A stretch of 62,836 bases of DNA, counting the filler, from Chrysochromulina tobinii (Eukaryota): the NCBI GenBank assembly GCA_001275005.1. It is 6 parts of 6 records of this genome, joined end to end, with 100 filler letters (N's around TTAATTAATTAA, not from the genome) between each part and the next. Parts side by side here need not be neighbours in the genome. Positions count along the whole stretch, not along the records: positions 44,367 to 60,010 come from JWZX01000544.1; 5 more parts are not named here. The stretch is one strand, 5' to 3'. The position numbers were made by a program, and so were the translations under genes. How positions within the stretch are numbered: the first letter of the stretch is position 1; every line of letters begins with the position of its first letter. Below the pieces are notes generated by a model, which saw nothing but the letters and a program-made list of their open reading frames with translations, did no database searches and was not told the DNA's origin. Positions 1-62,836 of this stretch are shown one piece after another.

Positions 1-816
1 GGCGCGCGCGCGACCCTCCTGAGCAGTGGCTGCTTCGCGCGTCGTGCCTTGCCGGTCACTCCCCTCCTTTTCTGTATTTGCGTGCTCCCGAACCAACGTG
101 AAGGTGACGTCGGGTGTTGATCACGGCATGGAACCAGATCTGGGTCTCCATACTCCGCGTCACGCGAATAAATGGTTGCCTCGTTTACCGGTCGGCTCCC
201 CCCGGTGAGCGGCAATGGCACAGACGCACGTGAAGATCTCCTAGAACTGTATAGAAGCGCCCCCGTTACGGCGCCCGTCGCCGAGGAGGTGCCGCCCCGG
301 ATTAGAGGTCTGCCTATGAGTATGACCCGTGTCTTTGAAGACCCTTTGAAGACGGAGGCAAGATGGGGGCGGAGGCCAGGCCAGAGGCAGGCTAGAGGCA
401 GGCGGGTGGCGGGTTCGGCGGTGAGAGCGTTGAGTGGCTGCCATAAATTCGAGCCATAAATCCGTCAACAAATCCTGTATCCTGGGACATCTTTACTGGG
501 ACTTCGGCAACTAAGTGACTTCGCACTTCCAGACCGGCCGCTCCGACCTCCGTGAGGTCCGTGTGCGTCGGCGGAACGAAACGCGACGCGACACCGGCGT
601 CGTGCGACCGTCCCTCGAACGAATACCAACGACGAACGAGCTCAACGAGCCTCGAGAAACGCGACAGTGTCCACGCCATGCGGTGGTGCACTCACACATA
701 CATGCTCCATCTGACCATCTCGCTCATCCAACTCGATACATGTCATGTACGAAAATCCACAAACACACCCGCTCACCGCACGGCATGGGGCAACGACACG
801 CAGACCGTACAGACCG

Positions 817-1851
817 TCAGGTGAGAGGTGTTGGCACCACACCCCGAGAGTGCAGAGACAGGGTGGTGCCTTTAGAGGCGCGGCGCGCGACCCCCGATCG
901 GGGGGAGCGCGGCGAGCGCGCGTCTCTCAACCGAAGTTGCTCAGCCAAAGATACCGCCGCTGATGGAGGAGGCATTTGGGTCGCGCTGTGCGTGGAACTG
1001 GGCCCCATACTGCCCCCCCCCCCGGACGTCATCGGGAACGCCGCGCCGAAGCCCGAGTTGCCGTCCTTGAACGCGTCGGCCACCTCCCAGGGCTGTGGAC
1101 CTCTCTTGTGCGCCGTCACGCCCTCTGCGCGATTGTCCTTGAAGTTGTCCACGATGTCCCAAGGCTTCGACTTCGGCGGCGTGGCGCTGCGTGCGGCGCG
1201 AACCTTGAAAGGGTCCTCAAACTGCTGCGAGGGCAAGAAGTTGCCATTCTCGCCGCGCGCGCGGTGGCCGGCGGTTCCGTTCGCCTGCGGCACCGGGATC
1301 GGCTTCGCCTTGCCGCTCGCCACTTCTTGCCGCCAGAGGACCAATTCGCGCTCCGCTTCCTTGGCGCTCAGGCCGTGCTGTTCCATGAGGAGCTGGCGGA
1401 TGGTCTGCTCGTGCTGGCGCTGCACGGCCGCCTCGAGCTGAGTCTGCATCGCCGTATTCGTCGCGCCGTTCGACGTCGTGTACATGTCCTGTTTCCGGTG
1501 CTGCCGATTCTGTGGGGCTGTGTCATCGCCAAACACGACGCCGCCGTCGTCCATCATGCCCCCGTCCGGGTGCCGCTTCACGTACGCCCGGTGCCCCTTG
1601 CGCTGCCGTGCAGAGTTCTGGCGCTCGGAATCGCGAGCCTCGGCCTGCTCAACGCGCGAAAGGAAGTCAAGGTTTCCTCCTCCGCCGTATCCGCCGCCGC
1701 CGCCGTGCGGAAGCACCTCGTAGGGATTGTCGACGATGCGCTGGCCGTATGTCTGGGGCTCGCGACCAAAGAGGCCGCCCTCGACGGCGGACATGTTGGC
1801 GATCGAGGGCTTGTTGGCCTTCGGTCTCATGCGCACTTGGCCGAGCGACAT
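817..1851 (-). CDS. Hypothetical hydrophilic low-complexity protein
   Basis: Long ORF with G/C third-position bias; likely ATG at 1851 (MSLGQVRMRPK). Internal repeat PWDIVDNFKD/PWEVADAFKD. No domain recognised. Confidence 0.55.
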   Translation of the reverse strand: MSLGQVRMRPKANKPSIANMSAVEGGLFGREPQTYGQRIVDNPYEVLPHGGGGGYGGGGNLDFLSRVEQAEARDSERQNSARQRKGHRAYVKRHPDGGMMDDGGVVFGDDTAPQNRQHRKQDMYTTSNGATNTAMQTQLEAAVQRQHEQTIRQLLMEQHGLSAKEAERELVLWRQEVASGKAKPIPVPQANGTAGHRARGENGNFLPSQQFEDPFKVRAARSATPPKSKPWDIVDNFKDNRAEGVTAHKRGPQPWEVADAFKDGNSGFGAAFPMTSGGGGSMGPSSTHSATQMPPPSAAVSLAEQLRLRDARSPRSPRSGVARRASKGTTLSLHSRGVVPTPLT

Positions 1852-2121
1852 GGCTTTGCCAAACGAGAGGTGCTCGGATCTTGGCGTTCGGATGGATGGC
1901 CTGATGACGAGCACAATCATTCGTTAGATCATTCAAGGAGATCCTATGCACACATTTCACAGCCAGTGATTATAATTTCACACACCTCGTAAAGTGAGAA
2001 GTTCCCTTCTCATCATCTGCACATACATCGCTCCTCCCGCTCGCCGGCTGTTTTTCAGAGGCCAGAGCGGGCCACGGAGCGTACGCAGGGCGGGCCACGG
2101 AGCGTACCCGCCGCGCGAGTA

Positions 2122-3087
2122 ATGTATACGAGAACGTACGCGACGTTCACGGTCGACTTTGAATGGGACACGAGCTGGCCGCTCTATATCCTCTACCCGC
2201 TCTCGATCATCTTCTTCACTTCCTTTTATTTTCTCGGCCCGCGCATCTGGCCAAAGACACCAATTGCTGCACATTATGAGCGATGGTCAGTGCTCAACAA
2301 AGCGTGCTGGCGCCAAAACTGCTGCGCAATGGTGCACGCTGTGGGCGTCACGGTGCTGCTCGTCGCGGCCATCTTCTCCGACCCTGCGCTGCGCGGAAAC
2401 CGGCCGCTGCACACGTACCACAACCTGGTCGGCTACGTGGCGCTGTGCTTTTCGCTCGGCTACTTCAGCTTTGTCATCCCGTGGACGTATCACCTCTACT
2501 TTTGCAAAGGCGAGCGCCACGCGACCAACCTGCCGCTCGTCATCCACCATGGCGTCGTCTGGTTCGGCTCCTTGACGTACATCATCGGCCGCACGTGCTC
2601 GCTGTACGGCGCGGTCGCGTTTGCATGCATGGAATTCACGAACTGGTTCTTCATCATCCACGTCAATCTCCAGATGCTGCGCAGCAAGCGGCGCATCCTC
2701 CGGCAGGTCAACTACGTCCTGCTCGTGCTCGCCTTTGCTGTGTGCCGCCTCGGCATCTGCACGTGGATGGGAGTCCTCTTCTTCCAGGACTTGCTCCAAT
2801 TCGAGTCGGACGCGCCATTCGAGTGGGCCCTCATCATCATCCAGGCGATGATCTTCGCGTTCGTGTGGCTGCTCAGCTGGTTCTTTGTGTACACGGAGCT
2901 CAAGACCATGCTCCAGCCGCTCATCAAGCAGAAGCTCACCCAGTGGGGCATGGTCAGCCCCAAGCCGGACCAGAGCAAAGCCAAAGGGGTCAAGCCCAGC
3001 GTTCAGCCCCGGACCAGGCAGCCGGGGAAACCAGTGGCTGTGGCGTCGGCGAGCAAACCAGCGACACAATCAGCCGAGAATGTTTGA
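2122..3087 (+). CDS. TLC (TRAM/LAG1/CLN8) domain multi-pass membrane protein
   Basis: Several hydrophobic helices with TLC-type motifs: AMVHA, SLGYF, VIHH, MEFTNWF, FAVCRL. Confidence 0.75.
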   Translation: MYTRTYATFTVDFEWDTSWPLYILYPLSIIFFTSFYFLGPRIWPKTPIAAHYERWSVLNKACWRQNCCAMVHAVGVTVLLVAAIFSDPALRGNRPLHTYHNLVGYVALCFSLGYFSFVIPWTYHLYFCKGERHATNLPLVIHHGVVWFGSLTYIIGRTCSLYGAVAFACMEFTNWFFIIHVNLQMLRSKRRILRQVNYVLLVLAFAVCRLGICTWMGVLFFQDLLQFESDAPFEWALIIIQAMIFAFVWLLSWFFVYTELKTMLQPLIKQKLTQWGMVSPKPDQSKAKGVKPSVQPRTRQPGKPVAVASASKPATQSAENV

Positions 3088-3299
3088 CAGTATAGGCAAA
3101 CCGGGTCGTAACTTGACGTTTCGATTGTTGAGCTTTGCGTCAACGTGTGAGAAAATTGAGCAAGATTCGTTCACACGACTCACGAGAACGGCCTCGTGGG
3201 TTCACGTCGTTGTGCGGAAGGAAGAACGCCAAACACGCCCTCTCCGCGTCACGGCCCCAACATTGCCATCTGCCCGATCAACCGATCACCTCCTTTGCA

Positions 3300-4475
3300 A
3301 TGAACATACCAACAGTGTGTGCGACGCCATTTGACGTTGTGGTCATCGGAGCGGGCATCTCCGGCCTCGTGGCTGCCAGCGCTTTATTACCACGCGTTCC
3401 TCGCGTGCTGGTGCTGGAGGTGCGCAACCGCGTTGGTGGCCGACTGTACAGCACACAAGATGGCATGGACCTGGGTGCCTCTTGGTGGTGGTCTCACGAT
3501 ACGTCTGCAGCGAAGCTGGCGCAGAAACTTGGCGTGGCATCTGTGCCACAGCACGTTGGCGGAAACGCCTGGCTCCATCGCGGCCAGCAGGCGCAGCGTG
3601 TGGGAGAAGTCGGAGACCAGATTGTTCCCTCTGGGCCTGGTTCCAAGCGTTTTGTGGGCGGGTACGCAGAGCTGCCCAGACGGCTCGCCGATTCGTTACC
3701 AGATGGTACGGTGCAGCTTGGGGTGCGAGTCGTCTCGCTAGAGCAGCAGGACGGTGGCGGCAGCACGCCTCAGGCCATCATCCGCGTCGGGATAGAGGGA
3801 CGCGAGGCCATCATGGCTCGCCGTGTGATCCTTGCCATCCCGCCGCGCCTCGCGAGCCGCATATCTTACTCGCCAGCGCTGCCCGCGGCTACACAGCGCC
3901 GCCTCGAGTCGACGGCGGCTTGGTGCGGCGACTGGTCCAAGGTGGTCGCCACGTTCAAGACGCCCTTTTGGCGCCAACTGGGTGACTCGGGTGTTGCCTC
4001 CACACCAAACGGTCTTGTCGAGGTTTGGTGGGAAGCAAGTGGTGGTGAGGCGACGAGCGAGGCCACGGCGTCGCTAGCGGGGCTCGCATTCGGCCAAGCA
4101 GGCGCGGCACGGCTCGGTCCTTTTGACTCGGGGCAGGCTGCAACCGCCGATGGCGCTGCTGCTCTCCGCTCAAAGGTGATCTCAGCTCTGGGGGCACTTT
4201 ATGGCGAGGAGCTCGTGCGTGAGCAGCTCCTGACTGTCGCTGTGAAGGTGTGGATGGTTGACCCCGATACTTACGCCCCATCACCTGACGGCATCGAGCC
4301 GCCCGGCGACCCGCGCTCCACGTATGGTCATCCGAACCTTCGAACGCCCACGACGTGGGGCGTGCACTTTGCTGGCACAGAGAGCGAGGCTCATTCTGGG
4401 CATGTGGCGGGCGCTATCTTGGCAGGCGAGCGGGCTGCCAGGGAGGTCGTCAGTGCTCTTGAGGCGCAGAGGTAG
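3300..4475 (+). CDS. Flavin-containing amine oxidase family protein
   Basis: DVVVIGAGISGL dinucleotide-binding motif, LEVRNRVGGR, DLGASW, C-terminal HFAGTE...GHVAGAILAGERAA. ATG at 3300. Confidence 0.9.
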   Translation: MNIPTVCATPFDVVVIGAGISGLVAASALLPRVPRVLVLEVRNRVGGRLYSTQDGMDLGASWWWSHDTSAAKLAQKLGVASVPQHVGGNAWLHRGQQAQRVGEVGDQIVPSGPGSKRFVGGYAELPRRLADSLPDGTVQLGVRVVSLEQQDGGGSTPQAIIRVGIEGREAIMARRVILAIPPRLASRISYSPALPAATQRRLESTAAWCGDWSKVVATFKTPFWRQLGDSGVASTPNGLVEVWWEASGGEATSEATASLAGLAFGQAGAARLGPFDSGQAATADGAAALRSKVISALGALYGEELVREQLLTVAVKVWMVDPDTYAPSPDGIEPPGDPRSTYGHPNLRTPTTWGVHFAGTESEAHSGHVAGAILAGERAAREVVSALEAQR

Positions 4476-4612
4476 GCACCCGCCACCCTGGCCATCCCCT
4501 CGCGCGCGTTGTCGCAGAAACGCTGTGAGCATATTGGACCGGATGCCACGCACCTGCCCAAGGTGGCGCACGTCAACCCCTCACCCCCCACCCCCTCTCT
4601 ACCTAGAGACGT

Positions 4613-5035
4613 TTGTCTTTTGTCTCACCGGACCGTACCTAACGCGGCGGGCGCCTCTTCGGCTACCCGCCCTACGAGCGGCCCACCCACGTATACGTAA
4701 CGCGCCTAGATACGGCCCGGGGTTCAGCATGATGACGCACCCGCATACACCCCTAACCCTGGCCCCCTCCCTATTGACGCATCGAACCCCCCACACCGTA
4801 TGGAAAGTCGGGAGGGAAAGGGGCGTGGCGCCACTGGTACCTGGGGATACGATTAATGTCAAATGTGAGAATCATGTGACATCTGACATGCACATCATGA
4901 CCCTTCTCCCTTGACCGAAACAATGCGAAATGATTAGGGAAATGGCACGATATACCACAGGATTTTCGGTCGCGGGGTTCATATCTCGTATGCGCGTATG
5001 ACCCGCCCCCGGGTGGGGGGGCATCGCACCGTTCC
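4613..5035 (-). repeat. Structured dispersed repeat, copy 1 (homologous to 32415-32750)
   Basis: Collinear blocks shared with copy 2: TTTTGTCTCAC, CCGGACCGTACCTAACG, CCTACGAGCGGCCC, TACGGCCCGGGGTTCA, ATCGAACCCCC, GGATTTTC, CCCGCCCCCGG.TGGGGGGGC.TCGC.CCGT. Confidence 0.75.
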
Positions 5036-5052
5036 CCCCTCTTCCTAGTTCC

Positions 5053-5277
5053 AAGTTCAAGTTACTTCATAAACAACAGACAACCTAACGGAAGCCTATC
5101 GAATGTGCTCTCTAAGCTAGCAGTGGGGGTGAGAGTCGTCGGAGATGGTGAGACACAACGGAAGGAGTACGAACGGGAAGGAGACCAGGAGGAGACACGC
5201 CACAGGGTGCTAGCCTGCGTGCCCTCGAGTACAGGTAGAGATCGAAGAGAAACTTGAACTTGAACTTGAACTTGAAC
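5053..5277 (+). mobile_element. Short insertion with (AACTTG)n end and 10-bp flanking direct repeat
   Basis: TCCTAGTTCC at 5043-5052 and 5278-5287; insert ends in tandem AACTTG and begins with the reverse complement AAGTTCAAGTT. Confidence 0.6.
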
Positions 5278-5376
5278 TCCTAGTTCCCGCCCCGTCATCC
5301 AAATTCCAAAACTCCGCACGACTTCTCAGCGTGATAGCTCTGGTGCCGGCACACGCCACGCCGCCAGTGGAACACA

Positions 5377-6342
5377 ATGACGGAAGAGACGAAATTTGAA
5401 GTGCGTCCGGAGCTACTCACAGCATCGCCGTGGACAGAAGAAGACGGCATCATCCGCGAGTTTTTCTTCTTGAACGAGGAGTTTCACGCACGCGATATGG
5501 AGATCTGGGATTTCAGAAACGAGCCAAGCAACGCTTGTCTCGGTTTGCCTCCGTGCTGTTGGGTACTGATGCCAATCTGCGTGCCGATCTGCTATATGTG
5601 GCAGCCCTACACACGCAAGATGTACAGCGAGAACCAGATCGAGAACCTGTGGGCTCGCCGACTAGCCCTCACCAAGGACGGCATCCAGTATAGAATGCTA
5701 CGCCGGAAGCCCGTCACCTTCGACCAGGCACATCCGTGCGCTATCTGGTGCTGCGCCATCGGGCGCTTTCCGGATCAAGAGATCGGCGCGACATCCAAGG
5801 TGATCCCCTACGATCGCGTGCAGGATGTGCGCACTGACCTGGCTGCAGGAGGTACGAGGCGGATCGTGCAGGTTGGCGGCTGCTGTCCGTACGAGTGTGG
5901 CGAGGTCATCCCCGACGTCGGCGCCTCTTGCGAGGTGGACACGGCGGGGTCCGGCTCGGAGCTCGTGCTCTCGGGCCTCGTCAACCCGGCCGAATTCCGT
6001 GCGTGTGTCATCGCCCTCAAGCACGGGCGCGACCTACCTCCCGTCGGCCCGGGCTCGAGAGAAGGGACGTACAATGCGTCGGCCATCCACCCGGCGGCGA
6101 CGCACTCGATGCTCGGTGCAAGCGTCCAAGGGGCGGCCGCTCCGGTGGCGGTGGTCGCCGGCTTCGGGAGCGGGCTGTTCGGAGGCGGCAGCGGAAGGGA
6201 GAGCTGGCTGGCACCGACGAATCAGGTGATGCAGCCGGGTGCGGGAGATTACCGCGAGATGGTGACCGTCCTGCGCTCGGTCGACCAGAAGCTCGGGCAG
6301 CTGCTGATGCTTGCCGAGAAGCACGCGAAGCAACATCTGTAG
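5377..6342 (+). CDS. Cys-rich membrane-associated protein with a possible bacterial-PH-like (bPH_2) segment
   Basis: 321-aa ORF; hydrophobic Cys-rich segment (CLGLPPCCWVLMPICVPIC), then RLALTKDGIQY...KVIPYDRVQDV, which resembles bPH_2-type motifs. Confidence 0.6.
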   Translation: MTEETKFEVRPELLTASPWTEEDGIIREFFFLNEEFHARDMEIWDFRNEPSNACLGLPPCCWVLMPICVPICYMWQPYTRKMYSENQIENLWARRLALTKDGIQYRMLRRKPVTFDQAHPCAIWCCAIGRFPDQEIGATSKVIPYDRVQDVRTDLAAGGTRRIVQVGGCCPYECGEVIPDVGASCEVDTAGSGSELVLSGLVNPAEFRACVIALKHGRDLPPVGPGSREGTYNASAIHPAATHSMLGASVQGAAAPVAVVAGFGSGLFGGGSGRESWLAPTNQVMQPGAGDYREMVTVLRSVDQKLGQLLMLAEKHAKQHL

Positions 6343-7142
6343 TGCCCATCGCGACCAGAGGGGTCTGATGAGAGGCGCGGGTAACGGCCCGGTGTCCGGA
6401 ACGGTTCTTCTCTATAGTGTATAGTCTCTTGCACAATATATGGGGCAAATTCAAACGGGGCGGCGGGGCGTGGGCTTATCATGGATGTCGCGTGTTATGT
6501 CGCGTATAATATTACGTGTCAGAGGTTTGGTAGAGCGAAGACGCTCCACCGCACCGCGCGGGCCGCCATTCCCGATTCCGCGCGCGAGACGCGTGCGCAT
6601 TCCGCGCGAGAGACCGGACGCGTGCGCCCCGCGCGAAGTTCGCCTTCGCACCGAGTGACATCAGTACGGTGCAGACTCGTGCACCGGTACTACGCACACT
6701 AGAGACTAGTCGACTACACTTCGCTTATCCCCTTCCCGTAGAATATGGAATATCCTTCGCTCCGCACCCGTCCCCGCGGCCGAACCATTGCCCCGAACGA
6801 CTAATCCATGACGACTACTAAGTGACTACACACGCTCAACGAACCCCTAGAACCTATACACCTGGAAGCCACGCCCCTCGTCGTCAACACCTATATCTAT
6901 TCCGAGTACGTTAGGCGGCCGATTGTTCACAGCCAAGTCACACCACGTCGCCTCCGACAGTGGGAACTCACACACCCGCCTCATTGTAAGCTCACACACC
7001 CGCCTGTCGCGTTGCCTGCCGTAAAGTCTGTGTCTCATTTTTGCCTCTATCGGACGGGCTTGCCGGATCGGCTGCCAATCTCATGGCCACTCTCAGGCAA
7101 TTGCGTGTGGACGGCGAGCTTCACGCCGCCATGCATCCAGCC

Positions 7143-7850
7143 TCACGTCACCGTTGTCACCGTCGTCACCGTCGTCACCGTCGTCACCGTCGTCACCGTG
7201 GGCCCTGCAGTGGGCCGCCCCAGCGGTGCCTGTTGTGCCGAGCGTTGTGCCGAGCGCCAAGCGACGCGCGACGAGCGAATGGCCCAAGGAGCGCTTTGGC
7301 TTGGGGGCTCCCGGCTCAGCTCTGCCACTGCGGCCTGGAGTGCCTCCTCTGTGAGGACTTCTTTCTTGCAGAGCGGGCAGCTTGAAGCGCCGTAGTCGAG
7401 CTCTCGACGGATCAGCCACCGGTCGATGCACGCGAAATGAAACTTGTGGCCGCACGGGAGCTCGCGCAGCTCATCGCCAGCTGCAAGGGTGCAGAGGCAG
7501 ATTGCGCACTCGTCCTCCCCACTGGCGGTGCATGTCGGAAGCCGGCGGACAGCAAGCTCCACTGAGCGGGAGCGCTCTGTTGCTTTATTCGCGCGCATGG
7601 CTGCCGCCCTGCGTTCACGCAGGCGCGCCTCGAAACAAACGGCCATAGTACAGGTGAATGCAGACAACCAAGCGACGATCAAAATACACTCGTATGGTAA
7701 CCACCACTGCTGCGGCATGCAGCCGTGCAAGTCGCCGTGCAAGTCGTCGGAGGTGCTTGCGTTTCTCGTCACGTTTGCACTTCCATGTGTGTCAAGGGGT
7801 TGCACCGACGCACATGGCAGTGCAAATGTGACCGTTAAAGAGAGCAACAC
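7143..7850 (-). CDS. Membrane-anchored RING-H2 E3 ubiquitin ligase (ATL/RNF-like); start uncertain
   Basis: CAICLC...LPCGHKFHFACIDRWL...CPLCK RING-H2 after a TM helix; C-terminus is a 9-bp (VTT)n repeat at about 7145-7200. Confidence 0.85.
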   Translation of the reverse strand: MLLSLTVTFALPCASVQPLDTHGSANVTRNASTSDDLHGDLHGCMPQQWWLPYECILIVAWLSAFTCTMAVCFEARLRERRAAAMRANKATERSRSVELAVRRLPTCTASGEDECAICLCTLAAGDELRELPCGHKFHFACIDRWLIRRELDYGASSCPLCKKEVLTEEALQAAVAELSREPPSQSAPWAIRSSRVAWRSAQRSAQQAPLGRPTAGPTVTTVTTVTTVTTVTTVT

Positions 7851-8118
7851 GGTGTTGAAGGGGTTGCAGACCTGCGCTCGTACATGGCGAGAAAGGGAAC
7901 ACGTGAGGATGATGGGCAGTTCCGTGCACCAGGCGGATCATCTCACCACCATAAGTGCCCAGTGTCTCCAGGTAGCCCTCGGGTCGAGTAAATTTGCGAG
8001 GTCTCGGCGTCCGTCCGCGGTGTGGTCTCCACAGGTCTCCACACACACGCGGCGCCCCGGTCCCTTTCTTATCACGTCGCTACCGGTTCAAAGACACCGG
8101 GGGGAGCCGGGACACCGC

Positions 8119-8235
8119 AGCTTCCTCACACACCACGTCGCCAACATCTCCACCGCCATCCAAACCGCCGACGCCCAGACCATCCTCAACGCCGCCAGCG
8201 CGCGCATGCTACGCGTCTCGTTTGGGGTCATGTAA
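8119..8235 (+). pseudogene. Possible C-terminal fragment of a non-LTR retrotransposon ORF
   Basis: SFLTHHVANISTAIQTADAQTILNAAS resembles, from memory, the terminal helix of REL-endonuclease non-LTR ORFs. Isolated coding-like patch in intergenic DNA. Confidence 0.3.
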
Positions 8236-8559
8236 GGTGTGTGTATTCTGAGCGGGCAATAACAGTGCCGTAGCACCGGCTGTCGCGTCTGTCGTGTTAA
8301 CGTTCACAAGTCGAAAATCGGGCTCCACCGCAAATTCCTATCGTTTCGCGCACGCGCTAATTTCACGCTGGCGGTTAATCTCTGAGGCTTCCCTCCCGGT
8401 ATTCAGACGAAACCGGGGGTGGGGAAGAATTTGTTTTTAGATTTGCTATTTTTTAGCTTATTTAGCGACAGCTACCCCCGGTGTTTTTGAACCGTGTTGA
8501 CGGTCCAATTCCTATAGTTCAGCACATTCACGGGAGCCGCGTCTCTTGTGAGGGACAAG

Positions 8560-8610
8560 ACAGCCGCGTGACTTTGGACTGCCGCGTGACGCCCAAAGTC
8601 ACGCGGCTGT
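8560..8610. repeat. Perfect 18-bp inverted repeat
   Basis: ACAGCCGCGTGACTTTGG (8560-8577) and CCAAAGTCACGCGGCTGT (8593-8610); the 15-nt loop holds a third GCCGCGTGAC. Confidence 0.85.
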
Positions 8611-8739
8611 GAACTCAACTAGTACTTGAAATTGTCGATCACATGGTACGGTATCCATTATGGAACCAGATCGGGGGGGTACGGAGAGCCCTGGGTATGG
8701 GGTATCTCCGCTCTCGCGTCTCGTGCGCACTGTCGTGTT

Positions 8740-8809
8740 GTTGTTGTTGTTGTGTCCTTGTGTCCCACCCTGGTCCCTTCCCTGGGGGTTTCTGAGGCAT
8801 TGGGGGGAC
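8740..8809 (-). mobile_element. Tiny retroposon-like insertion with (CAA)n tail and 8-bp TSD
   Basis: GTCGTGTT at 8732-8739 and 8810-8817 flanks an insert starting with (GTT)n on +, i.e. ending in (CAA)n on -. Confidence 0.55.
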
Positions 8810-8945
8810 GTCGTGTTCGTTAACACTATACATCCCAACCGAGCCCAACGAACTGTGAAGTTTTCACGGCTGTGCTGCTTACGTGTTGTGTGTATTAATT
8901 AATGAAGCTGAGCCCAACGCACGCGACCAAGTTTACACGTTCCAC

Positions 8946-10859
8946 ATGGGGTGGTGGAAGTCGGACGTGCCCGCGACGCGCATAAACCCGAGGTCGAACA
9001 ATGACGACGACGCGGAGACAATTCTGGTCGCCTTGCTCATGCTGCTACTGGTGCGTGAGCTGCGCTACTGCGGCTGGCGGCGAGAGGCCTTCATTCTCTT
9101 CCTCGTCGTCATGCTGTGCGCTCTGCTCGGCCGCCGTGGACTTGGCACGGGCTTGCAGGCAGCCCGGCAGCCGTCGCGCCGAAACCGCTGCCAGCTACGC
9201 GAAGGCGCAAGCGACAGCCTCACCTTGGGCTGCTGCATGCCCGCGATCATCGTCGCTTCGCTCATGGTCGTACGGCTGCGTGCTGGCGTGCCACTTGGGC
9301 CACTGCGTGCCTACCTGTGGGCAGCGCTCGCGTGCGCCATGCAGCCACCCTTCGCCATGTGGTGCGAGGGCTCGCCGCTACCCTCTGGCGTACGCGCTCA
9401 CCTGGATGGCTTTGCGCTCGGCGTCGTACTCACGCTCGTGGCGGTGCGCAGCCTGACGACGGGTGTTGCGGTGGGCGTCGTGCTGGCTGTGCACGCGGCC
9501 ACATTGCATGCGGCGCTCTGGGGCACGGTGGCCTCGTTCACGATCGGCGAGGCCGCAACGCTCGCACAGGGCGTTGCCCTGTTGACCATCGATGCCGCCA
9601 TCGTCTCCCTCTGCGAAGTGAAGCGTCTAGGAGGCGGCGGCGGTGGCGGCGGCAGCGCTGCGGGTGGCTCGGGCAGCGCTGCTGGTGTGGACCCGGCGGT
9701 CGCGCCGGCACCGTCTCCAGCGCACCATGTGCTCGGACTGCTGCTCACCGACGAATGGTGTCCTCCGCGCCCAACCGTCGCCGTCGGTGCCGAGGCCCTG
9801 TTGCTGGGTGGCATGAGCCTCGCAGCCATTCTCGGCACCCTTCTCTCCTTCGGACCGGCCCGCCGGCTGGCGCCGAGCACGCGGAGCGCGGTGTTTGTGG
9901 GGCTCATTGGTGCGGCGCTGGGCGGCGTGCTGCTGCCGTGGCTCTCGCTGCTAGTACGCCAGGATGGGTTGCTCTGGCTCCTATCACAGGCCAGCCAGCC
10001 AGACCACCTGTGGCTCTTGACCTATTGGGCTGCGGCGCTCCTCCTCGGGGTCCACGTGGCGGCTTGGCTCACGCCGGCGGCGCTGCCCGCGCCGGCGACT
10101 ACCGACGACGCGACGGCGCAGGCAGCCCGTCGGCAGCATCGAAAGCAGCTGCTTCTCGCACGGAAGGCGTACCACTTCCTTGCTGTGGCCATGTTTGCAC
10201 CGGCGGTTTTGTACCATCGACCCTTCGTGCAACTAGCCTTTTGTGCCGCCCTGCCGCTCTTTGCCCTGCTCGAGGTGGTACGGCTGCTCGAGCTGCCACC
10301 ACTGGCCGCGCCTCTCACGGCCTTCCTTGGCCGCTTTCTCGACACCCGCGACGGCGGCACGCTCATCCTCACACATACGTATCTACTGTTGGGCTGTGCA
10401 CTCCCCACTCTGCTCCCGATGCCAACGGCCACCTTCAGCGCCGCCGCTGTGGTCGCCGCGGGCGCACCCGCCGCCGCGGGCGCGCGTGCCGCGCTTGCGG
10501 CGGCGCCTCATGCGGGGCTTCTGGTGCTTGGGATAGGTGACGCGACCGCCGCGGCCGTAGGCGTGCACTTTGGACGCACGCGCTGGCCCAGGACCTCAAA
10601 GTCGCTCGAGGGCACCGGCGCTGCCGTCCTCGCCATGCTGGCGCTCCTCGGTGTGCTCCTCCCGCTCAGCGGCGGCGACGGCGTGCCGTGCGGCTGGTCG
10701 CAGTGGCTCGCGCTAGCAGTGTGCTCATTACTTGCATGCGTGCTCGAGGCGATCACGACACAGATCGACAACCTCTTCCTGCCACTCTTCTACCATGCGA
10801 CGCTGTGCCTGGCGGCCGCGCGAGAGCTCGGCAGCTTCGCGGGGGTGGGTGGTGTGTAG
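8946..10859 (+). CDS. DOLK: Dolichol kinase (SEC59/DOLK)
   Basis: ARKAYHFLA, FLDTRDGG.LILTHTYLLLGCALP, GIGDATAAAVG, KSLEG, TTQIDNLFLP; many TM helices. Confidence 0.92.
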   Translation: MGWWKSDVPATRINPRSNNDDDAETILVALLMLLLVRELRYCGWRREAFILFLVVMLCALLGRRGLGTGLQAARQPSRRNRCQLREGASDSLTLGCCMPAIIVASLMVVRLRAGVPLGPLRAYLWAALACAMQPPFAMWCEGSPLPSGVRAHLDGFALGVVLTLVAVRSLTTGVAVGVVLAVHAATLHAALWGTVASFTIGEAATLAQGVALLTIDAAIVSLCEVKRLGGGGGGGGSAAGGSGSAAGVDPAVAPAPSPAHHVLGLLLTDEWCPPRPTVAVGAEALLLGGMSLAAILGTLLSFGPARRLAPSTRSAVFVGLIGAALGGVLLPWLSLLVRQDGLLWLLSQASQPDHLWLLTYWAAALLLGVHVAAWLTPAALPAPATTDDATAQAARRQHRKQLLLARKAYHFLAVAMFAPAVLYHRPFVQLAFCAALPLFALLEVVRLLELPPLAAPLTAFLGRFLDTRDGGTLILTHTYLLLGCALPTLLPMPTATFSAAAVVAAGAPAAAGARAALAAAPHAGLLVLGIGDATAAAVGVHFGRTRWPRTSKSLEGTGAAVLAMLALLGVLLPLSGGDGVPCGWSQWLALAVCSLLACVLEAITTQIDNLFLPLFYHATLCLAAARELGSFAGVGGV

Positions 10860-11254
10860 ATAGAGTGTAGGCCGTGTCACACCGGATCCTGAAGTTGCGC
10901 ATTGCGCGCCTCGCCAGACGCCACATGCGTGTCGTCAACTCCAATTGTTCAACTCGTTGTTCAGACTCAACTCCATCTGCTCGCAGTGACCGCTCGGCTT
11001 CTTGGCGACCGCGGGGACGCGGCGTTGCGGATTCCGGTATCCGGATATCGAGAGCGCGACGTGTCACACGTGGAGTGTCAGACCCCTGAAAGTGCGGGGC
11101 GGAAAGGACGTCGAAGTTTCTTAGAAGTTTCGTCACTGACCTCGCAGGGTTTCGTCATATCCTAATAACTCCTAATTAGACTTACATGGGGTTTCGTCAC
11201 TAGGGCGAACGGGATGTAAATCTCATGGTAAATCTCCGAACAACGTCATGGCAG

Positions 11255-13270
11255 TCAACTGTCTACTCCCCTCCTTTTTGCGTTGGCTGTCGGGCATCTA
11301 TACGATGGCACTTGCAGAAGACGAGCCGCACGATCGCTGCCAGCCGATGCGAGCATGGCAAGTTGCTCAGAGGTCCAGCGCACGAACACAGCGCAATGAA
11401 CCGTATAGCGCACAACGCGCGAACCCCTTTCTTTTGACAGCCGCTCGAGTGCCCTGGCTTGTGGACGAGGCACCGCCTCCTCGTACATGATACCCGGAAC
11501 CCGCTCGTGCACGAAGACAAAGACTTCCGGCGCCGCTGATGAGGCGTTGCTGAACACCGCCGCGATTGGCTGGTGCTCAGCTCGCACTCCGTGCACTGCG
11601 CAGCGCAACAGCGGTGTGACGCCACTCCAAGTGCGCCCGTCGACGGACAGGGAGACCCCGATGCAGCCTCGCGCGTGCTGCACAAGTGGGTAGAGGGCAA
11701 TCAGCGAGCCGGGCTGGGTGGGATTCCCTTGAACGAGGAAAAAGTACAGGTCGCCGTCGGAATCGCTGTGCGTTGTGTGCCGTTGTAGTGCAATTCTTTC
11801 AAACGGCGTCCAGTTGATCATATCGGTTGAGGTGCTGACTTGGACGGAACGGCGGCCACGTGATGCAGCATTGGACCGTGCATACAGCAAGAAGCGGCCA
11901 TCGAGCCACGCAAGGCTCAGACGTCCATCAAACTCGCACACACCTGGACCGGCGAGATAGGGGAACTCTTTCTGCTGGCGCGCCTCGATGCAGCCAGGGT
12001 GCCGTCCGTCCATCATGTGACGCAGCTGCGTCCACTGCATAGGCGTCGCAATCTTTAGAGGCTCCCAGACGCCCCGACCGCGGTACACTGGCGTCAAGTC
12101 GGTCTGGTTCCGTTCGCTCCACCGCCATGACGTACCCCGCGCTGTCCACAAACCATCATGATACGTCACCGGCTTCTTGTGTCGACCACCAACGAGAAAG
12201 TACTCATTCCCATGAGAAAGGATGGCGTAGTTGTGCGTCAGTGTCGCCGACTTATTAAGCCCCCAAAGGTCAAATTTGTAGCGTTTGCGCTCGCGCTTGT
12301 TGTCCAGCGAAGATGGGAACGCAGGCATAACGAGACTCGGCAGGCCTCGAAAGCTGCGCCCACCATCCAAGGACTGAAGGCCACCGATCCACGTCTCGGC
12401 GACCTCATTCTTGAAGAGCAAGCATAATGCAACGCTCGGACCTGATCTGCAGGGTATGATCGAATAATAACGAGCATGTTCCCTTATCTGTGCCTTGGTG
12501 AATTCGTTGTCAAAGTAGACCTCTCTCTTGCTGTGCAAGATTCTGGTGCGACGGTGCAAGCGCTTTGCGACTTTGATCAAAGGTGCTTGTGAAGAGCAGG
12601 ACGACGAGGTATTCAGCCACGCCGAACACCAACGCTGCTCTTGCGTGCTATTGATATGCCGGACATGACAGTGGTGATCTTGCAGGGTCTGCTGTTTAAC
12701 AAGCCGTAGCCACACATCGTCGAACCAGCATGTTTCGTTGAACATGTTCCACGCCACTGCAGTGTAGCGGGTCGTGCGCTGGCACAAAGTGCTCCCATGG
12801 AATAGTACCAAAGGCTGTCGCCTGTCGCTTAGGATACCAAAAAGTCGGCTCAGATCGAACTGCACTGCCATGCGGGCTTCTGGCGTCGATGCATCCATAT
12901 TTACAATGAGTGCGTGGCACTCAAGCTGCAAGCGATGCGTCAGAGACGCAATAGAGCCGTTGAGCTCAAAGCTCTTCCAGTTATCCACTCTCAGTGGGAC
13001 AGGATGGATCACGCGACCCACGGCGATGCAATAAAATTGCGATTGGTGTGGGCGCTGACCCCCCACCAAATCAGAAACATGCGCCAAAAACTGCAACGAG
13101 TGCACCGCACAAAGAGCAAGTGGCGACTCGGGCATGGCGCCAGAAAAGGTCGATGCTAAGCGTGCTGGCCACATGGATTGCGCGTCAACGGCAGCTGATG
13201 CTGAGTGCGTGAGGCAATTGTCAACATTCGAGCCCGTCTTCATCAGGCTAGATGCAGCAGTCACGCGCAC
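11255..13270 (-). CDS. Putative beta-propeller glycoside-hydrolase-like protein with Asp-box motifs; start uncertain
   Basis: Asp-box-like SLDGGRSF, STDMINW and SVDGRTWS; FDGRLSL...FLLYARSN blade motif in the C-terminal half. Confidence 0.55.
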   Translation of the reverse strand: MRVTAASSLMKTGSNVDNCLTHSASAAVDAQSMWPARLASTFSGAMPESPLALCAVHSLQFLAHVSDLVGGQRPHQSQFYCIAVGRVIHPVPLRVDNWKSFELNGSIASLTHRLQLECHALIVNMDASTPEARMAVQFDLSRLFGILSDRRQPLVLFHGSTLCQRTTRYTAVAWNMFNETCWFDDVWLRLVKQQTLQDHHCHVRHINSTQEQRWCSAWLNTSSSCSSQAPLIKVAKRLHRRTRILHSKREVYFDNEFTKAQIREHARYYSIIPCRSGPSVALCLLFKNEVAETWIGGLQSLDGGRSFRGLPSLVMPAFPSSLDNKRERKRYKFDLWGLNKSATLTHNYAILSHGNEYFLVGGRHKKPVTYHDGLWTARGTSWRWSERNQTDLTPVYRGRGVWEPLKIATPMQWTQLRHMMDGRHPGCIEARQQKEFPYLAGPGVCEFDGRLSLAWLDGRFLLYARSNAASRGRRSVQVSTSTDMINWTPFERIALQRHTTHSDSDGDLYFFLVQGNPTQPGSLIALYPLVQHARGCIGVSLSVDGRTWSGVTPLLRCAVHGVRAEHQPIAAVFSNASSAAPEVFVFVHERVPGIMYEEAVPRPQARALERLSKERGSRVVRYTVHCAVFVRWTSEQLAMLASAGSDRAARLLQVPSYRCPTANAKRRGVDS

Positions 13271-14114
13271 TGTGCGGAGTTGCGCCGATTTGATCAGCGC
13301 ACACCGAGGCCGAGACGCGTGAGGTTACCGGTATAGTCACAGAGCTGACGTTTTCTACACGTACTTTACCGGTAACTGACACAAAGTACCGGTAAGTTCG
13401 AACTTCCACCGATTTGGAGCGCGCGCCGCGCCTGGCTCGACACATGACAAAGAAGTGAGAACTGAGAAGAGCTCAAAGACAGAGTTGCGCGGTTAGGGAG
13501 GGTACATAACTTGTTATTGGAGGTATTACGGCGTAATCCCTTTCCCTGAAGCTGAACTCATAACTCCGAATATGTCTTCGCTCTACTATACTTTCGGCGC
13601 ATGTTTCGGCGCCTCCCCGGAACTCCCCGGCGCTCCCGGCCTCGGGGCCTCGGTTGATCGTTCTCGAGCGCGTTCCGCATAGGAGATAGGTTTCAGAGAA
13701 CCGGACGGTCCGAGGGAGGCAGGGACCCCCGATACAACCCAGATCGGATACGATTTAATATATAATAACCGATACAAATACGATCCGGATTTAATCCGGA
13801 TTACTTCATGCTAGTTCATGAAACTTGAGAGCACCTGGGGGCCGCCGCGCCGCGCACACAGTGCTTTTCCAAGTCCCTACTGGTAATATGCCGAATTCCG
13901 TCAAACAGCTGCGTACAAAGACGAGAGCACGATACACCGAATCACCGATCGCGACCCGCGCGCACCCAGACTTGTGCAGCACATCATGTGGGCCTCGCCT
14001 TGATCGAGATGAAGTGTCAGGTACTCGCTCGTAACCTCATGGTGTCGTCCTCCAACTCATGACCCGTCCTCCACCTTTGCATAGCCGGTCCTCGCCGGCC
14101 CTCGCAACTCCTCC

Positions 14115-14948
14115 TCAATAGCCACCCTGTGGAGGGTAGCCACCCTGCTGCGGAGGGTAGCCCTGCTGCGGAGGGTAGCCCTGCTGCGGAGGGTAGCCCT
14201 GCTGCGGAGGGTAGCCCTGCTGCGGAGGGTAGCCCTGCTGCGGTGGCATGCCGGGTGGCATGCCCGGCTGCGGCGGATAGCCGCCCTGCGGCGGGTAGCC
14301 GCCCTGCGGCGGGTAGCCGCCCTGCGGCGGCGCCATCATGCCGCCGCCAGGATAGGCAACCGGCATGCCGCCGGCAACCGGCACGGCGAACGCGACGGGC
14401 GACTGGCCCTTCGTGTACCCGCTCTTGATGTCACGCTGGACCTCGTGGTACACCTGTGCGCCCATGCAGCCGGCCACAGAGAGCGTCACCAGGTCCGCGA
14501 TCAGGTCGAGGATCGCAGCGGCATCGCGGAACTCTTCGGCGAAGATAGCGGCTATGTGGAAGAGGCACGAGAGGATCTGGAGGAAGTTGGCGAACGCGAT
14601 GATCTGCCAGTCGCACGGATCGGGCTGGATCTGCTTCGTATCCATCATGTGCAGGCGAGCCACCGAGAGCGACGTCATCGGGAAGCAGCAGCCCTCGAGG
14701 CACAGACCGAGAGCCGAGCCGGGGCAGCACTCGGCGGGCTGGAGGCAGCAGCAGGGCGGCAAGTAGTTCTGGCAGCAGATGAAGTCCGCTGTGCCGTTGT
14801 GGTAAGTGTCAAGGATCTTCGAGCGCGCCCAGCAGGCCGTGAAGCCAAAGGGCGAGCCGAGGGCCGAGGCGCAGCAGCACAGCGGCTCCTTGCAGCACGC
14901 ATCCTTGAGGCCGAGCGCGAACACATTCGGGTTGTTCGCGTAGGCCAT
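14115..14948 (-). CDS. PLAC8-family Cys-rich protein with a GYPPQ-repeat tail
   Basis: Cys clusters ([23 protein letters not shown]); tail of GYPPQ(Q/G) units at about 14118-14330; ATG at 14948. Confidence 0.8.
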
Positions 14949-15387
14949 GAACTGGCTGTACTGGGCGTTCTTCGCCTTGTTTTGTGAGTCAATCTGGTCA
15001 ATGAACAAATGCGAGCGAACACGAATTGTGTCAGAAGGATGCGCACGGTGCCGCACGCGCGGTCGTCGCGAGCACGCGATCTAGAGGCTGTTGCGCAGTA
15101 CGCTCCCCCGCACCACGATCTGATGCTGGGCACGCGGCTGCTCGCGCACCTTCTCGGGCGGCGTGTTAGGGCAGAGGAGGAAGATGCACATCTTGCAAGC
15201 GGGCGGGGGGGAGAAGTTGCTGAGGCCCAAGGAAGCTTCGCGACACAAAGGAAGACGCCAGGCGCTGTAACGGTACAGGACTCGGACCGACCTTGAGACG
15301 GCGGATCGTGCTGTGATTCGGCTGTTCACTGCTGAGTATTCATAATGAACCAGCGAAGGCCGTACGGTAAACCAAGGAAGACACGAA

Positions 15388-16287
15388 ATGGCAGACGAGT
15401 TCGCGTATAAACGCGACAGCAAGCTGCAAGAGCGACTGTCCCGCGAAATCGAGGTGCTTGTAAAGCAACCCGGCAACACAGTATGCGCCGACTGCGACGA
15501 GACGAAGAGGATTCGATTCTGCTCCGTCACGCTTGGCGTGTTCCTTTGCAATCGCTGCTACGGCCAGCACCGGCAGCTCGGGGCACATGTCACCAGAGGC
15601 AAGTGCCTAGGGCTGGACGCATGGAAGCCCGAGGAGATTGAGCTGCTGCGTGCCATTGGGAACACGAAGGCGAACGCACGCTACGAGGCGAATTTACCAC
15701 CGCCACCCTGGAAGCGGCCGACTACCGCATCAACCGAGCGTGAGGTCCTCGCATTCATCAAGGACAAGTACGAGCGGCAGAAGTTTGCTGCGGTGCAATT
15801 TTCTGGCACAGTAGCCTCCATGCCAGCAGCAGTTGCAGCTGCTGCACTACCACCACCCACCGCGCCTCCTCCTGCCCCGTCGCTTGCTGCAGACTTGCTA
15901 GGAGGCTGGGCTAATTTCGACGAGCCAAAGGGCAGCAGCAGCAGCGCAGCCACGCAGCCTGTGGTCGCCGCTGCTGCACCATACGATCTTCTGTCCATGC
16001 TGGACAGCTCAGCGATCAGCACGCGGCCCACCATGCTAGCAGCCCCGTCGCCTCCTATGCCCGCGGCAAACATCGGCGGCACAGGCGGCGGCATGGGTGG
16101 CGACGGCACGGGCGGCGGCATGGGCGGCGGCACGAGCGGCGGCATGGGCGGCGGCACGGGCGGCGGCATGGGCGGCGGCATGGGCGGCATGCCTCCATTC
16201 ATGAATCCGATGAATCCGATGAATCCGATGGGCATGTTTGCCACCCCTCCTCCAGACCCATTTTCGAGCTTTGGGAAAATGTACTAA
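15388..16287 (+). CDS. ArfGAP (SMAP/AGFG-like)
   Basis: PGNTVCADC-x16-CNRC zinc finger, HRQLGAHV, LDAW, GNTKANARYE, FIKDKYE; low-complexity tail. Confidence 0.92.
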   Translation: MADEFAYKRDSKLQERLSREIEVLVKQPGNTVCADCDETKRIRFCSVTLGVFLCNRCYGQHRQLGAHVTRGKCLGLDAWKPEEIELLRAIGNTKANARYEANLPPPPWKRPTTASTEREVLAFIKDKYERQKFAAVQFSGTVASMPAAVAAAALPPPTAPPPAPSLAADLLGGWANFDEPKGSSSSAATQPVVAAAAPYDLLSMLDSSAISTRPTMLAAPSPPMPAANIGGTGGGMGGDGTGGGMGGGTSGGMGGGTGGGMGGGMGGMPPFMNPMNPMNPMGMFATPPPDPFSSFGKMY

Positions 16288-16408
16288 TCCTCGATTGTCC
16301 GGATCCGGGTCCGTGCTGCTGTGTGCCTGAGGGTGACTACGGTAGTGGCGCAAAAGTTCGAGAGAGAATTCACAGGAAAGATTGTATCTCAAGTTTCTCA
16401 ACATCGGC

Positions 16409-18241
16409 ATGCAGACCACCCTGCTATGCAGACACCGTGCGCGGCTGCTTGCGCAGCCCATGGGGTTGCGCCACACGACGACGCTGCTCGGCAGCTTTCT
16501 GCAGCGCGCTCGGCCGCTCTCGAGCTCGAGTGGGACCCCGAGGAAGGGCGGCAACTTCAGATTTCTCGCGCCACTCAATGCCAGAAAGGCCAAGGGCACC
16601 GACATCCTCAACGATCCGTTCTGGAACAAGGGTTCCGCGTTCACGCGCGAAGAGCGCGACCGGCTCAAGCTGCGCGGGCTGCTGCCGTCGGTGTACATGA
16701 CGCTCGAGGAGCAGGTCCACTTCTTCCTCGTGCGGCTGCGCGAAGTCCCGGACCCACTGCAGAAGAGTCTGATGCTCTCGGAGCTCGCCAACCGCAACGC
16801 GACGCTCTTCCACCGCGTGTTGATCGAGGAGATCGAGGAGATCGCGCCGCTCGTGTACACGCCGACGGTCGGCCTAGTGTGCCAGCAGTTTTCGCACAAC
16901 TTCACGCGGCCGCGCGGGCTCACCTTCACGCCCGACGACCGCGGCTCCATGGCCATCATGATGCAAAACTGGTCGCACTCGTCGTGCCAGGTCGCGGTCG
17001 TCACCGACGGCTCGCGCATTCTGGGCCTCGGCGACCTGGGCGCCAACGGCATGGGCATCCCCATCGGCAAGCTCGCATTATACTGTGCGTATGGGGGCAT
17101 CGCGCCGCACCGCACGCTCCCCGTGATGCTCGACTTCGGCACCGACAACGAGTATTACCTGACCGATCCGGACTACAAGGGCTGGCGCGGCCGCCGGCTG
17201 CGCGGCGACGACTACTACTCGCTCCTCGACGAGTTCATGCAGGCCGTCTTTCGGCGCTACCCTTCAATGCTTCTCCAGTTCGAGGACTTTTCGTCGGACA
17301 AGGCGGCTCCCATACTCGACAAGTACCGGAAGCGCTACCTGTGCTTCAATGACGACATCCAGGGCACGGGCGCCACCGTGCTCGCTGGCGTGCTCGGCGC
17401 GCTGCGCATGATCGGCCGTCCGCCCGAGGCGATCAAAGATCTCAAGGTGGCGGTCGTGGGCGCCGGCAGCGCTGGGCTCGGGGTGGCGCAGGCTCTTCAC
17501 ACGGCGATGCTCGAGGCCGGCTGTGTGGACGCGGAGACCGCCTCCAAGAACTTCACCGTCTTCGACGTCAAGGGTCTCCTCGGCAAGGGGCGGAAAGGCC
17601 TCACGGCTGAGGCATTGCCTTTCCAGCGGCACGACCTAGCCGACGGCCTCTCGCTTGAAGAGACCGTCAAGGCGGAGAAGCCGCAACTCATCCTGGGCCT
17701 CTCGGGGCGCAAAGGCACGATCAGCGAGGGCGCGATCCGCGCGATGGCCGCCACGCACGAACGCCCCTTTGTCTTCCCGCTCTCCAACCCGACCTCCCAG
17801 ACCGAGCTCACGCCCGCTCAAGCATACGAATGGACGCAGGGGAAGGCCATCGTAGCCACCGGTTCGCCCTTCGACCCCGTCACGTACGGCGGGCAGACGT
17901 TCTCCCCGTCGCAGTGCAACAACATGTACATCTTCCCTGGCCTCGGTCTGGGCGCGAGCGTGTGCGGCGCCGAGAGCGTGCCAGATTCGATGCTCTACCG
18001 CAGCGCAGTCGCTCTCTCCAAAATGACCTCCGCTGAGGAGCTCGCCGCTGGGCGCGTCTTCCCCTCGGTGACCAACATCCGCGCGTGCGCGTTGCAGGTG
18101 GGCATCTCGGTCGCGGAGCATGCGTACGAGCTCAAGATCGCGCGCAACAACCCCGGCCGCGGTGAGACGGTCGCCCAGTTCGTGACGCGAAAGATGTACT
18201 ATCCCGAGTACGTGCCCATCTTCTCGGAGGTGGGCGAGTGA
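16409..18241 (+). CDS. Malic enzyme, probably mitochondrial NAD-dependent
   Basis: VYTPTVG, VTDGSRILGLGDLGANGMGIPIGK, QFEDF, FNDDIQGT, GAGSAG, FPLSNPT, QCNNMYIFPGLGLG; Arg/Ser-rich presequence. Confidence 0.97.
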   Translation: MQTTLLCRHRARLLAQPMGLRHTTTLLGSFLQRARPLSSSSGTPRKGGNFRFLAPLNARKAKGTDILNDPFWNKGSAFTREERDRLKLRGLLPSVYMTLEEQVHFFLVRLREVPDPLQKSLMLSELANRNATLFHRVLIEEIEEIAPLVYTPTVGLVCQQFSHNFTRPRGLTFTPDDRGSMAIMMQNWSHSSCQVAVVTDGSRILGLGDLGANGMGIPIGKLALYCAYGGIAPHRTLPVMLDFGTDNEYYLTDPDYKGWRGRRLRGDDYYSLLDEFMQAVFRRYPSMLLQFEDFSSDKAAPILDKYRKRYLCFNDDIQGTGATVLAGVLGALRMIGRPPEAIKDLKVAVVGAGSAGLGVAQALHTAMLEAGCVDAETASKNFTVFDVKGLLGKGRKGLTAEALPFQRHDLADGLSLEETVKAEKPQLILGLSGRKGTISEGAIRAMAATHERPFVFPLSNPTSQTELTPAQAYEWTQGKAIVATGSPFDPVTYGGQTFSPSQCNNMYIFPGLGLGASVCGAESVPDSMLYRSAVALSKMTSAEELAAGRVFPSVTNIRACALQVGISVAEHAYELKIARNNPGRGETVAQFVTRKMYYPEYVPIFSEVGE

Positions 18242-18349
18242 TGCGGAGCAGACGCGCCATGAGGCGTGCGTCGTCGACGCATGCCCGGGCGGAGGCATCA
18301 TCTCTGTGAGATCGAACGCATCTCGACCAAGCCGACCCCAGCACGCGTG

Positions 18350-18449
18350 NNNNNNNNNNNNNNNNNNNNNNNNNNNNNNNNNNNNNNNNNNNNTTAATTA
18401 ATTAANNNNNNNNNNNNNNNNNNNNNNNNNNNNNNNNNNNNNNNNNNNN
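18350..18449. other. Artificial contig spacer
   Basis: N44-TTAATTAATTAA-N44, with stops in all six frames. Confidence 0.99.
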
Positions 18450-21198
18450 GTGGTGTGCTTGGCGGCGGAGGGGAAGGGGGAGGCGACGGCGGTGGCGGTG
18501 ACGGGGGCGGCGATGGCGGAGGTGGTGAGGGAGGTGGAGAGGGTGGGGGTGGCGTGGGAGGCGGTGAGGGAGGCGGCGGGCTGGGTGGAGGCGACGGCGG
18601 AGGCGGTGAAGGAGGAGGTGAGGGCGGCGGTGGGCTCGGTGGAGGGCTTGGCGGTGGTGGTGACGGAGGTGGTGACGGAGGCGGCGGGCGGGGTGGAAGC
18701 AACGGCGGAGGCGGTAGGGGTAATGGCGGCGAAGGAGCGGTCTCTGCAGTCAAGGATCGTGTACTTTTCGGAGGAGATCGCGGTGACGGCAAAAGCGGCG
18801 GCTTCGGAGGCGGACCCGGTGGAGAATTTGTATGGGGCTCCGCTTTAGTGGGCGTTAGGCACGTAGCATGCATCCATCTGGCTTGTTGAGAGGTGGAAAA
18901 GTCGGTGGATCGCTCCTCATCATACAAGATGCCTTGAATCTGAGCGATGGCCGCATAGCTGCAACGGTGGCACAACGTCGTGATCGTGGCTCCTAAAAAC
19001 TGCCGCAGCGCTGCATACCCCCCGTTTTCCATCATGGCAGTTTCTTGGGATGCCACCAGTATGACCTGATCCTTGCCAGACCTTATCAGAGCTGAGAACC
19101 AATTTGTCATCGAGGTAACGGCACCTGCGGCATATTGTACATCGAACGACGCCGATGTTGTGAGCAACATTGTGCTCGGGTCGATAGCCACAAAATTGAG
19201 ACCACGCTTGTTTGGCGCGTTGGTGATTTCGATGTTGTTCACATAGAACCTGGCCTGTGCCCCTGCGGCGGCAGACTCCACTCGATATCCGCATGGAGTG
19301 GATGGAGGCGGTCGTGGTGGGGGAGGAGACGGCGGCGATGGAGAAGGGGTTGGTGGCGAGGGAGAAGGCGGTGGTGGCGAGGGAGAAGGCGGTGGTGGCG
19401 AGGGAGAAGGCGGGGATGGTGGCGGCGGTGGCGCGCGTGGTGGAGTTGCTCCGTCCAGTCTGTAGGTGGTAAAGCCGGCGTGGACGACGGTAGGAGGTAT
19501 AGCCGGCAGAAACGGAGACGACCGTGGAGAAGGTGGCGGCCGTTGATATTTCTCACTACTACGTGTAGTACCAAGCAGTAAGCGGTTTGCGAGCGGTGGA
19601 GAAGGCGGTGGCCGTTGATAAATCTGTCTGCGAAAACGGTGGCGACCCGCGCGCGTGGACTGGGACTGGAATCGCTGACCAGCATTATCCTTGCTGTCCT
19701 CGCCAGTTGTGACGAGCACTGCCGAATGCGAAACCTCAACCCCAAGTACGTTCGTTGCTGCGGTGGCGCTCCGTGCGAGAGACTCCAAGGCTATCTTGAT
19801 CGCAAGGGCATTGCTGGGAGTCTTAGAGGAAACGATCGCCGTCGCACTCAAGGTGACTCCATCAAATGTGACAGAGATGCGTGCTTGAGTGACGCCCAGG
19901 TATAATGCGAGCGCGAACCGGTACTTTACTGGACTGAAATGAGCAGCCCCGCTGGAGAGCGCCACCTGATACGTGATGTCCTGGTTGATGAAGCCACCAT
20001 ACGTATCAACACCCGAAGGCCGTGCCGCCGGTATAAGTGGTGTCGGCGGTGGTGCATCTGGCGGTGGAGCTGCTGGTGGCGGTGGTGCGTCTGGTGGCAG
20101 AGGAGCAGCTGGCATGCACGCGGGCCGGTCGATCAGCCCGGGCTCCTCGGGCCCGGGTCGCAGTAACGTCTCCAGTGGGATTGGGCAAGTAAACAGGTTT
20201 CTTCGGCCAGCGAGCAGAATGCTCGCCATGGTCGTGAGCTGCGCAATTTGCGTCGGCACCGTGCCGCTCAGGTGCGCCTCTGAGAGGAAGAGGACTCGAA
20301 GATTGCTGAGCCGCCCTAATTGTGAGGGGATGGTGCCGGAGATCGGGTTCTTGCCGAGCGCGAGCGTCTGAAGGCTAGTGAACAGCCCGAGCTCCGTGGG
20401 CAGCGTGCCGCTGATGGCCGCATTCATGAGCTGCAACTTGACCAGCTTGGATCGCCACCGATTGGGCTTCACTGCAGCTCTGGAAGCCGTAACAGCAGCG
20501 TGGATCAGCGCATCGAGGTGCCCGCGAATCAGGTTTCCCTCAAGGCTGAGCGTGGACAGAAGCTTGAGCTCTGCGAGCTGCGTTGGCAGGCCGCTGCGAA
20601 ACGGCGGCCACGGTGTGGATGACGGCCGCGAGCTGGACGGTCTCACGGCGAAGACGGCGTCTTGGTGACAGTTGAGCTTGAAGCTCTGGAGCTCGAGCTT
20701 TACGAGGGCACCTCGCTTCCTGGCGTGCTTTGTACCGGTGATACCGCTCCAGCCAGCTGTGCTGTCGCCCCGGGCGTCGCGCACGGGCTGCCCACGTGGG
20801 TACGGCCCCGATTCGAGCCAACGCTTCGTGAATTGCTCTCGCCACTCGGCACCGCTGCAAGACTGGTACAGACTGACCAGAATGTCTCTCTCACGCGCGG
20901 GATCGGTTCTCTTCCACGACGTGTAGTACTCCTTGTCCAGGTGTACGCAAGCTAGTCCAGCTGGCAGGCACGAGTAGCCGTGTTCGTGTGTGCATGTGCT
21001 CGAGCAACCATCGTTACTCATGAGGTTTCCATCGTCGCATGTCTCGCCATGCATAGCTTGCAGAACGCCGTCGCCACACACAGCATGGGGGGCGTTCACA
21101 CCGAGGTCGCTTGGCGAAGGCGTTATGGGGCGCATGTTGTCGGCGATGACGCATCGCAGATAGGACAGGGAGAGCAACGTCGCACGTGCTAGTGCCAT
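18450..21198 (-). CDS. Secreted/surface mosaic protein: Myxococcus-type Cys-rich repeat, LRRs, ILEI/PANDER-like domain, extensin-like SPPPP tracts (3' truncated)
   Basis: Signal-like N-terminus; CGDGV...ETCDDGN...DGCSSTC; plant-type LRRs (ISGTLPTELGL, ISGTIPSQLGRL); RGLNFVAID...SFDV; (SPPPP)n running into the contig end. Confidence 0.85.
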
Positions 21199-21373
21199 TG
21201 TCCGCCCACGACGTCGCGCCAGTGACAAACGTGCGTAGTTTACGTCAATCCGGGTTTCGTCATTCTCATTTGGAATTTGCATGCGCCGAGAGTTCTAAAT
21301 TAGGAAGGAAGTAGGTTGCCCCCTTTCACAGCTGGGGGGCAGAAGGGGCGTGTAGGGCCTCCCGTGATTTCGC

Positions 21374-21727
21374 ATGCCTGACGCGACGATTCCGGAGCTC
21401 GACACAACCACGCGCCTGCAGCTGGCCGTCTCCGACCTGTGTGGCTTATACTCTAACGCGCTCGGCCGTTTGCTCAACGCCGTTGAGGAGCGGGCAGGGC
21501 CGAGCGAACCCGCCATTGAGCTCCTCGCCGCAGACTTGGGATTGCAAGTTGCAAAGGCGCATCGCGGCATCGATGATTTAACCGATGAGCTACGCCGTAA
21601 GCTTCGCAGTGAGGCGACGCAGTTGCAGCGACTGCGCGTCCTTGAGTTGGAGCACTCTGCGGTGACGCGCGAACTCCGTATAGAGGTTGAGGCTGCAGGT
21701 GTGCTACGCCGCGTGCTGCATGCGTAA
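21374..21727 (+). CDS. MED21: Mediator subunit 21 (Srb7)-like
   Basis: DTTTRLQLAVSDLCGLYSNALGRL...AHRGIDDLTDEL...QLQRLRVLELEH parallels the Med21 pattern DRLTQLQ...FCNAIGVL...DIDVLIDSL; size fits. Confidence 0.65.
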   Translation: MPDATIPELDTTTRLQLAVSDLCGLYSNALGRLLNAVEERAGPSEPAIELLAADLGLQVAKAHRGIDDLTDELRRKLRSEATQLQRLRVLELEHSAVTRELRIEVEAAGVLRRVLHA

Positions 21728-22322
21728 CCTCGCGTGCGCACCTGTATCTTGTTCCAGTGACCGTCTGCGCTGTGTGCTGCTCGACAGAACCCGTTCTAGC
21801 GGCGCTGCGCAAAGATCTGGACGCGTTGCTCGATGGAGTCCAAGAGCTCAGCCAGCAGCGTTTCCTGTTGACCTGAACATCCGCATGACGCGCATAACGG
21901 TCATAAATGCCCGTTGAGAGCGCGAACACACGTGCGACAACCCATCGACCCGCGGGCGGTGTGCCCACGGTGTTTGCTACGTAGAACCTAGTACTCTGAT
22001 TAGTGGGAACTTGACACACCATTTTCATAGTCATAGCTCCCGCCAAGCTCCCGCCTCCACGCTCCAGAGTCTCCAGACCCGCGCGCCGGGGACCGGACCC
22101 GACCCGACCCTACCCGACCCCACGACGCGGACTCGACACTCCGCTCACAGCGCCGTCACTCGCTCCGACACCGATCACGGTCACACCCACCCATGCGCCG
22201 CCGCGGGGACCACCTCCGCTCTCAGCACTGGTCTGGCTTTGCGTGAACAGAATACCCATCTCCCATGAATACCGCACTCGGTGATTGGGGAATGATCCGA
22301 TCCAGTGATGGTTGTGGGCGTA

Positions 22323-23150
22323 TCACGTGCGGCGGCCGCCACTACCCTCGGCCATCTCAATGAGGAGGATGTGACTGCCTGCACCGCCGGCTGTCAGGAT
22401 GAGCTCACCATCTCCGCGGCACTCCGCCGCGTCATGCCGGTCCAGAGCCAGAGGAAGCGTCTCAGCACCCTCCACCTTGATCGAGCCCTCCGCACATAGA
22501 AGGTATGCCTGCCGCCCGGGCTGCAGGCAGAAGGAAACGCTCTTTCCTGGGTCGAGCTCTGAGCAATGAAAGTTGCAATCCTGGTGGATGCCGACCGGTG
22601 CTGCTGTGCCCCCACGCGTATCGCCCACGATGTGCGCCAGGTTGTTTCTGCGCGCAACGACTGCATCCGGATCGGAGCCATCGAAGCCGCCATACCTGGG
22701 CTGGAGTCCCCGCATGGCCGGTAGCACCCATACCTGCACAAATCGTAGAGGCCTTTCTTCGAAATTGTGCTCGCTGTGGCGAACGCCGGTGCCAGCCGTC
22801 ATGAACTGCACGCTGCCACGTCCAATCTTCTGGGCCATTCCGCGGTTCATCGAATCCTGATGCGTCAGGTGGCCTTCAAGGATATACGTCACGATTTCCA
22901 TATCCCGGTGAGGATGCATGCCGAAGCCACGCAGTGGCTGCACCAAATCGTCATTCATCACCCGCATCACGCCAAAGTGGTCATTTGAAGGGTCGTGGTA
23001 CTCGGCGAAGCTGAAGTGGAAGCGCGATTTGAGCCAGTTCGGATTCGTCCACGTTGGAGAGTCTTCGTTTTCGTCGTTACCAAACATACTCGGCGGTGGC
23101 TCTGAGTGGTAGAGCGATGCATCGGGAATGTGCAGGAGGCGTACCACCAT
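22323..23150 (-). CDS. Pirin family protein (YhhW-like)
   Basis: WLKSRFHFSFAEY, RVMNDDLV, GFGMHPHRDMEIVTY, HQDSM, QFMTAGTGVRHSE. Confidence 0.95.
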   Translation of the reverse strand: MVVRLLHIPDASLYHSEPPPSMFGNDENEDSPTWTNPNWLKSRFHFSFAEYHDPSNDHFGVMRVMNDDLVQPLRGFGMHPHRDMEIVTYILEGHLTHQDSMNRGMAQKIGRGSVQFMTAGTGVRHSEHNFEERPLRFVQVWVLPAMRGLQPRYGGFDGSDPDAVVARRNNLAHIVGDTRGGTAAPVGIHQDCNFHCSELDPGKSVSFCLQPGRQAYLLCAEGSIKVEGAETLPLALDRHDAAECRGDGELILTAGGAGSHILLIEMAEGSGGRRT

Positions 23151-23389
23151 TATGCCTCCTGCGGCTGGGACGCGAGCAGCCTCGGGACCACATTTCTCTT
23201 CAAGGGCTTTGCGGAATGAGAGTGAATCTCGTTCAGACCGGGAATCCCGGGATTCCTCGTGTGTTCTCGACGGCGCGGCTGTGCTCCGCACGATTTTTTG
23301 TTCTCCACTGCACGCGTCGTGACGGCGCGGGAAATGGCGAGCGCCTCGTCGAGCGACGCCGCCCCCGGCCCGTAAGGCACGCGTTCGGC

Positions 23390-26300
23390 ATGGAACTATC
23401 CACGCACGGGCCGCAAGACGCCTCGGTTGGCATCCTCATCAAGCGGCTGGTGAGCAGCTCGAGGGTGACCGAGGAGCGCGCCGTCGCCAAGGAGCTGCTT
23501 CAGCTGCTCGACACGCCGGCGTTCCGCGCCGCGCTGAGTGACTTCCGCAGTGAGGAAGGCCAAGGTGGCAGCAACGGATGGACGGAGACCCTCAAGGCCG
23601 TGGTCATCAAGGTCAACAGCGCGCATGCTACTGCCGAGGCCGACTTCGTGCAGGCGCTCTCGCGCCTCGTCGAAGAGGCTGACCGGTGTGGGGCACTCTT
23701 TGATGGCGAGAACGTGGACAAGGTCGTGAAGAGCATACTACAAAACGAGCGCATCGCGCACGCGCCGACGCCGCAGATAAAAAAGCTGTACTGGTCCATC
23801 CTGAGTTCGCTCGCCTCGGAGGCCGCCTACTTCCGCGCCGTCGGCCGCGAGACGGCACAGGAGCGTTGCGGCCAGCTTGCGAGCTTCGCGTGGGAGGCGC
23901 TGCTGCCCGGGGCGGCCGACGACAGCGGTACGAGCGGCGAGCCGTCCGCAACGGTCGCCGCGCGCCGCGGGTCGTACCGCGCCTCAGCCGCGCGGCTGCT
24001 CACGCGACTGCTCCTGCACTTTCCGTACGCACTGCCCGAGGACCAGCTGCAGGAGCTGCTCAAGAAGCTCCTCTCGCTCGCCAAAGCGTGCACGCCCGCG
24101 GCCGCGGCGCCGGCGTCGGCGGCCGCCCCGGTAGCCGCGGACGACGAGCCGGCGCGGCTCGCGGCCAACGAACTGCGGCCGCGGCTGCACGAGCTGTGGA
24201 CGGCGGCGAACGCTGTGCTGCGCCGTCAGGCAGCCGACTGCGCCGAGCTGCTGTGGAGGCCAAAGACGGGCTTTGTGACCGAGTGCGTGCTACACGAGTG
24301 GATGGAGCACACGCTGCGGCACGCTGAGCAGCTCGAGCTGCTCCTGCAGCTCGTGCAGTTCTGCCGGCTCCTTCATCGCCTCGCTGCACTTGTGAACGCG
24401 TCGCTGCCGCCGCGCATCGACGCCGCCATCTCGGCGTACGTGTGGCGTGAGTTGTCGTGGGGGCCGGTGCTACTACGGGCCGGCTGCTTGCCACCGCTGC
24501 TCCGCCGGCCCGTCGAGGCCGCCGCGGCCGTCACGCTCAGTGCTAACTACCCGCCGCTCGCCTGGCTCGACCTCGCCGCCACGCAGTTGCTACGCTCCGA
24601 GCCGCCCGCGCTGCAAGCGTCGGCGGCCGCGGCCGGTACGGTCAGCCAAGCCGGTGGCCACTCCAAGCGGCAGCGCTTCGATGAGACGAGCGGTGCCGAG
24701 GAGGAGATGCCGCAGTGGCTTGGGCGCTTGCTCGCTCTCGACGCGCACGGAATCATGAGTACGCCGGCCGCGGCTGCCTCGACCGCGCCACCTCCACCTC
24801 CGCCGGCCATGGCGAGCGCCGGCGCCGCCGGCCCGCTGCCGCCGTCGCCCATTGGGTCTTCGTCGCCCGTGCCGCCGCTCTCCGACGGCGCCGCGTGGAC
24901 GCGCCGCCTGCTGCTGCTCGCCGCGACGATCCGCCATTCGCCCACGCCGCTGTCGCACAAGGCGACTGAGAAGGCGGTCGGGGCGCTCCTGCCGCTCGCG
25001 ACACGCGCCGCCGAGGAGGAGCCCGAGGTGCAGTTGGCGGCGCTCACGGCTCTGCTTGCCCTCGCGCCGCGTGCACCGTACAAGCAGTCGCTCGCGCTTG
25101 AGGACGCGTCCGCCGCGAGTGCGGCTGGCACGTGGGCCGGCGTGTGGAACAGGGTGTGGGCAGGCGAGCGCGCGCAGTGGACGGTCGATGCGCCGCCGCT
25201 CGCCGCGCCACACGCGGCGCTTCTCAGCGAGCTCAAGCAACGGCTGCTCTCGCAGCTGCTCCTCGCGGGGGCCGTGCCGCGCGCCGTGGCCGCCGCCGCC
25301 GCCGCCGAGGCCACCGCCGGCTGCCGTGCAGCCGGCGCGAGTGCCGCTGTGCCACGCCACACGCTGGCGGCGTGCCTGATCGCTGTCGGCTCTGGCCGCG
25401 CCGGCGCTGCCGCTGCCGCCGCCGCGGCCAACTTGGAAGAAGTGGCTGCGGATGTGCTCATGGCGGACAAGGGGCCGCCGCCGTTACGCGCGTGCGACGT
25501 GCTGTGCGCGGGGGGTAGCGCTGCTCTCCCTAGTGGAGGAAGCGACTACGACGACGCACCGTGCGCGATTTGCGAGGCGGCGCTGCTCTTGCACCCGGCC
25601 GCGTACGTGTGCACGGTCGCTCCCGCCTCGAGTGCCCTTGCGAGCGCGCACCGCTGGACGGCCACGCGGCGGCAGCTTGCGCTCGTTGCGGCAGGTGTTG
25701 CGCCCAGTGCGATCGCCGGCCCACCACCCGCGCTCGCCGTCGTCTCTCCGCTTGCTGCCGCCGCGGGCGCGACCGCGGCGATGCCGTGCGCCTCCGCCAG
25801 TCGGTGGCGCGCGGCCGGGTGGGCATGTGCCGCACAGGGCGATGCGACGATCCTGGGTGGCCGCGGCGGCTGGCACGCACCCCTCTCGCTCGTGGCCGAG
25901 TGGAGCCGGGGCGGCCTGACGGACGCTGCTGCAGCGGAGGTGATCCAGTGCGAGACGGAGCTGCTGCAGCTCGATGCGATTTGCGACGAGGCGATGCGCA
26001 TGCCGCCGCACCATCCACACGGTGCGCACGCTGCTGCCGCCGTCGCCCTCGACGACGGCTATCGAGAGGAGGAGGAGGACGACGACTGTGGCATCATTGC
26101 CGCTGGGGGCGGCGGTGGCGGCGGCGGTGCCCCCATCAGCGGCGCGGGCAGTGTGGGGAAAGGCGCCTCTGCGGCGGGTGGTTCGAGCCTCTCCGTGCCG
26201 AGCGCACTGCCCCCAGCCGCAGCACTAGCGCTGGATGAGGCGGCAGGCACTCTCGCCGAGCGCCTGCGCGGCGTCCAGTCGCTCGTGGTGCCGCGGCAGT

Positions 26301-28433
26301 CGACCTCGACACTCGCCCAGATGCAACGGCTCCTGTGCGCGGCCATCATGCTCAGTCTTCCGTACACGAGCCCAGAGGTGGGGGTGGGCCTGGATGCCCT
26401 CATCCGGCAGCTGAGGCCGAGCGTGCGCTCCGCGTGCGAGATGCTCTGCCGGCTGAGCGAGCCACGCGCTCTCGGGCTGCTGCCCGCGCTCATCCGCACC
26501 CTCGGCGACGCCCAGACCACGCACCAAGCTGCCGCCTTCCCCTCGTCCGCCGGTGCGCCGGCCGCCGTCTCGGCTGCCTCGGCCGCTGCAGGCCGTGCCG
26601 CCGCGGAGGCCCTCGCTCTCATCGGCACGAGCGTCACCACAAACGTCCACGGCCTGCTCCGCGCGCCTGCAACGGTCGGGCAGCCGGCAGACGCGCATGC
26701 GGAGCTCGATGCGATGATGGACGACGTGGACGACGACGACGATTTCGGTGGGCCGCGCAGCGCGTCCGGCAATGGCAGCCTGAGCGCATCGGACAGCGGT
26801 GGCCGAGGTTTTGGCGGCGGCGGCAGCTTTGGCGGCGTGACGGGCGGCTTTGGCTTGGTGGGGCGCGCATGGCTCGCGGCTCTCGAAGAAGTCGCTGCGC
26901 TGCCGACTGGGCCGCCGCCCGTGCCCCTCGCCACCTCCACCTCCGCGGGCGCCCCCGCTGCCACGGCCCGATACAGCCTGCCGGTGTCGACGGCGCTCGG
27001 CCTCTGCGAGCTGCTCCGTCCGTCTGACGCGACCCAATTGAGACTGCCCGCCTCATTCGCAATTGATGCGTGCATGGCGCTGGCCGCTTACCCGCACGCG
27101 TGCGTGCGTGCGCGAGTGCTCGGTGTGCTTGACGAGGCGGTCGCGCTCGCGCGCCCGTTCTACCCACGCGTCGTGCGGGCCTCGCTCGAGGTCATCACGT
27201 GCCTGCTGGCGAAAGCTTTCCGGAGCGCTTGCTCACTCTCAACGGGCGCGAGCCGCGCGCCCGAGCCGCCGCCGCAGCTGGCGCAGCCGCAGCAGCAGCA
27301 GCTCCTGCAGCAGCGGCGGGCGGTGGCGGAGCTGTGCGGCACCACGCTCCGCGAGTGCGCGCCACTATTGCTGCGCGGCATGGAATCTCTCGAGGATGCG
27401 CCTCTGGAGGATGCGGCGGCCGCCACGCGCGCCGCCGTCGCCTTCTTGCGCCTTGGCCACCACGTGCACGTGCAAGAGCACCCGGAGGCCCCGTCGGCGC
27501 GATCGATCGCCGCGGGGGCGCTCGGGCTCTTTAAGCTGCGGCGCTCGCACCGGCATGCCGATCTGCTGCGACTGCAGGCGCTGCTGCTACCGCTGCTCCC
27601 CTCACTGCTTGCGGCACGCCCGATAGCGGAGCTGATGCCAATCTTGAGAGACGCGACGCGCACGTTGCCCTCGACCGACCGACCGACGGGTGAGCCGCTT
27701 CTGCTCAAGGGCTTGCGCGATGCCAAGGCGGCTCAAACTCTCTCAGCGTACCTGACGGCGACAGCCGTGCTGCGGTACCAGCCTGCCACAATGCGACTCA
27801 TGCTATGCGAGCTCATGGCAACGCCGTGCGTGCTCAAGGGCATGGACACCGCTATTCTCGATCTGCTGCGTGCGCGCTGCATGCGGCTCGGGGGTCTGCA
27901 CACGATGATGCGAGCGCAGCTGCCCTGGCTCATCGCCTGGTGGCTCGACCGCGGCTTCCCACTCGTCACATTCCCGCACCACTGGCTCACCGAGAGCGGC
28001 CGAAGCACCCCAGTCGAGCGCACCGAGAGCGGCCACGTGCGCATCGACGGCCCGAGCGGCCGCGACGAGCCACTCAAGGGCTTCTACCAATCGCACTGCC
28101 TGCGGCTGCTCCCGGCGCTGCTCGAGCGCGCCTTTGCGCCGGGCGACTCAGCCGTCGCCAAGCGCGCGGCCGCAGAGAGGGGGCCGCTCAGCGACTGCTT
28201 GGGCTGCCGCTCTCGCAGCTGCTTCGGCGGCGAGAGCCCGATGGAAAGGACCTGACGGGTTTCGCGTCCGCGCCAGTGGGCGCGATCGTGCAGGTCCTCG
28301 GCAGTACGCTCCCGCTCCGGTGGACGGCGCGCGAGCAGCTGGGCTAGCGCGCCCACTGGGAGGACCTCGCGGGCTACCTCGAGAAGCTCCTTCAGGCTGC
28401 GGCCGCCGAGGAGGCGCCCGCCGAGGTGGCCGC
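23390..28433 (+). CDS. ATM: ATM/Tel1 kinase, N-terminal helical region only (cut by contig end; frame disrupted after about 28180)
   Basis: TAN-like N-terminal motif LVSSSRVTEERAVAKELLQLL; MRAQLPWLIAWWL...LVTFPHHWL...FYQSHCLRLLPALL parallels ATM SHLDYLVLEWL...SSFPFILL...FYRSCYKVLIPHL. The kinase domain is not in the window. Confidence 0.65.
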
Positions 28434-28533
28434 NNNNNNNNNNNNNNNNNNNNNNNNNNNNNNNNNNNNNNNNNNNNTTAATTAATTAANNNNNNNNNNN
28501 NNNNNNNNNNNNNNNNNNNNNNNNNNNNNNNNN
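28434..28533. other. Artificial contig spacer
   Basis: N44-TTAATTAATTAA-N44. Confidence 0.99.
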
Positions 28534-28810
28534 TGCGTCCACGTTCCAGACAGTGTCGTCCTCGTCAGGCGGCCCCTCACGCTCAGCTGCGGTAGCCTTT
28601 GCGCTTGCGCCTGCAGATGCGACGCAGACAAAGGCTTGTTGCCGACCTCGTGACACGTTCTCGAGATTCCCACAGAGAGTTTCCCCACAGTTCGCGCATC
28701 AAAGGACTTTCAGATTCAATCTAGGGGAAAAAGACCCCCAAAGAAGGTCTCTTTCAATCATTTGAATAAACGGTCGAATAGTTGAACTGCACAGAATTTT
28801 TTTTGAGACG

Positions 28811-29247
28811 AGTTCGTTTCCGAGACTTCGCAGTTCGTCTCTTCCGTTTCCGAGACTTTAGTTCGAACACTACCGTTTCCGAGACTTCGACTACCGTTTC
28901 CGAGACTTCAGTTCGACCATTACCGTTTGCGAGACTTGAGTTCCATAGGCGACTACCGTTTCTGAGACTTCAGTTCGACCATTTCCGTTTGCGAGACTTG
29001 AGTTCCATGGGGGACTACCGTTTCCGAGACTTCAGTTCGACCACGACCGTTTGCGAGACTTGAGTTCCATGGGGGACTACCGTTTGCGAGACTTCAGTTC
29101 GACCACGACCGTTTGCGAGACTTGAGTTCCATAGGCCACCACCGTTTGCGAGACTTGAGCTCGACCACTACCGTTTGCGAGACTTGAGTTCCATAGGCCA
29201 CTACCGTTTGCGAGACTTCAGTTCGACCATTACCGTTTGCGAGACTT
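28811..29247. repeat. Minisatellite with alternating ~29/33-bp units
   Basis: About 15 copies of the core CCGTTTSCGAGACTT, followed alternately by CAGTTCGACC... and GAGTTCCAT... Confidence 0.92.
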
Positions 29248-29458
29248 GGGTTCACATCAGGAAACGCGGACATACCAAGGCGCTTTCTCTTCATGGAGTT
29301 TTTTTCTCTTTCTCGAACACGAGGCTTTGTCGTCCTGGGACGTTCTGGGGCAATCACAAGTGAATAGGTCATGTCGATCGCGTGGCCCGTGGTTGGGGGT
29401 GCTGTCGTTTCCCAAGGATCACTGGTTCGTGTCAAAAACACTATGTCCCCTCCCCCCG

Positions 29459-32206
29459 ATGCCTACGAAACCCATCGACCCCTCTACATGTATGGCGCCG
29501 CCTGAGTCGGCCTTCCTGTCTTCGGACGTGTCGCTCAATATCAAGCTTCTCGTGCAAGTACTGCATGGCTCAATGCCCGAAATGGTCGACGTCGCTGACC
29601 GTCCGCTCTCATATACCGACGCGCTCTCCTGCCGTGCCGGAGTGGCAGTGAGTGACTTGTACTTGAGCTGCCAGCTGCACGCGCACGGCCAGCCGCTCGG
29701 CCTGCCCGAGCGGACGTGCAACATGCCCGGGTCGCGACTGCGCTGGAACGAGTGGATCACATTCCGCGCCAAGTACTGCGACCTCTCTCCAGACGCGTGG
29801 GTGGCGCTCACGCTCATAGGCTCGGCTGGGCCGCTGGCCGCGCGCACCATCGGGACGGCGCGGCTGCCGCTATTCAGCGAAGCGCAGCAGCTCCGCACGG
29901 GCGTGGTCACGGTGCTGCTCGACCTTTCGCAGGGCGGCGATGCGGTGGCGGAAGCAGCTGCCAACGGCGTCGGCGAGGCGACCGGAGAGGCGACTTCCGG
30001 CGCGGCGGGGTGCGCGGCCGACGTCGAGGAGATGGCACGCCTCGAGGAGCTTGCCGCGCGCCACGAGGAGGTGACCGCGCAGGCGGACCGGCATCTTGAC
30101 TGGCTCAACCGGCCGACGTTCGTGCACCTCGAGCAGCGACAGCTCGAGCTGAGCCGGCGGATCGAGCGACATCTGCTAACGGTCCAGCTGCCCGATTTCG
30201 AGTACCCCGTCCTCTTCCACGAGAAGGTGGTCAGCCTGCCACTGCTGCAGCCGCAGAAGCAGGCATCGCAGACGCCGCGCGGCGGCGGCGGTGGCAGCAG
30301 TAGCAGCCTCACCAGCGCGGGCAGCAGTGGCGCCGGCGGCGCCGGTGGGCTTCGCGCTGTGACGGAGGCGGGCGCCAGGGCCTCGGGGTGGGCCTCGGGG
30401 CTGCACGACTCGCCCGTGAGCGTCGTTCTGGTGAGCGACCTCGAGCGACCTGAGAACAACCCGGCGCTGCACAAGCACCACAAGCTCGCTCGCTCGCTGC
30501 TCTCGGCCGGCTTCGTCAAGGAGCTCAAGCCAGATGCCGAGGAGCGCCGCCGCCTCGAGGCGCTCGTGCAGCAGCCTCCGACGACGCGGCTGCGCGAGGA
30601 GGAGCGCGAGCTGCTCTGGAAGTTCCGCTACTCGCTCACCAAGGACAAGCGCGCGCTCACCAAGCTGCTCAAGTGCGTCGACTGGGCCGACTCACGCGAG
30701 GTGCAGCAGGCCGAGAGCCTCGTGCACCAGTGGGTCGAGGTGGACGTGCAGGACCTCCTCGAGCTGCTCGGCGGCACCTTCGTGGGCGCGGCCGCGTGGG
30801 TGCGCGCCTTCGCGGTCGTGGGGCTGCGCGATCGCGCGAGCGACGAGCAGCTGCTCTCGTACCTGCTCTCGCTCGTGCAGGCACTCCAGTATGAGCGCCA
30901 GAACAACCAGCCACCCTCCGAGGGTCCGCTCGCGTCGCTCCTCATCGCGCGTGCCGTCCGGAATGCGGAGCTCGCCAACTTCCTGCACTGGTACCTGCTC
31001 GTGGAGCGCAACTCGCGCCACGGCACGCACTACGCGCACGTGCACGACTCGTTCTTGGAGCTGCTCAAGGCCACGGACCCCAACACGGTGCTCGCCTTCC
31101 GGCGGCAGGAGGCGTTCATCACGGCGCTCTCGCAGGCGAGCGCGTCGCTCAAGGCGAGTGGCGAGAACCGCCCGAAGCGCGTGCAGCGGCTGCGCGCCAT
31201 GTTCGACGAGCCGAGCCATCTCGGGCCGCTCAAGCAGCTCGACTTCCCGCTCCTCATGCCACTAGACCCGACCTGGCGTATCACCGCCTCGATGCCCGAG
31301 AAGGCGTACGTCTTCAAATCAGCCATGCAACCACTGGGCTTCACGTTCACCACCGTGCGCGCCGGTGAGGACAGTTCAACCGCTAAGGGCGCTCAGGGCG
31401 GTGGTGAGTACTCGATCATCTTCAAGAGCGGCGACGACCTGCGCCAGGACCAACTCGTGCTCCAGATGCTCCAGCTGATGGATAAGGTGCTGCGAGAGCA
31501 GGGGCTCGACTTGCAGCTCACTTCCTTCCGCGTCCTCGCCACGGGCCCCGGCATGGGGCTCGTGGAGCGCGTGCCCGACTGTGAGCCGCTCGCAGAGATT
31601 CTCAAAGAGAACCGCGGCGACATACGACGGTACCTCGAGCTCAAGCACCCCTCGGCCTCGCCGCTCGACGGCGCCGACCCGCGCAAAGGCCCTGGCATCG
31701 ACCCGAACGTGCTGGAGACGTTTGTCAAGAGCTGCGCGGGTTACTGCGTGACCATGTACTTGCTCGGCGTGGGCGACCGCCACCTCGACAACCTGATGCT
31801 GCGCAGTAACGGTGCGCTCTTCCACATTGACTTTGGCTACCTCTTCGGGCGCGATCCCAAGCCCTTCCCGCCGCCGATGAAGCTGTGCAAGGAGATGGTC
31901 GAGGTGATGGGCGGCGCCGACTCGATGTGGTACGCACGCTTCCGGTTGCTCTGCTGTGAGGCCTTCAACATCCTGCGGGCGGAGGCCAACCTGATCCTCA
32001 ACCTGCTCATGCTCATGGTCGATGCGGAGATCCAGGACCTGCGTGGGGAGGTCGAGGTGCTCTCCGTCGCCAAAAAGTTCCGGCTCGACCTCAATAACGA
32101 GGAAGCGTCGCGCCACTTTCAGGAGCTCATCAACGAATCTGTGGGCGCGCTCTTCCCACAGCTCGTCGAGAGGCTGCATACACTTGCGCAGTGGGCGCGG
32201 GCGTGA
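29459..32206 (+). CDS. VPS34: Class III phosphatidylinositol 3-kinase Vps34
   Basis: C2 (WNEWITF...YCDL), helical domain (LLWKFRYSL...KRALTK), kinase FKSGDDLRQDQL, CAGYCV..YLLGVGDRHLDN, FHIDFG, RDPKPFPPPMKL. Confidence 0.97.
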   Translation: MPTKPIDPSTCMAPPESAFLSSDVSLNIKLLVQVLHGSMPEMVDVADRPLSYTDALSCRAGVAVSDLYLSCQLHAHGQPLGLPERTCNMPGSRLRWNEWITFRAKYCDLSPDAWVALTLIGSAGPLAARTIGTARLPLFSEAQQLRTGVVTVLLDLSQGGDAVAEAAANGVGEATGEATSGAAGCAADVEEMARLEELAARHEEVTAQADRHLDWLNRPTFVHLEQRQLELSRRIERHLLTVQLPDFEYPVLFHEKVVSLPLLQPQKQASQTPRGGGGGSSSSLTSAGSSGAGGAGGLRAVTEAGARASGWASGLHDSPVSVVLVSDLERPENNPALHKHHKLARSLLSAGFVKELKPDAEERRRLEALVQQPPTTRLREEERELLWKFRYSLTKDKRALTKLLKCVDWADSREVQQAESLVHQWVEVDVQDLLELLGGTFVGAAAWVRAFAVVGLRDRASDEQLLSYLLSLVQALQYERQNNQPPSEGPLASLLIARAVRNAELANFLHWYLLVERNSRHGTHYAHVHDSFLELLKATDPNTVLAFRRQEAFITALSQASASLKASGENRPKRVQRLRAMFDEPSHLGPLKQLDFPLLMPLDPTWRITASMPEKAYVFKSAMQPLGFTFTTVRAGEDSSTAKGAQGGGEYSIIFKSGDDLRQDQLVLQMLQLMDKVLREQGLDLQLTSFRVLATGPGMGLVERVPDCEPLAEILKENRGDIRRYLELKHPSASPLDGADPRKGPGIDPNVLETFVKSCAGYCVTMYLLGVGDRHLDNLMLRSNGALFHIDFGYLFGRDPKPFPPPMKLCKEMVEVMGGADSMWYARFRLLCCEAFNILRAEANLILNLLMLMVDAEIQDLRGEVEVLSVAKKFRLDLNNEEASRHFQELINESVGALFPQLVERLHTLAQWARA

Positions 32207-32414
32207 TCGCGATCATGGCCAAAACACGCGGGCGTTCTCGCAGGCTCGCAGGCACCGGGAACGATGCGTGGATCCGTATTTACTGTCGAATGTGAAAGTT
32301 GGCGTCTCTTCCCACCAGCGACACGGCGTGTCTTCCGCCGCCCGCTTGAGGTGCGCGCCGCTCGGAATCTACCTCGAAACGAACTTGAGCAGGATTCCTC
32401 CGAGATTAGAAAAG

Positions 32415-32750
32415 TTTTCTTTTGTCTCACGCCGGACCGTACCTAACGAGGCGGGCGACCATCGGGCGGCTAGAACCCCCCCTTGGCAGGGGGCGGTTCG
32501 TTTGGCACCCCCCTACGAGCGGCCCCCACAAGTATAACGGCCTATACGGCCCGGGGTTCATCAGTGTGATGACACCCGGTGACCCCTTACCCCCCCCCTC
32601 CATGCCCCTCCCGACACAATCATCGAACCCCCCTTTTCCGTAGGGCAAGTTCGGGAGGTTGTGGTTTTATGTGGAAAAACCATCCACCCTGGGGAGGATT
32701 TTCCGGTGCGTTTCACGGCCCGCCCCCGGATGGGGGGGCGTCGCGCCGTG
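32415..32750 (-). repeat. Structured dispersed repeat, copy 2 (homologous to 4613-5035)
   Basis: Same conserved blocks in the same order as copy 1, with different loop inserts. Confidence 0.75.
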
Positions 32751-33740
32751 TAGGGCGACGGTGTCGTGGTGGTGCTCGTCGTGACCGACCCCTTATAGGG
32801 AGCCGGCCGCGCCCACCCGCTGGGGGGGAGGGCGGTGACGAGATTGAGTTCTCCAGGGATTTGTGTGTGTGTATTTGTAAGAAAGTGGTGTGTGTCAGAC
32901 TGTCAGTATTGACTTGACTTGTTTTTGTTGGGGGGTGTTTTGGGGATGGACTTTCGTCTTTTGTTTCTTCTTTTGGGAACTTTCTTTCTCTTTCGATCTT
33001 CTTCGTTTTTTTGTGAGGACGGTTGATAAGAATGGAGCTCCGGCGTGCGCTGGTGGGAGTCCCTGAGGAGAGTCGCAGAGCGGCGAGCGTCATTGGGAAT
33101 CTGCTGAGAGAGGTCGTTTGAGGTCTATAGCCGGAAGGAGCGAGGCTCCCACGCAGCATCTTCAGGGAGCGCCGAGGCACTATGAAGTAGGATTGAGAGA
33201 TAGAGTGCGCACGCATCGCGGAGATGGTGATGAGGGCCGCGATGAGAATCGATCTTGGGCCTGCCAGGCTAGTTAGTGGGAGGCCGGGCGGGCTGGGGGG
33301 TCGCGCGAGCTTGAGAGGGCGAGCTGGGCCCGCGCTGGCGGGCGGGTTCGAGCGTAGATGGGCGGGCTCCGCCGACATTTTTGAAAGTTTTGTCAAACTT
33401 CACATGTACCCGGTACAGTTCAGTACTGTCCTGTACTTTGAGAAAGGGTCAGTTGAATCGACACACAAGGTACCGACCAGTGAACCGACCAGCCACTACC
33501 ACACGAAACACAGGACAGACGGGCGCTGTCACCGCGGTCGCGTCGCTCGGTGGACTAACACACCGGCGAGGATTTTCAAGGATCCGGCCCCCACCCCCCG
33601 TCCCGGCCACGCTACATCTATGTTACAAAAATTGGCTGTGAATGGTGGTGTTAATACTCGGCCGCTCCCCGAGGTACCGGGTTAAGTCGCGTCGGAAAGC
33701 GTGTGAAACTGTGAATTGAGGTCCGGGGGTCCCCGGGTGA

Positions 33741-33819
33741 CGGGGGGTTTCCTATACAAATTGGGGGGGGTTTCCTATACAATACGTATCCTGATGTATC
33801 CTGCATGTATCCTGCATGT
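33741..33819. repeat. Short tandem repeats at contig end
   Basis: GGGGGTTTCCTATACAA twice, then (ATGTATCCTGC)-like units up to the contig break. Confidence 0.7.
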
Positions 33820-33919
33820 NNNNNNNNNNNNNNNNNNNNNNNNNNNNNNNNNNNNNNNNNNNNTTAATTAATTAANNNNNNNNNNNNNNNNNNNNNNNNN
33901 NNNNNNNNNNNNNNNNNNN
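33820..33919. other. Artificial contig spacer
   Basis: N44-TTAATTAATTAA-N44. Confidence 0.99.
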
Positions 33920-36181
33920 CCGCCCCCGCCCTCGCCCTCGCCCCCGCCCTCGCCTCTCCCGCCGTCCACCACGCCCTCACCCTCGCCCCTCGCGCCCCCC
34001 CCTTTGGTGCCGGGAGCGGTCCCGGTGACAACGTACCGGGTGGTGATCGGCTTCGTTGCTGCGGAGCCGATCGAGACCTTTACGAATGCCCGGCTGGCCA
34101 GCATCTCGACCTCGGTCGCGGCCGAGTCGGGCATGGACCCCAGCCAAGTCACCACGGTTGCCTATGCCGCGTCTACACGGGTCGAGATCACAATCATCAC
34201 ACCGGATTCGTTCGCGAGTGCCGCCGTCGAGGAAGTCTTGAGCACCTCCGTCTTTGCGGACGCGAACGCGGCGAGCGAGTTCTTTGGCCTCCAGGTGACG
34301 AGCGCGCCCACCATCGCCGTGGAGACGGTCACTCGGCTCGTCGCCCCCGAAATCACTGCCGGGGAGTCCGCACAGACCGACAGATCGAGCAAGATCCTGA
34401 TTATCATCGTCGCCGTCGTCGTCGGTGGAGGCTTTGGCTTGATCGCGATTGGGTGCTGCTGCTGCTTCCGCTACCGTGGCAAGGGCAAGTCCCGGAGCCC
34501 GGCTCGCGGCCGTGGGAAGATTGGCTTCGGTGGAGCCTCGAATGGCAGCTCCTCCCCGCGCGGGCCCTCCACTGAGATGGAGGATTTTCTTTTCCGCAAG
34601 GGCGACAAGCCCGTTGTCGCCTCCGAAGGCACCATCGACATCGACAAGAGCTCGGCGTCGGCGAAGACGAGCCATCTGGTGGCGTCGTCGATCGCCTCGG
34701 CTACTGCGCGTGGGGCCGCCAGGATAGCGGCGCTCAACGACATGGTCGAGCAGGCAAGCCGCGCGAGAAAGATCAAGCTCATCCCCTGGAATGAGCTCGA
34801 GGTGATCCAGAAGCTGGGCGAGGGCACATTGGGCACTGTGCACGCGTGCTCGTTCAAGGCGACGCCTTGCGCGGTCAAGCAGCTGCGTGAGGACAAGGAG
34901 TCTTCGGTTCAGCTGCTGGCCGACATGCTCCGCGAGCACGACGCGATGACGGGCCTGCGCCACCCGAACGTGGTGCTCATGCTCGGCATCGCCACCGACC
35001 ACGTGCGGCGCGTGGGCATCGTGCTCGAGCTGCTCGAGATCTCGCTGCTCGAGCTGCTGCACGGAGTCTCCGAGTACAAGGAGTACCGCACGTGGCGCGC
35101 CTCGCTTCTCTCGATCGCGAGCGACGTGGCCAAGGGTATCGCGTACCTGCACTTCAACAACATGCTCCACCGTGACCTCAAGCCAGGCAACGTACTGCTC
35201 TCGGAATCGTGGGTGGCCAAGGTCGCCGACTTTGGCTCGTCCGCGAACGCCAAGACCTCAGCCACTGGCGACGCGGCGCTCCACGGCACGCCGCCGTACA
35301 TGGCGCCCGAGGTGGCGCGTGGCGAGAGCAGCCTGACGGCCGCGCTCGATGTGTGGTCGTTTGGCTGCCTTCTCGTGCACATGGGCACGCGGCGCCCGCC
35401 GTACTACGCGCTCAATTGCAAGCGTGCGATGGACATCGTGTGCGTGGTGCAGCGCGGCGACGTCTCCCCTGTGCAGGTGCTCCTCGACGACTCCGAGCGT
35501 CGCGAGTATCGCTGCCCTGCCAGCATCGTCGCCCTCGCTAACCAGTGCTGCCACAGTGAGCCGACGCAGCGGCCTGACATGCCGGCGGTCGTGGGCGCGC
35601 TCGTGTCACCAGCTATCCAGACCAGCATCCTCAAGGGGGCCAAGGAGACGCGCCCGCTCGTGCGTCTGCAGCGCTCTCGATCTTCTGTTGAGGGCGAAGG
35701 GACGTTTGACACATCCAAGGCCACCTACGACGCCTCCGTGGCCGGAAGCTCTCGAAGCAAGTTCCGGAACCTCTCGATCGGTCAAAGCGCCCGCCTCGCA
35801 CGCCCGTCAATTGCCAACCTGGACTCATCAATTGCGAACCTGGACGCTCGCAGTCAGTCGCAGCCCAGCCAGGGGCCGCAGCGCTCTTCCGCGCGCGGCG
35901 CTCTCGAGCATGCAACGGAGTCGGCCTGGTGTGCCCACGAGGGTGCGGAACGCAGACCACTCCCGAGCAAGCGCCGCGCCTCTACCATCGGGTCCACGGC
36001 GGCGCACCTGCAGTCGACGAGTCAGCCCGTGGGCGTGGACGTGCATCAGGCGACCAGCCAGCAGATCACCGCAGGACACGCCTCGTCGCCCGCCGGGAAC
36101 ATGGTGGCGCGTCCGATGCTGCCACCGTCTATGCGATTGCCACCGCCTATGCGATTGCCACCGCCCGGCCCAATTCCTTGA
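33920..36181 (+). CDS. Receptor-like TKL protein kinase (5' truncated)
   Basis: Pro-rich start at the contig edge, TM helix ILIIIVAVVVGGGFGLIAIGCCCC, kinase motifs GEGTLG, AVK, HRDLKPGN, DFG, YMAPE, DVWSFG. Confidence 0.92.
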   Translation, partial: PPPPSPSPPPSPLPPSTTPSPSPLAPPPLVPGAVPVTTYRVVIGFVAAEPIETFTNARLASISTSVAAESGMDPSQVTTVAYAASTRVEITIITPDSFASAAVEEVLSTSVFADANAASEFFGLQVTSAPTIAVETVTRLVAPEITAGESAQTDRSSKILIIIVAVVVGGGFGLIAIGCCCCFRYRGKGKSRSPARGRGKIGFGGASNGSSSPRGPSTEMEDFLFRKGDKPVVASEGTIDIDKSSASAKTSHLVASSIASATARGAARIAALNDMVEQASRARKIKLIPWNELEVIQKLGEGTLGTVHACSFKATPCAVKQLREDKESSVQLLADMLREHDAMTGLRHPNVVLMLGIATDHVRRVGIVLELLEISLLELLHGVSEYKEYRTWRASLLSIASDVAKGIAYLHFNNMLHRDLKPGNVLLSESWVAKVADFGSSANAKTSATGDAALHGTPPYMAPEVARGESSLTAALDVWSFGCLLVHMGTRRPPYYALNCKRAMDIVCVVQRGDVSPVQVLLDDSERREYRCPASIVALANQCCHSEPTQRPDMPAVVGALVSPAIQTSILKGAKETRPLVRLQRSRSSVEGEGTFDTSKATYDASVAGSSRSKFRNLSIGQSARLARPSIANLDSSIANLDARSQSQPSQGPQRSSARGALEHATESAWCAHEGAERRPLPSKRRASTIGSTAAHLQSTSQPVGVDVHQATSQQITAGHASSPAGNMVARPMLPPSMRLPPPMRLPPPGPIP

Positions 36182-36269
36182 ACGACGATGGGGAGGACAC
36201 CAACCTCGACGACATCGACGACGACGACGACGCTGTGCGGCCCACCGTGGCCACGGGCCCACCACCCGA

Positions 36270-36654
36270 AATGATTCGCGTCCTCTCCGGACTCGACGAC
36301 CGGCTCGCCGGCGCGCTCCGCGCCGGCGACATCAAGCTGCTGCGTCTCTCGTGGCTGCGACGGCTGCGGCGGCTGCTGCGGCAGCCAAACGAGAGGAGGT
36401 TGAAGCGGCGGCAGGAACTCGAGACGCTATTCCTCGCATCGGGGAAAAAGTCGCCCTTCCTCTCGGCTGAGGATGCCGTCGCGCTGCTCCGGCGCGGCAA
36501 CCGCGGCGTGGGCGCGCCCACCCACGGCTGGCTGTCACCCGGCGAGTACGTGATGCTCGCCATCCTCGAGGAGCACCCGCACATCGAGGGCGTCTTCCGG
36601 GACTACGCCTCGCTCTTCCATCGATGGCCAAGGAACGCTCGCACAGCAAGTTGA
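36270..36654 (+). pseudogene. Degenerate HET-like domain fragment of the type found N-terminal to algal LRR proteins
   Basis: ALRAGDIKLLRLSWL...LKRRQELE...THGWLSPG...HPHIEGVFRDYASL; the expected HPDP and FWD motifs are missing or altered and the ORF stops early. Confidence 0.45.
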
Positions 36655-37236
36655 TTACCTGCTGACGGAGCTGGGCGTGCTCCGAGGCATTCGTGCCGCC
36701 GCCGCCCCCCAGCCCCGCTGTATGCGACCGTCGGGGGGGCCGAACATCGGGGGGGGCGAACAAAGAGGGACAACGTGGCAGACCAGGATGTGTGAACCAA
36801 GTGGCAGTTATACAATACGGTGTAAATCCAGAAAGAATACCTCCCCAACTCCACGTGTATGCGAGTCGAACCAGACACTCCTACAAAAAAGTTTACAAAG
36901 CTGTACATCACCACGTCAGTCCACCCACCCCCCACCAGCTCAAACTCGTCATAAGAAATCCAATTAAAACCATGAAACACCCCCCATGCCCACCACCCAC
37001 ACACAAGACACTATCATGTACGTTACCACCCTTCCCCACAGGGGGAGAGTGGGACCACCCCCCCTAAGGGAGTGGCCACGACGTTCAACACCGCCACAAC
37101 AAAGGAAACGAAACCTCCCAACCCACCCCCGTCGGGAAAGCGGGGTTCGAGGTGTGGGTTCTTACTAAGGGGGGTCTAGTTAGTGTGCAACACTGCAGAC
37201 TGTACCGTACCGTAGTACACGCCCATCGCGTTCGGG

Positions 37237-37440
37237 TTGACGTCGGCGCTGCGTGCCGGTGAGATCGCCTCAGGATTGCCTCATGGCACCTTTGACGTCG
37301 CGCGCCATCCTTCACGTGCCGACCTCACTTTTGAGTACGATAGCTCTTGTGCCCCGATCTCCGCGAAGATTATGATCGTCAGCTCTAAAGCTCGCGGGAT
37401 CGAGGCTAGACGCAAAGTGCCTGTGACTCTGCCGATGCGC
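37237..37440 (+). pseudogene. Tyrosine recombinase fragment (DIRS/Ngaro-like)
   Basis: SALRAGEI (catalytic R), FDVARHPSRADLTF, IVSSKARG (K); no HxxR or Y downstream. Confidence 0.6.
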
Positions 37441-37625
37441 ATCACAGTACATGGGCAGAGGCCTGCCTATGAAGGACCTCTTCGACGTGGAGCTCGCGAT
37501 GTCGGCCAAGGAGCAGTCCGTCGAGCTCCAGAAGAAGGGTCTCTCGCCCGGTAAACCGCTGCCGCTCTCGGAGCTCGTGATGAGTGAGACTGACCCACCT
37601 CCCCCTGTGGTGAAGGAGAGATAGA

Positions 37626-37960
37626 GGCGTTGTCGCGGCCTTATCGAAGCCATCTCGTGACGCGCGGCGTCGTTGCGACCTTAACGAAGCCAACCTTACC
37701 GGCCTTATCGACGTATCAGAGTCCAGCCACAACACGCCTGCAAGGCACTTCAATCCGTACAGTAGACGGCCGTGGCTCGGCTTTACCCGCACCTGACGAA
37801 CCTGAGATCCGCGCCACGATCTGTTGTAGATTGGCTTCGTTAAGGTCGCAACGACGCCACGCGTCACGAGATGGCTTCGATAAGGCCGCGACGACGCCAC
37901 GCGTCACGGTCTGTAGTAGATTGGCTTCGATAAGGTCGCAACGACGCCTCGCGTCACAAG
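37626..37960. repeat. 68-bp inverted repeat built from ~40-bp subunits, plus an extra partial copy
   Basis: 37626-37693 versus 37831-37898, 2 mismatches, 137-nt spacer; further copy at about 37917-37960. Confidence 0.88.
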
Positions 37961-38252
37961 ATAGATGCAAGAGGAGCCCATGCGAGGCACTCGACGCTTC
38001 AGTCTGTTACTGCTACTACTACGACTCAGACCCAACCGCGCATGGTCCAGTCTTTGCCGCGTACATCCCATGGAGGAGTCACTGGCACCGCTGGTCGCGA
38101 TCTTGCGAGCCAATCTGTCCCGCTTTACGGTCTCGACTCTCGTATGCCACCATCGGCGGCTCACATAGTGCCGGTACCAATCGACGGCCCGCGCGGCCAG
38201 ATCACCCTGGGCGGCAAACGCGCCCGCGCCGTTAGCCCCCTTGCCGGGACCG

Positions 38253-38372
38253 ACGCCAGCTGTCGTCCGCCACCGGCACGTGCCAGAACCCGTCGCGGAT
38301 GTCGTACTTAGCGAAGTGGGACCCTGGCTTGATGTTCGCCTGAACATCCCAGACGCTGGGCAACGAGAAGGC
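38253..38372 (-). pseudogene. Reverse transcriptase fragment (DIRS-like, motif A region)
   Basis: Hand translation: AFSLPSVWDVQANIKPGSHFAKYDIRDGFWHVPVADDSWR; stop follows within a few codons. Confidence 0.7.
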
Positions 38373-38816
38373 CGCCGTAGGCTGCGGCGGATGCTCCGTG
38401 CGCGGCAAGCCGCGCAGATGCCTTCAGGATAGCGTCAACCGTGGCACCAGCGTGCGCCACCACCCTCATCCTCGTACGACAGCGAGAAGCCGCTTCTCAT
38501 CACGCAGTGGCAGCGAGTGGACCGTCGGGGCGGCGCCGGCGCGCTCGCGGTGCCCGCCTGGCCCTCCATGGGCCGGCCTGGCGCGAGGGCGCGCAGCGGA
38601 GAGGGCGTGTGCGAGAGCGCATTTTTTCGGTGGGTTTGCAAGGGCGTGGGGTGGGCCTTTAAACCGACTCGCCTGTGGAAACTCGTGCTCGTTTTCCGAA
38701 AAATTTTCAGCACCCTATTGAAAACGCCTTATAAGGCAGCTTCCAAATTAGTAAATAACTTCACAGAACAAAAATCAGCGATCCACACATGTACACAGTG
38801 CTCGCACACCCATTTT

Positions 38817-40655
38817 CTAAAACTCCAACACAAATCCACCCCGGTCCTTCACCGCGTTGACCTTCAGCGCCTCCGCGATCGCCTTGGCACCCTCATCCCC
38901 GATGCTGTTCTGCCAGAGGATGAGCGTGGTCAGGACCGCGTTGACCTTCAGCGCCTCCGCGATCGCCTTGGCACCGTCGTCGCCGATGGAGTTGTAGCTC
39001 AACTCCAGGTTGGTCAGGACCGCGTTGACCTTCAGCGCCTCTGCGATCGCCTTGGCACCGTCGTCGCCGATCTTGTTACGATAGAGGGACAGCTTGGTCA
39101 AGACCGCGTTGACCTTCAGCGCCTCCGCGATTGCCTTGGCACCCTCAACCCCGATGTCGTTGCCTCTGAAGTCGAGAGTGGTCATCACCGCCGTGACCTT
39201 CAGCGCCTCCGCGATCGCGATGGCACCCTCACCCCCGATGTTGTTGCCTCCGAGGTTGAGGGTGGTCATCACCGCGTTGACCATCAGCGCCTCCGCGATT
39301 GCCATGGCACCCTCATCCCCGATGCCGTTGATCATGAGGAAGAGGGTGGTCAGGACCGCCATGAACTGCAGGTCAGACGCGATCAGGATGGCGTCGGCGG
39401 GTTGTAGGCCCTGAAACGAGAAGTCGGCCGCCGTCTGGTCGCGCGTCATGCCCGAGAGCATGATTCCCTTCTCAGCGCCCATCTTGGCGAGCTTCTTGGC
39501 TGACTCAACGTCGAACCTGTTTTTGAGCAAGTTGCAGCTCTTGAGCACCGACGTGGCAGGAATGAGAGAGGCGACAAGCATGGCCGCAGGCACGTGGAGC
39601 CCTCTATCGGACAAGTTGAGCACCTCGACGCTGTCCTCGCGCAGTTCCTGCACCGGAATGCCGCAAATGACTCCTAAGCCCGCACAGGCAACGGCTGCGA
39701 TCGTCAGCCTCAACGGTGGCTCTCCCTCGCCTGAGATGCAGCTGTTGAGAGCATACTTAGCAGCACCATGTAGCAAGGAAGGGCGGTGCCAATCGCCCAT
39801 CCCGCATTGCAGATCCGCGGCCCGAACGGCGGCCACGTCCACCACATAGCCGTAGCCATGGAGGCGCGCAAGCCCAGGCAGCATCCGCCCCGCTAGGGCC
39901 GCGTCCCCGGGCCGGCCGGCCTCGATGAGCTGCTCCACGTCAAGGTCGGTGATCTCATCCAGACGTGTGGGTACTGGCTGCCCGTCGCGGCGGCACAGGC
40001 GCGAGCAGAGGACACGTTGCGCCAGCGCCCGCCAAGATCGAGTCACGCCCTTGAGCTCGGCCAACGTGGCCACGTCCACCAGGCCCAGAGCAGCCTCCAT
40101 GGCGTCCGCCGAGAACGAGGGCTGCTGCAGCGGCTCGGGCGGTAACGTGGAGCTGGCCGGCTGCTGCGGCGCCTCAACGCCTTCCGGTACAAATGCCGGC
40201 TCGACGTGTGGCGGCGCGTGCTCCTCCGCGCTGTCAAAGTCACCACCCGCGCCGACGAGCGCGCAGAGTTCAGGAGCACGCTTGCCGTTGAGTTGGGAGG
40301 CGATCGCACGCTGGATGTGCTTGAGCGCGATGGGGGCGTCGATATAGAGGGCGTCCTCGATGAGCTGGAAGAGCTGGAAGAGCGAAGGCTCGTCAGAGCT
40401 CGGCCACGTGTAGTCTGGGTCATTCAGCTTGCACACCATCTGAAGCGTCGAGGCCGTGATCGTGGGCATGGGATAGATGCCATCCTCGGAGGTGGCGAGA
40501 TCCATCAGATCCTTCAAGGTGCCCATGAGTCGGGCTGCATCGCGCAATAACGTGACCTCCTCTCCGTCTCGCGCTCGCACGCGTATTTGCTCCTCGCGTT
40601 TGGCCTTCTTCGCCGTGGGCGCCACCACCTGCTCCTCGATCGACGTCGCACGCAT
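38817..40655 (-). CDS. Skp1-like + F-box-like + RI-type LRR (NLRC3-like) fusion protein
   Basis: IRVRARDGEEV...TLKDLM...PTITASTL (Skp1 POZ); LFQLIEDALYID...IASQLNGK...DFDSAEE (Skp1 C-terminal); ALGLVDVATLAELKGVTRSWRALA (F-box-like); 28-aa repeats IGDEGAKAIAEALKVNAVLTTL. Confidence 0.82.
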   Translation of the reverse strand: MRATSIEEQVVAPTAKKAKREEQIRVRARDGEEVTLLRDAARLMGTLKDLMDLATSEDGIYPMPTITASTLQMVCKLNDPDYTWPSSDEPSLFQLFQLIEDALYIDAPIALKHIQRAIASQLNGKRAPELCALVGAGGDFDSAEEHAPPHVEPAFVPEGVEAPQQPASSTLPPEPLQQPSFSADAMEAALGLVDVATLAELKGVTRSWRALAQRVLCSRLCRRDGQPVPTRLDEITDLDVEQLIEAGRPGDAALAGRMLPGLARLHGYGYVVDVAAVRAADLQCGMGDWHRPSLLHGAAKYALNSCISGEGEPPLRLTIAAVACAGLGVICGIPVQELREDSVEVLNLSDRGLHVPAAMLVASLIPATSVLKSCNLLKNRFDVESAKKLAKMGAEKGIMLSGMTRDQTAADFSFQGLQPADAILIASDLQFMAVLTTLFLMINGIGDEGAMAIAEALMVNAVMTTLNLGGNNIGGEGAIAIAEALKVTAVMTTLDFRGNDIGVEGAKAIAEALKVNAVLTKLSLYRNKIGDDGAKAIAEALKVNAVLTNLELSYNSIGDDGAKAIAEALKVNAVLTTLILWQNSIGDEGAKAIAEALKVNAVKDRGGFVLEF

Positions 40656-40807
40656 TCCTGCTTCGGTGTGCGCAAAAAAGGCTAGTTGGAGTCAATCAAC
40701 TAATTAGCAAGCAATCAAGGTGTTGGTGCCTTCTCTTCCGTAACGGCGCACAGCCGTTTCACAGCCGTTTCACAGCTCAGAACTGCGAAAGACCGGTTAG
40801 TCCATCC

Positions 40808-42507
40808 ATGGGAGCTGCTGGGATGTCTCTTCGGGTTGTCTCCGCGCTGCTTGCCACCGCAGCAGGCCACGCCGCTGACGACTCTTGCGTGGGCCACTGC
40901 GGTAGCTGGGCGCAGGACTGCTGGTGCAACGACGGTTGCGAAGCTCACCACGATTGCTGCCACGATTACGAGGCGGTGTGCGGCGGCTCTTCTTCGGCTG
41001 CTGATCTCATCAAGCTGGATGACTCTACGGCACGCTGCCTAGATGGCAGCGCGGGTGCCTACTACTGGCGCGAGGGCAAGGACCCCTCTTTAGTCCTCGT
41101 ATTCATGGAGGGGGGTGGTTGGTGTTACGACCCGGCCAACTACCCCACACAAGAGGGCACGATCTCTGACTGCCGATCGCGATCACAAACCTCCTTGGGC
41201 TCGAGTCGCTCGTGGGCTTCGAAGCGCAGCTTTGACGAGGGTATGCTCGCGTCAGATGTGAGCACCAATCCCGTCTTCCACAACTATTCCCTCTTGTACA
41301 TGCCGTACTGCGACGGCACCTCGTTCGCCGGCAACGTGAGCGGCACCGTGTCGGGCTTGTTCTTCCGAGGGCTGCAAATCCTCGAGGCGACCTTCGTGCA
41401 CGCGATGCAGCACACGAGCTTCGCGCGCGCATCGCGAGTCGTGCTCAGCGGCGGCTCGGCGGGCGGCACTGCCGTGCTGTGGCACGCCGATCGGATCGCG
41501 CGCCTGCTCACGACGAGGCGCCAGCTCGGCGACGTCGAAAGGGGCAAAAGGGGCCGAGGCGGATCGTCAGTGGAGGTGCTCGCGCTGCCCGACGCAGGCT
41601 TCTTCCTGGACCTCCCGACGTGGCAGGGCGTGGACGTGTGGCCGGCGCAGATGCGCTCGATGGCATCTGTGTCCAACAGTTACAGCAGTCTGCATGCGGG
41701 CTGCCTCGCCAAGTACGCTGCTGAGCCAGAGCGCTGCCTCTTCCCACAGTACTATGCCGAGCTGATCGAGACACGCACGATGCTCGTCCAGAGCCTATAT
41801 GACTCGAGCGAGCTCTGGTACACGCTGATGCTCGACTGCTGCGCGGGCCCGTGCTCGGGCTACCCGACATGCAAGTCGGGAGGCACGGAGCGCTCTCAGA
41901 TGTTCGCTTTGCGCCAGCAGCACATCGATGCGTGGAGGCCTCTTGTGAATCGCTCAGGTAAGCCATCGGAGTGGGAAAAGAGCAGCGTCAGAGCGTCCCT
42001 CCGTGTGGGCAATCAAACGGTCGATCGCATGCAACAACATCGAGCATCTGACTGCATCTGATGGCGGCGGAGCCACTGATGACTTGCATTGCCTCTGATG
42101 AGTGCCCGTGACTTGCAGTGCCGCTGATGATGGTTTGCACTGATTGCCACTGATCATTGCCACTGATGATTTGTGTATGCACGCCCTACTTATTGTTTAC
42201 CGGCGCACTGCCATCAATGATTGTCGCGGATGATGATTGCCACGGATTGCCACAGTTGATTGCCACTGCATGATTGCCGCTGGGCGATCGCCACGAATTG
42301 ATCGCAGGTAACGGCGTCTGGGCAATCGCATGTATCGAGCACACGCTCACGAGCGCACATTGGACAGACCCTCTCTGGGAGACACCGGCGCGGAGCGGCA
42401 ATACCATAGCGGCCGCGGTGCGGCGCTGGTTGGATGGAGGGGCAGAGGTGCGCCTGGAGGACTCCGTTGAGTGGCCTGCCAATCAGCCCTGCAGCTCGGC
42501 AGACTAG
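40808..42507 (+). CDS. Secreted pectin acetylesterase/Notum-family esterase with N-terminal somatomedin-B domain; exons 40808-41957 and 42308-42507
   Basis: SMB SCVGHC...CWCNDGCEAHHDCCHDYEAVC; CLDGS, EGGGWC, PYCDG, GGSAGG, DAGFFLD. Removing a GT-AG intron at 41958-42307 adds the family-like end NGVWAIACIEH...WPANQPC. Confidence 0.9.
41958..42307 (+). other. Spliceosomal intron (350 nt) rich in TGATGA/TGATTGCCAC units
   Basis: CAG|GTAAG donor and CGCAG|GTAAC acceptor; phase-1 removal restores the frame. Confidence 0.85.
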
Positions 42508-42546
42508 GAAGAGCGGGAGGTTTGGTTTTTTTTTCTCTGCTTTTTC

Positions 42547-44266
42547 ATGTTCACACCGGCCAGCATGTTCCCTCGCTCTTGCATGGAAATGACCGACTCG
42601 TTGAACAGCAGCAGCAGCAGCACCGACTCGCCTAAGATCAAGTGGGCAAAGAAGCCCGCGTCCTCGGCATCCGCCGAGCTGGGAAAGCAACTTCGCGAGT
42701 CATGCGCAGATCGGAGCGGTCCGATCTCAGACTCACTCGCCGTCGTTCGCGCGCTGCTCGCCACCGAGGGCTGCGATTGCAACATGCCCAATCGGAACGG
42801 GAAGACGGCCATCCACTTCGCGGCGCAGCTGCGCAGCGATACCGAGGTGCTCGCCCTGCTCGTCGAGGCCCACGCGGACGTGAACGTCGCTACGCACCGC
42901 GGGCACACGCCGCTCATCTACGCGGCCGGCCGCTGCCGCCCTCAAACAGTGGAGTTCCTCTTAGACCACGGGGCCGACGCGGCCACCTGGACGGTGAATG
43001 GCGATTGCGCGGTCTCGATGGGCCGCAGCAAGGGACTGCCCGCCGAGCTGCTGCAGCGCCTCATCGATAACCAGAAGGCGAGCGCCAACCCGCGCGAGTT
43101 CAAGGACAATGAGCGCGCACAGCGCGCACAGGAGGAGCACCGGAGCTCATGTGCAGTCTGCCGCCGCCAGTTCGTCGCGCTCGGCGCGGCGCCTGCCGTC
43201 GGCGAGGACGCGGTCGAGCTCGCCGCGCAGCTCGGGGCAGCGGCTGCGCTCGGCACCACGGCCCTCTCCGCGGCGCTTCTGAAGGCCGCCTCCCTCGACG
43301 CGAGCGCGCTGCGTCGAGCACTCGAGTTTAGCCTGAGTGCCGGAGGGCGGCCAGCGCCCGGCACGGCGCCCGACGCGGCGCCAGGTGCGGTGCCCGTCAC
43401 GGCGCCCGGTGCGGACGCCCACACGACATCCACATCGGCGTGGGCGCACGATCGGCGTGGGCACGTGTTGACGACGACGCCGGCCACAGCGCCGGCACTC
43501 GATGCATGCACGCCCATTTTGGTTCCGAGCGCAACCTCCGATGCATGCACGCCCATTTTGGTTCCGAGCGCCACCTCCGGTCGCTCCATCGCTCTGACGG
43601 CTCTGCCGCGCATCGGCGGCCGCTGCCATTTTGACCGTCACTATACGTTTCGATCGCTTGGGAGCTTTGGGACGATGGCGCGCATGCTGTACGTGATGAC
43701 GTCCAATGAGGACCGCCTGACGCCCGCCCACGTGGTCATGTGGACCCTCGAGATCATCACGAGCTCAGCCCCCGTGATCGTCTACCTCAACTTCCGCTCC
43801 GAACGACATTTGGAGATGGGAGCCGCTGCCGAGTGGCTCTCACACGCAGGCTGGGACCGGCGGGCCGACCTCACCTCCAGCGTCACGTCCGGCGCACCCA
43901 ACGGGCCGTATGCAGGGCCCGTGTTCTCAAAGGTATTTGAGCCGTGCGAGGTGCGCTCATCACGGCGCTCCGTGCAGCTGATGGGCTCGGAGTACTGGGA
44001 AGGGACCTACCTCGTGTTCGTGCAAACGCTGCCGCCGACCGACGACGAGGACGACGACGAGGAGGACGACGACGAGGAGGAGGACGAGGAGGAGGAGGAC
44101 GAGGAGAAGGGCGCGACGAGGAAGGAGGCCAATGCGGAGGTCGTGAGTGATTTGGCCACGCTAGCTGGTGGGTTGGCATTCAATGCGGCGCAAGCCGCCG
44201 ACGATGAGGGTGGCGAGGGGGGCGAGGGGGGCGAGGCGGGTGGTGAGGCTGAGGCTGGAGCCGAGG
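42547..44266 (+). CDS. Ankyrin-repeat protein with a C-terminal beta-rich domain and acidic tail (3' truncated)
   Basis: GKTAIHFAAQ, GHTPLIYAAG; later HFDRHYTF...YVMTSNED...VYLNF...YLVFV; exact 13-aa duplication DACTPILVPSATS; D/E tract. Confidence 0.8.
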
Positions 44267-44366
44267 NNNNNNNNNNNNNNNNNNNNNNNNNNNNNNNNNN
44301 NNNNNNNNNNTTAATTAATTAANNNNNNNNNNNNNNNNNNNNNNNNNNNNNNNNNNNNNNNNNNNN
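44267..44366. other. Artificial contig spacer
   Basis: N44-TTAATTAATTAA-N44. Confidence 0.99.
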
Positions 44367-46657
44367 GCCCGCGCCGCCCGCCGCGCCGCCCGCGCCGCCC
44401 GCCGCGCCGCCCGCGCCCCCGCGTTCGGCACTCGAGAGTCTTGCGAGCGCACTCGCAGACGCGATGGCCGCCTCGGCCGCCGCCACTGCCGCCGTGGCTG
44501 CCCTCGCAGCCGATCCAAAACCGGTGTCCGTCCAAGGCGGCGGCGGCGGTGGCGGTTGGCTGCAGCTCTGCAACATTGTCTTGGTGCCACTCGGAAGCGC
44601 ACTGGGCGCCGTGGTGAGCGCCGTGGTGGGCGCCGTGGTGGGCGCCGTGCCGAGCGCCGCACTGGGCAGCGCAGCGGGCGATGAGGGCCGCGGCAGCGCG
44701 GGCGCCATGACGTGCATGCCGTCGGGCTCGGGAAGGCTTGTCGTAGCCTCAAGTACCGGATCCACGGCCGCGCTCACCGCCAGTAGCGTGGCCCACAGCG
44801 CCGTCTTGAGCTCCTGCTCGGCCGCGAGCGCAACCGCCATCTGCGCATTCACCTCACACAGCCGCGGCATGGGCGACAGGTCATAGGCGAGCCGAGCCGC
44901 CTCCATCTCGACGTAGAGCTCGCGCCGGCACCGTTCGATCTCATTCTCAGCGGTCGCATCGCGCGCGCGCAGCACCGCGACCTCGGAACGCAACGCCGCC
45001 TCGCGCGCCTCCGCGGACGCGCGCACCTGATGAGGGAGGCCATCAGTGGTCATCAAAGGCCATCCGAGCCATCAGAGGCAATCTGGCGCGCACCTCGCGC
45101 AGCTCGGCATGGACTTCGCTCAATGCCGAGGCTGCCTTGCGCCGCACGTCGAGCACCGCCTCTGCCGCCGCGCTCTCAGCGCGCCGAATCTCACGGGATG
45201 CCTCCGCACGCGCCTCTGCTGCGCGTCGTTCGACCTCATTCTCGCAGCGCTCTCTGTGGCGCGCGCCCTCGGCCTCGAGCTCGTGGGCGTGGCGTGAGCG
45301 CACCTGATGAGGGAGGCCATCAGTGGTCATCAAAGGCAATCAGAGCTCGTGGGCGTGGCGTGAGCGCACCTGATGAGGGAGGCCATCAGTGGTCATCAAA
45401 GGCAATCAGAGCTCGTGGGCGTGGCGTGAGCGCACCGCGGCCTCAGCCTCTTCTATCGAGCGCAACCTGGCAAGCGCCACGTCGCGCTCGGCCTGCGCCT
45501 CGAGGGTCCGGCGCTCCCAGCCGTTACACGACTCGAGTGCGCCCATGCTCGCCTCGTGCGCCTCGCGAAGCCGTGCCTCCGCTGCCTCCGTCGCGGCACG
45601 CTCGCGGCCCATGGCCTCGCGTTCGCGCCGCGCCTCGTCCTGGGCACGCCGCACCTCCGCCTCATGGCGCCTGCTCGCTTCGTCGGCAGCGCGCCCCTGC
45701 TCCTCGGCTTGCTGCCGCTGCTGCTCCGCCCGGTGCGAGCGCTCCTCGGCGTCACGCGCCTTCTGCTGAGCGTCGTCTCGGGCGATGTGTGCCGTGCGCA
45801 CCTGATGAGGGAGGCCATCAGTGGTCATCAAAGGCAATCAGAGCGTCGTCTCGGGCGATGTGTGCCGTGCGCACCTGATGAGGGAGGCCATCAGTGGTCA
45901 TCAAAGGCAATCAGAGCGTCGTCTCGGGCGATGTGTGCCGTGCGCACCGCCTCCTCGAGCGCTCGAATCCGCCCGTCGTCCACCTGCCGTTGCTGCTCGA
46001 GCGCCTGCTGCTGCTGCGCCTGCCGCTGCTGCTGCGCCTGCTGCTGCTGCGCCTGCTGCTGCTGCTGCGCCTGCTGCTGCTGCGCCTGCTGCTGCTGCTG
46101 CTCCTGCTGCTGCTTCTCCTGCTGCTGCGCCTGCTGCTGCAAGGCTTGCCGCAGCTTGGCCTCCGTCTCCTCGAGCTTGGCCTCGAGCTCGCGTCGGTGC
46201 GCCTCCTCCTCCTGCTTCGCAGCGGCGGCGGCTTTGCCTCGTGCTCCCGGCAGCGGCGGTGGCACGTGCGGCGGAGGGGACGTACTCGCGCTCACGCTTG
46301 CCGTCGCCGTCGCCGTCGCCCCTGCCGCCGCCGCCGCCGCCGTCTCGGCCAGCAGCATCTCCACCGCCGCGCTCTGTGCCCTCGAGGCGGCCTCGGAGGC
46401 CGAGCGCAATCTCGCCTCGCTCTCGCGCAATCTCGCCTCGCTCTCGTGCAATCTCGCCTCGCTCGCGCGCAATCTCGCCTCGCTCTCGCGCAACCTCGCC
46501 TCGATCTCGCGCAATCTCGTGCCCTTCTCGGCGAGCTGAGTCTCGTACTGCTGGGCGCGCTCGTCGCTCGCGACGAGACGCGCTTCACTCGCCTCAAGAT
46601 CGCGCGAGATCGCCTCGAGATCGAGGAGGGCCTTGCGCAGCGCCTGCTGCTGCAGCG

Positions 46658-46689
<32 letters not shown>

Positions 46690-46705
46690 GCCTGCTGCTG
46701 CTGCG

Positions 46706-46743
<38 letters not shown>

Positions 46744-48428
46744 AAGGCTTGGCGCAGCTTGGCCTCCGTGTCCTCGAGCTTGGCCTCGAGCTCGCGTCGG
46801 TGCGCCGCCTCCTCCAGCTTCGCCGCGGCGGCGGCTTTGCCTCGCGCTCCCGGCAGCGGCGGTGGCACGTGCGGCGGAGGGGACGTACTCGCGCCGGCCG
46901 ACGGGCCGCGCGTCCCGCCCGTCCCGCCCACGACGACGCGCTGCCGCTCCGTGCCGAGCTCGACCAGCATCGCCTGCGCCTGCGCCTCGAGCGCAGCGTC
47001 GCCAACGTACCTCCCCACCGGCGCCAGCGGTGGCGGCGGCGTGGCCGTGGACGCCGTGGCGGCGGCGGCGGCCGCGCGCTGCAGCTGTGCGCGCATCGCC
47101 GCCACTTCTTCCTTGAGAGCTGCCTCCCTCGCCGCCTGTGCCGCGTTCAAGGAGGCCTGAGCCTGCGCCTCGGCAGCGCTTGCTGCGTCACCGGCGGCGG
47201 CAGCTCCGATGCTCATCTTGCGGGCTAGCCGCAGGTGCTCAGCCAGTTTTTCGCCCATGACGCGCTCGTCCTGAAGCGCCGTCTCGAGCCTCTCGACGTG
47301 AGCGGCGCTTGCATGCAGGCTCGAGGTGAGTCCGCTCGACTCGACCTGCAGAGCCGAGAGGCTCGAGTGGAGCTCCGAGATCCGAGTTTCGTTCATCTCG
47401 ATTTGGCGCTCGAACTCCGCCTGCTGCGAGGCCGCTGCCGCCGTGCTCTGCAAGAGCTCCTCGGTCTTGACGCTCAGCATGCGGCGCTCCCGTTCGAGCT
47501 CGGACTGCAGCTGCTGCACCTCCACGACCTCGGACTGCAGCTCCTCACGCAACGACGCCTCGGACTCTGCGTGGCGTACGGCCGTTGACGCCTTGGACTC
47601 CAACTCGGAGGCGAGCGTCGTCCTGAGCATGCTCGCCTCGTGCGCGTGTGCGTGCGACTGGTCGAGCGCCGCTTCGAGCGCCTTGCGCTGCTCGAGCGCG
47701 CCCTCGCGCGCCTCCTTCCTCGTCGCCTCCAGCTGCGCCCGTAGCGCATCCAGCTCCAACCGCGTCCCCTCGGCGCTCGACCGCTGCCGCTGGAGGAGTA
47801 TCCTCTCCTCGCTCAGCTCCTCGCGCAGCGCGGCGAGCGCGCGCTCGTGGTGCGCGCGCTCGCGAAAGAGCTCATCCTTGGACGCCTCGAGCGCGCGCTG
47901 CAGCTCGGCCGTGCTCGCCTGGCGCTCCTTGAGCGTGCTCTCGGCCTTGTCCCGCGCCTCCTCCACCTTCCTGAGCTCCTTCTTGAGGTCGTGGAGCTCC
48001 CGGTGCCGCTTCTCCTTCTCGCGTTCCAAGTCCTCGGCGGCCGAATTCTTCATGTGTTTGAGCGCCTCGTGCAGCTTCTGGATCTCGAGGTGCGAAGTGT
48101 CGCGCAGCGCCTTGATGTCGAGCTGCGCCGATGCAAGCTGGTCACGGAGCACCCGAGTGTTGATCTCGTGCGTATGATCGCTTACGAAGACCTCCGTGCC
48201 CGCAGGGTGATCGAGCGCGTCAATACTCTGCTTGACGAGCGCATCGAGAGCGTCGCCATCGCTCGTGCTCCTCCGGTGTCGGTGCTTACGCCGGTGCTCG
48301 GCGGGTTGCTCCGGCTCCGCCACGCCGAGAAAGTTGGCAAGCGCGGCCGTGCCAAACGACGGCGCGCTCGGCAGAGTTCGGCCGATCCGCGAGAATATGC
48401 CAGCAGCAGACGGGACTGGATCAGCCAT
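44367..48428 (-). CDS. Long coiled-coil/polyQ protein; exons 48428-45948, 45801-45436, 45303-45094, 45026-44367 (3' truncated)
   Basis: Four consecutive E/R/A/Q-rich ORFs join in frame (EEA|VRTAH, EAA|VRSRH, LRE|VRASA) once three GT-AG introns are removed. Confidence 0.82.
45027..45093 (-). other. Introner-like intron (67 nt)
   Basis: GTGCGCGC (8-nt copy of the downstream exon start) ... GCCTTTGATGACCACTGATGGCCTCCCTCATCAG. Confidence 0.85.
45304..45435 (-). other. Introner-like intron, tandem 2 x 66 nt
   Basis: Unit = 27-nt copy of the downstream exon start + 39-nt module TGATTGCCTTTGATGACCACTGATGGCCTCCCTCATCAG. Confidence 0.88.
45802..45947 (-). other. Introner-like intron, tandem 2 x 73 nt
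   Basis: Unit = 34-nt copy of the downstream exon start + the same 39-nt module. Confidence 0.88.
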
Positions 48429-48991
48429 GGCGATGGGCAATTCCGCGTCAGACCGTCAGTCCACACCGAGAGAAGGGTTTGCGTCGAGTGTGCCGCCGTT
48501 TTTGAGCGCTATCGTGGGCACTATCTGTATTGGGCGTCACGTGTGATCCGGGGATCGCGTTCCTTTATCTTCCGTGAAAACGAAAGCACACCGAAATCAC
48601 AAAGTCAGTCCATGTTTGTGACAAGTCAAGTCAGGTCAAAGTCCTGTGTTTCTGTGTGTTCAGACTGTGAACGTCAACACGACAGACGCGACAACCGGTG
48701 CTACAGCAATGTTACTGCCCGACTGTGTGATAAAGTCAAGACTCCTTCAGAAGTCAAGTCCATTGACAATATAAATCAACTGGGCTGTTACTTAAGGTTT
48801 CTCTATCTCGTGTGGCTCACAAGTCTTACAATTGAAGATGGCAATGGATCACTCACCCATCTTGGATGCCCCGTTGTGAAAAGTTCGCGTCAATTCGAAA
48901 CAAAGTTTCGTCGCCGAGAAAGATTCTTTCGCGCCGGCGCTGGCGGAGCAGAATGCAGGGGGAGGAGAATTGAGTACACACCAACAGCGTG

Positions 48992-50671
48992 ATGTCGCCC
49001 ACTGTGGCCGTCCTGGCTTGCGCGTCGGCGCTCATTGGCGCTCCGCGGATGATCACCAACCGTCTCTTGGCTCCTCGGATGGGAATCGGCGACGGCGCGG
49101 CGGGCACCGCTGCGGGAGGTGGTGGCGACATCTATGGAGGCGGCGACTCCGAGCGCAACGCACAGCTTGCGGCGCTGCTCAAAATGTTTACAGCGAAATC
49201 AGATGCACCCATCCCCGAGTCGGAGGGTTCGGAGCAGGCGACAAAGGAGGTCGATGAGGCAAAGCGACTCGGGCTGAGGCTTGACATGCCCTTGTGCCGG
49301 TACTCGTGGTGCATCCTGCCAGGGCAGCAGATCGCCATGTCCGTTTGGCAGCCCCAGTACACGCTCATGTTCAGCACGCTGCTGGGGCAGCCCGGCCCGC
49401 ACGAGTACTTCCACGTGCTTCTGCCGGGCGGCGCCGAGTCGCTCGGTCGGGAAGGCTACGAGCTCGAGCCCGGTTCCAAGTCCAGTCTGGTTGGCACTCT
49501 GATGCGCATCGCGTACGCCAAGCGCAACGAAGACTCCACGCTCACGCTCGTCGTCCAGGGCCTGGCGAGAGGCGTCGTGCTACGTCCGACCCAGGTGCTG
49601 CCCTATAGCCGCGGCGACGTGCAGCTGCTCCCCGACGGCGAGGCCATGCGCTCCGCGGCGCGCGTGTCACAGCGCTTCCTCGAGGCCCAAGCTGGATGGG
49701 AGCAGCCTCAGACGTGCGACCCCGAGGACACCGTCCGACCCCGACCAACCCCGAAGAGCGCTCTCGACGCGGCATACAGGCGACGACTCTGCATCGCCAC
49801 GGCAGTGCGTGAGGCCGAAGGCCTATTCGCATACGAGTCCACCGACACGCCCGCCCTCGACCCGCCCGGCAGACGCGGAAGCGGCCAGATTGCGCAGCTC
49901 ACGCAGTTCAACGCGAGCGCAGCGGGCGCGATCGCCGCGGCCGCCGCGGCGTCCGCTGCCGTGCTGGCTGAGATGCCTATGCCGCAGAACGCGCCCATAG
50001 GAGGCGCTGCGGCTGACGAGGCGGGCTCAGCGCCCAAAGAGGAAGTGACAGCGCTCAAGGAGGAAGAGGCGTTCGCTTCACGGCTAACGTACCGAGGTCG
50101 GGTGCTCGCGGACCTCGACGCGGCGGTGGCGAGCGCCGAGGCTGAGACGAGGCTCAACTTGCGCTGCGCGGCCGAGGCGGAGGAGCTGCGCACCATACGC
50201 GAGCTTGAGGCGACGACTTGGATCGAGTTCGATGACTTGCTGCAATCCCTTCGCATGCTTCCGCCGGGCGGCTCACCCTTGCCATCGCGCTCGACCAGCC
50301 TTCCCATCCCCACGCAGCTGCTCGCCCTCTGGCCGCCGCCGCCCGAGGGCGGATGGCCTGTCACGTGCCGGCTGGCCGAGATTGCGGCAGGGTTGCAACA
50401 GGCGATCGACAAGGCAGACTCTGAGACGCGATTCTTCGTACCGGTCGCGATGAGCTACCCGGCCCGCAAGCGCGCCGAGCGACTCTCGTGGATGATTTGG
50501 AGCACCATCGGCGACCAAAAGGTGGGTGTGAATGCGTACACGGGCTCGCCGTTTCAGGCGCTGCTCGAGGCGGAGGGCACAGCGGAGCGGCTACGCATGG
50601 TGCTCGAGAAGCTGCGGGCGATCAAGGACGAGGCAACGGGTGGCACCAGAGATGGCTCGAGAGATACCTGA
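48992..50671 (+). CDS. LON N-terminal (substrate-binding)-like domain protein, probably plastid-targeted
   Basis: MPLCRYSWCILPGQQIAMSVWQPQYTLMF, VGTLMRI, LVVQGLAR, QALLE...ERL; signal peptide ending ASA followed by a transit-like segment. Confidence 0.7.
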   Translation: MSPTVAVLACASALIGAPRMITNRLLAPRMGIGDGAAGTAAGGGGDIYGGGDSERNAQLAALLKMFTAKSDAPIPESEGSEQATKEVDEAKRLGLRLDMPLCRYSWCILPGQQIAMSVWQPQYTLMFSTLLGQPGPHEYFHVLLPGGAESLGREGYELEPGSKSSLVGTLMRIAYAKRNEDSTLTLVVQGLARGVVLRPTQVLPYSRGDVQLLPDGEAMRSAARVSQRFLEAQAGWEQPQTCDPEDTVRPRPTPKSALDAAYRRRLCIATAVREAEGLFAYESTDTPALDPPGRRGSGQIAQLTQFNASAAGAIAAAAAASAAVLAEMPMPQNAPIGGAAADEAGSAPKEEVTALKEEEAFASRLTYRGRVLADLDAAVASAEAETRLNLRCAAEAEELRTIRELEATTWIEFDDLLQSLRMLPPGGSPLPSRSTSLPIPTQLLALWPPPPEGGWPVTCRLAEIAAGLQQAIDKADSETRFFVPVAMSYPARKRAERLSWMIWSTIGDQKVGVNAYTGSPFQALLEAEGTAERLRMVLEKLRAIKDEATGGTRDGSRDT

Positions 50672-50999
50672 GGGTGCGGAGGCTCACCCCGAGATGAGGG
50701 GAGCAGGGGAAGGTTGGCGAGAACGGCAGAAAGGCCCACGCCTCACGTCACCGCGGAGCGACGGGTCGACTACTAGGCAGAAGACAGTCCGGTCTCGAGA
50801 TCTCGCGATGTATCCGGATATGCGATGGCCTAACCCCAAATACAAGCGTAACGAAACTGCCATTTTCGCACCGGTTCTCCATGCGGTTCTCGCTCTGGTT
50901 TTTTTTCAGACGAACCGCGCTCACCTCGTTAGGAAGCTTACGCTTAATACTACAGTTGGCGTAATTATGTTATGATGAATGATCCACCACACGACCACA

Positions 51000-51111
51000 T
51001 CAGCTCCAACACCCGTGTTGCTAGAACACCGTACACGCTTAGTATGCCTGGGGGAGACCCCCTCGCCACGTGTACGCTGCCGGTAGGCGATGTTTACTTA
51101 CTTACTTACTT
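51000..51111 (+). mobile_element. Tiny retroposon-like insertion with (ACTT)n tail and 9-bp TSD
   Basis: ACGACCACA at 50991-50999 and 51112-51120; internal stem CGTACACG/CGTGTACG; ends TTACTTACTTACTTACTT. Confidence 0.65.
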
Positions 51112-52603
51112 ACGACCACAGTCCTTTGTGTCAAGAGACAGTGAGAGTGACCCCCTATAAAGCTATTTGCTATAAACTAAGTCCTAGCTAACAGCTAACT
51201 CGACTTCGCCTGTTCACACATCGTCATCGACACTCCTCCCTCCTCCGCACCTGCGCACTCGTACGGCATAAGGGCATATGCACTGCCATCATATCACGCT
51301 GATGTCAGATGTGTCACATCTTAGGCTAACCGCTGCCGTCTCGTGTTCCCCCACACACCCAGAGCACACGCGGAGGTCGTGGGCTCGTGGCTATCCGGAC
51401 ACGCCCCTGCCGAGTCGAAACTAAGTCGAAACGTTCATTTTTGACGCCGCCCTAACGCCGCCCAGTCCCGCCCAGGAGGCTCCCCCAAATTGTTCCCCAC
51501 AATTCACGATTTTCACGTCTGCACCGCATTCTTGCAGGACCAGGTTGCACGTTCTGCAGGCAGCCCCCCAAATAAATTGCTGTCACTTCTCGTCATCGAG
51601 TCTGGGCGTCCGTGGAGCGGCGCCAGTCGGCTCGTCGATGACGACAGAAAATTGGCCTGGAGCAAAAAATATCTTGACCAAAAGGGTAGTGGTCTACTTT
51701 TTTTTTTAGAAGCTGGGCCCATCCCTACTTCCCTACATGTACACCTGTTTGGGAATCGAATGCCTTGATGTTCGCCCTTGAGCGTGAATTGGGAGGTTGG
51801 TTACAGACACGGGTTGGTACTATAGGGGTCTTGACTCGTGTGAACTGCGTACATGTAGCCCCTACCTACCTAGGCCCGCCCGTAGGAGCGAGATCGCTCA
51901 GTCGCGTTGCGTTCCCTTTTTCCCTTGCGTTGAGCCGTTGACCCGTCAGTAAGCGAGCTCGAGCGTTCTCTTACGGTGCTCGTGTGTGTCGCGTCATGCA
52001 TGCGGACCCCGGAACCAGTCCAGTGTGTCCGGTACGTTTTGTTACGGGTAAGGGGGTAGAACCGGGTAACCTGGTCAGACCTACTATTGTTCTGTACAGT
52101 ACCTCTTGTATGTTTGTTGAAACCGGCATTTTGTTTATTTTTGAGGGTTTCGCCATGGAAGTCGTGTACACCCAGCCGCAGCCGCCCACAACTTTGGCGT
52201 CTTCGGTGGCGCGCCTGCCTCGATGGCCAGGTGGACTCGGGGCTGCGCCCCCCGTCGCACTCGCCGCCGATCCATGGTGAAGGAGCTGTGTGCCTCCGAG
52301 GCGGCGTGGCCGTCCACCGGCTCGTCCACCCCCGAATCCACCTTTCCGGGGACGCTGGCCACGCTCCTGCTGCCGGCGATTGACGCGTGGCTCGTGCCCG
52401 CGCTGGAGGCTTCCCCTCTTGTCGGGGCGCTGACAACCCCTCTTCCGTTCACGATGGCAACGCTTGCTCTCGTCTGCCTGGTCCAGGACTTCGCGGCACG
52501 TCCCACCTGGGCGCTCGCCTCAATCTCTGGGTCGCCGCCCAAGGGCGCTGGTGCTGTGAGTGCCACCTTTGCGTCAAGCCGACCCTCTGCTCGGCGCGGC
52601 TCC

Positions 52604-55600
52604 ATGTGCCGCTTCGGATCTGCGCCTCGACTTGACCGCGTTGTCTTTCTCCTCGTGGCGTTCGGCTTCGTGGCCATTACCAACGCGCAGCTCTGCACGG
52701 AGACGTGCTTCGGGTACGCCTCAGACGGTTGCTGCGACGATGGCGGACCCGGAGCTGAGTACGCAGATTGTGTGCAAGGCACCGACTGCACCGATTGCGG
52801 CCCTCGAGAGCATCTTCCGTCGCAAACGCCACTGTATTTGCTACCGCCGCCGCCGCCGCTGTCGCCGTCGCCGCCGCCGCCGCCGCCGGCGCCGCCAGCA
52901 CAGCCTCCCAGACCAGCGCAGCCTGGCTGGCACGTCGAACGCCAAGGCCGCAGGCGTTACCCCCCCCCACGGGACTATGCGCAAGAGCTCCAGCCGGGCG
53001 GCCAACCGACGGCGTTCGCACCACCAAACTGCTCGGCACCAGGGCGGGTGGGCTGCGTTGCGATGCCCAGGCCAGCCCGTGCCAAGCCTGCAGCAGGCGT
53101 TCGAGCTGCGCTCTTGCCACCTACGTGCACCTTGTCCTCCGAGCCGGGATGCCTGCGCCTCCCCAAGCCTTTGGTGAGGATGGGGGACGAGCTGCTAGAC
53201 AGCGGCGAAGATATACTTCGATTCGTGGACAGAGGCGATAGAATAATGGCGCTGCTGACCGGCGGTTGGGCGAGCACATACTCAATCGTGGCGGCCGACA
53301 TGGACGGCGACGGCGACCTCGACGTGCTGCTTGGGAACTATGACAGTGCCAGCCGAGTGCTCCTCAACGCGGGCGACGGCACCTTCCCGACGAGCATCGA
53401 GCTGCCCGGCGGCATTGCGTACACGAGGTCGATCGCGGCGGCGGACGTGGATGGAGACGGCGACCTCGACGTGCTGCTGGGCATCGAAGGCAGTGCCAGC
53501 CGAGTGCTCCTCAACGCGGGCGACGGCACCTTCCCGACGAGCATCGAGCTGCCCGGCGGCATTGCGTACACGAGGTCGATCGCGGCGGCGGACGTAGACG
53601 GCGACGGCGACCTCGACGTGCTGCTTGGGAACTATGACAGTGCCAGCCGAGTGCTGCTCAACGCGGGCGACGGCACCTTCCCGACGAGCATCGAGCTGCC
53701 CGGCGGCAGCGCGGGCACGAGGTCGATCGCGGCGGCGGACGTGGACGGCGACGGCGACCTCGACGTGCTGCTTGGGGTTTCCGGCAGTCCAAGTCGTCTG
53801 CTTCCCTTAGTCAGATGCTCTCAGACTGACACTGCACGCAGCCACTTTGGCCACGGATGCGTCCACTGCCCCGCTCCGATCTCACGCCGAGACGACCATT
53901 TCGATATCTGCTACGAGTGCGAAGAGCACACGGAGCTCAACGGCCGCGGCGAATGCTCCTCCTGCAAGCCGGGTTACGATCGCTCCTTGGGAGCCGCCGA
54001 GTGCACTGCCTGCCCGCGCGGCAAGCGCCAAGGAGAGGCTGGCACACTCTGTGTCGACTGCTCCCCGGGCACGTACGCTCCGAAAGACGGCCTCTTTGGC
54101 CCCAAATGCTTGGATTGCGAGCAGGGCAGCTTCTGCCCGCCAGGCGCCGCGGCACCAGTGCCGTGCCACGAGGGCAGCTTCTCGAGCGCGACCGACCTCG
54201 CGCGCGATGAGCAGTGCCCACACGCGCTGCCTACACCACCTGCTGCTCCGGTTGCAGCTGCGCATGGACAACCACAAATTGTAGCGGCCCTCACCTCCAG
54301 TGTTGCACTTCTAATTGTGCTTCTCGTGGTGCTTGCTTGCTTTCGGCATCGGAGCAAGCGCAGACGGGCGGCCACCCAACTGCTTGACAGCAATTCCGTC
54401 TCCATGCACGCGTTGTCCTCCATGCACGCGTTGTCCGGTCGGGTGCCCAGGCTCCAGGAGGAGCGCCCCACGAATTCGCTCCAAAGCTCCTTGGTGGGCT
54501 CCGACGAGCCGACGCACCTCGAGGTGGTGGACTTCTCGACGCTTACGATGGGCAGGCCGATCGGCAAAGGTGGCTTCGCGACCGTCTGGCTTGCGCGGTG
54601 GCAGGGCAACGACCTCGCCGTTAAGGTGCTCAACACGGAGCATGAGAACATCGATGCGTCGCCTGCGCAGGATGAAGCCATGCTCCGGGAGGTGGCCATC
54701 CTGCGTCGCCTGCGCCACCCGTGCATATGCGCCCTTTTCGGCCACATGCGGGTTGACGAGCGACCCGCGCTCGTCCTCGAGTACATGGCTGGCGGCTCTC
54801 TCGCCGCATACCTCTTCGATCCTAGGCAAGCTACTTTCAACGTGGACCCCCCCCGGGAAGCCGTCCAGGCCAGCGCATCGAGCCTTTCGAGCGGGGTGCG
54901 CATCTTCCGTAGCCTCTTCCGTCTCCACAACGCCGCCGCAGCGCCGGTGATGGGGCCGCCGCCACGCCCGCACCTGGCCGGCATGCTCCCGTGCGAGAAG
55001 AAGATTCGCTTCGGCGTTCAGCTGGCGAGCGGGCTGTGCTTCCTCCACTCGCACGGCATCCTGCACCACGACGTCAAGACGGAGAATGCACTGCTCGACG
55101 CGAACCGAACGGTATGCAAGCTCGCCGACTTCGGGTTGGCGAGCCTCAGCCTCAAGTACGCGGATCGTAAAAGCAGGAATTCGGTGAGCGCGGGGGGCAC
55201 ACTGCGATATATGGCACCCGAGAGATTGGAGGAGTCGGAACGTCACGCGCGCAAGAGCCGCGATCGTGGCGACGGTCGTGGCAGCAGCAGCGGCAGCAGC
55301 GGCAGCCTGGGCCGCACGCTCGTCAGCTTTGAGGATCGTGCGGATGTCTATGCCTTTGCACTCTTGCTTTGGGAGCTCACGCATGAGCGCCGCGCCTTTG
55401 AGGGGATGACGGGGGTAGCTGCCGCCTTCGGCGCCAGCCAGGGGCTTCGGCCACAGTTCTTGGAGCCTCATCTCTATGGGATGATCCCAGCGCTCACGTG
55501 CGAGTGTTGGGCGCAGCGTCCAGAGGACCGCCCGAGCATGAGCACGGTGCTCGCGAGGCTCGACGCATGCATGCAAGCCCTCTCTGCGACACAAGGTGTG

Positions 55601-55789
55601 GGCGACTCGTCGGTGCAGAGCTCGCCCCCAAGCCGCCTATCCAGCTGCAGCGACGAGTCGTCCACCGCTGCTGCAGTACTTTTCGACCATGAGCAATTTT
55701 CGACGAAGGTGGGAGGACATGGCGAGGACTTCGAACTGTGGGTGGAACCCGAAAGAGAGACAGAGACAGGGAGACAGAGAGTGCAATGA
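52604..55789 (+). CDS. Receptor-like TKL kinase with FG-GAP/VCBS repeats and Cys-rich ectodomain
   Basis: Signal peptide; CCDDGGPG; four 49-aa (147-bp) units AADVDGDGDLDVLLG; CxxC repeats (CSPGTY, CEQGSFCP); TM helix; GKGGFA, AVK, HHDVKTEN, DFG, YMAPE. Confidence 0.92.
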   Translation: MCRFGSAPRLDRVVFLLVAFGFVAITNAQLCTETCFGYASDGCCDDGGPGAEYADCVQGTDCTDCGPREHLPSQTPLYLLPPPPPLSPSPPPPPPAPPAQPPRPAQPGWHVERQGRRRYPPPRDYAQELQPGGQPTAFAPPNCSAPGRVGCVAMPRPARAKPAAGVRAALLPPTCTLSSEPGCLRLPKPLVRMGDELLDSGEDILRFVDRGDRIMALLTGGWASTYSIVAADMDGDGDLDVLLGNYDSASRVLLNAGDGTFPTSIELPGGIAYTRSIAAADVDGDGDLDVLLGIEGSASRVLLNAGDGTFPTSIELPGGIAYTRSIAAADVDGDGDLDVLLGNYDSASRVLLNAGDGTFPTSIELPGGSAGTRSIAAADVDGDGDLDVLLGVSGSPSRLLPLVRCSQTDTARSHFGHGCVHCPAPISRRDDHFDICYECEEHTELNGRGECSSCKPGYDRSLGAAECTACPRGKRQGEAGTLCVDCSPGTYAPKDGLFGPKCLDCEQGSFCPPGAAAPVPCHEGSFSSATDLARDEQCPHALPTPPAAPVAAAHGQPQIVAALTSSVALLIVLLVVLACFRHRSKRRRAATQLLDSNSVSMHALSSMHALSGRVPRLQEERPTNSLQSSLVGSDEPTHLEVVDFSTLTMGRPIGKGGFATVWLARWQGNDLAVKVLNTEHENIDASPAQDEAMLREVAILRRLRHPCICALFGHMRVDERPALVLEYMAGGSLAAYLFDPRQATFNVDPPREAVQASASSLSSGVRIFRSLFRLHNAAAAPVMGPPPRPHLAGMLPCEKKIRFGVQLASGLCFLHSHGILHHDVKTENALLDANRTVCKLADFGLASLSLKYADRKSRNSVSAGGTLRYMAPERLEESERHARKSRDRGDGRGSSSGSSGSLGRTLVSFEDRADVYAFALLLWELTHERRAFEGMTGVAAAFGASQGLRPQFLEPHLYGMIPALTCECWAQRPEDRPSMSTVLARLDACMQALSATQGVGDSSVQSSPPSRLSSCSDESSTAAAVLFDHEQFSTKVGGHGEDFELWVEPERETETGRQRVQ

Positions 55790-56821
55790 GATTTCGTGTG
55801 AGAGAGAGTGTGTGTGCCCCCTCCCCCTCGAACGAGTTCGGTTCGGGACGTCGGACTCGGTGCCGGCTGTCGCTGTCAACGCCTGTAGTTGCTAGCGCGA
55901 GGTACAGCAGTATTTGTGCATGTGTTTGTGTAAGCGCAGCGCGCGCGCGCGCCGCCACACGTGTGCGAGTGAGTCGGTCCTCTGCGGTGAACGGTCGTGC
56001 TGCCGCGGAGCTTGTCGAGCCGGAGCAACGAGCCGAGAGGGCAACTGATATGATTTTGCGTGTAAGGACTACAAGGTGCTGAATCTAGAATCTTCTACCT
56101 GTGTGCGTGTCTTGAACGAGTAGGAGAACGCAGAACCCGACCGAACGTCGTTGGGCGGTTGCGCTTGCGGCCGGTCGGGTTCGGGGTTGCGGTTCGCGTT
56201 CGGTTTCGATCGGTTCCTATCGTTGCGTAGTCCCCGGAGGTTAGCTGCGGGGTTGAACTTCAACTCCGGCCAGCCATGCCACGCCGAGCCGCGCGGGCTC
56301 CCCAGCGACGAGCGAGCAGCCACTGGCGCCGAGCGGGGACTCGCGCGCATCTGCGTCGGTCGTGGGTAACGCTAACGGCAACGCTGGTCGGATATGCTGC
56401 TGTCGGTCACGCGACGGGACGGTCCGGCTCCGGTCTCGCTCAAACAAAATCACCTGTCGCACGTCGGTCTCAGCACAGTGTTCATTGAAACACCCGACCA
56501 TAGTGCATAGGGTTCAGAACTACCTGAGTAGTGATGAACCCTCCCTAAGGTCAAAATCTCGCGCAGCCTCACATAAGCCTCACAGTGCTCACGCTACCCA
56601 AACGTCGAGTTTTTCTAGAATGTGTTTTCATGTGTTTATTTCTTCAGCTACAACAATTAACATAAGTAAACATACAGCTCCGCTTACACGTTACAGGTCA
56701 GAGATACAGCTGTCCAGCTGTAATGGGCCTAGGAGCTGTGTCTCCCCCAGCTCGCCACGTGTGCGTTGCCGAAAGGCGTGTGTACTGTACTTACTGCAGC
56801 TCATACGATGTATGGACGCGG

Positions 56822-58660
56822 CTAAGTTCTCCGAGGCTGAGACTTAGATGATGGCCATGGCGTTGGCCGCTGGTCGTGATTGCAGCTGTGATGCGAGCGT
56901 CCCATACCATCAACCTCGAGAGCGTTCTCGTCGTCGTTCTCTTCCTCGTCATCATGTTCCTCCTCCTCGACCTCGTCATAGACGACGTGCCGTTGCTGGC
57001 CGCCCGGCTGCACCCTCCGAGTGCTAGCTCGAGAGGTGCGGTCGCTAAAGCCACGAGTGCGCGCACCACGACCGAGGTCGCGCCCAAAAGGACGCGAGGG
57101 AGCGCCCCGGGTCCAGCTCAGCCCATGACACAGCCCTAGGCCCACGCAACAGCAACTACACATCATGACGACGCTCGCCAAGACGGCCGGGTGGATGGCT
57201 GGGCCGAACGTCATGAACGCCGCGAACCCCCCAGGGTTACCTAAAGGGCTGTCCGCTCCTGGCAGTACACCCGTGGTCATCGGGATCGCTCGAGGGACGT
57301 TACGAGGGGCGGGGTTTGTAGATGGGTCGGCGACACCGGGAGCCCACCCGACGGCACCAGCAAGCACGCCGCCATCAATGCTGGCCACGACCTCGTCGTA
57401 GGCTAAGAATGGCTGCCCCGCGATGACCATCGGCAGCTCTGTGAACGCATCTTTAGGAATCCTAGGAGCCGCCGCAGGCGATGAGAAGAGTTGCGCTGCC
57501 ATCTTGGGAGGTTGCGGAGATTGGCTCGGAGATCGGATCGGAGGCGGAGGCCGGAGTGGCGGCGATGGCAAAGGCGAGAGGTGGACTGGTGGGAGGCGCT
57601 GCGGGGCGCCGCACACGGGGCATCCATCGCACGCACCTCCCGCCTTGCCACAGAACGTCACCTTGCACCAGCTCTCACATCGCAGCTGCACGCCCGGCGC
57701 ATACCCCTCGCAATACGCGCATGCGCGGCAGGCGTTGGCTGTGCAATCGGTCGGCCGGTTACACCAAGACGAGCAGCGGGGGCAAAAGGAGCACGCCGAG
57801 CACTTGCAGAACGCGCCTGTCGCATACACACGAGTTCGCCCACACAGTATTCATCAGTGCGGGTGTCATTCAGTGCTTCTTCACAGTATCGTCACAAGTC
57901 GCTTGTAAGTCGCTTGGGCTCCTCGCGTGCATTCTCGCGTGCACACATGAGAGTACGACGTGAGCAGTGCTGGTGGATCTATCTGCTCTCAAGGGTCTGC
58001 TCTGTTGGGAGCGCGCACAGTTGTGTACGTCCTTGGCGGAGCCGGTGCACCACGACTCGCACGTGGAGTGTGCTAGGTCGAAGCGATCCTTGGGCGTGCA
58101 CTGCTGGCGCGTCGTCGGAGCGCAGCTCGCGCACCCCTTGCATTTGCAGAACTGACAGCCGTCGCCACTGTTGCACCATGGTTGGCACGTCTCGAACCTC
58201 GGATCGTCGATCGCATCGGGATGAGGCGCGCAGGATCGTTCCGGATGGTGCCCGCGACAGAATTCGCATCCTTTGCATTTGCACGTGCCGCAATGCTCAG
58301 CTTCTGAGCACCAAGATTGGCAGCCTTCATAGTCCACATCGTCAATCGCCGTTGGCGTGCAGGGCAGGCAGAGGCTGCAATCCCGACACTTGCAGTGAGA
58401 ACCTACAGTGCCACAGAACTCAGAAGGTCAGCAGAAGACAAAGAGCGTGCGCGCAGCGTGCGAGACGCACAATGAGCCGGTTCTGAGCACCAGTCTTCGC
58501 AGAGCGCTACTGACGTGTCATCCGGTTCATTTTGTATGCAAACGCCGGCGCTAAGACCTCGGTGCGAACTGAAAACCTGTGCTCCTGAAGAAGGCAGCTG
58601 GTGGCTTGCGGCGGCTGCGACAGCAAAAGACAGGATCCTCCTCGAAAGCACGGCCCACAT
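56822..58660 (-). CDS. Type I membrane protein with repeated CxxWC...CxxCxCxxCxxC modules; exons 58660-58471, 58402-58019, 57816-56822
   Basis: Two GT-AG introns (58403-58470, 57817-58018) each split a Cys codon and link three ORFs; signal peptide, Pro-rich stalk, TM helix, acidic tail. Confidence 0.75.
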
Positions 58661-59521
58661 GGAATGTTTTGGTGCAGGGCTCTCGTCCGCAGACGTGACG
58701 CTCGACTCCCCCAGGTTGTCGGTTCCGTTTTCATTCAAGTTTCTTTGGTGCATGCAAACTTAGTTTCAACGTTACAACGAGCTTCATCGCGTACTTCCCT
58801 CGCACCTCGCCACGCCCCGGTCCGCACTCGCTCGCGCGCGCGCGCCCTGTGCGCAGTGGTAGGGTGGGGTTCTAACAAGTCGATTACCCGGGGGGGGACA
58901 CAACATTTGTGGGGAATGACTAGCTGAGAAATGAAGTATAAGCCCACGTGGCATGGGCAACCCGATCCCCCACGACGAAAAACCTTTCACATCTGCACCG
59001 TTCGCCGATTATCTACTCTACTACATGCACTACATGAGTGTTGAGTCATGGCTCCGTCGCGTGTCGGGTCTGTACCCCGGAAAGCGGAAATCATCATCAC
59101 GTCATCTTTAAACAACCGAACAGCGGTCTCGACATGGATGATGGGACTCGACCAAAACACACATCCATTTGAGGCTGAACGACCTTCAGGAACGCTCGAC
59201 GGCCGGTGCGCTCGAGTGCCCTGTGTGAAACCGGAAAGACTGAGCGACCGAGAAGCCACCGCGCGCACCGAGCATGGTGCTGCCGATTCGTCTGTGGGAG
59301 GGGTCAGGGCGCCGGGGAGCGGGTTCTCCGGTGCCGCGTTCCGCCCCCCAATGCCAATCAGCAAAATTTGGTGTGTCCACGACGCGGTCGGCGCACGGCG
59401 GCCCGACGCCCGCCAAGGCGCCCGCGCACCATCAAGATAGGGGGTCCTGCCAATGTGTAGGTAGCTCGGTCCGGTTCATGGTCCGGTTACAAATCGAATC
59501 CGTCTCTCTCAAGATAACTGT

Positions 59522-59697
59522 CAAGAGCCGTACAATGGCACACCACAGTCAGGCAGTTGGCACCATCCACCATGGTTGGCACACCCATGCTCCACTCGGT
59601 CACTAATAGATCACTAAGCATGGCCCGCACGAACAAGAGCCGTACCATGGCACAGACAGGCAGATGGCACACCCATGCTCCACTCGGTCACTAATAA
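59522..59697. repeat. Imperfect direct duplication
   Basis: CAAGAGCCGTAC.ATGGCACA and GGCACACCCATGCTCCACTCGGTCACTAATA each occur twice. Confidence 0.75.
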
Positions 59698-59770
59698 GCA
59701 TCTTATCGATGATAACCACGACTCCGGGCGCCGGAGGGGTGCGCCGTGGGGGGGGACTGCGCGATGGCGA

Positions 59771-60010
59771 TTACTTCTTCTTGTTGGCCTTCTCGAGCAT
59801 CTCGATAGCCTTCACGCCCATGAGGTCGGTCAGCTCGCACGCGTCGAAGTAGTCCTCATCGGGCACGTCGGCGAGCGTCTTCTCGCCGCCGCACACGGCC
59901 TGGAACTTGGAGATGCCGACGCACGAGCAGTTGAACTCGCCCACGGTGTACTCGGTCTTCTCGTCGGGGCAGTTGCGAGCGTACGGGCCATCGGCCCAGT
60001 CATCGGGGTT
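59771..60010 (-). CDS. C-terminal fragment of a Cj0069-like ATP-grasp family protein
   Basis: Hand translation: ...EYTVGEFNCSCVGISKFQAVCGG...LMGVKAIEMLEKANKKK*; GExNCSCVG motif; 5' part cut by the spacer. Confidence 0.6.
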   Translation of the reverse strand, partial: NPDDWADGPYARNCPDEKTEYTVGEFNCSCVGISKFQAVCGGEKTLADVPDEDYFDACELTDLMGVKAIEMLEKANKKK

Positions 60011-60110
60011 NNNNNNNNNNNNNNNNNNNNNNNNNNNNNNNNNNNNNNNNNNNNTTAATTAATTAANNNNNNNNNNNNNNNNNNNNNNNNNNNNNNNNNN
60101 NNNNNNNNNN
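60011..60110. other. Artificial contig spacer
   Basis: N44-TTAATTAATTAA-N44. Confidence 0.99.
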
Positions 60111-62836
60111 GTACACGAGCACCTGCCGAACGCGCTCGCCGCACGACCGAAGCCCTCGCACGCTGAGGCCAAGCGCGTCGAGCAGGCCGTGCACCTGATC
60201 CGCCATCTGCTGACGCCCGGAGCTCCCACCCAGTCGAGCCACCGTCTGCTCACCCATCGGCGTCGAAAGCAGCTTACGTAGCATGTGTTGCACGAGATCC
60301 TCCACCTGCCCGCGCTCCACGACGAGGGACTGCTCGGCGGCGTTACTGCGTCCCTCCGCGCCGTGCAGGAGCGCTGCGTACGTGGTGCTCACGTGCGCAA
60401 TGTACGCCGCGACGGTGCTCGGATCCAGCCGTGCCGAGCGCATCAGCTCGGCGAGCGACGCGCCAAACACGAGCTCCATGATCACGTGCCCATGCCTGAA
60501 CATGTGGAAGTGCGCCTCGTTGCGAGGCCACGTTGCGACGCCGCGGGCGGTGCGCAGCTCGTTGACACGATCGACGACGAGGTGCAGCCCGTCATTGTAC
60601 GCCTCGTACGGAAGGCGCTGCTCCGAAAAGTCGTCCGCGGACGCCACCTGGCACCGTCGGCGTGCTTCCTGGCCCATGAGCCACGAGAAGCGACGCCCGT
60701 CATTGAGCGCCCGAAACACGGGCACCCCCTCTCCAGTGCCTGCTCGCACATGCGTCAGCGCTCCACTGAGCTCGAGGTACATGAGCAGCACGCACGCGTT
60801 GCAGAGCGGGATGTCGCCCGTGCTCGTGTCAAACTGCCAGCCCATGGTTGAGGACACGCTCCATGCCAGCCCGTCGGAGCGCCCCGAGAACCCCTTGGAC
60901 GAGCACGGGCAGCTGCGCGAGTGCTGCACCCACCGCTTAAAGCCCTCCCCCGCCCCGTCCGCCTTCGAGTTTGGGAGCGTCACGAGGATGTCGTTCGTGC
61001 GCGCGTGCTTGCCAAAGGCGAGGTTCTCGAGGTTGAGCGCGTGCACGTCGCTCGCCCGCAGCGCCACCATGTAGGCGAGCGTGAAGATGGACGCGTGCAG
61101 CAAGTCGCACGCCACGCCGAACACGAGCACGCTCAGGAGCTCGTGCATCACCTCCTCCGTCGCCGCCATGGCCCGAAACACGCGCTGGCGCACGCTCAGC
61201 TGGCGGGCGAGGGCAAACGCGTGCACCACCGGCCGATGCTGCAACGCGAGCACGGCGGTGTAGTCGGGCACCTTGCCGCGCCCGGGCATGCGCACCGACG
61301 GCCAGCCGCAGCAGGCAAGCAGGTACCAACTGAGCGCCTGCTTCATGGCGATGATGCTCGACTCCGCAAACGGCCGCACGCGGTTCATCGCATCGAACGC
61401 GTTGGGGCCGACGTTGCGCACGCCCACAGCATCGTCGGGAGCCGCCTGCTGCAGCCGGCTCCGAAGGCTGCCCCGCGAGCGAGGAGGTGCACATGCCCAA
61501 AAGACTGTCACGCGCCTCACGACGGCATCTCCAATGTGCAGGCGCGCCTCGAGCCCTTCCAAAGTCTCTTCACTCCCCGTGTGCTCGAAGACGCCGCCCT
61601 CGGCGTGCATCGCACGAACCACGCGAGCAAAGGTGCCGTTCAAGATCGCCATGCCCTGCACGAGGCGGGCATCCGTCGGGTTGAGCGACACCATAACAGC
61701 CCGTCGACGTTCCGCATCCGTGGCTCCGAGATCTTCCACGGCCATGACGGCGAGCAGAGCCTCCACCTCCGTTCGCGTGACGGCCTCGATGACGATGGCA
61801 GCCACGCCTCCGCGAGGGAACGCCAAGCGAGCCTCCAAGCCCTCCCCCGAAGATCGGCACATGTCCAAGAAGGCGAGCCCAATGTACGCTCGATGGCGGG
61901 AAAGCCATTCCCGCTGCACCGCGTCCAAGACGCCGGCGTAGCCCGCAGTTGCTGCCTGCAGGTAGTGATCGAACCGGCGCACGGACGCAAGCTTGTCCAC
62001 CGCCGCCTGCCCCAGATGCCCGGTGGCTTCGCGCTGCGCCTCGAGCCGTGCCTTCAACGCGGTGCGTACGACCTCCTCGTCCAGGTTCGCCTGGGATGCC
62101 GCTGGGATGAGCGAGACCATCGGAAGGGCGACGGTGGCAAGAGAGGTGCGAGTAAAGAGAGCGACAGGTTGAGCACACAAGCAACCCGTTCGCACGACCA
62201 ACGACGACTCGCCACGCTGTCGATGAGCCCCTTTGCCGCTCTGCCTCCACGGTGGCTCTTGAGGCTCCGATATCGTAGGCAGAGCAAGCACACCGATCGG
62301 TATGGCGTCGACCAGTGGCCCTGCATCGACCACCATTGGCACCGTAAGCATGCCCTCCGACGCGAGGACTACCTGACGTGCCGCAGACTGCACGAGCGGT
62401 GTCTGATCTGGGATGCAAGCAATGACGAGGCCGCCCTGCGGTGGCGCTGCCACCACCGGCAGCGCTTCTGTGAGGCGTTCAGCATCGAGGCCGCCGCCAG
62501 CACGTGAGAGCACGGCCCAGCCGGTGGCATATGCATGGACCTCAAATACCAACGACCGTCGCTGTGTCCCGCTGACAGTCGCTGTGACAGAGAGCACAGA
62601 GCTCGAGAGTTCCTCGAGCGGCGCCTCGAGCCATCGAAGGCCCTGCCGCCACAGCAGCACGGCTCGGCCCTTGCTCCACTTGCACCCAAGCGCCTCTTCA
62701 ACGGATGCAACCTGAGCTCCCTCTATAGCGGCAACCTCGAGCCGGCTCCGAAGCCGCCAGTCATACAGCAGCACAGCCTGCGCTGCTGCGGGAAGCGACA
62801 CGAGCACGCGCTCAAGGCCACCCCGCGTGTCCTCCG
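60111..62836 (-). CDS. Large tyrosine recombinase (about 900 aa visible, open at both ends), probably from a mobile element
   Basis: Core-binding helix AESSIIAMKQALSWY; FTLAYMVALRASDV (R), VTLPNSKAD (K), HFHMFRHG (HxxR), STVAAYI (Y). Confidence 0.85.

What the first reader, a model, noticed from the sequence alone, without database searches (positions are those of the whole stretch)
45027..45947. Intron-generating element: an exon duplication supplies the donor and a constant 39-nt module supplies the acceptor
Seen: three introns within 920 bp of one gene, all phase 0 and all at G|GTGCGC (before Val-Arg). On the - strand each starts with an exact copy of the first 8, 27 or 34 nt of the downstream exon. 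Each ends with the same sequence: GCCTTTGATGACCACTGATGGCCTCCCTCATCAG in all five copies, and the full 39-nt module in four. Removing them restores the coiled-coil frame with no scar. Known: described introners are mostly non-autonomous DNA transposons with TIRs and short fixed TSDs, or hairpin elements. Inference: here there are no TIRs and the duplication is long and variable, which fits target-primed reverse transcription or staggered-break repair at cryptic donor sites. The mobile unit would be only a branch-point/acceptor cassette. I cannot tell whether this has already been described for this lineage.
Basis: partly seen in the sequence, partly recalled or inferred. Interest (0 to 1): 0.9.

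Follow-up and report, generated by a model that had tools for sequence, protein, structure and literature searches.

The report
Self-copying splice-acceptor cassette makes introns
In a gene of a haptophyte alga, three inserts that are likely introns each consist of a copy of the next exon's start plus a short repeat cassette shared with many other places in the genome, and the cassette was likely copied from the neighbouring intron by ordinary DNA repair, which would be a way to multiply introns without a transposon.

Summary
Three GT..AG inserts (146, 132, 67 nt) interrupt one minus-strand coiled-coil frame. Each carries stops, starts with 34, 27 or 8 nt of the next exon and ends in one 34-mer. 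Two are tandem doubles; another allele has single units. The cassette is not constant: it is a 10-nt repeat array (a branch-point-like motif per unit) plus a fixed acceptor tail. It is a genome-wide family (486 contigs of one DNA run; at least 71 different flanks), but this exact 42-nt variant was found only in this gene (7 of 7 loci). All 3 exonic G|GTGCGC sites are occupied, 0 of 15 other G|GTR sites. Both long duplications end at GCTC, in register with GCTC in intron 3. One allele has a further unit matching its nearest neighbour. Best reading (0.5): microhomology-guided DNA template switching copies a neighbour's acceptor to an upstream cryptic donor. Not shown: splicing (six RNA runs gave no junction) and an empty allele, so gain is inferred. 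It fails the published operational test for introners (similar at both ends), which may explain why catalogues list none for Chrysochromulina tobinii, the likely host. New variant of a known kind; interest 0.7.

The parts
45948..48428 (-). Exon 1 of a long coiled-coil, Gln/Ala-rich gene (827 codons from the ATG); no Pfam family and no homologue found
45802..45947 (-). Insert 1 (likely intron, 146 nt): two identical 73-nt units, 45947-45875 and 45874-45802, each = 34-nt copy of the start of exon 2 + 39-nt cassette end
   Evidence: single unit in allele L003
45875..45917 (-). Acceptor cassette, 43 nt including the GCTC entry microhomology: three 10-nt units with CTGAT/TTGAT at -37, -27, -17 from the 3' end, a short pyrimidine run, then CAG
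45436..45801 (-). Exon 2 (366 nt); its first 34 nt, ending in GCTC, are the duplicated piece
45304..45435 (-). Insert 2 (likely intron, 132 nt): two identical 66-nt units, 45435-45370 and 45369-45304, each = 27-nt copy of the start of exon 3 + the same 39-nt cassette end
   Evidence: single unit in L003 and L004
45094..45303 (-). Exon 3 (210 nt); its first 27 nt, ending in GCTC, are the duplicated piece
45027..45093 (-). Insert 3 (likely intron, 67 nt): 8-nt match to exon 4, five partly decayed 10-nt units and the acceptor tail; GCTC at -43 in register with inserts 1 and 2; inferred oldest copy and template
   Evidence: extra 69-nt unit at this site in L004
44367..45026 (-). Exon 4, open to the end of the contig (N spacer at 44366)
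41958..42307 (+). Likely older relative on the neighbouring contig: a 350-nt GT..AG stretch with decayed 10-nt units (TGAT 3.4 per 100 nt against 0.24 background) and CAG|GTAA at both ends

Best explanation
The three inserts are likely spliceosomal introns, likely made by microhomology-guided DNA copying of a neighbouring intron's 3' end into an exonic site that already reads like a splice donor. Inferred steps: (1) a nascent or broken strand that has run 20-35 nt past an exonic G|GTGCGC and ends in GCTC anneals to the 10-nt array of a nearby intron; (2) it copies the array and acceptor through CAG|GTGCGC; (3) those 7 nt reanneal at the upstream G|GTGCGC, so the exon piece is made twice. A tandem duplication between two GGTGCGC sites followed by collapse at GCTC gives the same product. 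The first copy gives the donor; the cassette gives branch point and AG; splicing would leave no scar. Each product rebuilds CAG|GTGCGC and the array, so it can be copied again, probably stepping upstream (3 to 2 to 1). The long direct repeats then slip into tandem doubles, each unit a complete GT..AG, and would also allow precise loss. Rarer copying between genes would give the genome-wide family. No element-encoded enzyme is needed.
For: Shown: anatomy and open frames. 3 of 3 exonic G|GTGCGC sites occupied, 0 of 15 other G|GTR sites; they are the only identical triple among 18 sites, 1 in 816, counted after the fact. Both long duplications end at GCTC, about 1% of exon positions, in register with GCTC at -43 of insert 3; 41 of the last 43 nt match. 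Exact 42-mer only in this gene: 7 of 7 loci among 241 million records, while the family is large: 486 contigs laid on 241 bases, likeness 8/36/263/179 at 99+/95-99/90-95/under 90. Allele L004 has an extra 69-nt unit at site 3 with a 22-nt duplication; its tail shares 38 nt with adjacent insert 3 but 34 with insert 2, and its 9-nt filler matches the opposite strand 196 nt away (weak). Unit number differs between alleles. Three sites lie in 921 nt and no other copy of the 34-mer in the window; Poisson P at most 6e-4 for 100-2000 sites per 59 Mb. The same tandem build is seen at 5 of 6 other loci read from antisense proteins and in 5 of 12 shown rows of table 5c. Local capture with 2-9 nt microhomology, filler and duplication is a described repair signature (PMC2671141, section 7).
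Against: No spliced junction in six RNA runs; depth on the exons was only about 1-8, and no canonical junction was listed anywhere in the 15.6 kb laid. No intron-free allele or orthologue: L003 has all three inserts, L004 sites 2 and 3, X18 the site-2 cassette, and no homologue of exon 1 was found, so gain and its direction are not polarised. Insert 3 differs from inserts 1 and 2 at 2 of 43 nt, so it is not a perfect template. GTGCGC may simply be the best donor in this lineage, which would favour an RNA-level explanation of site choice. The L004 extra unit starts AT, not GT, and rests on one contig with a chimeric-looking end. In P0006 the base after the AG is C in 2 of 4 modules, so not every copy sits at a donor. 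The protein search used a two-module query, which favours tandem hits. Local copying alone does not explain the spread between genes.
Confidence: 0.5

Rival explanations
1. RNA-templated origin. A lariat cut from the cryptic exonic donor to the neighbouring intron's acceptor, or a reverse transcript of partly spliced pre-mRNA, is put back at the donor site and then shortened at GCTC; or a non-LTR reverse transcriptase primes at a staggered nick.
For: It explains why the duplication starts exactly at a strong donor and why the tail matches a neighbouring downstream intron. Variable duplication length is typical of target-primed insertion (established knowledge). Non-LTR-derived introners exist (PMC12130899, section 6).
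Against: No poly-A/T tail. Microhomology at both junctions and a filler resemble the proximal repair class rather than the retroposed class in PMC2671141. Reverse splicing is described as rare (PMC3443670 passages). P0006 copies follow AG with C, not a donor.
Confidence: 0.2
2. No new positions: old introns are remodelled. Slippage across an existing acceptor junction makes [old intron][exon piece + cassette], the old first part is then lost, and gene conversion keeps neighbouring cassettes alike.
For: L004 site 3 has this intermediate shape. No empty allele was found. Insert units are identical between the window and L003 (0 of 206 nt) while exons differ at 17 of 893 (Fisher p 0.055), which hints at conversion. 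A decayed array lies in a long, old-looking intron.
Against: Needs three old introns all followed by the same 7-mer, and precise loss of the first part at two sites. The bases after the AG are compatible with GT at 5 of 6 other loci, more than old introns usually show (recalled), though the query favoured this.
Confidence: 0.15
3. A non-autonomous transposable element (Replitron/HUH-like, or SINE-like with a 10-nt repeat tail) inserts from dispersed master copies with variable target-site duplications.
For: Large dispersed family. Replitron-1 makes variable-length duplications, inserts in one orientation and carries donor-flank sequence; one Replitron locus is reported in C. tobinii (PMC10288648). 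The tail folds into a 6-bp hairpin.
Against: No terminal repeats and no fixed 5' end. The unit is about 40 nt, against about 52 nt of alignable sequence at each Replitron end. The gene-private variant and the clustering do not fit dispersal from a master copy. The hairpin is weak (-4.3 kcal/mol for the 42-mer).
Confidence: 0.1
4. The inserts are unspliced repeat insertions in a dead gene, or assembly artefacts.
For: No RNA junction was seen. The protein has no homologue or family.
Against: The same inserts occur in independent assemblies and in diverged alleles. All three have GT..AG ends and branch-point-like motifs, and the flanking frames are open over 3.7 kb of exon sequence.
Confidence: 0.05

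Closest known systems
Introners (Gozashti et al. 2022, PMC9860276; 2025, PMC12130899), especially those that carry the 3' splice site and take the 5' site from the target-site duplication (Symbiodinium, Fig. 2B legend)
   Same: A reused sequence supplies the acceptor, the duplicated target supplies the donor, the mRNA would be unchanged, and there are many copies per genome.
   Different: There the duplications are described as 3-9 bp and copies are alike end to end. Here duplications run 8-34 nt, only the 3' end is shared, the body is a 10-nt array, there are no inverted ends, units come in tandem and the closest copies are neighbours. The marine Chrysochromulina introner of Fig. 2C has the opposite polarity (carries the 5' site, 4-bp duplication).
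Intron gain by tandem genomic duplication (review PMC3443670; Hellsten et al. 2011, PMC3265369)
   Same: A duplicated exon segment gives a scar-free intron whose 5' part copies the next exon.
   Different: In that model both splice sites come from a latent AGGT in the duplicated exon. Here the acceptor and branch point are imported from an existing intron, so the event can repeat and form a family.
[quoted passage not shown] 2009, PMC2671141)
   Same: Direct repeats at the junctions; a nearby donor; 2-9 nt microhomology; filler.
   Different: Those are one-off events with unrelated inserts. Here one ready-made acceptor cassette is reused and each product rebuilds the template.
Replitron-1 of Chlamydomonas (Craig 2023, PMC10288648)
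   Same: Variable-length duplication, fixed orientation, sequence matching the donor's downstream flank.
   Different: No direct terminal repeats, no Rep gene seen, far shorter, and not reported to make introns in the passages read.

Membership tests
Introner (operational definition of PMC9860276) | Similarity between introns reaches near both splice boundaries | tested here: not met
   5' ends are site-specific exon copies; only 34-43 nt at the 3' end are shared; definition read
Introner (operational definition of PMC9860276) | Not a low-complexity or short-repeat sequence | tested here: not met
   The body is a 10-nt array; such families were filtered out by hand
Introner (operational definition of PMC9860276) | Many copies in unrelated genes of one genome | tested here: met
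   486 contigs in DNA run X11; 71 contigs with unlike downstream flanks in three loose-end rows; six further loci in related records
Introner (operational definition of PMC9860276) | Spliced out of the mRNA | tested here: inconclusive
   Frame restored and stops inside; no junction in six low-depth RNA runs
Introner (operational definition of PMC9860276) | Insertion shown against an empty orthologous site | tested here: inconclusive
   No empty allele among L003, L004, X18; no homologue found
MITE / TIR DNA transposon | Terminal inverted repeats | tested here: not met
   Insert ends are not complementary; only an internal 6-bp hairpin in the tail
MITE / TIR DNA transposon | Short target-site duplication of fixed length | tested here: not met
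   8, 22, 27 and 34 nt
Non-LTR retroelement (target-primed reverse transcription) | Variable-length target-site duplication | tested here: met
Non-LTR retroelement (target-primed reverse transcription) | Poly-A or simple-repeat 3' tail and a partner LINE | tested here: inconclusive
   No poly-A/T in the sequence; the 10-nt array could be read as a tail on the antisense strand; no genome was held to look for a partner
Replitron | Short direct terminal repeats and about 52-nt alignable ends | tested here: not met
   The shared part is 34-43 nt in all and has no fixed 5' end
Replitron | Autonomous Rep-HUH partner with the same ends | not testable with these tools
   No genome held
Tandem-genomic-duplication intron | Intron begins with a copy of the downstream exon | tested here: met
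   34 and 27 nt; 8 nt is within chance
Tandem-genomic-duplication intron | Acceptor comes from a latent AG in the duplicated exon | tested here: not met
   Sites 1 and 2 are preceded by CG, not AG; the acceptor is the foreign cassette
Repair-mediated proximal duplication | Donor within 5 kb, microhomology of 2-9 nt, no poly-A | tested here: met
   Matching cassette 210-366 nt away; 4 nt at entry and 7 nt at exit; criteria read

The most novel reading that the evidence does not exclude
A transposase-free, self-templating intron family: a branch-point array plus acceptor tail that host repair copies to exonic donor-like sites, creating scar-free, stackable and precisely reversible introns at hundreds to a few thousand sites of a haptophyte genome, still changing between strains, and invisible to current introner screens by their design.
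Probability: 0.4. Interest if true: 0.85.

Novelty: new variant of a known kind. Interest (0 to 1): 0.7.

Why it matters
How new introns arise in bulk is a long-standing question, and bulk gain is currently credited to transposons. If the best reading holds, host DNA repair plus a reusable acceptor cassette can also build a large intron family. The cassette tolerates 5' truncation because every 10-nt unit carries a branch-point-like motif. Screens that demand similarity at both intron ends and drop short-repeat families would miss it; one catalogue lists 0 introner families for C. tobinii. The case is directly testable with public genome and RNA data, and allele differences show the sites still change. 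The tandem units would also be very short natural recursive-splicing substrates.

Tried and rejected
No whole genome was held, and the records behind five loci could not be searched, so no genome-wide table could be made. RNA runs X12-X15 on 44367-60010 and X16, X17 on 44960-45200 gave no junction at these sites; cover was too thin, so this counts neither way. A 19-mer in prokaryote genomes gave 9 hits without arrays, about what chance gives by my estimate (roughly 4). Viral contigs gave 0, 13, 0 and 0 hits for four patterns; the 13 had no arrays. Exon 1 found no homologue among 7994 candidates and none of the four exons hit Pfam. Three Atlas requests did not complete. Four look-ups of earlier scan findings gave nothing relevant. 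Rejected: phase 0 as evidence (15 of 18 comparable sites are phase 0); the 8-nt duplication as evidence on its own; summed depth as a true copy number (the tool warns against it). PMC12480563 and PMC3298513 (passages) and PMC4580454 (passages) said nothing on this repeat. The Emiliania genome paper was not held.

Full report
Context. The window is a string of contigs joined by N spacers; the finding lies on the contig 44367-60010. GC is 63.4%. A neighbouring intron-free gene (48992-50671, Lon substrate-binding domain) is held letter for letter in NCBI, UniRef and EukProt; the only homologue listed with a species name is from Prymnesium parvum at 47% identity. So the host is most likely a haptophyte. 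Chrysochromulina tobinii, whose genome is given as 63.4% GC and 59 Mb (PMC4580454 passages), is my inference, helped by recall of this repeat in its predicted proteins; no call names the species. No whole genome was held.

Observation. On the - strand a gene starts at 48428. Its frame is interrupted at 45947-45802 (146 nt), 45435-45304 (132 nt) and 45093-45027 (67 nt). Each insert begins GTGCGC, ends CATCAG and holds in-frame stops; the four exons are each open in phase 0. The inserts share 34, 27 and 8 nt with the next exon. The terminal 34-mer occurs five times against 0.00 expected. Inserts 1 and 2 are perfect doubles of 73 and 66 nt, so each unit is itself GT..AG. The 8-nt match is within chance, and 15 of 18 G|GTR sites in this coding sequence are phase 0 anyway.

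The cassette. It is a 10-nt array plus a fixed tail. CTGAT or TTGAT motifs lie at -37, -27 and -17 in inserts 1 and 2 and at -46, -27 and -17 in insert 3; these fit the general branch-point consensus CTRAY (established knowledge), so any 5' truncation would leave a usable branch point (inference). There are no terminal inverted repeats, only a 6-bp hairpin in the tail; the 42-mer folds at -4.3 kcal/mol as DNA.

A genome-wide family. Laying DNA run X11 on 44960-45200 at 85% likeness placed 486 contigs. Summed depth was 77,100 over the tail against 38 on the unique flank. The tool warns that this is no copy number, and overlapping contigs inflate it, so about 2,000 is a ceiling; three loose-end rows alone hold 71 contigs with unlike downstream flanks, a floor. 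Likeness classes were 8, 36, 263 and 179 contigs at 99+, 95-99, 90-95 and under 90. Five of 12 shown rows of table 5c, read by eye, have cassette, a spacer starting at or just after GT, then cassette again; their downstream exons are not visible. Antisense translations gave 8 proteins: one is this gene, two are one locus, leaving six other loci. In 5 of 6 the sequence after the AG recurs between tandem cassettes, with compatible runs of 20-47 nt against a null 95th percentile of 18. The query had two cassettes, which favours such hits. In P0006 the base after AG is C in 2 of 4 modules, so some copies are not at donors.

A gene-private variant. The exact 42-mer of inserts 1 and 2 matched 7 stretches in 241 million metagenome records, and all 7 are this gene or a fragment of it. 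Three sites lie within 921 nt and no other copy of the 34-mer lies in the window; for 100 to 2000 random sites in 59 Mb, two further sites within 1 kb have P of 1e-6 to 6e-4.

Junctions. All 3 exonic G|GTGCGC sites carry an insert and 0 of 15 other G|GTR sites do. They are the only identical triple of 18 sites (1 in 816, after the fact). This 7-mer is also what each insert's 3' junction reads, so it can serve as the return homology. Both long duplications end at GCTC, which ends about 1% of positions in exons 2-3, and insert 3 has GCTC at the same distance from its AG; the last 43 nt match at 41.

Alleles. L003 differs at 17 of 893 exon nt, has single units at sites 1 and 2 and identical insert sequence (0 of 206; Fisher p 0.055). 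L004 has a single unit at site 2 and a further 69-nt unit at site 3: a 22-nt duplication starting AT, a 9-nt filler, then a tail sharing 38 nt with adjacent insert 3 and 34 with insert 2. The filler matches the opposite strand 196 nt on, which is weak on its own. L004 is one short contig whose left end looks chimeric. No allele lacked an insert at a covered site, including the X18 record over site 2.

RNA. Six metatranscriptome runs, kept as contigs, showed no junction at these sites. Depth on the exons was about 1-8, and no canonical junction was listed anywhere on the 15.6 kb laid. Splicing is therefore inferred from the frame only.

Mechanism. Shown: structure, site choice, microhomologies, gene-private variant, family size, allele variation. 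Inferred: a strand ending in GCTC a few tens of bases past G|GTGCGC switches to a neighbouring intron's array, copies through CAG|GTGCGC and returns at the upstream 7-mer; or a tandem duplication between two 7-mers collapses at GCTC. Insert 3, with the longest and most decayed array, would be oldest and the spread would run upstream. Direct repeats of 27-34 nt then slip to doubles and could excise precisely. I give this 0.5; an RNA-templated route 0.2; remodelling of old introns 0.15; a transposon 0.1; unspliced or artefact 0.05.

Comparison. PMC9860276 (passages; supplement searches) describes introners with 3-9 bp duplications, some carrying the acceptor and taking the donor from the duplication; its marine Chrysochromulina example has the opposite polarity. 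Its pipeline needs similarity near both boundaries and drops short-repeat families; this family fails both. C. tobinii appears there only in the genome list of a file that was cut when stored, and PMC12130899 lists it with 0 families (12 of 14 files searched; passages and section 6). Tandem-duplication and break-repair gain are reviewed in PMC3443670 (passages) and shown in PMC3265369 (abstract). Proximal repair capture with microhomology, filler and duplication is in PMC2671141 (abstract, section 7). Replitron-1 shares variable duplications (PMC10288648, passages and section 9 part 1) but not the ends. It works like an acceptor-carrying introner; it is not a member by the published test.

Novelty. 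Ten searches found no description of this build or repeat; for most hits I saw only the listing. Not seen and possibly relevant: the appendix PDF of PMC9860276 (too large), its online consensus files, files 13-14 of PMC12130899, the Emiliania genome paper (not held; I recall it reporting 10-11 bp tandem repeats enriched in introns) and subscription papers. I rate it a new variant of a known kind, interest 0.7; the bolder reading, a transposase-free self-templating intron family, has probability 0.4.

Noticed in passing
window 41958-42307 (+): A 350-nt likely intron with decayed 10-nt units and the same 7 letters (CAG|GTAA) at both junctions; probably an older member of the family.
   Followed up: partly
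L004 about 100-120 (as oriented), L005 contig end, P0003 C-terminal end: Three records break off inside the site-1 duplicated piece (19 and 23 nt kept in L004 and L005) and join unrelated DNA; L005 and P0003 seem to share the few letters at the join. Chimeric assembly or a captured second copy; unresolved.
   Followed up: partly
window 45027-45947 against L003: Insert units are identical between alleles (0 of 206 nt) while exons differ at 17 of 893; hints at conversion or recent spread (p 0.055).
   Followed up: partly
window 46100-46290 and 46720-46890 (-): Exon 1 holds an internal duplication of about 60 codons (STSPPPHVPPPLPG...KLRQALQQQ) followed each time by a Gln-rich run.
   Followed up: no
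window 28888-29253: Non-coding-looking tandem array, period 62, 5.9 copies, 93% matches.
   Followed up: no
window 52223-55789 (+): Intron-free 1188-aa receptor-like kinase with FG-GAP repeats (147-nt tandem) and a Tyr/Ser-Thr kinase domain; the FG-GAP part and 59505-60010 draw high summed depth in RNA runs, i.e. multi-copy sequence.
   Followed up: partly
window 38851-39371: 84-nt tandem repeat, 6 copies, with the look of 28-residue leucine-rich repeats (label from recall).
   Followed up: no
window N runs at 18350, 28434, 33820, 44267, 60011: Five spacers of two 44-N runs around 12 letters mark contig joins; neighbours across them are not linked.
   Followed up: yes

What the first reader, a model, noticed from the sequence alone, without database searches (positions are those of the whole stretch)
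60111..62836. Very long, uninterrupted tyrosine recombinase in a eukaryotic assembly
Seen: about 900 codons with no stop. The YR catalytic domain (R, K, HMFR, Y at about 61100-60390) follows more than 400 aa with no motif I recognise. A Cys/His-rich insert (HSRSCPC...CNAC) follows the catalytic K, and the usual GH/GRW position reads ARL. Known: eukaryotic YRs occur in DIRS/Ngaro/VIPER, Cryptons, fungal Starship captains and Polinton-like viruses. Inference: the size and the absence of RT in this frame suggest an unclassified YR DNA element or viral integrase.
Basis: partly seen in the sequence, partly recalled or inferred. Interest (0 to 1): 0.7.

Follow-up and report, generated by a model that had tools for sequence, protein, structure and literature searches.

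The report
Algal transposon with double tyrosine recombinase
This open frame is the back half of a roughly 2,000-amino-acid gene of haptophyte algae that carries two related DNA-recombinase domains in a row, likely the engine of a jumping gene that would use one tethered pair of enzymes to cut and rejoin two different DNA half-sites.

Summary
In detail: 908 stop-free codons fill a separate 2,726-bp contig. The encoded domain has the Cre fold (pLDDT 81, Z 18.6) and is under purifying selection (dN/dS 0.13). The frame is open at both ends. A 97%-identical relative continues it upstream in frame into a second complete tyrosine recombinase domain (YR1), and 77-86% relatives are single ORFs of 1,950-2,070 aa: YR1, linker, YR2. 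YR1 and YR2 are homologous (profile probability 97.6%), with R, K, H/YxxR and Y in register. The tandem recurs in six groups, down to about 30% identity. The 'motif-less' 400 aa are the linker plus YR2's core-binding domain, split by a large insert. Named near-identical records are from Chrysochromulina. Marine relatives carry spliceosomal introns. No RT, capsid, viral or prokaryotic match was found, and copies have different host flanks. Best reading: an RT-less, Crypton-like DNA transposon with a natural single-chain two-domain recombinase. The left end, an empty site, a YR1 structure and activity are not shown. Ten paper searches and three look-ups of this scan's notes found no eukaryotic double-YR element.

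The parts
60111..62834 (-). Open frame of 908 codons, cut at both ends by the contig; equals about residues 1039-1952 of the 2,068-aa double-YR ORF P0038
   Evidence: P0144 carries a whole YR1 and runs in frame into codons 1-318 at 307 of 318 identity
62085..62834 (-). Second half of the YR1-YR2 linker (codons 1-250): variable; holds a degenerate copy of a W..G-W-L-E...GW-[VL]-L motif seen in distant relatives (Tudor-like by recall, not tested)
   Evidence: 11-25% identity to distant relatives; dN/dS 0.42
61863..62012 (-). First helices of the YR2 core-binding (DNA-binding) domain, codons about 275-324; borders approximate
   Evidence: model residues from 57 align with Cre, Tn1549 Int, lambda Int and ALOG core-binding domains
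61365..61862 (-). Helical insert of about 165 aa inside the core-binding domain (FPRGG motif); absent from YR1, weakly echoed in the single-YR sister family; borders approximate
   Evidence: ALOG 8p5q aligns 110 residues over model range 56-336; conservation; YR1 aligns to YR2 only from about codon 490
61197..61364 (-). Last helices of the YR2 core-binding domain, codons about 491-546
   Evidence: aligns with the matching YR1 helices
60342..61181 (-). YR2 catalytic domain, codons about 552-831: R593, K624, H777, R780, Y811; the His/Trp position reads R802-L803; invariant H814 three residues after the Tyr
   Evidence: Cre Z 18.6; XerA Z 15.3, rmsd 3.2 over 181 residues; Foldseek E 2.6e-5; invariance in 18 of 18 domains for R, K, second R, Y and H814
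60792..60923 (-). Cys/His insert after the catalytic Lys: H638-x3-C642 ... C678-x2-C681; predicted zinc site
   Evidence: three Cys invariant in 18 of 18 YR1, YR2 and single-YR domains; His in 15 of 18; metal binding inferred
60111..60341 (-). Start of the C-terminal helical tail; about 115 further codons and about 430 nt of 3' non-coding DNA lie beyond the contig end in 97-99.8% copies
60011..60110 (.). Artificial contig linker; genes to its left are not neighbours of the element

Best explanation
The frame is the back half of a single gene of about 2,050 codons that holds two related tyrosine recombinase domains in tandem, and it is likely the transposase of a low-copy, RT-less DNA transposon of haptophyte algae. 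Shown: the tandem ORF, the Cre fold of YR2, the homology of YR1 to YR2 with the catalytic residues in register, purifying selection, and several copies with different 3' flanks. Inferred: YR recombination uses four catalytic domains on two DNA sites (established for Cre and Xer; recalled), so two of these polypeptides would supply all four. YR1 and YR2 would each bind a different half of an asymmetric site, as a tethered heterodimer. The element would recombine its two ends into a circle and recombine the circle into a target with a short matching core, as proposed for Cryptons. YR2's large insert and the N-terminal or linker modules (AP2-like in one lineage) would add DNA or chromatin contacts. 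Defective copies would be moved in trans.
For: Tandem ORF: 9 of 149 proteins examined span all eight catalytic marker positions of both domains. The fusion is seen in the Chrysochromulina group and in five further groups from separate 50% clusters: P0049, P0062/L007, P0063, P0110/P0114, P0109, the last three only as YR1's C-terminal part. P0144 ties a complete YR1 to this window's codons 1-318, and a 2,486-nt contig of an independent run reads YR1, linker and YR2 start without the break found in L001. YR1 vs YR2: probability 97.6%, E 2.9e-12, 282 columns; reversed control E 0.67. The Atlas scores YR1 0.97 against phage-integrase clusters. YR1 keeps R, K, YxxR and Y in 4 of 4 full domains; YxxR is a known variant in Starship YRs (PMC11162782, passages). 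Mobility: L001, L002/3 and L004 share the 3' end and then differ, with different host genes beyond. Subfamilies at 97, 86 and 77% exist. Copies show inversion, deletions and scrambled fragments. DNA route: GT-AG introns, one at the same position in L006, L007 and L008; 0 of 42 frames and proteins hit RT, RNase H or capsid families.
Against: The left end, terminal direct repeats, an empty site and a circle junction were not seen. The right boundary rests on two flanks, and L001 is interrupted there by a high-copy repeat. The YR1 model failed (pLDDT 38.6), so YR1's fold rests on sequence methods, and only three divergent lineages gave a full YR1. P0004, P0005 and P0053 have YR2 with no YR1 in the called ORF, and a sister family of 684-716 aa has one YR only, so the tandem is not needed by all relatives. 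Summed contig depth over the element is only about 0.7-6 times the flank in run X1, and the tool warns this is no copy number. Both domains lack the canonical His/Trp. No activity or heterodimer was tested.
Confidence: 0.68

Rival explanations
1. Same transposon, but with division of labour: the two domains act as separate homotetramers (for example one circularises and the other integrates), or YR1 mainly binds and bends DNA while YR2 cuts.
For: YR1 has Y for the first His and lacks YR2's insert. Single-YR sisters of YR2 exist. Bacterial multi-YR elements include non-catalytic YR-fold partners such as Tfp and GinC (PMC10214605, passages).
Against: YR1 keeps R, K, R and Y across about 30% identity, which non-catalytic derivatives usually lose (DUF3504 genes, PMC3212892, passages). 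Staying fused in six groups suits joint action on one site.
Confidence: 0.12
2. A domesticated host recombinase or chromatin gene with a few paralogues, no longer mobile.
For: Purifying selection, shared intron positions in marine relatives, low apparent copy number, and pieces present in one RNA sample.
Against: Different flanks for 93-99% identical copies. Broken and scrambled copies occur. The Chrysochromulina copies have no intron at the intron positions of the marine relatives.
Confidence: 0.09
3. The YR ORF of a DIRS-, PAT- or Ngaro-like retroelement whose gag/RT lies beyond the unseen left end.
For: The nearest Atlas cluster to YR2 carries ALOG plus phage integrase, the type of YR found in a class of DIRS-like elements (PMC3537659, passages). 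The fold is closest to Cre. The left end is unseen.
Against: No RT, RNase H or methyltransferase in any long frame over 7.2 kb of L001 or 7.9 kb of L007. The ORF alone (6.2 kb) equals the largest of 28 DIRS1 elements listed (3,974-6,283 bp; PMC3266345, passages). Introns persist. No ITR or split repeats were found in the part seen.
Confidence: 0.05
4. The integrase of an endogenous virus or Polinton-like virus, or a phage or bacterial contaminant.
For: Chrysochromulina hosts Polinton-like viruses (search listing). Structural neighbours in BFVD are phage integrases at 9-15% identity.
Against: No relative in five IMG/VR scans or two GTDB scans (these are pattern-seeded and miss distant relatives). 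Eukaryotic host genes lie directly downstream, relatives have spliceosomal introns, and GC is host-like.
Confidence: 0.04
5. The tandem is an assembly or gene-calling artefact, or a chance fusion of two adjacent elements.
For: Most records are metagenome contigs, and L003 is visibly scrambled.
Against: Same order and frame in six groups down to about 30% identity from different sources, and in independent runs.
Confidence: 0.02

Closest known systems
Crypton DNA transposons in the broad sense (Kojima and Jurka 2011, PMC3212892, passages; Krysinska et al. 2026, PMC13465315, abstract and Background)
   Same: Eukaryotic YR with an intact R-K-H-R-Y set, no RT in the DNA seen, introns in some members, no long terminal repeats seen at the 3' end, low copy.
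   Different: Two YR domains in one ORF of about 2,050 aa. No GCR1_C or DUF3504 hit. Split core-binding domain. Cys/His insert in the catalytic domain. Terminal 4-6-bp repeats untested.
Starship captains (DUF3435; PMC11162782, passages)
   Same: YR mobiliser with CB plus CAT domains; YxxR variant as in Starship clades 1 and 3.
   Different: No DUF3435 hit. The YR ORF lies near the 3' end seen, with no cargo downstream. Haptophyte, not fungal. Doubled YR.
ALOG-bearing DIRS1-type elements and DIRS/PAT/Ngaro/VIPER YRs (PMC3537659, PMC3266345, passages)
   Same: Cre/XerC-like YR; a core-binding domain interrupted by an insert; top Atlas neighbour.
   Different: The insert is about 165 aa and helical, not the ALOG zinc ribbon; the Cys motif sits in the catalytic domain; no gag, RT, RNase H or MT found.
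Bacterial multi-YR elements: Tn554 (TnpA/TnpB), RIT, GInt, SE (PMC10214605 and PMC8138268, passages); XerC/XerD (recalled)
   Same: More than one YR is used for one element's movement.
   Different: Those are separate genes in bacteria; here the two YRs are fused, eukaryotic and closer to each other's family than to any library model. No sequence link was found.
Engineered linked Cre heterodimer RecF8 (PMC8776779, passages)
   Same: Two YR monomers in one chain, made to act on asymmetric sites: the working model proposed here.
   Different: Artificial, with a short linker; here natural, with about 400 aa between the domains, and untested.

Membership tests
Tyrosine recombinase superfamily (YR2, in the window) | CB plus CAT fold | tested here: met
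   Model pLDDT 81; Cre Z 18.6 (rmsd 11.1, 283 aligned, two domains); XerA Z 15.3 (rmsd 3.2, 181); Foldseek E 2.6e-5
Tyrosine recombinase superfamily (YR2, in the window) | Catalytic R, K, HxxR, Y | tested here: met
   R593, K624, H777, R780, Y811 conserved in 11 of 11 YR2 domains aligned
Tyrosine recombinase superfamily (both domains) | His/Trp before the catalytic Tyr | tested here: not met
   Position reads R-[LMIV] in 17 of 18 domains, H-L in one; an invariant His follows the Tyr by three residues. Position assigned by spacing, not by superposition.
Tyrosine recombinase superfamily (YR1, upstream in relatives) | Homology and catalytic residues | tested here: met
   hhalign to YR2 97.6%, reversed control 0.1%; Atlas 0.97 to PF00589 clusters; R, K, YxxR, Y in 4 of 4
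Tyrosine recombinase superfamily (YR1, upstream in relatives) | CAT fold by structure prediction | tested here: inconclusive
   Model pLDDT 38.6; fold searches uninformative
Crypton (broad sense) | YR without RT | tested here: met
   No RT hit in 42 frames and proteins or; holds for the part seen, left end unseen
Crypton (broad sense) | 4-6-bp direct repeats at both ends; empty site with one copy | not testable with these tools
CryptonF / CryptonA / Starship | GCR1_C, DUF3504 or DUF3435 domain | tested here: not met
   No such Pfam hit at E up to 0.5-5 in the window ORF, full-length relatives or 25 alignment members; 4 of 25 hit Phage_integrase weakly. Pfam is insensitive to this family.
Crypton, Starship, DIRS | Phylogenetic placement among reference YRs | not tested
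   No reference eukaryotic YR set was at hand; the tree holds only this family
DIRS / PAT / Ngaro / VIPER | gag and RT-RNase H ORFs, often overlapping the YR ORF | tested here: not met
   over L001 1-7300, L007 and L008; DNA left of L001:1 not seen
DIRS / PAT / Ngaro / VIPER | ITR plus ICR, or split direct repeats | tested here: inconclusive
   None within the part seen; left end missing
Polinton-like virus / endogenous virus | Capsid, packaging ATPase, polymerase genes; viral relatives | tested here: not met
   Host genes downstream; no IMG/VR relative; upstream side unseen
Mobile element | Near-identical copies at different loci | tested here: met
   Three 3' contexts among four loci (L002 and L003 are one context); the L002 junction recurs in run X7 and an L004-type continuation in run X14

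The most novel reading that the evidence does not exclude
A new superfamily of eukaryotic DNA transposons driven by a natural single-chain heterodimeric recombinase: two catalytically active, differently specific YR domains in one polypeptide that recombine asymmetric sites, with an altered active site (Arg-aliphatic for His/Trp, a post-Tyr His) and a zinc module. It would be nature's version of engineered linked Cre heterodimers and a eukaryotic parallel of XerC/D and Tn554.
Probability: 0.45. Interest if true: 0.87.

Novelty: new variant of a known kind. Interest (0 to 1): 0.74.

Why it matters
The eukaryotic YR elements described in the papers seen carry one YR domain. A conserved two-YR polypeptide suggests another way to recombine non-symmetric ends and targets, and gives a clean test: mutate each Tyr. 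It offers a natural scaffold for asymmetric-site recombinases, which are otherwise engineered by fusing Cre variants. It also marks a haptophyte mobile family that Pfam, NCBIfam and PHROGs miss almost entirely.

Tried and rejected
1. Library searches: Pfam, NCBIfam, PHROGs and PDB sequence searches gave no useful hit for the window ORF or full-length relatives.
2. Longer fusions: no relative of 2,838-5,000 aa (weak evidence).
3. YR1 structure: failed.
4. The first YR1-YR2 profile comparison was discarded as circular, because P0049 brought YR2 into both alignments; it was redone with cut domains. Plain blastp/phmmer of YR1 against YR2 from one protein was not significant.
5. The YR1 and YR2 tails, and their first core-binding helices, showed no detectable homology.
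6. The idea that the Chrysochromulina N-terminus holds the AP2-like domain of P0062 got no support.
7. The inversion in L001-L003 as a recombinase-driven switch was rejected: no inverted repeats at its joints, and the uninverted joint is the one listed in four of four runs.
8. No terminal or internal repeats in the window contig beyond chance; no Rfam match at the 3' end.
9. RNA: contigs of one metatranscriptome sample (two runs) cover parts of YR1, the linker, YR2 and the 3' region, undeleted and with no splice joint. Strand is unknown and DNA carry-over is not excluded, so this is not counted as proof of expression.
10. A YR1-YR2 complex prediction was not obtained.
11. No whole genome or parent record was available.
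12. Ten paper searches showed no eukaryotic two-YR element. Repbase, subscription papers and supplements were not seen, so a catalogued family cannot be excluded.

Full report
1. Observation. The window is a string of contigs joined by N-linkers. The finding is the last contig, 60111-62836, and one minus-strand frame runs through it for 908 codons without a stop. A protein from this frame is recorded on a contig of exactly 2,726 nt, so both ends of the ORF are missing and the contig has no further context. Pfam, NCBIfam and PDB sequence searches miss the protein. An AlphaFold2 model of codons 219-845 built on 25 relatives has pLDDT 81. It matches Cre best (Foldseek E 2.6e-5; Z 18.6), followed by XerA, Tn1549 Int, XerH, integron and lambda integrases. 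Against a 96.7%-identical copy, dN/dS is 0.13 in the core-binding and catalytic parts and 0.42 in the first 250 codons.

2. Host. Near-identical proteins include a named Chrysochromulina tobinii model (97% identity). A named C. parva model matches P0144 at 179 of 180 residues, and P0144 matches this window at 307 of 318. Runs holding the DNA are mostly freshwater or aquatic metagenomes and mixed cultures. The window also carries pieces of repeats found next to metagenome copies. No relative was found in five viral or two prokaryote scans; these are pattern-seeded and see only close relatives.

3. The full gene. Longer cluster members extend the frame upstream to 1,954-2,068 aa (P0038, P0084, P0092, P0096, P0098). 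The extra part holds a second YR-like domain, YR1, with R (KARTHE), K (TKTSDG), C...CxxC, YxxR (YSARKGG), GRI and Y (YYRRH). Of 149 proteins mapped on P0038, 9 span all eight marker positions of both domains (this test is coverage, and residues were checked for a subset). The fusion is also in five groups from other 50% clusters: P0049 (both domains whole), P0062/L007 (YR2 cut by introns), and P0063, P0110/P0114 and P0109 (YR1's C-terminal part fused to YR2). Conservation peaks over both YR domains and drops in the linker. For this window's own subfamily, P0144 has a complete YR1 in frame with codons 1-318.

4. YR1 is a YR related to YR2. Profiles cut to the separate domains (6 and 23 non-redundant rows) align with probability 97.6%, E 2.9e-12, over 282 columns, with all catalytic positions in register; the reversed control gives E 0.67. 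The Atlas places YR1 at 0.97 among phage-integrase clusters and YR2 at 0.96 next to eukaryotic ALOG/integrase clusters. The YR1 structure prediction failed, which leaves its fold unconfirmed by modelling. In 18 catalytic domains (11 YR2, 4 YR1, 3 single-YR; partial sequences left out), R, K, three Cys, the second R, Y and a His three residues after the Tyr are invariant. The His/Trp slot reads R-[LMIV] in 17. YR1, YR2 and the single-YR family each form one supported side of the unrooted tree; without a root, the order of events is open.

5. The 'motif-less' region. Model residues 57 to about 336 align with core-binding domains (ALOG Z 7.2, 110 residues, rmsd 3.7; integrase N-domains Z about 5), and the long Cre alignment starts at residue 57. 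So YR2's DNA-binding domain is split by a conserved helical insert of about 165 aa; the borders are approximate. Codons 1-250 are linker. One lineage has an N-terminal segment matching the non-catalytic end of HNH-endonuclease PHROGs, AP2-like by recall, and one has a PDZ domain in the linker.

6. Exceptions. P0004, P0005 and P0053 begin inside the linker and have no YR1 in the called ORF. A family of 684-716 aa (P0073, P0151, P0083) has one YR only. Their DNA context was not seen.

7. Mobility. L001, L002/L003 and L004 share the gene's 3' end and about 380-430 nt beyond the stop, then differ. Beyond lie different host genes: methyltransferase, FKBP and WW/NHL in L001; GT47, fasciclin and Myb in L004. 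L002/3 and L004 agree through ...CTCTCGCAAGGGGCT, then match at 10 of 14 further bases (counted by eye), a possible target preference. L001 is interrupted 17 nt earlier by a high-copy repeat. L001-L003 are defective: an inversion of 2241-2970 and a frameshifting deletion at 3653. Contigs from four studies hold the uninverted joint, and one 2,486-nt contig reads through both places intact. Summed depth suggests a low-copy family (bins of 120-1,088 over the ORF against 171-175 in the flank in X1; one end bin 25.5), but the tool warns this is not a copy number. The left end was never seen. Several full-length ORFs lie on contigs of 7.4-7.6 kb, which hints at, but does not show, the element's size.

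8. No retro or viral machinery in the part seen. None of 42 frames and proteins hit RT, RNase H or capsid families. Marine relatives have GT-AG introns: removing L007 5293-5362 raises the profile score from 17 to 117 bits, and removing L008 1844-1910 raises it from 98 to 180; L006, L007 and L008 share the intron right after the catalytic Lys. A third window tested in L007 gave no gain (best 117 against 125 unspliced) because it started downstream of the likely donor.

9. Mechanism. Shown: architecture, fold of YR2, homology, conservation, several loci. Inferred: since YR synapses hold four catalytic domains (recalled), two polypeptides would suffice, each covering an asymmetric site with YR1 on one half and YR2 on the other. 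Excision to a circle and integration at a short core follow the Crypton model (PMC3212892, passages; PMC13465315, abstract and Background). An engineered fusion of two Cre variants works this way (PMC8776779, passages), and bacterial Tn554, RIT, GInt and SE elements use several separate YRs (PMC10214605 and PMC8138268, passages). Division of labour between the domains is the main mechanistic rival.

10. Novelty. It works like a Crypton in the broad sense, but membership is unproven (ends untested, no Crypton or Starship Pfam domain, no reference tree). Ten paper searches, term look-ups in two YR-element papers (PMC6681497, no passages returned; PMC4157794, passages), and passages of PMC11162782, PMC3537659 and PMC3266345 showed no eukaryotic element with two YR domains in one ORF. 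Repbase, subscription papers and supplements were not seen. This scan's notes held no look-alike.

11. Verdict. Real, eukaryotic, and more unusual than first read. The double-YR architecture is about 0.93 likely. An RT-less transposon is about 0.8 likely, of which the tethered-heterodimer mode is the preferred reading (0.68). Interest 0.74.

Noticed in passing
L001 7204-7990; pieces in L003 2182-2415 and 4215-4362; window 4-89: A high-copy repeat of about 730-790 bp with a 47-56-bp direct repeat near both ends (summed depth 30-300 times the flank). It abuts the YR element's 3' end in L001 and scrambled fragments of the element in L003; possibly a small non-autonomous element. No Rfam match.
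   Followed up: partly
P0073, P0082/P0151, P0083: A single-YR family of 684-716 aa (32 members in one cluster, JGI, Tara, ENA and Logan), sister to YR2, with the same Cys motif, R-M at the His/Trp slot and YxxH; not found in viral or prokaryote scans; context unknown.
   Followed up: partly
L003 4362-5600: Scrambled, duplicated fragments of the element in both orientations just upstream of the main copy: real rearrangement or misassembly.
   Followed up: partly
P0062/L007 N-terminus and linker; P0155; P0005; L001 405-480: Accessory modules vary by lineage: AP2-like, Tudor-like and CxxC...CxxC zinc-ribbon-like segments (labels recalled) and a PDZ domain (Pfam hit) in P0005.
   Followed up: no
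window 52145-55789 (+): Intron-poor ORF of about 1,200 codons combining FG-GAP repeats, a Cys-rich ectodomain, a likely membrane span and a Tyr/Ser-Thr kinase domain; on another contig, unrelated to the finding.
   Followed up: no
window 56822-58430 (-): Gene with short Cys-rich CxxWC repeats and a likely membrane span; no Pfam hit.
   Followed up: no
window 8267-8308 and 48666-48707; L004 2173-2214: A shared 42-bp repeat, also about 75 nt beyond the element's 3' boundary in L004.
   Followed up: no
P0008 (KOO33083.1): The public C. tobinii gene model joins YR1's C-terminal part directly to YR2, skipping the linker; no such splice joint was seen in RNA contigs, so it is probably a gene-prediction choice.
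   Followed up: partly
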